This document shows, in pieces, positions 1 through 64,000 of a DNA stretch of 64,000 nt. The position numbers and the translations under genes were made by a program. Each line of letters begins with the position of its first letter. The stretch's first letter is position 1. Source of the stretch: Eledone cirrhosa (Eukaryota); contig OZ024740.1 in the NCBI GenBank assembly GCA_964016885.1, forward strand, positions 189,472,001 to 189,536,000, written 5' to 3'. The notes beneath the pieces were generated by a model that was given only the letters and a program-made list of their open reading frames with translations, made no database searches and was not told where the DNA came from.

Positions 1-1535
1 GAAAGGTAAAAGTTAATTATATCCAAACCAGTACTCAGCTGGTAGTATATTTTATCAACATCAAATGAAATGCAAATTTGACTTCAGTGGAAATTGAACT
101 CAAGAATGCTAACAGAATAAATACTCCAAAGCATTTTGAATGACACGCAAACGATTCTACCAAATCAATCGCCCCTTTTTTCTGTCTCTCCACGTCTTCC
201 CTAATATTGATAGTAACACTGATTTTTGACAATGGTTCATAGCGAGAAATTGTGAGTGTTGTGTACAGATGATTCACTCAATCCATTTCATTGCTCTTAT
301 AGAAAGCCTTTTTGGGATGGCTGAACTTACTAGGAGTAACAGGTCGTCTTTCCTCGAATCATCTATCATTGTAAAATAGGAACCAGACACACGATATCCT
401 TTAAACAAAGGTAGTTGTATGGGCCAGGATGAATCTAATCATTGGTTTGCTTGACCAAAGCGGAATTGAAGATAAACAACAGCTGATACTTATTTAACCT
501 ATTCTAAAATATAAAGGACTAACTTGCATTCGGTGGGATTTGAAGCCAGAATGTAAAGAGGTGTAACAAAAGATTGCAGAACATTTTTGTTTGTCATTTG
601 AAATGAAACAAAATAATCAAAACATTGAATGTGTCTGAGTTTCACAGCGGACATTTCTTTCCCCTGTCAATATCTCTATGTGAGGTTACTTTAGTTTCTA
701 ATAGATTGGATGATAAACCAGTTCCTTAATTAATTTGTAAATTGTTAAGATAGGAAAGGAATAAAAATAGCATCATCTTAAGTTCTGTAGTTTTGTAACT
801 GCTAAATTATAAACAGGACACTGAAGTTAGATGAGAAATTGGTCTATTCATTATATTGGCTTTTTTACCGGTGAATGAATAAGAAAGCAACCGACTAGAT
901 ACATTTCTAGAATGAAGAATAGAGCAATAATGATTTCTAAATTAGGAAAAATGCCAAACATTTGTGAGGGTAATGGAATCTATTGAACCGATCTCAACTC
1001 TTGTTTGATACTTATAGTATCGATATTTATCGATAGTGGAAGAAAGTTGGAAATCGAAGTCAACATTGGCAAGATTTGAACGTAGAACATACGGGGATGT
1101 AAAAAAACAGCAGAATCGATGAAGTTAGTGATGTTCTATGTCGGTAAGAAGTAATGTAAATAATTAATAGAATGGAATAAAATACTACAAGTATATTACA
1201 ATTGTATTTATCACTCCACCCTCTAAGTGGTAATGATCATAACGATGTATTTTTAAGAAAAAACTAGTCACTTATGTAGATAAAGATGTTTGAATATGTC
1301 AAACGCTAAAAAACGAAAGTCAAATCGACTCTGTAGAGGTTTGAACTCAGAATGTAAAGGGAAGTAATTAGATACTGCAAGTTACTGCCTCATTCTATCT
1401 TCCGTGCCCTCAGCCTAAACAAACAAACAAAAAAACATTGATTTCTTACACTAGCATTGTTTCTTCCCTCCATCAATTAGAGCAACAGTAACTGACAAGC
1501 TGATGAACAAGTCGATATAGATGTCTTCAAATAAT

Positions 1536-1718
1536 TGTTTCTACTTTAGGCACAAGGCCAGCAATTACCCAGTACATTACTGGTACTTTACTTTTCGACC
1601 CGTAAGGATGAAAGGCAAAGTTAACCTCGGCAGGATTTGAACTCAGACTGTAAAGGGACGTAACTATGCTAGAAAGCATGGCGTCCAACTCTCTACCGAT
1701 ACTGCAAATTCATCGCCC
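1536..1718 (-). mobile_element. tRNA-derived SINE with 18-bp target site duplication
   Basis: Minus strand shows an A-box-like 5' region, B box GAGTTCAAATCC and a central GCCTTTCATCCTTACGGGTCGA segment. An exact direct repeat TAGATGTCTTCAAATAAT lies at 1518-1535 and 1719-1736. Same family at 19.1, 20.7 and 56.0 kb; decayed pieces at about 30-170, 480-570, 1000-1100 and 1310-1400. Confidence 0.85.
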
Positions 1719-3423
1719 TAGATGTCTTCAAATAATGATTAATGGCACTTGTTTTTATTTTCCTGGTATCGCAAGGCTGTGGAGTGGCGCCACAGTAAAT
1801 TTAAAGTAGTCACCTAACTGTCTGAATTCGAATTCTACCAGTCACCCTCATTTATTTTCTTTTTTGTCTAGGCTTGATACAAATATACGCCAGTTAGTAA
1901 GTCTTCTTGTCTAGAATGTGACACAGTTATTTGGAATGACACAAATCACAACAAATATGACTGCATTCACCATAAGTAGGAAATCAAATGAAGTTTGTGA
2001 TATCTCTGTTTTTCTCATCTGGATTGGTGACGTAAATAAGAGAAATTAAAATATCAAAATATTAGCAATTGCAAATTGCAACCCTATACCTACTGGCTTG
2101 TTGATTTCATATTTCGGTTCAAAGCATTAATGTTTAGAAAATCTTAATGGCATTGATGGATATTTATTCATTTGCCAGGCGCTCAGAAGTATATTAAAAA
2201 GTAGATTAATATTCTTTTATAATTGAAACCGTCTTATGTATTCGGTTCACCATAATATTTCTCTTACCTTATGGCAGTCTATTTCGAGCCAATAGGGAAT
2301 TCAGTGTCTCACCCGCTCTGTTTGAAATTTCCCTCAAACCATGCTTGTGAAAAGATGACACATTGGACTGACAAGATTGCACTAAATGTTTTTAAAAACG
2401 ATGGATTGATTACAGCAGAAATGCCTTTAATCGTTAGTCTAATTAATCAGGTTTGACTTGGAGTCAAACAACAACGCATGACTCCTCTATACGGTCGTTC
2501 ATTTGCTAGAAATAGTAAGCAAATCTTCACAACACACACTAAATTTTTAAAAATGAATTGATAATTTTACTCTTTTTAAATTCTTCTACTATGCTCTTAT
2601 AAATTGCTATAACTAATTCTTACTATAGTATTTATCTCTCAGTAATCGCAACTTTTTTTGTTTCAGATATATGTATTTATCAAAGTACTGGAATTATCTT
2701 CAGCCCAGTTGAAATAACGGGCATCTTTAAGAGAGAATAATGCCCTAACACTGAGGGCAGGTAATACGTTAGCTTGTATTATTGAGTTCAATGCTTAGTA
2801 TGAGTATTGATAGGAAAGTGATAAGCTTTGCCTGACTTGTAATAGAAATATCGCATTAAACTGAAGACTACATTCTGATAAAGAAATCAATCAGGTTCAA
2901 CACTATCCTTAATACCATCGAAGAAGACTGTAACTGGTGTTAATAAAATAAATAGGTGTCATATGACTGATATTCGTAACGACTACCACGTTCTCAAAAT
3001 TCTTAGAAATAATATGATATCAGAAATAAATTGGTAGAATGACAGAAACAATAGATACCAGTAATTTAATTTCCTTTATTCCCAAAGTTCAGATTGTCTA
3101 AAGGTCGACTATGTTCTTATCCTTTTGGTGTGGATAAAATATTTACCAGTCATGTTTTGGTATTGATTCAATAATCAAATATTTCTTTCTTTCTAACTCA
3201 TTTGTAGTCTTGTGCCAATGTGAGAAATCAATAATTTAGCAAAAATCCATTTGACACACATTTGACAAACAGCTTAACACAATTCAGCTCATGTATTTCG
3301 GTTTTAGAGTGAGGTCATAAGCCTAGGTATTACACATTTCTCTTATGCTTTCTACTATTTTCTGAAAGTCAAATGTCGTCTGAAGAAATATTTTTATTTC
3401 TTTCTCATTTCCTGTGATATTTC

Positions 3424-3541
3424 CTTCTTCTTCTTCTTCTTCTTCTTCTTCTTCTTCTTCTTCTTCTTCTTCTTCTTCTTCTTCTTCTTCTTCTTCTTCT
3501 TCTTCTTCTTCTTCTTCTTCTTCTCCTTCTTCTTCTTCTTT
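3424..3541. repeat. (CTT)n microsatellite
   Basis: Directly visible; explains the poly-S, poly-K and poly-R ORFs. Confidence 0.98.
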
Positions 3542-5149
3542 CTCTCGCCCCCCCCCCCCCTATATATATACATACACCCATATCTGTCTGTCTGTCTGTC
3601 TTTATATCTATACACCCCTTCACTCATCAGACTATCTATCTATTCTTTCCTTTTTTTATTCCACCACAGCCTTCCTCTTACTTCAACTATTTCTTCAAAC
3701 ATTAATTTTCATTTCATCCTTTTGCATATGCATCTCGGATTTCCTTCGAAAGCTATAATGATGTATACTCCTACTTTCAGTTCCCTACTTCCTTCTAATT
3801 TTTCCAACAGAACTTGATACTTTAAGTTGTTTCAAAAGCCATTCTAAGGTGATCCGGATTTTGATTATTCACAATAATTCAATATATTTTTAGTTACTTC
3901 TTTCTTCTCAAGTTTGATATTTCCGTACATATGAGTACCAGTCCTTTTGCAGATATAGTTTCTCAAGATTACACATTTCTTACTCTAGAGTAAGGAGATG
4001 CAAAACTGAAGAAAACTGAGAAATAATGAGTAAACATCTGGATTTTACAATACGTCATTAAATTAATATGTTATTCACAAAGAAAACAATTTTCATTATG
4101 CGCACATGGATTTTATATAAACGAAGAAAACTAATACAACGGGAAACGCGATACATGAGATGGACAACTCGTCAGCAAATGACTGTGAAGTTAAAAAGTC
4201 TTTTTGCTAATTACTTCGGTTTCGGATTCAATCCAACTGCGTAGATGTCTTCAAAAATATCTTCGACATAGCTTGGGGTTGATGAAAGGCATTATAATGA
4301 TATTTTATTGATGGAAACTGTCTGGGAGTCCACATTAAGAGAGTTATATGTATCCACTTAATAGTATTCATATATACATATATATAGAGACCACAGTGAC
4401 AATAGTATTCAAAGTGGGGTCGGACCAAGCTATTTTAGGGCTGGGTTTGCCGAAAATAAAAAAACAAAATTAGTTTCGCTCTAACACAGCGGACAAGTAA
4501 ACGCATTCGTGAGTATTATATCGAATAATAATAATAATCGATTCCTCACCAATAACAGTAATAATATTTCACTTTGTCACAACTAGAATAAAAGGATGAC
4601 GATGGTCATCTAAAATAGATAGAGTATGAAGCTGTATGGGGTTTAGGCTAATCAGCCGATGTATACTTTAGCGAATACTATATATTCTCAAGAGATCTAG
4701 TGTCTGACAGAGAAGAGAGTACGGAATCTTGACAAAGGGAAATAACCCAGAAACAACATTATTATCGGATGTATCTCTCTGCCACTGCTAGAACAAAAAC
4801 ATGAAATCAGTCATCTAAACACATAGCGTATGGGCTGTTTGCTTGTGAGTGTGTGTAGCGAAAATGTTCTTGGGAGGAAAACGCGTTCTATCTTGTACAA
4901 TAGAGATAATTTATTTCTATGAAACATACACTTATATATTGCACTACCTTAGGATTCAAGGTTTAACTATGTCAGTAACTGCAGATTGTACACGTGGGTG
5001 CAGAATGCATGAAACAGTGCAATAGCTAGGCCTATGTGATCAGGCTCTGATAAAATATTTGAATAAGATCACGAAAGAAATTCGCGTATTTCAACCCATT
5101 TTACAGGCGATTATATTGTGAGAACTCTATAAGACAGTTACTCATCATA

Positions 5150-5205
5150 CAGACACACACACACAGACACACACACACACACACACAGACACACACACAC
5201 ACACA

Positions 5206-5284
<79 letters not shown>

Positions 5285-5370
5285 GAAATAAACATACACA
5301 CACACATATATGTATATGTACATATTTATATATGCGTATATATATATATGTATATATATATATATGCATA

Positions 5371-5422
<52 letters not shown>

Positions 5423-5424
5423 TA

Positions 5425-5479
<55 letters not shown>
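5150..5479. repeat. Compound (CA)n/(TA)n microsatellite, representative of dozens of such tracts in the window
   Basis: Directly visible. Confidence 0.97.
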
Positions 5480-5482
<3 letters not shown>

Positions 5483-6090
5483 CGAGTAGGACCCCGACGG
5501 CTGAGCTAAAGCCGTTTTGACGGCTAATTCTGGACTAAATGTAAATTTTTATCCTGGTATATGAATAGCCGAGCTTCTCAGGGGGTAATTCCATATATGG
5601 TAAAAGTGATTGTCACAAGGATTGGTCAAACGTTTGTTGTTGAGACACATAATTCTATCATGGCAATTTGTGGAAGGAAGGGGTAGCTGAACCTGCCAGT
5701 AGAAGAAAGAGGGAGAGGGAGTGGAAGAAACCCAGTCGTGCGTTGATAGTGCCAACTACAGCAGAGCAGGAGATCAAGCAAGTATACTAGGGAGGGGGAG
5801 GGGAAGGAAGTCGAAACAATAAGTAAATCAATATGGAGTAAATATATAGAAGAATACTAAGAATGTTAAAAATATAAAAAAAACAATTTCTGATTACTAT
5901 TCCTTAACCACAGTCATCAAGTCTCTCACTGGTACTACTAAACTATAGAACAGTTTACTAGGTGGGACGGAATTGTAGTGAGACCATTTTAAGAGTTAGT
6001 AGTAATCAACCTAGTATATCTTACGGTAACAGGTCAATAATTGGGGGGCCAAAATACTAAAGAAACTACCACGAAATAATAATTCAGAGT
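5480..6090 (-). mobile_element. 3' UTR/terminus of a Naiad-like PLE
   Basis: 5480-5720 aligns by eye with 15330-15560, the 3' end of the PLE at 15.3-17.7 kb. Ends at a (TA)n tract. Confidence 0.7.
5491..5586 (-). ncRNA. Decayed type I hammerhead with long stem II
   Basis: Minus strand: ACCCC CTGAGAA..CGGCTA [about 37 nt] TAGCCG TC AAAA CGGC tttagctca GCCG TC GGGGT. Stems I-III pair, but the core is mutated. The homolog at 15342-15437 keeps GAAA. Confidence 0.55.
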
Positions 6091-6096
6091 CCCGCA

Positions 6097-7164
6097 CTAC
6101 TTTCTCATGTTCAAAAGACCGTCATCTCGGTACAAACCACCGCCCACACTGGGGAATTCTTCCTTGATAGAGAAAAGAAGGAAAAGGCCGATAAGATCAG
6201 TAACCTCCGCAGAATCGCTGGCGCCCATACTCACGTCGAATGGGGTACTATTAGATTTTTTAATCCAAATAGAGTCGTCGAAATTAATCACCGACTTACG
6301 GCATTGAGGATGACATCAACTTCGAAATCCTTAACCACTGTGACTGTTTTAGCAAAATTGATAGCTCTAAGAAGAAGTGGTAAAGTGATGGACGAGTAGT
6401 AATTATTGATATCGAATTGGATAAAACGACATTGTTCCTTGTTGAATATGCCGTTGAACCAATCAATCACCGCGAAAGAATTGTTTCACAGTGCAAGAGG
6501 GCCAAACTATTAATTTCAGGTATAATTCTATCTAAAGTCCTTTTACTAAGTCTACCTAAATCGGACTTCGTAGGGTTAATAAGCCGAATAAAGGGGTTGT
6601 TTCGGAAATTTGATTTGTGATCCTTCAGGGTAAAGTGGGGAGAAATAGGGTCTAGAGGTTCAGTCCGGTCCAGGATGTTGAGATCAGAGGTGATATTAAA
6701 CCCAGCATCGTTGATTTCATTAATGACGTCCGATTAGTTTTACGATAATCCTTAGTTACAGCATTATGTAGCAGTTGATCGTAAGTACTGCGCTCCACTT
6801 GATATATATTGCCAGTTTTGTCGGAATGGACGTGCACGGCATTAGAATCCTTAATAGAACAAATTCTATTCTTCAGTTCCTGCTGGAAGGAATTGCTCCT
6901 ATTCCGAAATTTGATACTCCGTATGAGTTCCAAGACATCCTTTTCGAATGGTAGCAATGCTGGCTTACTTAGAGGGTTATTATTGGTTTTAAACCCCAAT
7001 TTATCTTGTTTGTTGTCTGGTTTTCCCTGATTATCGAAATAAAAGGCACGCCAAAGCAACCTTTTAATGAACGCGTCTATGTTCTGTATCAGAAGTGTTA
7101 GGTATGTTTTCCTGCTTGGTACGGGTATGTTCTTTGTAGACCTATTCAGATGTTGTTTCTGCAT
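6097..7164 (-). pseudogene. Naiad-like PLE reverse transcriptase, N-terminal half, frameshifted and truncated
   Basis: ORF pieces 7164-6652, 6470-6288 and 6291-6097 carry the motifs SDKTGNIY, FIQFDINNYYSSI, FDVSMGASDSAEVTDLIG and GLYRDDGL. Confidence 0.9.
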
Positions 7165-7450
7165 GATGAATATAAGTCAATAGAGTGCTCAACCGAGGGA
7201 GCCAAATAGTAATAGTAATAAATTTGAAGACTAAAATCCAAAGAGGGTTCGATAAGTATAAATATATATCAGATATATAAGAACCGTAGAGCAAATATTT
7301 ATTAAAATAACAGACTAAAGTTTAAGCAAAGAATCGCTGCTTTCACCCTTAACTGGATCTTCTGAAACTGACAAAGTAAATATGTGAACGCAGAAGTAGA
7401 TATTTCAAAAAACGTTGCAACCGAAGGAAGACAGGAAGACGATACTTTGT
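7165..7450 (-). mobile_element. PLE pseudo-LTR upstream of the ORF, with hammerhead at 7319-7369
   Basis: Minus: AGTTT CAGAAGA TCC agttaa GGG T GAA AGCA gcgattctt TGCT T AAACT, then AATAAA and TTGAGCACTC just before the ATG at 7164. Inverted copy at 8360-8600 and another copy at 50226-50540. Confidence 0.75.
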
Positions 7451-7762
7451 TCGTATAGGTAAGTATATATTACATGTATGTTTTGTGAAGAACGTATACT
7501 TTCTCGTACGTATATTTGCTTGTATATGTTATTGGCGTATATATTATATATACTGGTACATGTGACTTTGGTTATGTGTATACGTGAGTTTTGCGCCTGC
7601 GTGAGTATGCGGGTTCGTACGTATGTAGGGTGTGTGTATATGTGTACTTTGTGTTTTGGTTGACGTAGGTCCGCGAACATATGTGTATTTATATGTAGGT
7701 GTGTGTGTACGTGTTATATACATATTTATGTGTGCATATTTATATACGTTTATTTAATTATG

Positions 7763-7816
<54 letters not shown>

Positions 7817-8049
7817 TATGTATATATGGTTTTATAAATATATTTTTATGTGTATTCGGTGTATACGTTCATATGTGTGCGTGTACAGGCGTTGCGTGGG
7901 TTCTGCATGTGCGTGTGTGCTTTTTTGTGTACGTGCTTGTATTTGCATACCCATGGCGAGTGTTTTCGCGTATGCTTGTGTACGTACGTATATGGATGCG
8001 TGTATGTATATATTTAATTCCAATTACCTCTGTTTTTTATTTACTTTAT

Positions 8050-8600
8050 TCTTAACTCTGAAGCCGAGAATCATTCGGTTTCCTAATTAGAATTTTAGTC
8101 TACGACTTCAGTTATACCATTTACGTGGTTTTGTCTTTGCGTGTAATTGTTCTCATTGGCCCACATAATGACGTATTATCTTCGTTTATTCCGTTCATTG
8201 CCAGAGAACGTCTCCATGAATCACCTAATAGAATATTAGTCTACGACTTCATTTATACCATAAACGTGGTTATGTGTTTGCGTGTAATTGTTTTCACCGC
8301 ACCAAAAAATGACGTTCCTTTTTTTTCGTTCTTTGCCAGGGAACGTTTCCACGAACCAAAATATCGTCTTCCTGTCTTTCTTCGCTGGCATCGTTTTTTG
8401 AAATATTTACTTCTGCGTTCACAGATTGAGTTTTTTAGTTTCAGAAGATCCCGTTAAGGGTGAAAGCAGCGATTCTTTGCTTAAAATTTAATCTGTTATT
8501 TTAATAAATATTTCCTCTACGGTTCTTATATATCTGATATATATCTGTTCTTATCGACCCCTCTTTGGATTTTAGTCTTCAAATTTATTATTATTACTAT
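8050..8600 (+). mobile_element. Inverted copy of the same pseudo-LTR, with hammerhead at 8437-8487 and an internal duplication of about 142 bp
   Basis: 8360-8598 is the reverse complement of 7206-7448. 8083-8225 is repeated at 8225-8360. Ends in (TA)n. Confidence 0.8.
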
Positions 8601-8609
8601 ATATATATA

Positions 8610-8735
8610 TAACACAGGAAGTGTGGTAAAGAACCAGATAAACCAAAACGCAACAGAGTACTCAATACTTAGTGTAGTAGTGTGGGTAATAGGAAACGGC
8701 TTGAGCTCTGCCGTCGGGGTCTTGAACATTTTCCT
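8610..8735. mobile_element. Miniature PLE terminus: inverted tail plus 3' half of a hammerhead
   Basis: GAAACGGC ttgagctct GCCGTC GGGGTC (stem III, GUC triplet, stem I strand) matches 5491-5520 and 15341-15370. Flanked by TA runs. Homolog at 51430-51563. Confidence 0.65.
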
Positions 8736-9829
8736 ATATATATATATAAAGGTGGGCGAAGAAAACGGCTAAACGGGCGGAACACAGGACAGTCTCCTTT
8801 AATCAGTCAACCGTTGGAGATATGTTGTTGCGGTGTTTTATGGCAGTCTAATAAAGAGACACAAGACGATTGGTCTTTCGACTATTTACAATTAAGGTAA
8901 CGTTGACCTCTGGAGATACATTGGCTCAGTGCTTTCATATTGGCACAAATGGCATCAGTGTATGTATTATAGCAGCTTAGGTATTAAGAGTGTTACGATC
9001 ATGATCGGCAGCCTACTCACCTGTTAAAATTAAGTTTTACCTGCATTTCAAAGGCCAGCGTTGTAACTCCCTGAGAACTAGATTAAGTGTTCATGTGTCA
9101 GACGAATGCCTTGCCATATATACGGTAATTTCATAAGCAGGCGGTTCTATTATTCGAACAATTGGTACACCTTTTGGAAAGAATGAGGTCTATCACGTAC
9201 ATATATTATGTATAGAATCACCCACACTAACATTAATATATATATATTTACACACACTAACATAAATTAATAGATATACTCTCGGCGTTCTAGGTAAATA
9301 TAGATTAAACTAGACTTATCGTCATGTGTTTAGTAAAAATGCATTAATTTCGATGTGAAAATTGCCTGCTGGAATTACACCATATGTTTTTTTTCTTTGT
9401 TGCTAGAGAAATAGTCATCAACCTACTTTCAAGTGTTTTCCAAAAAATTATGAAAGGTTTAATCAAAGCTGGTTTACTCATTTGCTTAACCACAGAAGGA
9501 AATACAGAATATTTTCAATACTCGTCCCTTACAAAACATCATCAATATACAAAACCTCATGTATATGTTGAACAGAATATACAATATACACAAAGAAAGT
9601 ATTATTCGACAAACAAATTAGTATTTATTATCGGGATCCGTGGTTGAGGCGTGTAGACATTCTAGACCTGAGTTTGCCAAGCTAGTCAATGAAATAAGCT
9701 TGCCTCGAGGACTTCTATGACATTGATGGATGATCATTAGGAACGGAAATTGATTTGCTTTAATTTGTATAGCAGTTCAGATTATAGTAACGCAAATTAA
9801 TTAAATAATTAATACAAACATTACATTGC

Positions 9830-10098
9830 ATGTTTGATGGATAGAAATATAAAACCAACTGGGAAGAAACCCAGAGTAGATCCAGTAAGATGGTTAAATA
9901 ATATCCATGAGCTGAACTGGTCTCACTTGGGATCCAACCGGGTTAGTTTGAGATGGTGGCTTCTGACAGGATCCGCTGAACCGAGTGTTTGGGGACTCTA
10001 TCCTCACGGCCCTGTCAGGGAGAAGTGAGCGAAGGAGAAGAAGAAGAAGAAGAAGAAGAAGAAGAAGAAGAAGAAGAAGAAGAAGAAGAAGAAGAAGA
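9830..10098 (+). mobile_element. Possible RTE-type LINE 3' end with (GAA)n tail
   Basis: The peptide GKKPRVDPVRWLNNI resembles the RTE C-terminal GxRxxGRPxxxW motif and is followed by (GAA)n at about 10036-10098. Confidence 0.35.
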
Positions 10099-10992
10099 TA
10101 GACTTGGGGTGTTTGATTTTAGTAAACTTGTTTATATATTCGCCGTATTAAGTTGATACTTATGGTGAAACATGTGGTTACTCATAGTTTCTTAGAGATG
10201 AGATTCTCACATTCTTGAACCCAGGAAATAGTAGCTTATAGTATTTATCTGTATCTACAAAATCGGATAAACTTCAATGGCTATGTTGGTTGACGTTAAA
10301 CTTGTTTGGGTAAGGTGGGTAAATTTATAACCACCTATTAATTTCCTCACCTTTCTCTTTCGTTCTATACCTATCCCTCTACTCATCCTAACCATTTTCG
10401 AGATTCTCGCTATAATTGTATAAAGTTAACAAATACACGTTTTTACTAGGGTACATCTAGGGTGCTCAGATAAATGTGTGTCAGTACAAGTGTGGTGTTT
10501 GTGTATATATGTGAATGTGTATATAGATTACGGTTTAATTATTATTGCGTTTGTAATCCAGAGACTTTCGATTTTATTTCTTTTTTCTCATCGATTTTAA
10601 AAACGAAATTATTTATACTTACCCGTGTGTCACTTCTTTACTTTCCTGTTTAAAATTATTTCTTCTAATCAGTTAATATAGAACATTAAAAACAATTCCA
10701 GCCAGATAACTTACAATTTCGCAAAACTTGTCAGCTCATTAAGCTATTATTCTGGGAATATAACGTGAAAGAATCAAAATAAACAAGCACTGTTTTGATA
10801 TATATAGAGAACGCACATTTTCCCTGTTACTTCTGCTATTCACACACACACACATACACACACACACATATGTATATATATATATATACATACACACATA
10901 TATATTCGTATATAGATGGCGGCTTATAGAAAGGAGTACTTAGTACCTAATTAGACTTTTAATATTCAATTTATTAAGGTTAAATAGAAAGC

Positions 10993-11040
10993 CTTATTAC
11001 TCTGCAGATTCGCCTGTTTATGAGAGGGTCATCAGACAAG
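10993..11040 (-). ncRNA. Type I hammerhead with GAAA changed to GAAT
   Basis: Minus: CTTGT CTGATGA C CCT..AGG C GAAT CT gcag AG TA ATAAG. Confidence 0.7.
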
Positions 11041-11047
11041 AACAATT

Positions 11048-11095
11048 CTTGTCTGTTGACCCTGTGATATACAGGTGAAACTGCAGAGTAAAAAG
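11048..11095 (+). ncRNA. Type I hammerhead with CTGATGA changed to CTGTTGA; inverted partner of 10993-11040
   Basis: CTTGT CTGTTGA C CCTGT gatat ACAGG T GAA ACT gcag AGT A AAAAG. Confidence 0.7.
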
Positions 11096-11164
11096 ACCCG
11101 CTATATAGATTTAATGCCTACACACACGTACAAAAAAACACAGACACAGACAAGACAGACAGAC

Positions 11165-11216
<52 letters not shown>

Positions 11217-11407
11217 GTGTGTGTGTCTGTGTGTATGTATGGGACCATACACACTGTTGGAGTCGTTGTGGTGCTGTAAGAACATTTTAAATCTAGAGAA
11301 TCCCATCCCTCTCCATGTCTAAATGCAGCAAATGTTTTCTAGAGAAGAAGAGAGATATATAGATAGAGAGAAAGAAAGAGATAGAAAGAGAGAGAGAGAG
11401 AGAGAGA

Positions 11408-11517
<110 letters not shown>

Positions 11518-11852
11518 GAGAGAGAGAACGATTACTCGTACAATCTTTATTGACATCGATAGAATGCAAAGTAAAGTTAATCTCGTTAGGACTCAGGGCA
11601 CAGCCAGCCAGAATTGATACTACCACTTCGTATAAGTAGCGCACCAAAGGGATAATTTATCTAAAGTATCACACACACACTTGATAAGACAGTAATAGAT
11701 GTTATATTGAACAATTACATAGAGTAAACAAAATATAGGAAAATATACTCCCCTATATGATTATTACACAGGAAAATTTAAAACATGGTCAATTAATTAA
11801 CTCCATATGGGGCAATACATATGCCTCACCCTGAGTATATATATATATATAT

Positions 11853-11986
<134 letters not shown>

Positions 11987-12204
11987 TAATGGGGAGCTAA
12001 CCTACCAGGGCTGTGCAGACCACATTTCAGTCTGTCGGCTGTGATGCAGATAAAATGAAGCGCTCCACTATCTGTATAAAAGGTACAAGCCGGAGCATTA
12101 TGTAGCATTAAAAAAGATTGGAGGCCAAGGGCCGGCTGGTGTGGGAAGAACAATAACACATTCTGCCATCCTCTGTATCACAAACATATATATATATATA
12201 TATA

Positions 12205-12960
12205 ACATAAAGGTAGAACACTAGAAGGTAATTAATATCAGTAGTAGAAGAGCACTCAGTCCATGGGACGAGTTTGGTAGGAGTAGTAACACAACAGTTA
12301 GCTCACCATACCGAGAACAATTGTTTCACCATATGCGGATCCTTACCTCGAACTGGTAATGGTTATACGGCACAGGAAAATGGGAAACGACCGTATGAAC
12401 GTGCATGCGCAGAAACAGTCACTTCATCAAAGCGATACAAAAGCACGGTCGAAAGGTGTCAGGGAGATAACTGCGAATGTCCGGAAAAAATTGTTCGAGT
12501 TGATTGGAATATTAGAATGTTGCTGTTATTCAATCCGGAGCTTTGTAATTATGCAAGAGGTGTTTCCAGACGTGTGGACAACGTGAGAAGATTTTATTTC
12601 TTGAATTTAGGCAATCGCTATTGCGCAATCTCCTTAGAACATTTATCCTTCAATACACAGTCCACAAGACGGATTACCTCTTACTTATGGCTTGGACTTA
12701 GTGATAGCTTTCCTTTGAATGGAGTAGTCTATACCTGAGTCTTTCAGGGACCATACGTGGCTCGCGAGCTTCGTGGATGATCGTTTGTCTGGGTAGCTAA
12801 AGGTCGATTGATAGTTCAGGAAGCGTTCCTTAAACCGGCCAAACGCCATACCCGAATAGGATTTGCCGTCCTGTGGTTGATTTGATCGGTTGAAAGTGAC
12901 CGCAGCTTCAAAGACTACAGCGGGTGTTTTGCATTGCTGTTGAAGGGGACGAGCTTATAA
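12205..12960 (-). mobile_element. Naiad-like PLE 3' fragment: GIY-YIG endonuclease relic plus 3' UTR
   Basis: Manual minus-strand translation gives CKTPAVVFEAAV..KSYSG..FKERFLNYQSTF..STKLASHVWSLKD..SCGLCIE..CLNSRNKIFSRCPH, with stops. HHR relic (TTGATGA..GAAACAATTGTT) at about 12310-12436. Flanked by (TA)n. Confidence 0.8.
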
Positions 12961-12974
12961 AATATATATGTATA

Positions 12975-13031
<57 letters not shown>

Positions 13032-13034
<3 letters not shown>

Positions 13035-14416
13035 GGGATAACAGATTATTGTTATAGGTAGTCCACTTATGTGTAGTCCAGTTAGGGTACTCCGAGTAGT
13101 GGATGATATCAATGCTCGGCTAAGTTTGACTCAACAAGGCGTTTCCATAGTGATGCTGCGAGTACGCGGTAATTTCTATGTTGTTAACACTTGGAGTAAT
13201 GATAAATCAAGAAGAAGAGTGACACTGTTTGCTCTACAAAAAAGGTTTTTAATCACATTGCTGGCAATTGTTTCGCGTCTTTTGATCACCAATACATAGT
13301 TGTAACCAGTCAATTCATCAGAGCTAGCGAGAATGAAGGGAATACACAGGCATGGCTTTTATATATAGTAATGGCATTCAATCAGAACAATAACAACAAT
13401 ACTAACATTGCTAGCAATACATTGTTTGAAATAATCACATCAATCTAATTAAGACATAGAGTATACCTACCACTTTAGCATGTAAAACGAGCTGATATGA
13501 GGCAGATGTATGAAATTGCCATGTAAAAGCTGTCATGGGTGTATTATATATATAGTGTAGAGATAAGCCGGGGCTTTAAACAATGTAACATTTCCTTTAC
13601 CGTAGGTCTGGTAACCGTAAGAATTATTTATTATCTGACAGATAAAACATTTATCATTGTAGTGAGGATAGTAATATTTGTGGTGTGAAATGGATTCAAT
13701 ATTTATGTGGTCTATATTAGATGAAGGGATCGTGAGTTTGAATCATGGGGTTGTTTAGCTTTCACATTATTAATAACATACATGTATAAGATAGCATTAA
13801 CAGAGTAGCAATATAATAGGTAAGTTAATACAGAGGTTAAGGAGGCAATATATATATATAGAGAGAGAAAGCATGCTGACTACAATTATAACAACAGGAG
13901 GAAGGTGATGTTTTTCTGTGGTAGTATTCCAAAAATGTACTTGGATTTATGTTCATCTGTTGAGAGTCTAGCGTGAGGAAGTTGGGTTGACAGCAGCTGA
14001 GAAGGGATATATTTATGGGTTGATAAGATATTTGCAGACATTACTGTGGTGTAGAATTAAGAAGGATATAATCTGCTTAATGATTATAGTTCTGTGGTGG
14101 TCCGTGTAATAGTGTGGGTATCATATGTTGAATGGTAAGTTATGTTGGTTCGATTCACGGAGGCTTAAATCTTGTGAATTTAGTGGCGAACCTGTGTCTG
14201 CAGAAAATTGATCTTTCTATCTTGTTGTTGATTAGCCTCTTTTCATTCCTAAGGATATACAGTAATTCAAGATCACAGAGCTTACAGTAGGACATACCGG
14301 TACTGTAAGCCCTTCCAACGACAAGCTCGACCAGTTGATATTGTAGTTGGTGTTATTGTCCTTAAGTTCGCAGATTTTTTTGGCGAGGGTTGTAGAACCC
14401 ATAAGTGTTTCTTTCT

Positions 14417-14421
<5 letters not shown>
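13032..14421 (-). mobile_element. Naiad-like PLE 3' fragment related to the 37.6-44.5 kb element
   Basis: Minus translation near 14170-14320: AYSTGMSYCKLCDLELLYIL..NNKIERSIFCRH. 13032-13220 aligns with 44290-44480. HHR relic at 13260-13324. Both ends in (TA)n. Confidence 0.85.
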
Positions 14422-14471
<50 letters not shown>

Positions 14472-14480
<9 letters not shown>

Positions 14481-15294
14481 AAGTGTAATGAATTCTTTTA
14501 CAATAGAATTAGCTCGAAGAAAGAAATATTTCTGAGCCGTGTATAAACTAATATATATGATGAAACACAAATACCAACACATCTGTATTTATATTGCAAA
14601 AGAAAATTTATCCAGAATGAAGTATACTAATTATAATATTACAGTTTGTTCATATCGATTTAAAATAATAAATCAACAAAGACGAACTGCAGTGCCAAAT
14701 GGCCATGATGTTTAGACACATTTAAATTTCAAAATCAAACCTGTTCCGTAGATAAGTTTAAACTTTAAAATCCAAATATGTTTCGAGATGAATAAGTGTA
14801 AGGAATATCATGTCCTGCTCTCTTCAGTAAACATCTAGGGACAAATTGATATGCTTCACTTCTAAATAATTTAAAAGACTGTGTAACACACATGATTCAC
14901 AGTTTCTAGCTAGCCTCATAACCGTACTGCTAGAAATAACAGTCGTATATATGAGGCTACGTTCAGCTCAACCTAAGGAGCAATTATATTATTAAGTGTA
15001 ATGAATTCTTTTACAATGGAATTAGCTCGAAGAGAGCAGGACATGATATTCCTTACACTTATTCATCTCGAAACATATTTGGATTTTAAAGTTTAAACTT
15101 ATCTACGGAACAGGTTTGATTTTGAAATTTAAATGTGTCAAAACATCATGGCCATTTGGCAATGCAGTTCGTCTTATTATTTTAAATCGATATGGACAAA
15201 CTGTAATATTATAATTAGTATACTTCATTCTGGCTAAATTTTCTTTTGCAATATAAATACAGATGTGTTGGTATTTGTGTTTCATAATATATAT

Positions 15295-15303
<9 letters not shown>
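14472..15303. mobile_element. Non-coding unit of about 514 nt with start of a tandem copy and an inverted copy (retrozyme-like family 2)
   Basis: 14472-14520 is repeated at about 14986-15033. 15030-15303 is the reverse complement of about 14542-14822. Homologous to 59758-60825. HHR-like CTGAAGA GAG..CTC GAAA on minus at 14771-14831. Confidence 0.75.
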
Positions 15304-15329
<26 letters not shown>

Positions 15330-15331
<2 letters not shown>

Positions 15332-17715
15332 AAAAAGTATGACCCGACGGCAGAGCTAAAGCCGTTTCGACGGCTATTTCTGGACTAAATTAGAATGTTC
15401 AGCCTGGTGAATAAAGAGCCGAAATTGCCAAGGGGGTACTTCCTTATATGGGAAATTGTAGTTGTCAAGAGGATTGGTTAAAATTTGTTGTAAACACAAA
15501 TAAGTTTATCATGGCATTTGGTGGGAGCTGAACTTGCCTGCAGAACAATAGAGGAGTCAGTGGAGCGGTCAAGCATTGAGAGAGATATGTATACAGCATA
15601 TTCTGAGGATAGTGTATGAAGTGGAGGAGGGAGGTTATAGAATAGGTAAATCGAATGAGAGTAGGAGACAATAAATAGTACTAGAAAAAAAAAAATTAGA
15701 TAGTGAGAAATGAATAAAAAAAATCACAATGCTATCTTACAATTAGAGGTTAATAAGTTGAGAATAGATAAAAACTTGTAGAAATTACAAAACTGATACA
15801 AAATTAAAGGGGTTTAACACATCTGCTACAAGTAGTTAGTAAAATGTATTCGGTCAATTCTATTTTAAAATTACAGGGTGGGTGGAAGTGATGCTACAGA
15901 GGCCTGATGGGCTGCATCGGGGTAGGCGAAATGGGAAAAGCAGACGAGGAAGAAAATAGGGAGTGGAAGGAAGTGATAGGATGAGACAGGGGGAAGAAGA
16001 AGACAAAGAGGAAAAGAAAAGAAATACATCTACCTATGTAAGCTGGGGTTTCCCCTAACTTACTCAGCAAGTGGGGGGGGGGGGATATACGCCTTTGTCT
16101 ACCTACCCGGGTCATTATGGGGGCGAGGTAAGTCCTACGCAATATGTATTTGCATGCGGTTACGAGTTCGGCTTTCTTGTTTAGGAGTTGGTCCTTCGAA
16201 AACAGCATTTGTAATGTTTCATACGAGCATAAGTTACACGGACAGCGTCCTCCCGCGTAAGAGTTAGCTCTGGACAGTAAGCTCCAAGTGAGATTGTAGG
16301 TTATATTATTATCTTGGATGTCCGAGATGTGTCCGAAATTGTAGTGGCATGTCGCCGGACCAGGTTTCGGAAAGTATGTCGGTATTGGTAGAGCCGGGTC
16401 TTGAAGTCACACGCGGTTAATCCTATATAAGCTTTGTTGGAGGTGTCCGTCCTCACGTTGCACTGGTAGATCACGTTACGTTCGCGGCATTTGTTGTTGA
16501 GGGGGCACCTAGATCTATCAGGGCAGTTACACCTCCTGGTCGGCACTCCACTGATGTCTAGGTTATTTCTTCCATAGGGGTTGAGTTTTCTGTTGTTTGA
16601 GGAGACGATGTTTTGTGCGAAGTTAGGTGTGGTGCTGTATGAGAGTTTGATGGTGTTTTTGTTGATTATGTTGTGGTAGCGGTGTTGTAGTGGGAAGGGT
16701 TTTTCGATGAGCCTAAAGAAGATTTTCCCGATAGGTGTTGCCACCTCGGCATTATGGGGAGGATTGAACCACGTTACGTTGCGTGAGCGGCGGTGTCGCC
16801 TGCTGGTTCCGCTAAGGGAAGCTGGATAAAAGGATATTTCCTCCCGGAAGCCACTCCGCTTGAGGGCCTGGTTGTAATGAGGTGTGTGTTCGTCGAATAT
16901 CTGCTCATTAGCGGACAAACGAGATATGCGGAGGGAAATGTTTTTAACCAGGTTATTGGTGACGTTTCTAGGATGGTTACAGCGGCGCTGGAGTAGTGCA
17001 GGTTTTCGTTTGGTTTCCGGTATCGGTAGTACAGATAATTTTCGAGGTTAAGGGTAACGTCCAGGAAATTGACTCGATTTAGGGACGTTTGTAGGGTGAT
17101 TTTAAATCCACAGTCCCGGAAGAAGATGATTAGTTATATGCGGACCCGGTCTGTACTAGTGGGGTTGTATCCTTTGAGGGTGAGGAGCCCATCATCCCGG
17201 TACAATCTACCGCCGAATGCAGGAAACATTTCGGTGAGATTAAATAGTAGGAATAATCCTATAAGATCTGTGACCTCGGCCGAATCCGTCGCACCCATAC
17301 TGACGTCGAAGGTGGAGTCGGGATCTCTCTTCATCAACTTGGAGTTGTCGAAATGTAGGACAGTCTTCTTGGCGTGGGGACTGATATTTCTCTCATGGTT
17401 GAGGAATATGGAGGACAAACTAGACACAAAATTCGTCCATTTTCACATAGAGAGTTACTATGTATCTACTACCTTACCGCTCCTTACGGCAACCTTGCGC
17501 TTTGCCGAAACACTCACAACCATCACTGACCAGGAAAGAAATATCATTCTCCACGCGAGGAAGAGTACTAGAAATGTTTCAGCTTCCTGCTGATTTCTCA
17601 TGAATGAAACAGTTCTAGTCCTGTAGAAGCTCTTCTATATTAAAACCTTTATACTCTGCTATGTATTGAGTACCTTACTTACTGTGGTTAACTCCGATTC
17701 AACCCGGAATAATTT

Positions 17716-17720
<5 letters not shown>
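15330..17720 (-). mobile_element. 5'-truncated Naiad-like PLE (RT plus GIY-YIG) with inverted 5' segment
   Basis: RT motif FDVSMGATDSAEVTDLIG..LYRDDGL (17134-17427). VTWFNPP, CNC..CPLNNKC, VIY..AYIG (16301-16918), and LLNKKAELVTAC further on. About 17430-17570 is RT sequence on the plus strand, followed by a plus-strand terminus. Both ends in (TA)n. Confidence 0.9.
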
Positions 17721-17781
<61 letters not shown>

Positions 17782-17906
17782 CTGTGTGTGTGTTATATAT
17801 ATATATATATATATAATACATATATATTATATATATATATAGAATATATATTATATATATATTATATAATATATATGTTATATGTGAATATATAAAATAT
17901 ATATTA

Positions 17907-19026
17907 TCATAATCTATAAAGCTCAGTGTGTGGTCATGCTCCTTTCTTATAGAAATCTACGATATAGAATTTCTTCAATTGAAATTTACAATTCAGTATT
18001 CGAAATAGTTTCGATTGCGTCTTGGCACATCTCATTTTTTCAATTTCACCTACAATTACGCAACAAATAGATAAAACTCAATATTTTACGATTTTTCTCT
18101 ATGATTTAAACTGCTAAACTCTTTCCACTACCATTCAAAATCTATACAACTTAATACTTTCTGCTACTTTCTCTTTCCAAGCTTGATGGTGATACTGTCC
18201 GTTTTACTCTCTCATATCATGTGCTTACCTCTATCTAAAACTCACACATTTTGCTACTTTCTTTTTTATACTTCAAATTATTACATTTCATACAAAACGA
18301 CAATTATTCAAAAGCAACAAATACATTTATTCAACAAGAAGCGATAAATCTTTTTTAAAACCTCTTTTCCAAACGCATACAAACACACACTCACTTCAAG
18401 AACAACAACAACAATCTGCCTTTTATAGATACACTCCCTACTGTCTTAAATTTAGAAAACACATATCCTCTATGAGGTTACTAAACCTGCTAGAAATAGC
18501 AGCTAATTCTCCCGCATATCACACCCATCCCTACTGTCTTAAATTTAGAAAACATATCATCTATGAGGTCACTAAACCTGCTAGAAACAGCAGCTAACTC
18601 TCCTCCATATCACACTACTCCCTACTGTCATAAATCTAGAAAACACATATCCTCTATGAGGTCACTAAAAGTGCTAAAAACAACAGCTAACTCTCCCTCA
18701 TATCACAACCCTCCCTACTGTCTTAAATTTAGAAAACACACAGACAACCATGCAGAACAACTCCATCGCAGCTCTGTTGTTCGGCTAGCATCGTCTACGC
18801 GCGTGCTGCGCAAGTACTGTGAAACAATAAATTTCAACACTTTTTTGCACAGAGATAATATCCATAGGCGAAACTACAATTGTCACTGCTGGCGCAGCTC
18901 CTGCTTCCAGATCTGCAATTCATTCACCCAGTGCCTTGCAGACAAAAAAGTGCTGCCATAAAATGGGTGGTGCAACCTAATTTTGGTCACTTAATGACCC
19001 CGAGCAACGCCGGGCTTTAATGCTAG
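17907..19026 (+). mobile_element. Non-autonomous Helitron
   Basis: Starts A|TC (TCATAATCTATAAAGCT; 17913 is an alternative start). Ends with the hairpin CCCGAGCAACGCCGGG, a short spacer and CTAG|T at 19023-19027. No TSD seen. Confidence 0.75.
18435..18740 (+). repeat. 91-93 bp minisatellite, about 3.3 copies, inside the Helitron
   Basis: TCCCTACTGTC recurs at 18435, 18528, 18619 and 18712. Confidence 0.92.
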
Positions 19027-19111
19027 TATATATATATAATATATATATGATATATATACTATATATATAATACATATAATATATATATTATCTATATATA
19101 TAATATACATA

Positions 19112-19297
19112 ATTGTTTCTACTTTAGGCACAAGGCCAGCAATTACCCAGTGCATCACTAGTACTTTATTTTATCGACCCCGTAAGGATGAAAGGCAAAG
19201 TCAACCTCGGCGGGATTTGAACTCAGATCTTAAAAGGACGTAACTATTCTTGAAAGCATGGCGTCCGACCCTCTACCGATACTGCCAATCCCGCCCT
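19112..19297 (-). mobile_element. tRNA-derived SINE, same family as 1536-1718
   Basis: Highly similar to the 1.5 kb copy. A box TGGCAGTATCGGTAG and B box GAGTTCAAATCCC on minus. Confidence 0.85.
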
Positions 19298-19485
19298 AAT
19301 AACATATATATATAATATATATAATATATATATATGATATATATATATAATGTATATATATATAATATATAAAAATAATACATATATATATATGATATAT
19401 ATATATATTATATATATGTATTATATATATATTATATATATAATACATATATAATATATATATTATATATAAAAATATATATAAA

Positions 19486-19516
<31 letters not shown>

Positions 19517-19610
19517 GATATATATGTATATATATATTAAATATATATAATATATATATATAATATACATATAATATATATATGTTATATATATATATAT
19601 AATATATAAT

Positions 19611-19663
<53 letters not shown>

Positions 19664-19830
19664 GTTAAATTTAATTTCGTTTCGTTATTTCTTTTTATCG
19701 TTTCCGCTGAACCGGTGCGTACAATGACTCACGTTCTATGCAAATTGGTCTGCCCACTACTAATTTTCATAGAAAAAGCATATAACGATATATGCTTTTA
19801 CGATTCTCTAGAGAAGCCGGAAGATGGGTA

Positions 19831-19875
19831 AATATTGCTGATGAGATGTAATAACATCGAAACTAGTCCAATATT
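19831..19875 (+). ncRNA. Intact minimal type I hammerhead ribozyme
   Basis: AATATTG CTGATGA GATGT aata ACATC GAAA CTAG TC CAATATT: 7-bp stem I, 5-bp stem II, palindromic ACTAGT stem III, GUC cleavage after 19868. Confidence 0.93.
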
Positions 19876-20301
19876 CCTGTCTGGCTCTCTGTAGAATAGA
19901 GGAAAGGTGTTTCCTTGAAAACCCGTATGACTCTAAAACCCGGTTTGTCTGTTTGGTTACATACAGACTAGCTAGACACTCACAGTAAAGTGTCCAGTGA
20001 AAAACTCGGTACATGTACATATGTATACGTGTGTGTATTTATATGCATACTAGTATTTCAGTATACATATGTGGATGCACACTTTTAACTTAATTGTTTA
20101 AGCGTCAGTCATACAAAAGTGAGTTACAAACGAAACGAAATTTAATTTCGTTTCGTTATTTGTTTTTATCGTTTCCGCTGAACCGGTGCGTACAATGACT
20201 CACGTTCTATGCAAGTTGGTCTGCCCACTACTAATTTTCATAGAAAAAGCATATAACGATATATGCTTTTACGATTCTCTAGAGGAGCCGGAGGATGGGT
20301 A

Positions 20302-20346
20302 AATATTGCTGATGAGATGTAATAACATCGAAACTAGTCCAATATT
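20302..20346 (+). ncRNA. Intact minimal type I hammerhead ribozyme, second unit
   Basis: Identical to 19831-19875. Confidence 0.93.
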
Positions 20347-20632
20347 CCTGTCTGGCTCTCTGGGGAATAGAGGAAAGGTGTTTCCTTGAAAACCCGTATG
20401 ACTCTAAAACCCGGTTTGTCTGTTTGGTTACATACAGACTAGCTAGACACTCACAGTAAAGTGTCCAGTGAAAAACTCGGTACATGTACATATGTATACT
20501 TGTGTGTATTTATATGCATACTAGTATTTCAGTATACATATGTGGATGTACACTTTTAACTTAATTGTTTAAGCGTCAGTCATACAAAAGTGAGTTATAA
20601 ACGAAACGAAATTTAATTTCGTTTCGTTATTT

Positions 20633-20702
<70 letters not shown>

Positions 20703-20708
20703 TATAAT

Positions 20709-20885
20709 TATTTCTAGTTTTGGCACAAGGCTAGAAATTACCCAGTAGATTACTGGTACGTTATTTTATCCACCCCGTAAGGATGAAAGGCAAAGTTGAC
20801 CTCGGCGGGATTTGAACTCAGAATGGAAAGGGCCGTAATTCTATGCGTCAAAGTATGTCCGACCCTCTACCGATATTGCATATCC
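20709..20885 (-). mobile_element. tRNA-derived SINE, same family
   Basis: Aligns with 1536-1718. Confidence 0.8.
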
Positions 20886-21085
20886 ATATAATATATATAT
20901 ATATGAAATATATATAATATATATATGATATATATATAATATATATATATAACACTTATATAATATATATAAAAGATATATATATATAATATATATATAA
21001 AATATATATATATGATATATATATAATATATATATATATTAAATATATAATATATGTATTATATATATATTAAATATATAATACA

Positions 21086-21562
21086 AATCACAGAGGCCAT
21101 AAACATAAATGAACTCCAACCAAAATTAAATAGAAAACATGAATGGACCAGCAACATCACAACTTACAATTAAGGACAAAATGAAAACACACATAGAACA
21201 AACAACCAACCAGTAAAATGTAAATAAACAAATAAATAAACAAATATAAACACACCCAGACACCCGGATGTAACACATGCGCAAACTAAGCACACAACAC
21301 ACACGAACACAAGATGGCGTAGGACAGAACAAAGGAGAGGCACAAAAACAAAGAAAATAATCCCCAGTCACTGAAGAGATCACAGAATGTGCGACGAAAG
21401 AACTTTGACAATATATAAACAATCATCTGGTTGTGGAACCAACCAACCAACAGGAAATTTATAAATTCCTAAATTTATAAATTTATTATAATAAATAGAA
21501 GTGAAAGCATCGGGTGCGTGTGTTTCTTATTGGCAACATGACCCTCCCAAAGTATAACAATA
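21086..21562 (+). mobile_element. PLE 3' end (last GIY-YIG codons plus pseudo-LTR) with hammerhead at 21367-21409
   Basis: EAININELQPKLNRKHEW; GTCA CTGAAGA..GAAA GAAC TT TGAC; terminus ATGACCCTCCCAAAGTATAACAATA. Closely similar to 29115-29589. Confidence 0.85.
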
Positions 21563-21689
21563 TATAATATATTTATATATCATATATATATATATTGTAT
21601 ATATATGATATATATAATATATATAATATATGTATAATATATATTATGTATTATATATATGTAATACATATATTATATATAATAACTTA

Positions 21690-23460
21690 AACTAAATAGA
21701 TACGCCTTTAGCCGTTGACGTTGTCTCCCTCTCCATTACAGTCCCCGCTCATCCAACTGTCGATATGTTGACGGACTGCGTGGTTCCAGATGACATTCAT
21801 TGCTACGGCCTCCATCCGACGGATATACACCAGCTTTTGTCCTTCACAGTTGACAACACGTACTTCACCTTTCACCACCACACATACAGACAGACAACAG
21901 GATTACCCATGGGATCCAGCCTATGGGGCCTGCTGGCCATTACCTATATGAACCAGCTAAAATGCCGAGCCCTCAATACCTACCATTCCCATACGTTCTT
22001 CACCCGATATGTAGATGACATACTCATCCTAACATCATCGCGTGAGGAGGCGGATGAATTATACACGACATTCTCCCACATGGACGCCAGTATAAAGTTC
22101 AGCACGGAACACCCCGATGACCGCGGATCCCTATCTCTACCGGACTTCCAACTTAGGGTAACAGAGGGAGGCAACATCCACACCTGCTTCTATTAAAAAT
22201 CCGCCTGCGGGGACCTGTTCGTACATTTCAGATCAGCCCTCCCAGCCGGCGCTAAGTTCGGATACATAAGGAACGAACTCACACGTATCCGGAACAAATG
22301 CACCGTTGCTAAAGACACACACACCACACATTTCCCGGAAGTACTCAAACTGAACGCATACGCGACGTCCACCACGAACCGTGCCAGAAAGAACAGAGGA
22401 CACCAAACCCGAGGAACTAACACCTGCTTCCTGAAGCTCCAACACTTCAGTGACGAAACAACAACAGCCATCCGCAGAACTATCAGACGAGAGGGACTAG
22501 ATATCCAACTAGCCCACTCAGGACCTTCTCTACGCGGACAGCTAACCAAAAGACACTCCACTAGACATGACAGCCGCTACAGGCTAGCCAACTGCCCCAT
22601 CAACGACACAAACCAACTGCCCCATCAACGACACAGGCTTACGTCGTATACTGATTAGAGTGCGACAAATGCAGCAACTTCTACGTAGGTAGCACCACCA
22701 GACCGACCACTTCATAAAAATAAAAGAACACCTCAATACTAACGCTTTCTCATTTAACAAACACCTAGGGAAATTCAAAAACACCGACAAAAGCATAACA
22801 GTTAGGATAGAAACTAAGGAAAGAAACCTCGGCAATCTTAGAATTAAGGAAGAACTGATTATAGATAAAACAGAACCACCAATCAATAATAGACTAGAAC
22901 TCAACACCCAATTTATAACTTGATAGAACACCTAGCTCCACACTTACACCCCCCTCTCACACACACGCATACGTACACACATACGCACTCACACACACAC
23001 ACGCTTACACTTCCACTTATTCTCTCTCACACACACACATACACACACAAAGACGAGTTTTAACATGATAGAGCATATAGCCCCCAGATTTACGTACAGA
23101 CGTATCTTCTCTCTCTCACACACACACATACTTACGTCTTCACGTATTCTCCCACACACTTAAACAGACATGTACAAAACCCCTTTTGAAGGGAGACTAC
23201 TCTTTATCCACCTAACCTTCATTCTTTGACATTAGAGATAGAACAGAATCTCTAAACCATTTCCTGTCAGCATGACTGGCACGCTATTTAGAACGCTGGT
23301 TGAACCACTTTACTTCCCTCAGAAGAAGAGACTCGAAAATTAAGGATATTTAAGTAAATTTAAGGTAAAAGACTAATTGTCAACAATATCTTTTGCATTT
23401 GCATTTATATTCTATATCCATATCTGCATTCTTTTGGCCTTACAACTACAAACGTTTATA
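21690..23460 (+). mobile_element. 5'-truncated Penelope/Poseidon-like PLE pseudogene
   Basis: AVDVVSL, YRQTTGLPMGS and RYVDDI (21765-22196). GIY-YIG relic FYVGST..IKEH..LRIKEELI (about 22650-22920). Decayed HHR at 23317-23345. Homologous to 56.6-59.3 kb. Confidence 0.88.
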
Positions 23461-23734
23461 TAATATATATTATATATATATATATATATTATATATATAT
23501 ATATCATATATAAATTATATATATATATATATCTTATATATATATTATATTTGTATTATATATATATATTATATATATATCATATATATATTATATATAT
23601 TATATATACATAATATATATATATTATATAATATTATATATATATATTATATATATATATATATACATATATATATAGCGGCGATGAATTAGTTTTGCGA
23701 GGTTTTTTATATGAAATCGTGTGTCGAAACAAAT

Positions 23735-26700
23735 ATTGTTATACTTGGGGAGGGTCATATTTGTGTAATATTGCCAGAATGAATAACAGAACACACTCAC
23801 TGTTTGGTTGGTTTTCGCTTCTCGCTTCTGTGTCTTACAGACAGAAACGCATTAACGGTAAGGAAATCCGAAATCTCATCACAGCAAACGAGAGAGATAA
23901 CTTCATGAGCGTCATCCGACGTGAAACGAAATACGCTCGAAACGAATGCAATAGGCATTTCAATAAGAAATTAGAATGGATGAATAAGAAAAAACTAGAA
24001 GAAAGGAAAATCGAATATTCTCAAAAATACCCAGATAACATCGACAATATCCGTATGACTGATGTAAAACTACCGGAAGAATTTACCAATGACCACACAG
24101 TAAATATCTATGGGAACACTTTAATAAGTGAACAAGAACAACAAATCCTGCGGCTACCACCAAAATTTGCCATCTACAAAAGGATTAACCCTATGGAGTG
24201 CAAAACGGAGCTGGAAAAGTGTTTCACAAAAATACGTTGGAATGCAAAGGTAAACAACAACAACAATAATAACGGTAGTAGTAATATAAACAATAACTCT
24301 GAGTATAGAAATAACAGCCATAACTATAACAATAGCAGGAAAGTGAGAAATAGTGATAATGGTAATAATACTAGCGATAGACAGAACAACAACAACCACA
24401 ATAATAATAATAATAGAAACATTAACCACAGACACAGCAGCAGCGACCACAGTAGTAATAACGGTAACAATACGAACAACAACAAAAATAACCACAGTGG
24501 TAATAATGGAAATAGTACATGTAGCAACATCAATAATAGACACAACAAAAACAATAAACATAATAAAAGTAACAACCACAATGGTAGAAATAACAGTAAC
24601 AACAACAACAATAACGGTGAAGTAAACAACAATACATCTAGCAATCAGAACAATAATAATAATGCTAATGATAGAAACAATAACAACCACCATGATAACA
24701 ATAATAGCAACACACACAACTATGACGATAGATATAATGACAACCCCTTAGAGAAACTATTTTTCAACCCAGATGACAAAACATATAAGATGGGTAATAT
24801 CTATCCTACGAGGTTACCCTTTAATGAAAGAGTTTGCATACCACAACAAATAGATGACGAGACAGAGGCACAGTTCACCATAGCTAGAAATAAGATTAGA
24901 CAAATAGTAGACAGGTATACTAAGAGACAAAGCAGACCAGAGGCCCAACAACTTGGGAGGAAACCTGTAGAAGGCTTGGTTAGCCTCAAGCAGCGCACAA
25001 GGGATGGTGAGGTAGTATGTCTACCCACGGATGAGTCTGATAGGATGTCAATAGATACCATGCAGAACTACATCAAGGCTATGCAACCCCACATCACCAA
25101 CACGAGCGAAATTGCACAACAAACACACGATGGGAGAGAGAAAATCCTCAACGCTCACATGATGATGTGGACTGACATCCTAAAGCCAAGCAGACGCACT
25201 GCCAACAACTTCCAGGCGTCTAATAATGGCATACCACCCTTGTATGGGCTCCGCAAAGACTACAAGACGGTCGACGACCCGACGACCACAGGGCCACCAA
25301 CAAGACCCGTATGCTGAGCTAATATAGCTAGCAACTACAGGATCTCCTACTTCCTCTCAATGGTTATACGCCCCATAATCAAGATGTCCCCAGATGTATG
25401 TGACAGTACAGAGGACCTCCTCAGCAGAATCAGTGAGTGCAACAAAAACAGGAGCCTATCCAACTGCATAATAGGCAGCATGGATGTGGTGTCACTGTAC
25501 CCATCCATTAACATTGATTTTGCTGTGAAAAGATGTGTGGAGATGATCATTGAGAGTGAGGTGGAGTTCTGCGACGTCGACACAGACGAACTGGGCCTCC
25601 TACTTAGACTTACCTACGACACTTACTACCTAGACAGCCATGACCTTAGATGTTTCTTCCCTAGTAGACCTATAAGAGGTAGACCTTCCACCATAACCTC
25701 AATGGCAAAAAGGACTCCCATGGGAAGGTGGATTGGGTTGACCAAAGCTATACGGACCCCCCAAAACAATGATCAGGTAAGAAAAATGGTCGCACTTGCA
25801 ATAGGGGCTAGTATAAAAAAAACTACCCTAAAGGGCCACATATTTAAGTTCAACGAGAAGATCTACACCCAAAATGAGAGAGCAGCCATCGGCGTCAGCA
25901 TAGCTGGTGATGTTGCCAACCTTTTCATGGTATGGTGGGAAAAGAGACTTAAAGATCTCCTTAATGAGAGCTCCATAGACTTCATCATGTACTCTCGTTA
26001 TGTAGACGATATCAATATAGTTTAAGAACACCCCCACTAGAGAGCACTAACAAGTTTGATTTAGAACGTAGCACGATGGAAAGCATCCAGCAGATAGATA
26101 ATTCCATACACCAGAGTATAACTGTATCTATCGACTTCCCTTCCAAACACCCTAACAATAGACTACCTGTATTAGACACATAACTCTGGATTAACACTAT
26201 AGACGAGAGAGCCCAAATTCTCCACTCACACTATGCTAAACCCATGGCCTCCAGATACCTGATACTCAAAAACTCAGCAATGTCCAGTAGTGCTAAGTTT
26301 AATATTCTGATCGCAGATTTGGTACGAGTGTTGAAGAATGTGTCCCGCATGTGCGACCCAACAGAAATGGAAAGACACATCCAACACTTCATCAACCGCA
26401 TGCAGTTCTCTGGCTACAACCAAAGAGACAGAGTCAGAGTATACGAAGGTGCCATGGAAAAGCATAAGACCCTCATAGAACTGGACATGAAAGGAATTTA
26501 CCCATTATACAGGAGCAAATCATGGAATGGCATAGATAGGGCTAGACATAAGATAGGGAAAGCCACCTCATGGTACGACAACCAGAGATACCAGAGTGCC
26601 ATGTTTGTGGACGCCACCCCTGGAGGGAAATTAGCTAACCAGTGTAGAAAGGCCCTGAGAAAGACCCACTTAAAAGTAAAGGTGGTAGAAAAGCCGGGAA

Positions 26701-27650
26701 CCACCATAAAATCCCTGATCAGCAAAACCTACCCTTTTAAGAAAACCCACTGTACCAATAGGAAATTATCATATGTAAGGTGAACCTCCGGATAAACTGT
26801 AAAACTAGAAACGTAGTCTATAGCATAAGATGTACAGAGGGAACTTGCAGAAACATGACAACAACATACATAGGTGAGACAGCTCGTAGCATAGGTGAAA
26901 GGATAGACCAACACTGGGGGGAACTAAAAGGACGAAAAAACGGGTCAGTACTATACTAACATGCTAGACAACAACATGACGGTAACATAGACAACATAGA
27001 AATTAGAATAATATCTAAACATAGAAAAGACCCAGCAGATAGGCAAATCAGAGAGGCCAGTGAAATAGAAATTAGAAGACCAAGGCTAAACAGAAAGAAT
27101 GAATGGAATAACAACAACACCCAAACAAACAACACTGACCTAAGAGAAGTATAAATAAGTAAATAAAATAAAATAAATAAATAAATAAATAAATACATAC
27201 ACAAGCACAATAACAACAAGCACATGAACACACACCAGTCACCCATCACACAGCAAACAAAAGACTATACATACACGCAAACGCATGCGCAAAGACGACA
27301 AAATAAAATAAACAAACAAGCAAATAAATAAATAAATATATAGACAGACTGAATAAAAATGGCGTAGACATACAATACAACAGGAGGAAGATATAACACC
27401 ACTGACGATGTTGCAGATGTGCAACGAAAGATTTATGATAAACTATATATATGTGTGTTTGTGTCTTTATTGTATCTGTATTATTTTTGACCGTCGGTCA
27501 GTCAATGGCAACATTGAGGACCGAGTAAGTTAGATTACCGATATAAAAGACACAGAAGCGAGAAGCGAAAACCAACCAAACAGTGAGTGTGTTCTGTTAT
27601 TAATTCTGGCAATATTACACAAATATGACCCTCCCCAAGTATAACCATAT
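23735..27650 (+). mobile_element. Near-complete PLE (clade not assigned) with an inverted terminal copy of about 98 bp
   Basis: 23739-23836 is the reverse complement of 27547-27644. HHR CTGACGA T GTTGCA gatg TGCAAC GAAA GATT TA at 27398-27439. Flanked by TA-rich tracts. Confidence 0.9.
23837..27115 (+). pseudogene. PLE polyprotein (RT plus GIY-YIG) with stops/frameshifts and an Asn-rich insert
   Basis: PPLYGLRKD..PTRPVC, GSMDVVSLYPSI, AAIGVSIAG, SRYVDDI, LPVLD, SGY. GIY-YIG NVVYSIRC..YIGETARSIGERIDQH..REA..LNRKNEW at about 26770-27110. Confidence 0.9.
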
Positions 27651-27659
27651 ATATATATA

Positions 27660-27703
<44 letters not shown>

Positions 27704-27821
27704 CAAATATATATATTATGTAAATATATTATATACATATTTATATTATATATAGATATTATATATATTATATATATATTATATATATTTTAGATAAATA
27801 TATATATATATATATATATAT

Positions 27822-28443
27822 AGTTCAAGAGTAAACCAATCTTAAAGAGAAAAATGGAGATAGGAGAGGAGAAGAGAGATGGGTGAATTAGTTAGAAGCC
27901 AAAAGCGTAAAGGCATGTGCTCAATGTGCAATATTCAGTGGAAGGCAGCTAGATGGCTGGGTTCATGCAGAGTTTAGGTGCATAGAGCTAGGAATATTCG
28001 TTAGTTAAGCAAAACAAGACCACAAATTTCACAAGGAAGACATTATTTAAAGATTGTCAATATAGTTGTAGTTTAATGTAAGGAATGTAGAAAATAATAA
28101 TAATAATACTAATAATAATACAAACAATGTCCGTTTACAATTGTTTCGCAACTTCATATATACAAATAAATTAATTTATATTCCTTATCAATATTTCATC
28201 ATCCCTTTTGAAGTTCCGATGAACTGCTCCATTTTTACCTAAGTTAATTATCTTCATCTGAACCAGATCAATAATTATCTATAATCATTTGATCCAGAAA
28301 CATTATATGAAGTAGCGAAACAATTGTAAACGGACATTATCAGTATTATTATTATTATTATTTACATTCCTTACATTAAACTACAACTATATTGACAATC
28401 TTTAAATAATATCTTCCCGTTGTTTCGCTTAACTAATGAATAT
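27822..28443. mobile_element. Short PLE-terminus insertion with inverted arms and a long-stem-II hammerhead
   Basis: 27994-28160 is the imperfect reverse complement of 28304-28443. Plus-strand HHR GTT CCGATGA A CTGCT..AGTAG C GAAA CAATTG TA AAC at 28213-28331. (TA)n on both sides. Confidence 0.75.
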
Positions 28444-28455
28444 ATATATATATAT

Positions 28456-28584
<129 letters not shown>

Positions 28585-28616
28585 ATTATGTAAATATATT
28601 ATATATATATATATAT

Positions 28617-28663
<47 letters not shown>

Positions 28664-28840
28664 TATATATATATATATATAATATATATATTATATATAA
28701 ATGTATTATATATATATATATATCATATATATATTATATATATATCATATATATATATTATGTATATATATTATATATATTACATATATATATATTATAT
28801 ATATTTCTTGCTCGTCTGTATTCGTGAAACCTTTAGGTAA

Positions 28841-28885
<45 letters not shown>

Positions 28886-28892
<7 letters not shown>

Positions 28893-29589
28893 ATACTTTG
28901 GGAGGGTCATGTTGCCAATAACAAACACACGCACCAGTTGTTTCACTTCAATTTATTATAATAAATTTATGAATTTATGAATTTATAAATTTCCGGTTGG
29001 TTGGTTGTTTCCACAACCAGACGGTTGTTTATATATTGTCAAAGTTCTTTCGTCACACATTCTGTGACCTCTTCAGTGACTGGGGATTCTTTTCTTTGTT
29101 TTTGTCCCTCTCCTGAGGCAATAAACATAAAAGAATTACAACCAAAATTAAATAGAAAACATGAGTGGACCAGCAACATCACACCTTACAATAAAGGACA
29201 AAATGAAAACACACACGCACATAGAACAAGCAACCAACCTGTAACATGTAAAGAAACAAATAAATAAACGAATATAAACACACACAGACACACGGATGTG
29301 GCGCATGCGCAGACTGAGCACACAACATACAGAAACAAGATGGCGTAGGACAGAATAAAGGAGAGGGACAAAAATAAAGAAAAGTATCCCCAGTCACTGA
29401 AGAGGTCACAGAAAGTGTGACGAAAAAACTTTGACAATATATAAACAACCATCTGGTTGTGGAACCAACCAACCAACCGGAAATTTATAAATTCCTAAAT
29501 TTATAAATTTATTATAATAAATTGAAGTGAAAACATCTGGTGCGTGTGTTTCTTATTGGCAACATGACCCTCCCAAAGTATAACAATAT
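28886..29589 (+). mobile_element. Truncated PLE with inverted pseudo-LTR arms of about 230 bp and two hammerheads
   Basis: 28886-29114 is the reverse complement of 29359-29589. HHRs at 29038-29080 (minus: GTCA CTGAAGA G GTCACA gaatg TGTGAC GAAA GAAC TT TGAC) and 29393-29435 (plus). Confidence 0.9.
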
Positions 29590-29954
29590 CGGTTTCAACA
29601 CACTTTTTCAGATAAGGAATCTTGCTAAACAAATTCAGAAACGAAATATATATATATACACATATTTATAAATATATATGCATATATATGTATATATGTA
29701 TATATATATACACATATATGTATATATGTATATAAATATATATGCATATATATGTATATATGTATATATATATAATATATATATATATATAAATTAGAAT
29801 TGATGCTCTGAAATAGCGATATATATATGAATGTATTTATAGTGTATTTTGCAATACACTGACTGCTTAATTAAAACCATCTTGAAGACCTTATGCTATT
29901 GTTTTAAAGTAGTGACTATGTCACTTACTTCTTTTTTCAATAAATAAAAGGAGA

Positions 29955-30002
29955 TAAGCTCACAGATCTCTGTTTCATACTGTTGGTATTCTTCACAGCT
30001 TA
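29955..30002 (-). ncRNA. Decayed type I hammerhead
   Basis: TAAGCT GTGAAGA ATAC caaca GTAT GAA ACAGA ga TCTGT G AGCTTA. All three stems pair, but C3 and position 17 are both G, so it is predicted inactive. Confidence 0.65.
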
Positions 30003-30141
30003 GCACTCCCCTTGTTTGTTGAAAATTATGAATGTTGGATTCTTATAAATATATTATATATATGTATGTATATATAAATATATATATATATAATATACAT
30101 ATATACATATATGTATTTATAAATATATATGCATATGTATG

Positions 30142-30195
<54 letters not shown>

Positions 30196-30198
<3 letters not shown>

Positions 30199-30520
30199 TC
30201 ATCATCATCATGACCGTTTTACGGCCGTTCTTCCATGCTTGCATGGGTTAGACGGGTTGTCCTGTTGTGGGCAGTGTCTGGTCAGCTGACCATGCCTTGC
30301 TCATACAGGAACTAATTTGGCTTGATTTCTACAGCTGGATGCCCTTCCTAACACCAACCTCATTTACAGTGAGTGCTGGGTGCTTTCTTCCGTGGCGCCT
30401 ACACGTCCACTTTACAGTGTGGGCTGGGTGCTTTTTTGCTGTGGCACCTCCACGACCACTTTGCAGTGGGAGGGTGTGGGGGCATATTGTCTATATGCTT
30501 CAGATTGTACCCATGGGAGG
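30196..30520 (-). mobile_element. SINE-like repeat 3' part with (ATG)n tail
   Basis: (CAT)n followed by CCGTTCTTCCATGCTTGCATGGGTTAGACGGG. The same terminus is inserted at 45136-45200. Confidence 0.5.
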
Positions 30521-31105
30521 TCGGGTACTCTTTTTTCACTGCGTGACACCAGAGGTCACGGTCGTGTGTAATCGCCTTTGAGAGGTGTAATTGGGTAAGG
30601 TCGGCTTTTATCACCTCATCCCAGGTCTTTCTGGGTCTCCCCACTCGGCGGTTTCCATTGACTTCTAGTGCTCTGCACCTTTTTATGCATCTGTCATCCT
30701 TCATACACATCACATGTCCATACCAACGCAACCGCCTCTCCTGCACACAGCATTTGATTCCTCTTATGCTCAGTCTCTCTCTCAATTCATTCATGCTTTG
30801 CCGTTCGCGTATATTACTATTACACATCCATCGGAGCATGTAGGCTTCGTTTCTTTCTAATCTACGTAATTCTTCCACCTTCAGCGCCCAGGTCTCAGTA
30901 CCATGTAACATTGCTGTTCGGATACACGCAACATACAGTCTCCCTTTCATTTTGAGGGAGAAGCCTTTTGCAACTAGCAGTGGCAGTGGTTACCTGAACT
31001 TCGTCCATCTCGTTCTTACCCTAGTTATTGTACTTTCTGAACACCCACCTCCGCTGCTAATTCGGTCACCTAGGTAGCAGAAGCAGTCTACTGTTTCTAC
31101 AGAGC
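30520..31105 (-). pseudogene. RTE-clade LINE ORF2 C-terminal fragment
   Basis: FCYLGD upstream, then KGRLYVACIRTAMLHGTETW..MLRWMC..RRLRWYGHV..GRPRKTW. Confidence 0.88.
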
Positions 31106-31576
31106 CCTCCCAGAGATTGCTGGTACCTGTTTGTATGTATGTATATAATTATGTATGTTCGGGAGAGATGACCCCTTAGCCTTTGTCAAGGCAGAATTCT
31201 AGGAGAAGGAAAACTCTGATATAACACCTGCAACCCTGATGGTATCCAATGATGTTGACTTGTTCTTCTTTTTGGTAAATATCATCTTGGTTAAGAGAGT
31301 GGGACTGGCTTTGTGCAGTGCCTTTGCTCACTATAAAAGCCTCACGGCACATGCATTGCTTTATATCTGGAGATCTCTCTGCACTTGTCATCACATAGTA
31401 CCATGGGCCCAGCACTATGGGTCAATAATTGACACAGGTGTAGTGTTTGTACCAGAGTTTTCACGTCGCTGGCTGGACAAAAAAGTCACACTTGTTCAGC
31501 GCATCGGTAGGGGTTCTCCTACATGGATATAAAGTAGTGGCCGTACTCGAAAACGAATTGGCAGTCACCATATATG

Positions 31577-31652
<76 letters not shown>

Positions 31653-31690
31653 CATATATATGTAATATACATATATAAATATATTATATA

Positions 31691-31796
<106 letters not shown>

Positions 31797-32044
31797 TATA
31801 TATATATTTATACATGTGCGTTAAAAAACACATCTCTCCCAGTCTTCATTATTATTTTGAAGTGAAGCTTACCAATTTCTGTATACCTGCAGAAGAGCAC
31901 AGAAATAGGAAGCTTCACTTAATCGTTGCGAAACAAATTTGAAGTTTAAAATATAAATTTGTTCAGGTATCACAGCTTTTGGCAATATAGGTTTGTTTTT
32001 ATTGATTTGTTATTTTAAATCGAGACAGGCAAACTGTATTATTT

Positions 32045-32448
32045 TAATACATTTCTACCATTGTAGAACCAACAGCGATATATGCCTGTGAGACATGGAA
32101 GAGTACGGAAAGTGTATGTAACAAGCTTGATGTATTCCATCGTCGTTGCATTTGGACCATATTGAAAATTTCATGGAGAGACCAAGTTAGCAACGAGGAA
32201 GTGATGAGGAAGTCAGGATTGGAAAGGTTAAGAGACATTGTCCGGAAAAGGAGACGGCGGTTCGCGGGCCACATCCTTCGTTTGCCAGCAGATCGACCTG
32301 CTCATATTGCTATGGATTGGGTACCAGAAGGTGGCAGGAGAGAACGGGGAAGACCACGAAAAACATGGCGGAACACATTCAGGGAAGACCTGCGGGAGAT
32401 GGGAATTAGCTGGAGAGGTGCTAGAAGGGCCGCCAGTGACAGAATCAA
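32045..32448 (+). pseudogene. RTE-clade LINE ORF2 C-terminal fragment
   Basis: YACETW..FHRRCI..ILKISWRDQVSNEEV..RFAGHILR..GRPRKTW. Confidence 0.88.
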
Positions 32449-32515
<67 letters not shown>

Positions 32516-32844
32516 ATACATATAATGCATATATATATATATATTTGAGAGCTAGATCTGAGGTCCGGATCCAGCAATCGAAACGGTCGGGGCTAAGCCG
32601 TGGGTACCCTGACTCTTTCTTTTCTTATTTGGAGATGGCAAAGCCAACCACTAATCTCTCGTATACAGGAAACTGACTGGCCTGTCTACTGATATGCATA
32701 TCTGGCTTATTAGTGAATCTGCTAATATGCAGATCTAACTGATCAACCAATCTGCTAATATAAAAATCAGGCCAATCAGTCACTGTATATTTTATAAAAT
32801 ATCATATATTTTCACTTGCTCTTACAGTTGGCAGGTTAACAGTG

Positions 32845-32892
32845 AACTGCACTGATGAAGGGTGATACCCAGAAACATTAGTGTCTGCAGTT
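32845..32892 (+). ncRNA. Intact type I hammerhead ribozyme
   Basis: AACTGCA CTGATGA A GGGT gat ACCC A GAA ACA ttag TGT C TGCAGTT; GUC cleavage after 32885. Confidence 0.88.
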
Positions 32893-34689
32893 TTGTTTAC
32901 ATGCCAACACAAGTACAAGAATGAGGGGCTTATTCTACTGACATGGCTTTAAATAATTGCAAACGAATCGAATATTCTTATTAATATTCGAAAAACTCAG
33001 ATTACATTTATTGTAGTCAGCCATGTAGAGTGATAATTTAAAAAAAAATTAATTTATTATTAGACATGTTTAGATATGTTCATATATATATATATGTATA
33101 AGTATATATGTTTATATATGTGTGTGTGTATATATGTATATATACAGACGCATACGAACATAACTAATTCATTAACTCATTTAGTACTACCCACTACGTT
33201 CCTCGTAATTCTTTACCTTACTCTAGAATCTTAGTAATATCGGTTTAAGACTGGCATAAGTTTATGTATATCACAAGAAAATATAGCCGAGCAAATCGAC
33301 ACCAGAATTTAAATAAGCCTTTGTTTTAACGATCCAGGAAGAGCATTGGCGAGATTTTCTCTTAGTATATAGAAACATAATCAAATTCCACATGATGTTT
33401 TGCCCAGTTCTCTATTGCCCTTTAAAATAGTATTTTTTTAAATATTTAACACAATCAACTGTATGCAAACTATACAGTAAACTGGTTATGGAGATAGCTT
33501 TGCAGGTAATTCGATAAAACTATTCAGCCTGACATAATTTCCATATTGCTTATCATACTAAAATTTGTGATTTCCTTAACTAACACCCACCCTTATACTT
33601 CAAATAATCTAAAATAAATTTATCACCATATAACAATATTATTACTGGAAGAATAATTGTTTTCCAAATTTTAAAAATCTTTTTTCTCGAACTAATGCTG
33701 TTAAATTTTCTACTTATTTACACTGTCTTGTCGTTACTATTTAGAAATTGATTGCGTGACTAATTTTATTGTTCTAAATCTGTGTGTAACACACATTCTC
33801 TCAACTTGATATTCTCATTGACCTATCTATGCGTGTCTTCGGCTTCATTATCTTATTGACAACCCCTGTTTTAAACATACATAATTTACCTGTAGCAAGT
33901 TATCTTGCGTGATTCTATTAGAATTTATACATTCCTTCCGGCAATATCTTTCTTCGTTACCAATTGATAAGCAAGCTTAATTCAAATTAACACGAACCTG
34001 CTCTCTTTTGTTATCAAAAGCTATAATGATATTTGTAATTTTCAAACTTGTCTTTAACAGTGCTGTATTATATTCTAATTGAAAAACATACAAACTCAAA
34101 CATTTCTAATTAACCAAAACGTTTGGATTTACGTAAGAAAATGAGATGACTGTCTTCTTTCGTTTAATTAAGACAAAATAATTATGAATCCTTAGTAATT
34201 TTAAAGCATTTTTTATAACTAACACATTCGTGTTGGACATTTAGGTATATTACACGAAGCTAAGGGTATTAATTGGCTAACACTTCTGCATAAACCTAAG
34301 CAAATACATTTGAATTTCAATTACAAATTACGTAAGTTTTCATTTACAAGGCTTGGATGTCATTTAAATCAATCGACTCTTTGAACACACACGGAGAGTT
34401 ATAAGTGTAACTAACTAGCCAACGAGAAAAGAAAAGGAAGTGAGATAATTACATCGAGACTTACAGTTGTTAAGTCGGTACTATATATATTTAACTTATT
34501 TCAGTCATTGGACGCCACACATGTTAAGGGACATATTTTAAGAAAAAAATAATCGGCATTGACAACCCAAGCATTTATTTTATTGTGGTACTCATTTTCC
34601 CATATCCTTGGTTGTCAAAATTTCGGGTCATAATATGATGCAAATACAACAAAAAAGTTGGACGTTAAACATAATCGCTACTTTTCCCG

Positions 34690-35520
34690 TGGTGAGCCTG
34701 GAGAGTAATTCCATTCTCTTTAAGCTTAGTTCCACCCCAAAAAGCTGGACAGCCTCTGCGAAGCAGAAAGTGTAGCGTTGCAAGGCTCTTTTTGTGTGGG
34801 CAACAAGAGCAGAGTTGTTGGCAAAGAGGAGGTCTCGGATCAATTGTTCCAGGGTCTTCGCGTGAGACTGTAGTCGACGGTGATTAAACGGGCTGCCATC
34901 ATAACTGTATGTGATGTAGACTTCGTCCTGGCCATCAACACCTTCTGTGCTGTGCTTGAGCATCATGGTGAAGAGACCCGGTGCTAGGACACAACCCCGC
35001 TTCATTCCGTTGATGATCGGGAAGAGGTCTTAGAGGTCACTTTAGAGTGATGCATCTAAGTTGTTTTCAAACTGTCCTTCTGCTGGAAGATGGTGCTTAT
35101 GGTGACGAGGTGATGTTCAGCGCAATACTCAAAGTGCAAGCATCCATTGTCGTTCCAGTTACCAACGCCATCTCTCCCAAGTACTCCTTCCCAAGTTACA
35201 GAATCTCAACCGACTCTGGAATTCAAATCGCCAAGGATTATGAACTTGCCATCCACAGTGGTGCTCCGTAAGTGACTGTGCAGAGCAGTAGAGGGTGTAT
35301 TCGGCGCCAGGCCCCTGTAGGCTCCCTTCCCCATGGAAGGGGATTTCAATAAGAGCAGCGACGTCAAAATTCAGTCTTGACAGCTCGTGTGCAATTAAAA
35401 CAGATCGACCTATTGCACAACTGCTGTCGACAGTGTCTAGCATGGTTTTGTTGTTCCAGCATGCGAATTTCAGTCGATTGTATTGCGACGTGGAAACATT
35501 TTAATAACTCCCTCCGGGCA
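34690..35520 (-). pseudogene. RTE/BovB-like LINE fragments (APE endonuclease start joined to RT middle)
   Basis: LIAHELSRLNFDVAAL.E..FHGEGSL..YTLY, and GMKRGCVLAPGLF..IRDLLFANNSALVAH (a decayed LLFADD). Confidence 0.8.
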
Positions 35521-35788
35521 GGAATATATGTGAATTGCTCAGGCATTTTAACATTTTATATCGAAATCCATAAGCGAAAAAGGACTCTTATTTTTCTCCA
35601 CGAAGAGAGATAACCTATTGCAATTTATATCAAATACAAAAGGTTCTCAGCTGAAAATGCTACTAGGGCTATTAGTCATGACTTGAATGGAAAGCATATA
35701 CAAATTGCTGAGCAACATATTGCAAAGTTTCATTGCAAAATTTCATCGGAGATATTGAAAGAAAATAAATGAGAAAAAACAGTAAATA

Positions 35789-35910
<122 letters not shown>

Positions 35911-36261
35911 CATGTATGTATGTATATATAAATATATATATATGCACACACAGAAATATATATACATATACACATATATATACATACATATATACATACA
36001 TATATATATACATATATATATATATATATGGGGGTGAGAGGTGTGGGGGTAAGGGTTAGTGGTGGTAGTAGGGTGTGTGTTTAGTGTGAGCGCGTGTATA
36101 TATGTGCCGGTGGGTGTGTGCGTGTTATAAGGAGGGGGAGGAGGAGAAGAGGGGAGGGAAGGGATGTTAGTATGTTAGTATGAGGGGTGGAGTGGAGGTG
36201 TTAGTATTGTTAGTTGTGGGGTGGGCGGTGAAAAGGAGGGGTTATAAATGTTTATTAATTT

Positions 36262-36301
<40 letters not shown>

Positions 36302-36367
36302 TGTGTGTGTGTATATGTATGTATATGTATATATGTATGTATGAGTGTGTGTATATATATATATACA

Positions 36368-36678
36368 TTATCATAATGCTCGGTGTGTTTGTAAACAAAC
36401 ATCCCGAATTAAGCCGTACAGTGTCTAGCAACCATCGTTGCTCATTTGTTCAACACTGACAAAGGAACGCGTGTACTAGTTTCAAGCTTATTAGCTATCG
36501 TCAGCAACGTATACCTTCCTGGCAGATGGTTGAACGTCTGAAAGTATATACTTTCTTTATGCATATTAACGGCTGAGCAGCTTAATTTGCATATCGAGTG
36601 AGTTAATCGCCCGGGGTAACGAAAACGATAAACGGAAAAAATGAAACGAAATTTCATTTTTCACTCTTAGTACGGCTG
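36368..36678 (-). mobile_element. Diverged single retrozyme-like unit with hammerhead at about 36467-36510
   Basis: Aligns with 44730-45045. Minus: CTGACGA T AGCT aata AGCT T GAAA CTAG TA, with a weakened stem I. Confidence 0.8.
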
Positions 36679-37075
36679 TTACCTAAATGTTTTTCGTATA
36701 CGGTGATTACAGATTATGATCAATTCCTTTTTTTTATTTAAGAAATCGTCCTTAAATTTAGTAATTTCCAAGATCTTTCCTGAACATAGTCTGCATTCCC
36801 TCCTGTTCCCAAGATATGGAGATTTTTGTAGAATGGTGTTCCACGATAACTTGAAATCTATTTTTTTCTTTTTATAATTATTTACCGCTTCAGCTAAAGA
36901 TGTGGTGTTTGCAAGTTTAGTATTGTTGAAACTACTAGAGTGTGCGTAAAATCTTTTCTCAAATGTGTTTGATGTAGATCCTATATAACTTTTGTTGGGG
37001 TTTGTAGTAGACACAGTGCCTTTATATATTACATTATTAATCAAAGATTTTCCAATTAAGGGGATACATTCAACT
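36679..37075 (-). pseudogene. Naiad-like GIY-YIG endonuclease fragment
   Basis: NVIYKGTV..SYIGST..FEKRFYAH..CRLC..LNKKKEL..CNH. Confidence 0.88.
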
Positions 37076-37480
37076 ATCAGTTTGACAATCCCCTTCCTAA
37101 TAGATTTTTATGCCAACTCTACTAACACCCTTCAACCATTCCTTTCAAAGGGTCATGACCTCAACTAAAGTGTATTATTTTTCATCTTAACACCATAAGA
37201 AAAAACAATTTGATTCGTTAGTTCTTCAACTCCTCCAAATAAGGACATGATACTAACATGCTACTAATTCTGAGTAAAATTATTATTGAGTACAATTATT
37301 ATTGCTTTTGAAAACAGCTGGTGATATGCATGTAAGTACATATTCTCTCTATCTGATAGTTTGTAAACTTACATATATCAATAACTGAGTATAGATACAA
37401 TGTACTATCACCATCTAGAAACGATCGTAAAGCAGTGAAGTATATCTCTAATGACTTGATTTTTTTATTACATTGTTTTA

Positions 37481-37562
<82 letters not shown>

Positions 37563-37613
37563 CAAGAGATAAGAGTATCATAGTTGTCTTTACAATAAGG
37601 GCTTTATTCACAG

Positions 37614-37722
37614 TGCTGACAATTGTCTCCTTGATCTGGTACGTCTAGAGTTCGTTAATCGCTAGATGTTGCGTCAATCGAACTCCAATACTTTGTTTAT
37701 AACCAGTTAGTTCATCAGAGCA
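37614..37722 (-). ncRNA. Type I hammerhead with a stem II domain of about 82 nt (GAAA changed to GAGA)
   Basis: TGCT CTGATGA [CTGGT..GAGTTCG..CGAACTC..ACCAG] GAGA CAATTG TC AGCA. Confidence 0.7.
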
Positions 37723-40700
37723 AGCGAATGTGAGGGTAATATACATGGCATGGCTTTTATAGAGAAGTGGTATTAGACCAGAACAATAATATCAATAACA
37801 ACATAACTAGACACTGAATAGTTAAATTAATAACATCAATATAAGTGAGAAATATAATATAATGATAAAATGATAAAACTAGCATGGTAACCGAAGTGAT
37901 ATGATACAGATGTATGAAGTTGACATGTGAAAACTACTATATGTTACTTTAGACGTAGTTTTTGAGGGATGGAGAGATAACTAATAAAATGTACCCAGAG
38001 ATAGATAATTGGAATCTGCCCCTTTAAGTGCAATTATGAGTGATCTACATACAAGTGTGCTGAGCTTATAAAGGCACGCTAGCAATAAACGGGAGATTGA
38101 TTTATGGTCTGATAGATAAGTATTTTCGTTGTATTAACTTATTTCGAATCATGGGGGTTTAGTTTTCACAACTTCGATGACACATAGTGTATAATTAAGA
38201 CAATAAATCAACAATAAAATATGCATGGTAAATAGATAGAGAACATGATGAATAAAATTAGGGACAGGGTACATTAAGATGATCACAATAGTAATAAGAG
38301 GAAAATAAGAACGTAAGAGTTTCAAGGAGTGAAAGGGTAATAATATAATGTACTTAGAATTAGGTTCATCTGTTAGAGATCATGGGTGCTAATGCAAGAT
38401 ATGTAGCTACAATTGTTTGGTCCGAAAGAATAAACAACAGAAAATGCTAGATTTATTTATGGGCCGGCATGATAATTGGTAGATGTTTGTAGATATTATT
38501 GCCCCATCTTGGTGATATAGATGTAGGGAAGTTGGAAGGTGTTTATAGTTCTGAGGTGGGCTGTCTGAGAATGCGATTTCATGCGTTAAATTCTAAGTGA
38601 TTTTCCATTAAGTTCAGGGATGCTGGTTCGAATCACGGTGGTTTAAATCTTGTAAATTTAGTAGCAATGCTATGTCTGCAGAAAATTGACTTTTCTATTT
38701 TGCTGTTAAGTAGCATTTTATCTTACCTGAAGATATGTATCAATTCAAGGTTGCATAGCCCGCAATGGGACATACCGCTGCTATAGGCCTTTGCGGCCGC
38801 TTATTTCGACCAGCTAATATTCTAATCAATGTTTCTGTCGTTAAGTTGCCAGATTTTATTGACGAGGCTTGTGGAATTCACCAGTGCACGGTTCTACATT
38901 GAATGTCTGTGTACATACCATCTTTTTTTTAAAAACACTCACGGTGGATCCAATGTAGTGCCAGGTGGAGTTGGCCGAGTTTACAGTACACATTACACTA
39001 AGCTATAATCCAGGCATCTATTCCCTAATGGACACTTATCTGGTAGGTGGCAATTGCAGGTTGATGTATTATTCTGTGCAGCTTTGGCATTGTGGTTCTG
39101 CAAGTTGTTATGTGTGGGTTGCGATTCATGTCTATTGAAGTTTTGCTTTGGTGGGTTCCGATGCGTTTGTGGTTGTGATACTGTTATGTGCTCTGTGATT
39201 AGTGTTTGGTGCTATGTTGTGTATTGGTGGGGTAGTTTCCTTAGAGATATTCTTGTGGTTGATCTTACGTATGGGCGATTCTATGTTGGCTGCAGTTGAG
39301 TATGAAAGTTTTATAGTTTTTCTATTGAAGATTTTATGGTATCTATGCGATGTAGGGAAGTGTTTATCTATTAGTTTAAAAAACGCAGAAGGCAGTTTAG
39401 TTCTTATAATGGAGTTGAAGATCGGATTAAACCATAGGTATTTTTTTTCTCTTGTTCTTCTATAGTTTTTTTTTTTTAAATTATTAGTGCTTATTCTTCC
39501 TACTCTTGGTGCTAATTATTTAGTCCTATGCCTAGTCCTGTATCTTTTATTTTGGTATGAGCGGTTGGTGTTGGTTTTATTTGGAGTGTTTGTGTCGTCC
39601 TTATCAGTTATAAACTGCAGCTTATCCTTGTGTCCAGCCCTATGTAATGCTACGTTATAATTATTAGCATGTTCATTAAATATTTTTAGGTTCGAGGATA
39701 GGCGGGATATTCTAAGGGATATACTACGTGCTATGGATTTAATTATGGAACGGGGGTGGTTCGAGTTGTAACTGATGTAGGCTAGATTTTTCATTATTTT
39801 TGTGGAAGGGTTCCATCAATCCTGTGTTTATGTTTAGAGTTACATCTAAACAATTTGCTTTTTTAGAATTTAGTTCGAAAGTAATATCTAGGCCTAGTTT
39901 TTTAAAGAATGTTGTAATGTTTTTTCGTAACCTTTCCATGTTCTGGTTATTTAAGTTTTTAGCTATAAGGAGGGTGTCATCTCTATAAATTCCTCATTGG
40001 AGGTTATTGAATTCTTTATGTAGGTTGTGTGCTATAAATATCCCCACAACGTCCGTTATTTGCGCTGAGTCATTCGATCCCATTGTGATATCGAAGCTAT
40101 TCCTCCTATTTTTCTTTCCCATTTTCAAATTTTATGATAGTCCTTCTAGCAGCTAGTAGTATTTTAATTTCATCAGAGGTAAGGTCTGAGTTATTTTGGG
40201 CAAAGGTTAGCGCCTTATTTAGTGTGACTGGGGAGATGGATGTGTAGTAATCATTTTTGTCGAATTGAATGAAGTTGTATTTTTCTCTGTTTCTTATTTT
40301 ACTGAACCATTCTATTGCTTCGCTAGTGTTACCCCATAAACTGATTTCAAGTTTTCCCTTAATTTGTGCGATTATCCTTTCTAGAATGTATTTGCTTATT
40401 TTACCGATATCTGACTTAGATGGGCATATTAATCTAATTGTAGGGTTTGTTTCAAAATTATTTTTGTGATCCTTAAGGTTAAATATGGGCTTACATGGGA
40501 TTAGAGGTTCGGTTTTATCGGATATTTCCAGTTTATTTACTATGCTATGTCCTTCCTTATTAATGCTAGTGAGTGTAGATTCATTTGTATTTTTGTATTT
40601 TTTGTGCAGTTCACGTCGGATGAAATGCTAATTATTGCAGAACCACAATGCGAAAGTTGCACAGAATAATACGTCAAACTGCAATTGCCACCTACCAGAT

Positions 40701-42663
40701 AAGTGCTCATTAGTGGATAGATGCCTGGATTCTAGCTTAGTGTACATGTGTACTGTAAACTCGGCCAAATCCACTTGGCATACATTGGATCCACCGCGAG
40801 TGTCTTTAAAAAAAGATGGTATGTACACAGACATTCAATGAAGAACCGTGCACTGGTGAATTCCCCAACCCTCGTCAATAAAATCTGGCAACTTAAGCAC
40901 AAAAATCTTGATTACAATATTAGCTGATCGAAATAGGCTGGACACAAACACTCCAGATAAAACCAACATCAACCGCCTATACCGAAATAAAAGATACAGG
41001 ACAGGCATATAACTAAACAATTAGCACCAAAAGTAGGAAGACTAAGCACTAATAATAAAAATAACAAAAACTATAGAAGAACTAGAGAAAGAAAATACCC
41101 ATGGCTTAATCCGATCTTCAACTCATCTATAAGAACTAAACTGCCTTCTACGTTTTTTAAACTAATAGATAAACACTTCCCTACATCGCATATATACCAT
41201 AAAATCTTCAATAGAAAATCTATAAAACTTTCATACTCAACTGCAGCCAACATAGAATCGCCCATACGTAAGATCAACCACAAGAATATCTCTAAGGAAA
41301 CTACCCCACCAATACACAACATAGCACCAAACACTAAACACAGAGCACATAACAGTATCACAACCACAAACGCATCGGAACCCACCGAAGCAAAACTCCA
41401 ATAGGCATGAATCGCAACCCACACATAACAACTTGCAGAACCACAATGCCAAAGCTGCACAGAATAATATTTCAACCTGCAATTGCCACCTACCAGATAA
41501 GTGTCCATTAGTGAATAGATGCCTGGATTATAGCTTAGTGTAATGTGTACTGTAAACTTGGCCAACTCCACCTGGCACTACATTGGATCCATCGCGATTG
41601 ATTTAAAAAAAGATTGTATGTACACAGACATTCAATGAAGAACCGTGCACTGGTGAATTCCACAACCCTCGTCAATAAAATCTGGCACATTAAGGACAAA
41701 ACATTAATTACAATATTAGCAGGTCGAAATTAGCGGCCGCAAAGGCCTATAGCAGCGGTATGTCCCATTGCAGGCTATGCAACCTTGAATTGCTACATAT
41801 CTTAAGGTACGATAAAATGCTACAGCAAGATAGAAAAGTCAATTTTCTGCAGACATAGGATTGCTACTAAATTTACGTGATTTAAACCACCGTGATTTGA
41901 ACCAGCATCCCTGAACTTAATGGAAAATCACTTAGAACTTAACGTATGAAATCCACATTCTCAGACAGCCCACCTCAGATCTATAAACACCATCCAGCCT
42001 CCCTACATCTATATCACCAAGATGGGGCAATAATATCTACTGACATCTACCAATTATCATGTCATCCCATAAATCAATCTAGCATTTTCTGTTGTTTATT
42101 CTTTCGGACCAAACAATTGTAGCTACATATCTCGCATTAGCACCCATGATCTCTAACAGATGAACCTAATTCTAAGTACATTATATTATAACCCTTACAC
42201 TCCTTGAGATTCTTACTTTCTTATTTTCCTCTTATTACGATTATGATCATCTTAATGTACCCTGTCCCTAATTTTATTCATCATGTTCTCTATCTATTTG
42301 CTATGCATATTTTATTATTGATTTATTGTCTTAACTATACACTACGTGTCATCGAAGTTGTGAAAACTAAACCCCCATGATTCGAAATAAGTTAATAAAA
42401 CGAAAATACTTATCTATCAGACTATATATCAATCTCCCGTTTATTGCTAGCGTGCCTTTATAAGCTCAGCACACTTGTATGTAGATCACTCATAATTGAA
42501 CTTAAAGGGGCAGATTCCAAATATCTATCTCTGGGTACATTTTATTAGTTATCTCTCCATCCCTCAAAAACTACGTCTAAAGTAACCTATAGTAGTTTTC
42601 ACATGTCACCTTCATACATCTGTATCATATCACTTCGGTTACCATGCTAGTTTTATCATTTTA

Positions 42664-43064
42664 TCTCCTTATAATATATAACCAGCAATTTCTCTGTCTG
42701 TCTGTCCGACAGTGGAAACACGTGCGCCCGTGCGAATATTTTTTGCGCACGCATAGAGAGAGAGTGAGAGTGAAAGAAAGAGACAGACTACGAGAGGGGG
42801 ATAGCGGGAAGGAGAGAGAGTGAATAGAGCTAAAACAATTGCGCGCGTGTGAATGTTTTTGCGCGCGCGTAGAGAGAGAGAGTGAGAGTGAAATATAGAG
42901 ACAGACTACAATAGCGGAATAGCGGGAGGGAGAGAGGGGGAATTGAGGAGTGCTACAGAAACATATATACATTTCTGTGTGTGTGTAATATATATATATA
43001 TATATACACACACAGAAATATATATATATACACACAGAAATATATATACATTTCTGTGTGTGTA

Positions 43065-43095
<31 letters not shown>

Positions 43096-43174
43096 GAAAT
43101 ATATATACATTTCTGTGTGTGTAATATATATATATATATATACACACACAGAAATAAATGGGCATTTCTCTGCT

Positions 43175-43210
<36 letters not shown>

Positions 43211-43985
43211 CTTCCCTAAAACTCAAATGTACGTGCTACAGAAATATTACCTACCCCTTCCTTTCTCCACTTTGGTACTACCAAGAGAAACACTGTCGCT
43301 ATAGACACATTACCTTCCCCTCTCCACTGACTTTGGTCACTGAGGCCGAGGGAATCGCTGGTTGCTATAGAGACACCTTGCACAAGCCAGAGGTAACCAG
43401 TTCGAGGCGGTTCTACATGACACCATGCCAAGGACCATTTGAAAAAGGTTGCCATTGAATTTCTAGTTTGAAGAAGGTTGCCATTGAATTTGTGGTTGTT
43501 GCTGCTTATAATCTCCTTATAATATATAACCAGCAATTTCTCTGTCTGTCTGTCCGACAGTGGAAACACGTGCGCGCGTGCGAATGTTTTTTGCTCACGC
43601 GTAGAGAGAGAGTGAAAGTGAAACAAAGAGATAGACTACGAGTGGGGGATAGCGGGAGGGAGAGAGGGAGCGAGAGAGTGAAGAGACGCTAAAACACGTG
43701 CGCGCGTGCGAATTATTTTTGCGCACGCGTATAGAGAGAGTGAGAGTGAAAGAAAGAGACAGACTACAAGAGGGGGTTAGCGGGAGGGAGAGAGGGGGAA
43801 TTGAGGAGTGCTACAGAAACATATATACATTTCTGTGTGTGTGTGTGTAATATATATATATATACACACACAGAAATATATATATATACACACAGAAATA
43901 TATATACATTTCTGTGTGTGTAATATATATATATATATACTAGATTTGCTAGCAGAAAAGCGCCCATCGGGTGGTTTTCTGCTAG
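42664..43985 (+). mobile_element. Composite non-autonomous Helitron inserted in the PLE 3' UTR
   Basis: 5' TC at 42664, 3' CTAG ending at 43985, terminal hairpin 43949-43985, inserted at A|T with no TSD. The empty site is visible in the inverted copy at about 37851-37887. A second 5' end starts at 43512. Confidence 0.9.
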
Positions 43986-44129
43986 TCATTATATTATATT
44001 TCTCACTTATATTGATGTTATTAATTTAACTATTCAGTGTCTAGTTATTTTGTTATTGATATTATTGTTCTGGTCTAATACCACTTCTCTATAAAAGCCA
44101 TGCCTTGTATATTACCCTCACATTCGCTT

Positions 44130-44236
44130 GCTCTGATGAATTAACTGGTTATAAACAAAGTATTGGAGTTCGATTGACGCAACATCTAGCGATTAGCGAA
44201 CTCTAGACCTACCAGATCAAAGAAGCAATTGTCAGC
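44130..44236 (+). ncRNA. Type I hammerhead with long stem II (GAAA changed to GAAG); partner of 37614-37722
   Basis: GCT CTGATGA..GAAG CAATTG TC AGC. Confidence 0.7.
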
Positions 44237-44477
44237 CCTTATTGTAAAGACAACCAATTGTCAAGCCCTTATTGTAAAGACAACCATGTTACTCTTATCT
44301 CTTGAATTATTATTGCTCCAAGTATAACCTACATAGAAATCACCGTGAACTCGCTGCATGACAATGGAAGCGTCTTGTTGAGTCAAACTAAACCATACGT
44401 TAATACCATCCACAACACAGAGTACTCTAACTGGACTACCTCTAAGTGGATTGCCTATAACGATAACTTGTTATCCC

Positions 44478-44555
<78 letters not shown>

Positions 44556-44601
44556 TGCATGTATACGTACATACATATATGTATACAGACGTACAGTAGC
44601 A

Positions 44602-44669
<68 letters not shown>

Positions 44670-44834
44670 TATATACATATGCATACAGGTACACATACAT
44701 ATATGCACGTATCAGTTTAGCGGACGCTTATTATAACGCCGCTTTGTTCGTTTGTAAACAAACTGAATAGCCTGAATTTATGCCATACGGTGTTAAGGCA
44801 ACCACGTCACCTTTTTGTTCAACACTGACACAGG

Positions 44835-44879
44835 AACGATGTACTAGTTTCAAGCTTGTTAGCTATCATCAGCACCGTT
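44835..44879 (-). ncRNA. Intact minimal type I hammerhead
   Basis: AACGGTG CTGATGA T AGCT aaca AGCT T GAAA CTAG TA CATCGTT; GUA triplet. Confidence 0.9.
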
Positions 44880-45201
44880 TACCCATCTGCGAGATAGTTG
44901 AACGTTCGAAAGTATATACTTTCCTTATGAAAATTAACGGCTGAGCAGCCTAATTTGCATATTGAGTGAGTTAAATCGGTCAGGCATACCGAAAACGATA
45001 AATTGAAATAAAATGAAAACGAAATTTCATTTCTCACTCTTAGTATGGCACTTACTTAAATGTAAGTATGCATGTATACGTACATACATATATGTATACA
45101 GACGTAAAGTAGCATGCATATATATATATATATATCATCATCATCATCATCATCAACGTTTAACGTCCGTGTTCCACGCTTGCATGGGTTTGGACGGGGG
45201 T

Positions 45202-45256
<55 letters not shown>

Positions 45257-45421
45257 TATATACATATGCATACAGGTACACATACATATATGCACGTATC
45301 AGTTTAGCGGACGCTTATTATAACGCCGCTTTGTTCGTTTGTAAACAAACTGAATAGCCTGAATTTATGCCATACGGTGTTAAGGCAACCACGTCACCTT
45401 TTTGTTCAACACTGACACAGG

Positions 45422-45466
45422 AACGATGTACTAGTTTCAAGCTTGTTAGCTATCATCAGCACCGTT
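45422..45466 (-). ncRNA. Intact minimal type I hammerhead
   Basis: Identical to 44835-44879. Confidence 0.9.
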
Positions 45467-45701
45467 TACCCATCTGCCAGATAGTTGAACGTTCGAAAGT
45501 ATATACTTTCCTTATGAAAATTAACGACTGAGCAGCCTAATTTGCATATTGAGTGAGTTAAATCGGTCAGGCATACCGAAAACGATAAATTGAAATAAAA
45601 TGAAAACGAAATGTCATTCCTCACTCTTAGTATGGCACTTACTTATATGTAAGTATGCATGTATACGTACATACATATATGTATACAGACGTAAAGTAGC
45701 A

Positions 45702-45783
<82 letters not shown>

Positions 45784-45935
45784 TATATACATATGCATAC
45801 AGGTACACATACATATATGCACGTATCAGTTTAGCGGACGCTTATTATAACGTTCGAACAAAGCGGCGTTATAATAAGCGTCCGCTAAACTGATACGTGC
45901 ATATATGTATGTGTACCTGTATGCATATGTATATA

Positions 45936-46002
<67 letters not shown>

Positions 46003-46240
46003 GCATGCTATTGTACGTCTGTATACATATATGTATGTACGTATACATGCATACTTACATTTAAGTAAGTGCCACACTAAGAGTGAGAAACGAAATTTCG
46101 TTTTCATTTTATTTCAATTTATCGTTTTCGGTATGCCTGACCGATTTAACTCACTCAATATGCAAATTAGGCTGCTCAGCCGTTAATTTTCATAAGGAAA
46201 GTATATACTTTCGAACGTTCAACTATCTGGGAGATGGGTA

Positions 46241-46285
46241 AACGGTGCTGATGATAGCTAACATGCTTGAAACTAGTACATCGTT
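46241..46285 (+). ncRNA. Minimal type I hammerhead with one stem II mismatch
   Basis: AACGGTG CTGATGA T AGCT aaca TGCT T GAAA CTAG TA CATCGTT. Confidence 0.85.
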
Positions 46286-46450
46286 CCTGTATCAGTGTTG
46301 AACAAAAAGGTGACGTGGTTGCCTTAACACCGTATGGCATAAATTCAGGCTGTTCAGTTTGTTTACAAACGAACAAAGCGGCGTCATAATAAGCGTCCGC
46401 TAAACTGATACGTGCATATATGTATGTGTACCTGTATGCATATGTATATA

Positions 46451-46546
<96 letters not shown>

Positions 46547-46685
46547 GGTTTGAGGTTCACCACTGTATAGAGCTGGTCTATTCCGTATGGTCAATCGTAA
46601 TGCAATAATATAGAGAGTACTCAAAGTAAAGCAGTTCAACCGTCTTTGTTTTTGTAGTTGGTGGTGCTATTACGGAGTTAAATAT

Positions 46686-46804
46686 TATAATGAAATGACA
46701 GGAGGCTGGATTTGTGTAAATCCTTGAAAGGTTTATTATTGAAATGATCATAGTATAATAAACCTTTCAAGGATTTACACAAATCCAGCCTCCTGTCATT
46801 TCAT

Positions 46805-46808
<4 letters not shown>
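46686..46808. repeat. Perfect 54-bp inverted repeat with 15-nt spacer, inside a short insertion (46543-46810) in a (TA)n tract
   Basis: 46686-46739 is the exact reverse complement of 46755-46808. GAGTACTCAA motif at 46615. Confidence 0.9.
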
Positions 46809-46847
<39 letters not shown>

Positions 46848-47082
46848 TGCTACTGTACGTCTGTATACATATATGTATGTACGTATACATGCATACTTAC
46901 ATTTAAGTAAGTGCCATACTAAGAGTGAGAAATGAAATTTCGTTTTCATTTTATTTCAATTTATCGTTTTCGGTATGCCTGACCGATTTAACTCACTCAA
47001 TATGCAAATTAGGCTGCTCAGCCGTTAATTTTCATAAGGAAAGTATATACTTTCGAACGTTCAACTATCTGGCAGATGGGTA

Positions 47083-47127
47083 AACGGTGCTGATGATAGC
47101 TAACAAGCTTGAAACTAGTACATCGTT
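47083..47127 (+). ncRNA. Intact minimal type I hammerhead
   Basis: Same sequence as the minus-strand motif at 44835-44879. Confidence 0.9.
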
Positions 47128-47292
47128 CCTGTGTCAGTGTTGAACAAAAAGGTGACGTGGTTGCCTTAACACCGTATGGCATAAATTCAGGCTGTTCAGT
47201 TTGTTTACAAACGAACTAAGCGGCGTTATAATAAGCGTCCGCTAAACTGATACGTGCATATATGTATGTGTACCTGTATGCATATGTATATA

Positions 47293-47382
<90 letters not shown>

Positions 47383-47493
47383 TGCTACTGTACGTCTGTA
47401 TACATATATGTATGTACGTATACATGCATAGTTACATTTAAGTAAGTGCCATACTAAGAGTGAAAAATGAAATTTCGTTTTCATTTTATTTCA

Positions 47494-47525
<32 letters not shown>

Positions 47526-49653
47526 ACATATTGTTATATATGTATGTGTGGTGTGTATATATGTGTATATATATGAATAGGCATATGAATATATATGTAT
47601 ATATATATACATATATCTTTATGTATATATGTGTATATGTATGTATATATGTAAACATTATATATACGTAAATAAATATTTATACTCACAATTTAAACAA
47701 ACCACTCATATATATATATATATTAAATATATATATATAAACATACATTTATATATATACTTTAAGAAATACACACGCACACACAACTTCCCCATATATA
47801 TATATACATATATAATACATATATTGTCATACACCTAAACATTTTAACATTTATCTACACACATTTATATTTATACATATATTTGATTAATCGAAGAGAA
47901 TAGTGTAACATAGTCTAGGAAGCAGAAAGAAAAATAAATAGAAAAAGAAACCTACCAACTATTTCTCTCGCATTAAATTCAATATATTTCCGTTAAATTC
48001 ATATTCCTTTTATTTGTCAAAAGAGTAATTAATGTTTTCTACATGTGAAATGCCTTAAGTAAATATGAATCTCTATTACACGATAGTGATTCATTTAGAT
48101 ATTAATCAACTGTATTATTAATGTCACTTAGGCGTTCATATCCGTTTCCTTTATAAACACGGAGCTTTGACGCAATATGACTTTATGCAAGAAGAAAAAC
48201 CACCTGTAGCTTGTTTGATTTTAAATCTTACTCATATCACCTACCCTCTCTGTCTGCGCGTTTGCAATCTCCCCCGCCCCCCATCTCCGTGAGTATAGAA
48301 ATATATCTGTTAATACGTATATATGCGTCTATATGTATTTATGTATCTGCCTGCGCGCTGATAAATAGACGCATACACGTGCTTAAACACATGTAAACTT
48401 ACGTAGATATATGTATCAGAAAATTAAATGGAAACAAAAAATCAAACAATGCAGTGTTGTGATAAGATATATTAGTTTAACACTTGATAGAGAAGAAAAA
48501 AAATCTTTAGGTCTCGGACATTAGTTGTTCACGAAAAGTTAGAATAAGAACTCTAGAGATATAATAGAAATATAATGAGTGGGAAGAGGAAGGAAAGGAA
48601 AATGTTTTGGATAAAAATTACGTGTGTGATTAGGCAGCTTTTTGGGGTAACATATGCCTAGTTTAATTTTATTGTTAATTTCCTTTTCATATAGGATACT
48701 GTAAATGGCGGAAACATATTTGTCTTTGATTCCATTTGATTGGGTTACATAATTTATTGTTTATATGGCTAATATTTCGAAATAAAATATCTCATTCTAA
48801 AAAACAGTATCTTATTTATTTTAAAATGTATAGTTTGTGTGCAGCTGAAGGCTCAAGATATTAACTCTACCAACTGGGTTCGAAATAAAAGAGAGTATAT
48901 TCTACTTTTATTTACATAGAAGGAAATTTCAGTTATCAGATTTTAGGTACATCCATGTTTCGAACACTTCTTAGCTACTGGTTATTTGCACATTCCGGGA
49001 TCAAAGCGCGCGCAGCATACCATCGCGTCCATTTCCTCATTTACTACAATATTCTTTACATCGTACCAAGCCTTCGAGTTCTCTCATCATCTCTTTTCTC
49101 TCGTCGCTACTTTCTACGCTATGAACTTTGTGTTGTACTTCATCAATTAGAAAGGTCGTGTACAGCAATAACAGATCAACTATAGTTTTTTTTTATCTGT
49201 AAGTTAACTAGATAATGTATGTGAAACCTTGAAAAGGTTCGAGTGTTATGCACAAACCTTTAGATTTACAGAACTTCTACAAACTATAATCACAGCATAT
49301 GTGCTATCTACGCTTGTTGAAAGGGATATTGGATCTATTAAGCACAAAAAAGCTAATCTTTAATATTTAATATTTCACATTAACACACAGACACATTCAC
49401 AAAGACACAAACACACAAAGACCAATACAAAAACATACATATATTCGAAAGAGTTTAAGTTGTCATAAAACTTAAATTCAAATTAAATTCAAGTGAGAGA
49501 ACATCTATGATGTTAGTCAATTAGCAGCTAAAATTTCTTTAAACGTTTTATCAACATACAGGAAGTATAAATCAGAGCCAAAGTTTAAATGCACCCAATT
49601 TTCTTTGCTCATATTTTCCCCATCTTACAGGCTCTCTATCTCTCCTCAACTCT

Positions 49654-49684
<31 letters not shown>

Positions 49685-50148
49685 CACACACACACACGCA
49701 CTCACACACACACATATATATATATATATTAAATTACAAAATACGAGGAAATAATAGACAAAAATATAACTATTTTTTCTTCAAAGTTCCGACTGCGCAG
49801 TTTCGTTGATGCATATGGAACAATTGTACATTATAGAATTGCACCATCGTGGTGAGGCAAATCAGCTTGTCAAGGAATATCTCAGAGAAAAAGACTGTTT
49901 TCCAGACGCGTTTGTAGAAAGTGAGAAAATCTCTATAGGCGGAGGGCGGAATTAAGAAAAAAGACTGTTTACTTTCTAGCAAGTGAAAATATCTCAGGAG
50001 GTGGAGGGAGAAATTAATATATGATACATATATATATTCATTTTATTATAGAAATGATTTCTAGAATAATATGAGAACATGTATATCTCTATACTCTACT
50101 AACGTACTGAGAGTGTTCGCCTCCCGAATTACATAGGCATCCTAGGTA

Positions 50149-50673
<525 letters not shown>

Positions 50674-51225
50674 CATAGATATTTATTGAACGTTTATAGT
50701 TGTTTTGGCATAACTCTATAAATCAGATTCTGGAAAAGTTCATAATTTCATTCCCTTGCTGAAGTCAAAAATGGAAATTGATCAAAGGTTCTTTTGTCTG
50801 TTTTCCACTCAGACTCAGGAAAATGCCTTTCAGTTTTTCCATATCATTGAGATCGGGAAATTGACCATCTATTGTTCAATCAGAGCCCTCTTTTCTCGTA
50901 CAGCATCATTTAGAAGTATACATACAAGCTGAAAATATCAATGCGATCAAATTATTTGCTTTTTCTACTTTTATTTTACCACAGCAATAACCAGACAACA
51001 ATATGTCAAATAAAAATGTATTACGAAAATTCAGAACAATTTGAAAACTGATCACAAGTTAAAGAGAAATGAACGGCTTTGATTTCACATGAAAAGGATT
51101 GCATATCAAACAATTTAAAAAACATGAAAAACTTCTTTTCAGTCTTTCATTCGATTTCTAAGAATACATTCCAAGACATATGAGAAAAACAGAGTGCAGC
51201 CTCGTACGAAAACAGAAGGCTATAT

Positions 51226-51256
<31 letters not shown>

Positions 51257-51331
51257 GAGTGTGTGCGTGTGTGTGTGCGCGTGTGTGTGTATATACACAC
51301 ACATACACTCACACACACAGACACCCACACG

Positions 51332-51413
<82 letters not shown>

Positions 51414-51429
51414 CATATATATATACATC

Positions 51430-51563
51430 AGATACGGTGTGGTAAAACACCAGGAGGACCATATCACACCAGAATACTCAATACTTGGGGTAGTAGAGTG
51501 GGTAATATGAAAAGATTAAGTAAAACGACCGGAGCTCAGCCGTCGGGAACCTGAATATTTTCA
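51430..51563. mobile_element. Miniature PLE terminus, homolog of 8610-8735
   Basis: GTGTGGTAAA..GAATACTCAATACTT..GTAGTAG.GTGGGTAAT followed by GAGCTCAGCCGTCGGG; lies between TA tracts. Confidence 0.6.
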
Positions 51564-51728
51564 TATATATATATATATGTTTATAGTGAAAAACATAATG
51601 GTCATTTGTGTTGTGACGCATACGTTTAAACTACGATATTTCTTTATACTTGCAAAATCTACACATATAGACATACACACATACATACATAGATACGTGC
51701 ATACCTATGTACATACATACACACACAA

Positions 51729-51798
<70 letters not shown>

Positions 51799-51812
51799 GT
51801 ATATATATATAT

Positions 51813-51849
<37 letters not shown>

Positions 51850-51907
51850 TATATACATATATTTTTGTATATATATATTCATATATATATATATGTATAC
51901 ATATATA

Positions 51908-51954
<47 letters not shown>

Positions 51955-51957
51955 GTA

Positions 51958-52018
<61 letters not shown>

Positions 52019-52459
52019 GTACATATATAAGTCAAAAACTCTGAAAGCCTTTGCAGAATGTAACCAAAATGTATCAATTAAGTCTTATAATTGTATAGCT
52101 TCGTCAATACAATCCAACAATAGTACCCATTAATTCAATTCATTGTATTTATGCATCTTAATATTTTTATCTTCTGCTTCTGCTTGGTTGTATGGTTGTA
52201 TGTCAAGTGATGGGACACTATTATAGACTGAGTAATTTTATTCAGAAACACGACAGACTTTCCTTCGCCACAAAAATGATATTTATTTATATATCATTAT
52301 ATTTTGCTTAAATCAATAGATCTTAGTTTTCAGTTTGAAGCAATGGCTATTAAAATTACATTCGTTCGCATAGTTTGCTTTTGCCTTTTTTATTTTAATT
52401 CTTTTTTATCTTTTATTTACATTTCATTTCATTCCTTTCTTTATTTCCGGCTACATTCA

Positions 52460-53450
52460 AACAGTCTGTTCGATACTTTCTAAGCTTTCCCCCACTCCAC
52501 CATCAAATATACAAACTCTACAGGTATAGAGTGTTCCTGGTGTTTGCAGCAACAAGGAAAATTGTAAATTGATAGCACTTTTAGTACATTTTATATTATC
52601 TAACTGTGAAATCAATAACGGTTGCAATATAGTCGTATAAACATGTGCAAACAAGACAATGATAATATAGTACTATTCTTTAAAAGTTTTACGATCCTTA
52701 AAACACCATTTTAAAAAATCTCATAAAAGCAACAAAAACAATTGCCCGTTGGCTAAATGCTTTTTTCTTCTTGTTTTGTTTTAGACATGTACTTCATAGT
52801 TCCTTTAAAAGGAAATGTTAAATGAAATAAAAAAGCGACGACTAAGACATTTGTATTTCTGAATACGTATATTAACACTAAATATGACTGTAACTTTGGC
52901 GGTAAAATCGATCTGATAATCTTCAAACATTTGGCGGGATAAGTCTACAACAAATTGAACAGTAAACTGAAGAATGTTTTTATAGTTTAAAGATCGGAAG
53001 TATACACGCCAATGGCGATGTAGCATACCAGGAGAAGCAAACTGTCTAAAAAAGCATTCATCTATCTCCACCATCTGGCTAGCTTTAACTTATTGCTACA
53101 AACCTACAGAAAAATAAAATCAATCAAAGAAACAAACAAACATGTGATGCCTTCATGTATGTCAAAATCTGAAAGCTCTTCCACTTCTTTAAGTACAATA
53201 GTTACTTTTGTTCTTTTGCCAATATCTTTGTTATCTTTGTTGGATGCTCTGACTCAGAACCACTTGACAAAAATGGTTTTGAGGGTAGTACAACGACAGA
53301 TCCCTGCCCGATTTGGGAAGATATCAATTCACAAATGTAGACATTCGACAAACCTCAACACTTTACAGTTCCATTCCTACAGTTTAAAACAAAATGTCCC
53401 TATACTTTCTAATTATGAAACATCGCCAGTTGCTTCAAACTAAAAAAAAA
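52460..53450 (-). pseudogene. Possible highly decayed Merlin/IS1595-type DNA transposase
   Basis: Only MVEIDECFF (53074) resembles the VEIDE motif; the remainder is unreadable. Confidence 0.25.
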
Positions 53451-53700
53451 AGCCATCGGCAAAGAAAATATCCCATCTATTATCCAGAAGAGCTGCACCA
53501 GCCAAGATACATGTCAAATTGTTTCATTTTCCTCTCTTTCCTGGATTAGCATTTAGCGAGAAATTATAAATAGTAGAGAAATGAAACATCAACATCGAAA
53601 ACATACATAAATTCTACATTTATTCATTATTCTTTGTGCCAACATAACCACACCGAGACAAAGGGAAAATCACACACACACACACACATACCCCCCCCCC

Positions 53701-53766
<66 letters not shown>

Positions 53767-53899
53767 GCATCCTGTTACGACGATGAATGTTCCAGTTGAC
53801 ACGCTAAACGGAACAGCCTGTAAGTGGTTGAGCATTCCACAGGCGTGCGTTCAATTACGTTTACATTCACCTTGACACAGAATTCGACAATTGGCCAAC

Positions 53900-53960
53900 T
53901 GGAGCAAAATGAAATAAAGTGTCTTGTTCAAACACACAATGCAATGCCGGGAATTTCACT
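53900..53960 (-). mobile_element. CORE-SINE-like fragment
   Basis: TAAAGTGTCTTGTTCAAACACACAA resembles the reverse complement of the CORE-domain TTGTGTCCTTGAGCAAGACACTT. Confidence 0.4.
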
Positions 53961-54317
53961 CATTGTCTTACTATCGAATACCCTGATCTTCCCTTTATTC
54001 TTTTCTTGACCATGGTATTTTCTTGAAGACCAGTAGTTGTCCATGCATGCTAGTCTCCTTGTTTCAAGCTACCGTTGTTGTTCAAGGGAAGATCAAAGGC
54101 CAATATAGCTTGGCATCAGACACGTGAAATAAATATCACAAGATCATGATCGTGAATTTAAATTTGCCCGAAATGTGTCCTTAACCACAGTTAAAGATGT
54201 ACTCTATACATTAGTAGCGTATAGGCATCTTTAGTGAATATAGAAATAATTTCCACGGGTGTAGAACCGTAGAACCATTTGATTCAAGAATGTCCTGATG
54301 ATTTCATGCGTATAAGT

Positions 54318-54349
<32 letters not shown>

Positions 54350-54689
54350 GTATGATTATATGCACATACATACACACGCACACGTATATATATTAAGTAT
54401 GACATAATTAATGTGTTTTTTGTTTATTGACCAGTAACGTACGTTTCACAGATGATTAGCTAAAGGTTCATATTTCTGTTACAGACTCGGCTCCAGCACC
54501 AAGTATTGTTTTGTATATATATATATATTAGGAATGTCTTGTGGTTGGATGCCCTTAAAAGTTTGTAAATATATTGCAAACTCTTCATAATGACATGAAA
54601 TACAGAGTTAATTGTAGGAGCACACTCTCTGAGCCTTTTGTGGAGGAAAGTGGTATAAAACATGGAGATTTTGATGCATCTACACTCTT

Positions 54690-55900
54690 TGAAATATTTT
54701 TGTCTGCCATGCTATATCACGCTTTTAAAATGCAATGAAAGGGTATATGTAAGATATGGTAACAGAGAAAATGTCTTTAATTCAGCAAGGATGAAATCTA
54801 AGAGCAAAGAGTTTACCTCACTAATAATAGACGAACTGCTTGCTGATGACTGTGACCTTGTCAGTTATACGGTGTATCGATTGTAATTGATTATTTCTGC
54901 ATTTAATTCGGCATGTGTTATTTTGGTTCGATTATAAATTTAAAGAAAATGGTTGTTTTGTGTCAACCTATACCTGGACATGTTTTGCAACAACCTAGAA
55001 TATATCAAAGGTAAACGTCTTGTTCTATACTTCCCATAACCTATGAGTGCTATGAGTGCAGTGAATACAGATGGAACATTGGATTCAGAAATATCTGTAA
55101 GGACTCAAAAGGCTGAAAAACTTCGGTAGTTTAGAGTCTCGTGTTTGGTCACAAATACATATCAAAAATGAAAAGAAATATCTGTTTATAAATCCTCCCT
55201 GCTATCCTTCCCGTCTGTACTCTTCTGAAGCATCACTTTAGACTTCTGGAACGAAGTTTATGCCATTCTCTGAAAATAAAATGGAATGCATTCCCTCCCG
55301 ACTATGGTGTTCTAGATGCATATGGTATTTGTTCCATAAAGGCAATACTTTTGAAAAATCAACTGCGCTGATCGAGACATGGCTTTCGATCGTATCCCCG
55401 GGCAAGTATGTTATTGGTAAATTTCTCAGGGAAAAAAGAAACAGAGCAACCCAAAAATGTTCAAGGGGGCATTGAAAGAGAAGCTGAAGAATGTAGGAAT
55501 TGATAAAAAAACATGGAATGTTTCGCAGTGGATCGCTCTACCTGATGTTCTAAATTATGGGAAGGTTTGAAAACCCTTGAACAAAAGAAGTAAACGTAAG
55601 TAAAAATATTATGAGGAAAATGAGAAAATAACAGCCAGTAAAGGAATATGAAGTTAATGGAATAATTACTTCTTGTACAGTTTGTGGCAAAATCTGCCTC
55701 TCAAAGACTGAACTTCAATCCCAAGTACGACCACATAGTAAGACACTTCCTACTGACTACAGAACATACCAGTTCAATCTTATCAATGCCCCTTATGTCA
55801 CAGGATCAGCAAATCTCAAGGTCGTCTAAAGAGACGGTTGAAAGTTCAATCGAGATACACAGGCAGTTCAAACTGCACCAAAACTAATGTGCAATTTATG
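54690..55900 (+). pseudogene. Decayed RTE/BovB-like LINE RT and C-terminus
   Basis: VYVRYG..FN..IDELLADDCDLV and IINLKKMVVL, with many stops. Confidence 0.6.
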
Positions 55901-56040
55901 TGGACGTCTCTTTAAAAGTATGTCTGATCTAAACAGCCCCATAATATCTCATACCAGAACAGAACATCGTGTACACTGAAGCGGTTAAGCTTTGTATTGA
56001 GCAGAAAACTAAACTTTTATATATATATATATATAGTAAC

Positions 56041-56232
56041 AATTGTTTCTACTTTTGGCACAAGACCAGCAATTATATCAGTACATTACTGGTACTTTAT
56101 TTTATCGGCCCCGTAAGGGTGAAAGGTAAAGTGTACCTCGGCGGGATTTGAACTCAGACAAAAAACGGGCGGAACTCTATGCTGCAAAGTAAGGCGTCTG
56201 ACCTTCTACCGATACTGCCAAGCCCCCGGCCG

Positions 56233-56235
<3 letters not shown>
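56041..56235 (-). mobile_element. tRNA-derived SINE, same family as 1536-1718
   Basis: Aligns over the full length; A and B boxes on minus. Confidence 0.82.
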
Positions 56236-56276
<41 letters not shown>

Positions 56277-56310
56277 CATAAGAATCAAAGAACTGTTCAA
56301 AACATTATTG

Positions 56311-56357
56311 TGCTTACAGCTGTTTCCTCCAAACCGAGGTTTGGATTCTTCGGAGCA
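56311..56357 (-). ncRNA. Type I hammerhead (U4C variant) in a short TA-flanked insertion
   Basis: TGCT CCGAAGA A TCCAAACC tc GGTTTGGA G GAA ACAGCTGT A AGCA. Confidence 0.75.
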
Positions 56358-56531
56358 ATTTATTAATGCATGGACAGTTATATGACCTCCTTTATGTTTT
56401 TACATTGAGCTACTTAACTTACTGGTAATAAGGTAGTAATACATTACTGCCTACCACTATTTAGGGTGTGTGTAAAATACTTACAACTGCTTAAGGTTTC
56501 GTGTTTACATAACCATAAATAGTATAACTAA

Positions 56532-56567
<36 letters not shown>

Positions 56568-56635
56568 GTACAGTAGTATATATATATATATATATATATA
56601 TAGACGTACAGTAGTATATATATATATATATATAT

Positions 56636-59350
56636 TGTGGAATAATAAGTAAATATCTTTAAGTTGTTTGGAAGCCTCGGCAAATGGGTAAATCTCCGGG
56701 TAACAAGATCCGGTGGTGGAGAGAGAGATGTAAATGGGTGTACGTTGAGATGCGTGGTGTGTATAAGATGTATAGAAGAATGAAGGAAAGAGTATAAAGG
56801 ATAACATTAAAGTAACAACACGAGAGAGAGTTACCTTGGGAGAGATTTAATTGTCCCTATATATTTCGGATTCACATCCATCAACTGGGGTTTTTTTCCG
56901 GGGTGGGGGAAAGGTTGTCTGTCGGACAGGTGCGAAACGCGTCCTCCGTTGTTTGTTATTTTGAATATCTGAGGTATTCAGCAGAGCGCGCGGGCGCGTG
57001 AAATGGGGTCGGTCGGGCAGAGGTCAGCGGCCGAATAAGGGAGTGGGGTGGCGCTAGCTGTCAGTCCATTCTCTGCCTGTTTGTTAGATGTTACTGTGTG
57101 TGTGTGTGTTGTTGTCTGGCTTGAGTGTGTGTGTGTGTGCGTGTGTTGTTGTCTAGTTCCTCTGTATTGGCAGTGTAGTATGTTCGTATGGTGGAATGCT
57201 ACTGTGTGTGTGTGTGTAGTTGTCTCGTTTGTGTGTGTGTGTGTGTGTGCGTGTGTTGCTGCATCGTTTGTTAACTTAAACCAGCCATTTAATTTCGCTT
57301 CTCTCTGATCGATTGTTTATTTGCGGTTGCAGGGGTTTGATAAAAAGCGCTTCCTTGATACGTAACGTGCCGACGTTTCTTTCAGGCGCTAGAATTGTGA
57401 CAATGGGCCTTCCGTCTTTGTGTCCGCATTTGTCTATGTGTTTCCGGAAAGACAAGGCCCTGGTTTTAGTGTGTTCCTTGATCCGGATGTGCAAAGGTCA
57501 GATTGTGCTACCTATGTAGTATTGGTTGCACCTGTCACATTCTATCTTATACACGACGTTTGTGCGTAGGCAACAGTTCGCATGGCGTATCGGGCAGTCT
57601 CTGAGGGAGCATGCGTCAGTAGATTTACCGGGTTTCTGGAGAGGCATCTTCGCAGGGAGGGGCCAGAGTGGGCCAGGTGGATGTCGAGGCCCTCCCTCCG
57701 TATAGCCTTGCGGATAGCGTTGGTGGTATTCTCGCCCAGGTGTGGCATTTTAAGGAAGCACTTACCTTGGGTGCCTCTCTGTCTCTTGTGTTTGGTGTCT
57801 CCTATTCTGTCTGTGATCGAGGTAGGGTACCCGTTCGTCTCCAGCACCTCGAGGAATCGCTTGGTATGAGTGACACCACTCGCGACATCGCTGCATCTAT
57901 TTTTGATTCGCGCGATCTCGTTCGTGATGTATCCTCTTTTGGCACTGTTAGGAAGGGCGGACTTGTAGTGAACGAACAGGTCCCTGCAGGCTGTCTTTCG
58001 GTAGAAATTGCAGTGGATCCTTCCCTGTTCAGTGATGTTGATTCGGAAGTCGAGGAGGGCAAGTGACCCGTCTTCGTTGGGGCGTTCAACACTGAAGTCA
58101 ATCTGCTCGTCCGTGTTGTTGAACGTCTCATAGATTCTGTTCGCCGTGTCTTGGGAAGATGTGATGATGAGGATATCGTCCACGTACCTTGAGAAAAAGG
58201 CTTCGGCGTTGGGGTGGCAGGCGTTGAGTGCCTTGCGTTCGAGGTTGTGCATGTAAGAGATCGCTAGCACACCTGATAGGCTTGATCCCATGGGCAATCC
58301 CGAGGTTTGTTGGTATGTTTGGTCAAAGAATCCGAAGTAGGTGTTATCGACGACGATGGATAGGAGTATTGACGGCCGGGAGTGCCGGGAGTGCCGAGAC
58401 CGAGGTGTAGAGAGCGACTACATCAAGGCTGAAGGCATATCTGTTATTCCTTCTGGTGTCGGGATCCATTTGATACAGGCGCTTCAACACCTCCTCGGAG
58501 CTGTTAACGTGTCCCGGCAAGGTGTCTAAGATGGGTTTGAGTATTCTGGCTAGGAGCCATGAAATTTTGTAGAGTGGTCCCTCCACGCTCGATACGATGG
58601 GCCTGATCTTCAGGTGGGGTCCCTGTTTGTGTGTTTTCACGAGGTCGTAGAAGGCGGATAGTCTGCTGCTCCTCTTGAGGAGGTTGTATCTCAGCTTCTT
58701 CGGGAGCTTCCGCCGGTCGCAGATCTTGGTCCAGGCGGCGTTGATGTGCTCTTCTATCTGCGCGGGAGTGATTCCCGTGACCTTGGAGTAGAGGTTGTCA
58801 TCGTCAAGGTGTTGGAGGGCCAGGGTGTTGTAGGCCTCTCTGCTGATGACGCAGAAGTGTTTTCCCTTGTGGGAGGGGAGATAGATGAGGTTCTTCGATT
58901 TTAGGTTGGAGAGAGTGGTGAGTTGAGATTTGGTGAGGTTATGTGTTGTGCGTGTGTGTTTGTGAAGTATATCCGAGATGAATTGTTTTAGCCTGATGAG
59001 TTTAGTGTCGAGTTCGTTGTTGGTGGGTGGGGGGTGGAGTGGGTTGTCGGGGTGGTAAGTGGGGAACTTGGGGTGGGTTGCGTGGGCGCTGTTACTTTCT
59101 GTGGCCCTGTTGATGGTGGTCACCCATTTAAGTTGGTAAGCGGCTCAACAAAAGTTGGCCTCGATGTTGAGTTTGAGTCTGTCGTCGAGACGTTGTGAGA
59201 CGATGAACTTGGGTCCGAGGTGTGGGAGTTTCAGCTCGTCGCTCGTGAGAGTGCCGGTTAAGTTGGTGACCAGGTGCGTCGCATCGTTGAAGTATGGCTC
59301 GGTGTTGGTGGATGCGGCGGTGGCGGTTGTTAAGTTGTTGTCAGCTGGGC
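56636..59350 (-). mobile_element. Penelope/Poseidon-like PLE pseudogene (RT plus GIY-YIG plus 3' pseudo-LTR)
   Basis: KTHK..IRPIVS, SLDVVALYTSV (58344-59123); PMGSSLSG, RYVDDI, LLDF, YRK (57542-58297); YIGST..RIKEH..IKEALFI (57276-57530). Decayed HHR at 56855-56890. Confidence 0.92.
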
Positions 59351-59351
59351 G

Positions 59352-59592
59352 CACCGAAAACGATAAATGGAAAAGAATGAAACGAAATTTCATTTCTCAC
59401 TCTTAGTACGGCTGATACTTAAATGTAAATATGTATGTACACGCGCATACATATATGTATACAGACGTACAGTAGTATGCATATATATACATACATGCAC
59501 ACACATATATATGTACGTAAGGGTTTACCGAACATTTATTATAATGTTCGGTTTGTTTGTTTGTAAACAAACAAACAGCCCGAATTACGCCG
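59352..59592 (-). mobile_element. Fragment of the retrozyme-like unit fused to the PLE 5' truncation point
   Basis: ACCGAAAACGATAAAT..AATGAAACGAAATTTCATTTCTCACTCTTAGTA..ACAGACGTACAGTAG..TTTGTAAACAAAC match the 44.6-47.5 kb unit. Confidence 0.85.
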
Positions 59593-59640
59593 TTCATTCT
59601 TTAGAAATCATCAGGATCCTGATGATTTCTAAAGAATGAA
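59593..59640. repeat. Perfect spacer-less 48-bp palindrome
   Basis: TTCATTCTTTAGAAATCATCAGGA|TCCTGATGATTTCTAAAGAATGAA. The right arm continues as a homolog of 17586-17640. Confidence 0.9.
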
Positions 59641-59674
59641 ACAGTTCTAGTCCTGTAGTATCTCATCTATATAT

Positions 59675-59721
<47 letters not shown>

Positions 59722-59723
59722 CG

Positions 59724-59757
<34 letters not shown>

Positions 59758-59764
<7 letters not shown>

Positions 59765-60822
59765 TTAAAATATATGATAAACACGAAATGTGTTTATATT
59801 GCAACAGACAAAGTTAGCTATTAATGAAATAAACTAATTAAAGTGAATACAATTTGTCTGTCTCGATATAAGTCAATAAAGACAAGCTTATATTGGCAAC
59901 GGCCATGATTCCTGGACATATTTAAATTTCAAAATTCAAACCTGTTCTGTAGACTAATTTGAACCTCGAAACCCAAATAAGTTTCGCAACGGTGGAATGT
60001 AAATTGAAAAATAAAGAGAATCGAAATGGAATAGAAATAAAAGAGTGAAATATCCAAATCTTCTGTGCTTATCAACAGGAATCCAGTAAAATTAGGCTAT
60101 CTCACATCAAACATTTTGCATGTCTGACTACACGTGTGCAGGCAGGCCAAAACTAGCTCTCCCGCATTCACGGTGCTAGAAATAACAGCCGCTTATGCAG
60201 GATTAAGGATCAGCTCTACAATAAAGGAGCTATACATTATATTATATTTTGAGAATAAACTCTCAGTCGTTTACAATAATTAAGCTCCAGGAAGGGGCTC
60301 TTCCGAGCAGTTAAATACATTTAAAATATTTGATAAACACGAAAAATGTTTATATTGCAACAGACAAAGTTAGCTATTAATGAAATAAACTAATTAAAGT
60401 GAATACAATTTGTCTGTCTCGATATAAGTCAATAAAGACAAGCTTATATTGGCAACGGCCATGATTCCTGGACATATTTAAATTTCAAAATCCAAACCTG
60501 TTCTGTAGACGAATTTGAACCTCGAAACCCAAATAAGTTTCGCAACGGTGGAATGTGAATTGAAAAATAAAGAGAATCGAAATGGAATAGAAATAAAAGA
60601 GTGAAATATCCAAATCTTCTGTCTTTATTGACTTATATCGAGACAGACAAATTGTATTCACTTTAATTAGTTTATTTCATTAATAGCTAACTTTGTCTGT
60701 TGCAATATAAACACATTTCGTGTTTATCATATATTTTAAATGTATTTAACTGCTCGGAAGAGCCCCTTCCTGGAGCTTAATTATTGTAAACGACTGAGAG
60801 TTTATTCTCAAAATATAATATA

Positions 60823-60825
<3 letters not shown>
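59758..60825. mobile_element. Non-coding unit of about 557 nt with partial tandem copy and inverted copy (retrozyme-like family 2)
   Basis: 59761 onward is repeated from 60318. 60621-60825 is the reverse complement of about 60236-60439. Homologous to 14472-15303. (TA)n on both sides. Confidence 0.8.
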
Positions 60826-60876
<51 letters not shown>

Positions 60877-60879
<3 letters not shown>

Positions 60880-63550
60880 ATAGGGAAAAAAGAGTCGATT
60901 ATTAGGAAGAAAAATATCTTTTTTCTGGGTTAGAAAATGTTTAAAACAAAATATTTTACTTTGTGTTAAGTGTTACGGTATTAGTTAATTTATTTATTAA
61001 TTAACAATAGCATTTATTTATTCATTTATATTTATTTATCTATTTATTATTAATAATTGTCTATTACCGGTTGCAGCATTTTATGCATTAGCAAAGGATG
61101 GAATTTTTATTGGTATAAAATGTTGGAGAGAAAATGATGTCATGTTGAACATGTTAAGGAAATGGGAAAGAAAGAATAATATTATTTACAAACAAGGTTT
61201 TTGAAGTAAAAAGAAAAAAGAAAAAAAAAGGCTTTGATGTGGAACATGATAAGGTAATGGTTAAGAAAGAAAGATATTATTTACAGGCATAGTTCTTGAG
61301 GATAAGCAGTTCAAAATGTGTTATGGCAAGAGCGCTTAGTTGATCCATGATGGAGGCAAATGGTAGTCTGGGGTTTGATATGATTTCCCTTTTTAGAGAG
61401 TTAATATGCAGGGGGAGGTAATTCAAGGTGGTCGGGTAGGGGGGGAGAGAAATGAGAGGAGGTAATTCATTTATATAAGAAAAAGGTAACTCTTTAGAGA
61501 ACATAGGCATTTGGTTTTGGTTCATTGTTCCTTCCAGTTTAAGATTAGTCCGAAGTTTAGTCCATTAAGTAGAGGTTGGAATTTGTTAATGAATTACGTT
61601 TTCTTATTGGTACGATGAATGAAAGAAGCGTTGTCTATGAATTTGTAAATGGGGAAAAATTTTAAAGTTTCGATGTTGGTTAGGTGTACAATTGGCGATA
61701 TGTTCACTAAAAGCAATCTTTCTGTATTCCTGTATTTTGATTTGTTTTTTGTCTGTTCTTAGTAGTGCTCTTGACAACCTGAGCAGGTCAAAACATAGAT
61801 TAGGTTTTCAGATGCACATGTAAAGTTCTGTTTAACAGTGAAATGCTGTCCTTGTTTAAAATGGAATGTTGAATTTTCTATTAGATTTATGCATATACCA
61901 CAGTTGGGCCTCCTGCATTTTTTACTGTAGGGTTTATTGTGAGGGTTGGTTGGATTTTGGCTTGTGTTAGGATGTTTTTTATGGATTTAGGTTGTCTTTT
62001 GCTCTTTATGATGTTGTGTGTTTGGAGGATTTTGTTCATTCTTGCGTCTCGTTTTAGTAAAGGAATGTTATGGAGGATGGTGTCGAATGTCTCATTGTTG
62101 AGGGGGTTGTGTATGGAGATGTATGGTAGCGTTTTCTGTTGCGGTTCATTCCTGCGTTTGTGGTGTTTGAGTTCCTGGATGTTGAGTTTTAGGGCACGTT
62201 GGAATCCATTGTTGATTAGGGATGGTGGGTAGTTTCTGCTGATAAGTGTGTTCATTAATTATTCTAGTCGTGTGTAGCATGTGTATTTATCTGAAACTAT
62301 TGTGCAGATCCTTCTGGCTAGGTTATAAGGAATTGCCATTTTGGTATGGCGAAGGTGGCACGAGCTAAATGGAAGATATTGTTTGGAGTCTGGAGGATGA
62401 AGCAGTCGTCCAGATATCTCTTCCTGTTTTTTTTCTGTGTCGGTAGAAGTGTTAACCGTATTTTTCTAGAACTTTGCGGCAGAGTGGTTTCCAAATATAC
62501 CATGACAAGGTTGGCGTATGAGGGGGCTACTTTCGTGCCCATGGCAGTCCCAGATTTGTAGTATTTGGCATCGAATTCGAAGAAGTTGTTTTACAAGATG
62601 AAGTTGTTTTACAAGATGAATTTGAGTCCCTCCAACACAAATTGTTTAGGGATGCGCTGTGGGAGTTCACTAGAGAACTTTTCAAGCCAGAGTTGTCTTG
62701 CCTCTATACCTAGGTTGTGTGGGATTTTGGAATATAGATTGATGACATCAAAGGTTACTAGTAGGGTATGTTCATTATTAAGTGTTGTTGGAGGTGATTG
62801 AAAATGTCAAGGTCGTCCCTTATGAAGCTTTTTATGTGTTTTAGGAAAGGTTTAAGCAGAATATCTAGGAAGTTGCTTAGGCGGTAGGTTTCACATGTAG
62901 TACCTTCTATTATGGGTCTTAATTTAAGGTCATCAGGAGGGGTATATTGATGTAAATGTCTGTGGCTTGCTTGCAGACCCTGCCTATTACTTCGCTTTTT
63001 TTGTGTCTTTGGGATAACGTAGAAAAGGCTGGTTCTGCTTTTGAAATTGGTGATGTAGTTGTATTCCTTGTCGGTAAGGCCTTCTTTGTAAAGGGTTGTT
63101 AGGGATTTTAGGTTTCTCATTATTTTCTGTTGTGTGTAGAGTTGGGCCTTTTCGCAATATGTTTGGTTTTCTAGAGTTGAGAGTAGTAGAGTCGTGTAGT
63201 AATCTGTCCTCATAAGGATTACTGCACTCCCTTTATCCGCCTCTTTGAATGTTAGGGTTTTATCGTTCTTTAGACTGTTAAGACGATTCCATTCTCTTTT
63301 GCTTAGGTTTGGTTTTTGTTTATGTCTGTGTAGTCGGTGTTATGGGTAATTAGTAATGTGTTCGCAGAATTGATCGAGGAATTTGTTCTTGCCTTTTGGT
63401 GGGGTGTAGTTGCTTCTATTTCTGGCTATTGAGTCATCCTCATTGTATTTGTCGTATAGTTGCACGCTGAGTCTTAGTTTTCTACAGGATTCTGCAATGT
63501 CTTCCTTCATTTCGGGGTAGTTTGGTCATTGGGAAGTTGGTGCCAATTTC
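60877..63550 (-). mobile_element. Neptune-like PLE pseudogene
   Basis: EADKGSAVILM, LRPII, TFDVINLYSKIPH, GTAMGTKVAPSYANL, RYLDDCF, KRQPKSIKNIL, FTCASENL. Internal deletions. A short inverted terminal match links about 60901-60920 with 63581-63600. Confidence 0.85.
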
Positions 63551-63660
63551 AGAAAAAAGAGAAAACAATAAAAGGAAAACAAAATATTTTTCTTCCTAAT
63601 TTCATATATATATATACAATGATATTAAATAAATGGAAACCATATTTATAAAACCATATT

Positions 63661-63725
63661 TATTTTATTATATATATTTCAAGGGTAACCAATACAACAT
63701 TGGTACGCTTTCATCAGATAAAATA
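63661..63725 (-). ncRNA. Intact type I hammerhead
   Basis: TATTTTAT CTGATGA AAGcGTACCAAT gttgt ATTGGtTACcCTT GAAA TATATA TA ATAAAATA: 8-bp stem I, AUA triplet. Confidence 0.82.
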
Positions 63726-64000
63726 CAAAGTTTGTTTTATAAATAGAGACATACCCATGAAAATCATACCTTATCGTTTGGAAATTCACTGGGTAGTGGA
63801 AATATATTAGGGATTATTCAAACTTATGTGTGAATATGCAAATGAATATGTAAATTATTCAAAAGCAACCGTTTATTTAAATGACACTGGAAAAAGAGAG
63901 AGAGAAAAATATAAGGGGATATAGATACGAGAGAGATAGAGAAAAGAAATAGACAAGAGAAGATGAATAAAACCTTATATAACGTTAATTTGGGGGAAAT

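Follow-up and report, generated by a model that had tools for sequence, protein, structure and literature searches.

Non-LTR retrozymes of metazoans have been described as tandemly repeated, non-coding units a few hundred bases long, each with one type I hammerhead, with strong self-pairing, thousands of copies and co-occurring Penelope-like elements (Cervera and de la Pena 2020, PMC7229834; Li, Clavereau and Pollet 2026, bioRxiv 10.64898/2026.07.22.740005; in the accessible parts of both). A 2020 review, as far as its available text goes, regards them as seemingly promoter-less, reports no conserved motif pointing to a partner and, as no promoter was seen, assumes transcription by read-through (PMC7761336). 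Newt satellite 2, a hammerhead satellite reported to carry an internal snRNA-type Pol II promoter (accessible text of PMC2220036 and PMC6765202), stood alone. In the Schistosoma Sm-alpha SINE-like repeats a promoter is followed by a hammerhead in tandem, and once the monomer is cut the promoter comes to lie in its 3' portion; it is reported there as a Pol III promoter (accessible text of PMC6765202). With such an arrangement tandem copies are needed. The Sm-alpha promoter is reportedly tRNA-like, and the newt repeat, in the work of Coats, Zhang and Epstein in 1994, is said to have an octamer and a proximal element, with some transcripts starting shortly before the cut.

The repeat units analysed here lie in a 64,000-nt stretch of the Eledone cirrhosa genome (contig OZ024740.1), hereafter called the window. 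They share all of the above features of metazoan retrozymes, and we regard them, by sequence, as non-coding hammerhead repeats of this kind. They differ from the published retrozymes in a conserved promoter-like cassette that matches host snRNA promoters, and in insertion ends that follow the Penelope rule. Retrozymes with a hammerhead are a known kind of element; the cassette, a putative promoter, is well supported in sequence. In contrast to Sm-alpha, the putative promoter is of the external snRNA type. The likeness to newt satellite 2 is one of design, as described in the accessible text of the newt reports; the newt belongs to another animal group, and the present units combine a box of host Pol III genes with a U1/U2-spaced element and a TATA box. 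We found no published description of this cassette in hammerhead repeats in a search to which subscription journals and two retrozyme supplements were outside scope, no description of these units among the titles listed on Octopus hammerhead or Penelope repeats, and nothing relevant in the literature on mollusc snRNA promoters.

Hammerhead units in the window and the genome

The unit sequences in the window are as follows.

44552..47499, both strands: family A, a single head-to-head insertion in a (TA)n tract
~45855 down to 44552, minus: minus arm of this insertion, with the short 3' end
~45855 to 47499, plus: plus arm, with the long 3' end
19667..20640, plus: family B array of 2.1 x 471-nt units, terminating at the long end; octamer 19738 (mutated at 20209), TATA 19781, predicted start about 19810, hammerhead 19819-19891, predicted cut after 19868
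36387..36690, minus: incomplete copy of family C, a sister family (82% to A), with its octamer at 36585-36592
59353..59586, minus: C-like unit, 3' part only, running from the second hairpin to the U-rich block and fused within a Penelope-like reverse transcriptase (RT) reading frame
32690..32990, plus: decayed lineage F copy with the same cassette, missed by the initial annotation; hammerhead core at 32852

The modules of one unit, from the plus arm of family A, are the following, all on the plus strand.

46935..46970: U-rich block, forming one arm (3') of a hairpin; the long insertion arm ends at its TTTAT (46960-46964)
47001..47012: TATGCAAATTAG box with the octamer at 47002-47009; matches the box of host U6, MRP and U6atac
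47018..47022: TCAGC box at octamer+16; spacing like the TCART element of host U1/U2, weak match in family A
47026..47036: TAATTTTCATA, predicted RNA pairing partner of the octamer; identical in A and B, different in other lineages
47039..47054: palindromic hairpin with TATATA at its centre (47044-47049), a candidate TATA box
47074: predicted transcription start (TATA+30), in a GC|A context like that of the U1 genes of the host
47074..47138: type I hammerhead with a palindromic short helix III; stem I 47083-47089/47121-47127, core 47090-47096, predicted cut after 47120 (GUA)
47219..47243: second hairpin, the same as 44719-44743 of the minus arm

Re-reading of the sequence found the octamer ATGCAAAT wherever it had been annotated, at 19738, 46160 and 47002 on the plus strand and at 36585, 44953 and 45540 on the minus strand, with the altered copy at 20209; the U-rich block, the first hairpins of both families and stems I and II were likewise as claimed. 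The 527 nt given as the length of the family A unit proved not to be fixed, as four distinct units measure 456-587 because of an internal (TA)n tract. Families A and B, which had been said to differ widely, are homologous end to end (244/351 aligned columns identical). A second hairpin, thought to pair in both families at 44719-44743 and 59528-59551, does pair at both places, but the latter is part of the partial sister-family copy fused to a Penelope-like ORF and not of the 471-nt family. Six of the window's 12 octamers fall within units, and by chance a mean of 5.83 would be expected over the full window; the six exact copies of GATGGGTAAA all lie inside units. No protein-coding frames were found in the units, where frames of 100 or more residues are (TA)n read-throughs. 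Two pieces of foreign sequence sit inside the internal (TA)n tracts of family A: at 46545-46805 lies a fragment containing a long inverted repeat, and at 45125-45204 a short piece that ends in (GAT)n.

In the hammerhead, across 23 representatives of the units, whose collection is described below, both sides change in 6/7 stem I pairs and 4/4 stem II pairs, in agreement with the covariation noted initially, and 71.9% of cells are paired, compared with 60.3% in shuffles and 34-44% when the structure is slid. RNAalifold on a MAFFT alignment of these representatives gave no consensus pair, because the helices are out of register among lineages, and the pairs were then counted on the named structure. 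For the hairpin around the TATA, both-sided changes occur in just 2/5 pairs. No Rfam family matched the window at the gathering threshold; Hammerhead_HH9 (RF02275) aligns over its full length, with 32.4 bits (E 1.6e-6) for family B and 18.5 bits (E 0.057) for family A, short of its gathering score of 52 bits, and the units differ from it in a shorter helix III. In this alignment GATGGGTAAA, which had been listed as a separate module, falls on the distal part of hammerhead helix I and on its internal loop. It is not kept outside families A and B, the copy at 36585 having GGAAGGTATA instead. Taken together, the alignment and this variation assign it to the ribozyme rather than to a promoter module. 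That GATGG|GTAAA might be a splice donor and the U-rich block its pyrimidine tract was rejected by inference, since the word aligns with hammerhead helix I and lies six bases past the predicted start, and its GT is absent in lineage G and part of H. The whole region forms one fold-back (z -4.99, 0/100 shuffles), the unit as a circle is 70% paired, and GGCAG also pairs within an extended helix I; RNA structure can therefore explain part of the conservation.

The genome of 3.0 Gb holds 9,962 occurrences of GATGGGTAAA followed by a hammerhead core, compared with none for the reversed control, and 40,335 hammerhead cores with a CTAG helix III, compared with 11 in the control. A count of 35,981 for the octamer-plus-core pattern is inflated, as 15 of the first 100 matches belong to another repeat, likely a LINE coding sequence. 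An array at G000:C1:5738327-5752443 comprises at least 31 family B-type units with one inverted copy at its end.

Octamer conservation and the snRNA genes of the host

Families A and B share TAATTTTCATA (11 bases), TTTATCGTTT (10) and GATGGGTAAA (10), which are conserved as well as the octamer, so a comparison of these two families alone cannot single the octamer out, and further lineages were gathered from the genome. Patterns on the octamer plus core, and on the core alone, were used for the collection. The 123 distinct octamer-anchored segments formed 24 clusters; one, an unrelated repeat, was dropped, leaving the 23 representatives, which fall into six lineages (A/C, B, F, G, H and K). Lineages K and H were recovered only by patterns containing the octamer, one K copy excepted. 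Among A, B, F and G, TATGCAAAT is the sole word of at least six bases common to the 140 bases upstream of the core, and no such word is common to the 140 bases downstream; a shared 8-mer among these four lineages arose in 0/5000 shuffles. Since the representatives come from octamer-anchored clusters, copies chosen by the ribozyme alone were checked as well. The octamer is intact in 4/5 (A), 10/10 (B), 14/22 (C) and 11/16 (F) of those reaching that far, and in 18 of 30 lineage G loci, being decayed in three more; by reading, the other nine are truncated or non-members. Across lineages the octamer is thus conserved far above its neighbours, the opposite of what the initial annotation had named as a refutation. 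Within families its decay resembles theirs (0.955 in C, with neighbours at 0.989 and 0.969), as expected for copies after insertion. Contigs from four sequencing runs of unrecorded kind, covering 46900-47250, speak to presence and family variants only; none of their 19 variable places falls in the octamer, TCAG or TATATA, a number too small for counting.

The same box is found in promoters of the host. Three distinct U6 promoters carry TATGC(A/T)AAT(G/T)AG at -76, -77 and -78 with a TATA at -30, the single RNase MRP gene carries it at -77, and the best U6atac gene has it with one mismatch in the -76 to -78 range. The TATGCAAATNAG box of the units, comprising the octamer and its flanks, is identical to each of these five host boxes in 10-14 of 16 bases. 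The box is missing at that place in 3/20 of the U6 loci first read (L067, where an insertion displaces it, L074 and L075), in 12/12 weaker U6 matches and in 9/10 U6atac loci; most of all these box-less copies look, by reading, like truncated retrocopies. At one U6atac-like copy (L280) a reversed family F promoter cassette adjoins, perhaps as a chimeric retrocopy. None of the host U2 loci has an octamer box, and of 12 upstream variants of U1 one has it, at -399, with none nearby. Instead, 9/9 distinct promoters of host U1 and U2 have a TCART at -56 to -58, together with a TATA-like word near -30. By vertebrate rules a TATA-like word at about -30 is unusual for Pol II snRNA genes; it is present here in U1/U2 loci L203-L213, L081-L088 and L131-L132. 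The host U1, U2 and U6 genes are arranged in long tandem arrays.

The cassette combines features of both groups of host genes. The TATATA at the centre of the hairpin is likely the TATA box, and a TATA lies at octamer +40 to +45 in 22/23 representatives. Measured from box to TATA, the distance is 42 in A and 43 in B; the 46-48 of the host U6-type genes is not found in the units (40-45 in these 22 of 23), so the cassette fits neither promoter class exactly. A TCART-type element 26-27 bases before the TATA agrees in spacing and in its CA: C at octamer+17 occurs in 21/23 representatives and A at +18 in 23/23, two columns that were part of no search pattern. Its profile score is good in F and K, weak in A and poor in B. 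The U1/U2 profile, which found each host promoter at rank 1 when that promoter was left out, ranked octamer+16 first in 8/23 representatives and among the top 10 of 646 positions in 19/23 (rank 10 in family A, 242 in family B); it contains TATA columns, and TATA was also in the search pattern for most representatives. With the core columns only, the ranks were 48 (A) and 338 (B) of 698, and over all 23 the +16 offset came third behind two offsets within the octamer itself. At TATA+30, a C|A is present in 10/22 representatives and one base off in four more.

The motifs, their spacing and the match to host promoters are the observed part of the promoter case. The initial annotation had proposed an internal promoter or enhancer; octamer conservation and the match to the host box favour the promoter, and the enhancer role is not upheld. 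In the best reading the octamer would be a position-fixed part of a core promoter, followed by a TATA, rather than a free or distal enhancer.

Insertion ends and Penelope-like elements

In the accessible text of the published accounts, endonuclease-positive Penelope-like elements share with the units an inverted 5'-truncated arm, a tail at one end, AT-rich targets and a hammerhead with a short palindromic helix III (PMC8557442, PMC4209133, PMC11167929); the arm and tail are described in PMC8557442, and the tail pattern has been traced to two internal RT starts (PMC11167929). The units differ from them in having no reading frame and a tail of 60-70 bases, compared with the 30-40 published. Insertions of the units end in (TA)n at either of two places, the TTTAT of the U-rich block or a site 60-70 bases earlier. 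Of 19 loci with ribozymes on both strands, 13 combine a long and a short end and none has ends alike, six having their ends at locus edges. The TTTAT is likely a reverse-transcription start site, and from these ends the units were likely pasted back by Penelope-type enzymes. Fixed insertion ends tie the units to such enzymes without any need of sequence similarity; a comparison with one RT family at 30 loci found no sequence in common between the units and an autonomous Penelope partner.

This RT family, found from the frame 57542-58417, has 18 long and 17 short-or-other ends in its 30 loci, with both in four. It is abundant (56650-59352 on the minus strand, and loci L032-L060), and its two fixed 3' ends are separated by about 45-50 bases. 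In the 3' region of the family, about 40 bases ahead of the short end, a reverse octamer is fused to TTTACCCAT, giving ATGCAAATGGGTAAA on the opposite strand; this may be coincidence or a part of the family's own promoter. At its 5' junction a perfect 48-base palindrome (59590-59660) holds a different minimal hammerhead core without an octamer, and such cores also occur in loci L010, L057, L165 and L168. Further broken Penelope-like RT/endonuclease frames of different families lie at 16301-17593, 21696-22658, 23632-26783, 39132-41404 and 61887-63339. Pfam RVT_1 scored above cut-off in the window only for 21699-22193 and 57542-58414, and a PDB search with the RT gave one weak match. The frame at 36679-37107 on the minus strand, to which Pfam gave no name and which we take from its motif to be GIY-YIG-like, is followed immediately by the family C copy, whose first bases its stop overlaps. 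Together with the fusion at 59353, this junction may be a trace of template switching between retrozyme RNA and that of Penelope.

Candidate polymerases and a proposed cycle

We consider it reasonably probable that the units are non-LTR retrozymes with an internal snRNA-type core promoter, made up of a U6/MRP box, a CA box at the U1/U2 spacing and a TATA, and likely read by Pol II. We infer that Pol II is somewhat likelier than Pol III, because the box-to-TATA distance is 3-6 bases short, the CA box and the GC|A start are as in U1/U2, and T runs would need read-through. Promoter-bearing subfamilies have runs of 5-7 T between the ribozyme and the next promoter, and any RNA that transmits the promoter must pass runs of 4-7 T, which counts for Pol II. 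The same element and start might also belong to a type 3 (U6-type) Pol III promoter, in which the U-rich block would act as a leaky terminator and a read-through fraction would make promoter-bearing circles. The box plus TATA is indeed carried by host U6, MRP and U6atac and the box is absent from U1/U2, downstream of the predicted start no run of four or more T comes before the U-rich block in A (4/4 units), C (1/1) and B (2/3), and B insertions end at its T run. However, the unit spacing is shorter than that of the host genes by those 3-6 bases, the lack of T runs reaches significance in none of 10 unit bodies (P 0.26-0.92), and dispersed subfamilies have T6-T8 runs ahead of the promoter with insertions that end beyond those runs. 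We hold a Pol III promoter to be the less likely reading, if well worth considering. Human type 3 promoters recruit Pol II too, according to the accessible text of PMC6023835, and the two readings may therefore both hold.

That the cassette is no working promoter at all, being kept by common descent and as an RNA structure or RNA-protein site in arrays read through from host genes, seems improbable to us. It would agree with the strong folding, with an octamer that is paired in most local folds, with the other words that A and B share just as well, and with the read-through assumed by the review. Structure alone, however, predicts changes on both strands, and just the partner strand changes: partner and pairing register differ among lineages and the octamer stays constant. 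It also leaves unexplained the 12-base match and TATA spacing in common with the host U6/MRP promoters, and the octamer-plus-TCAG module that is present three times over in lineage F. Least of all do we expect the units to be pseudo-LTRs (pLTRs) of an autonomous Penelope-like element and the cassette an ordinary pLTR promoter, which we regard as very improbable. The C copy that starts at the stop of the GIY-YIG-like frame (36690) and the C-like piece ahead of the RT frame (59353) point that way, and Xenopus retrozymes are related to pLTRs according to the accessible part of a preprint (bioRxiv 10.64898/2026.07.22.740005). Unit sequence was, however, found at only 2/30 loci of the RT family, namely the window's own and one in opposite orientation behind a (TA)n tract, and the GIY-YIG-like frame matches only 3/168 unit loci, with no C copy among them. 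A role of the units as pLTRs was rejected for the one Penelope family compared, that of the RT element at 59144-57300, whose ends are its own and unlike those of the units.

With an internal snRNA-type promoter, a cycle can be proposed. Transcription would start about 30 bases past the TATA, where the ribozyme begins (47074), which precedes the predicted cut by 47 bases; the first hammerhead would remove a 47-base leader, leaving a 5'-OH. The polymerase would continue through the promoter of the next unit, whose hammerhead would free a unit-length RNA containing the promoter, which could be closed to a circle; with helix III short and palindromic, the RNA may be cleaved as a dimer. Copying by a Penelope-type RT/endonuclease would then begin either at the U-rich tail or at the site 60-70 bases earlier, and more than one unit would be pasted into (TA)n, so that new copies would again have the promoter ahead of the ribozyme. 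Such a cycle would keep the promoter under selection.

A wider reading of the cassette is tentative. It may be a hybrid promoter, in which a box of host Pol III genes, shifted 3-6 bases towards the TATA, is joined to a Pol II snRNA-type element, with a start exactly at the 5' edge of the hammerhead and read-through of oligo-T. The ribozyme would strip the cap, the promoter would travel in the circular RNA, and tens of thousands of loci would be independent transcription units; with the same design in newt satellite 2, capture of an snRNA promoter could be a recurring or ancient rule for animal retrozymes. If the cassette is active, the snRNA genes would face competition for their factors from about 40,000 or more dispersed sites. 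The cassette is retained by six diverged lineages of one genome; its bases can be matched one by one to the snRNA promoters of the host, and it gives a single predicted start.
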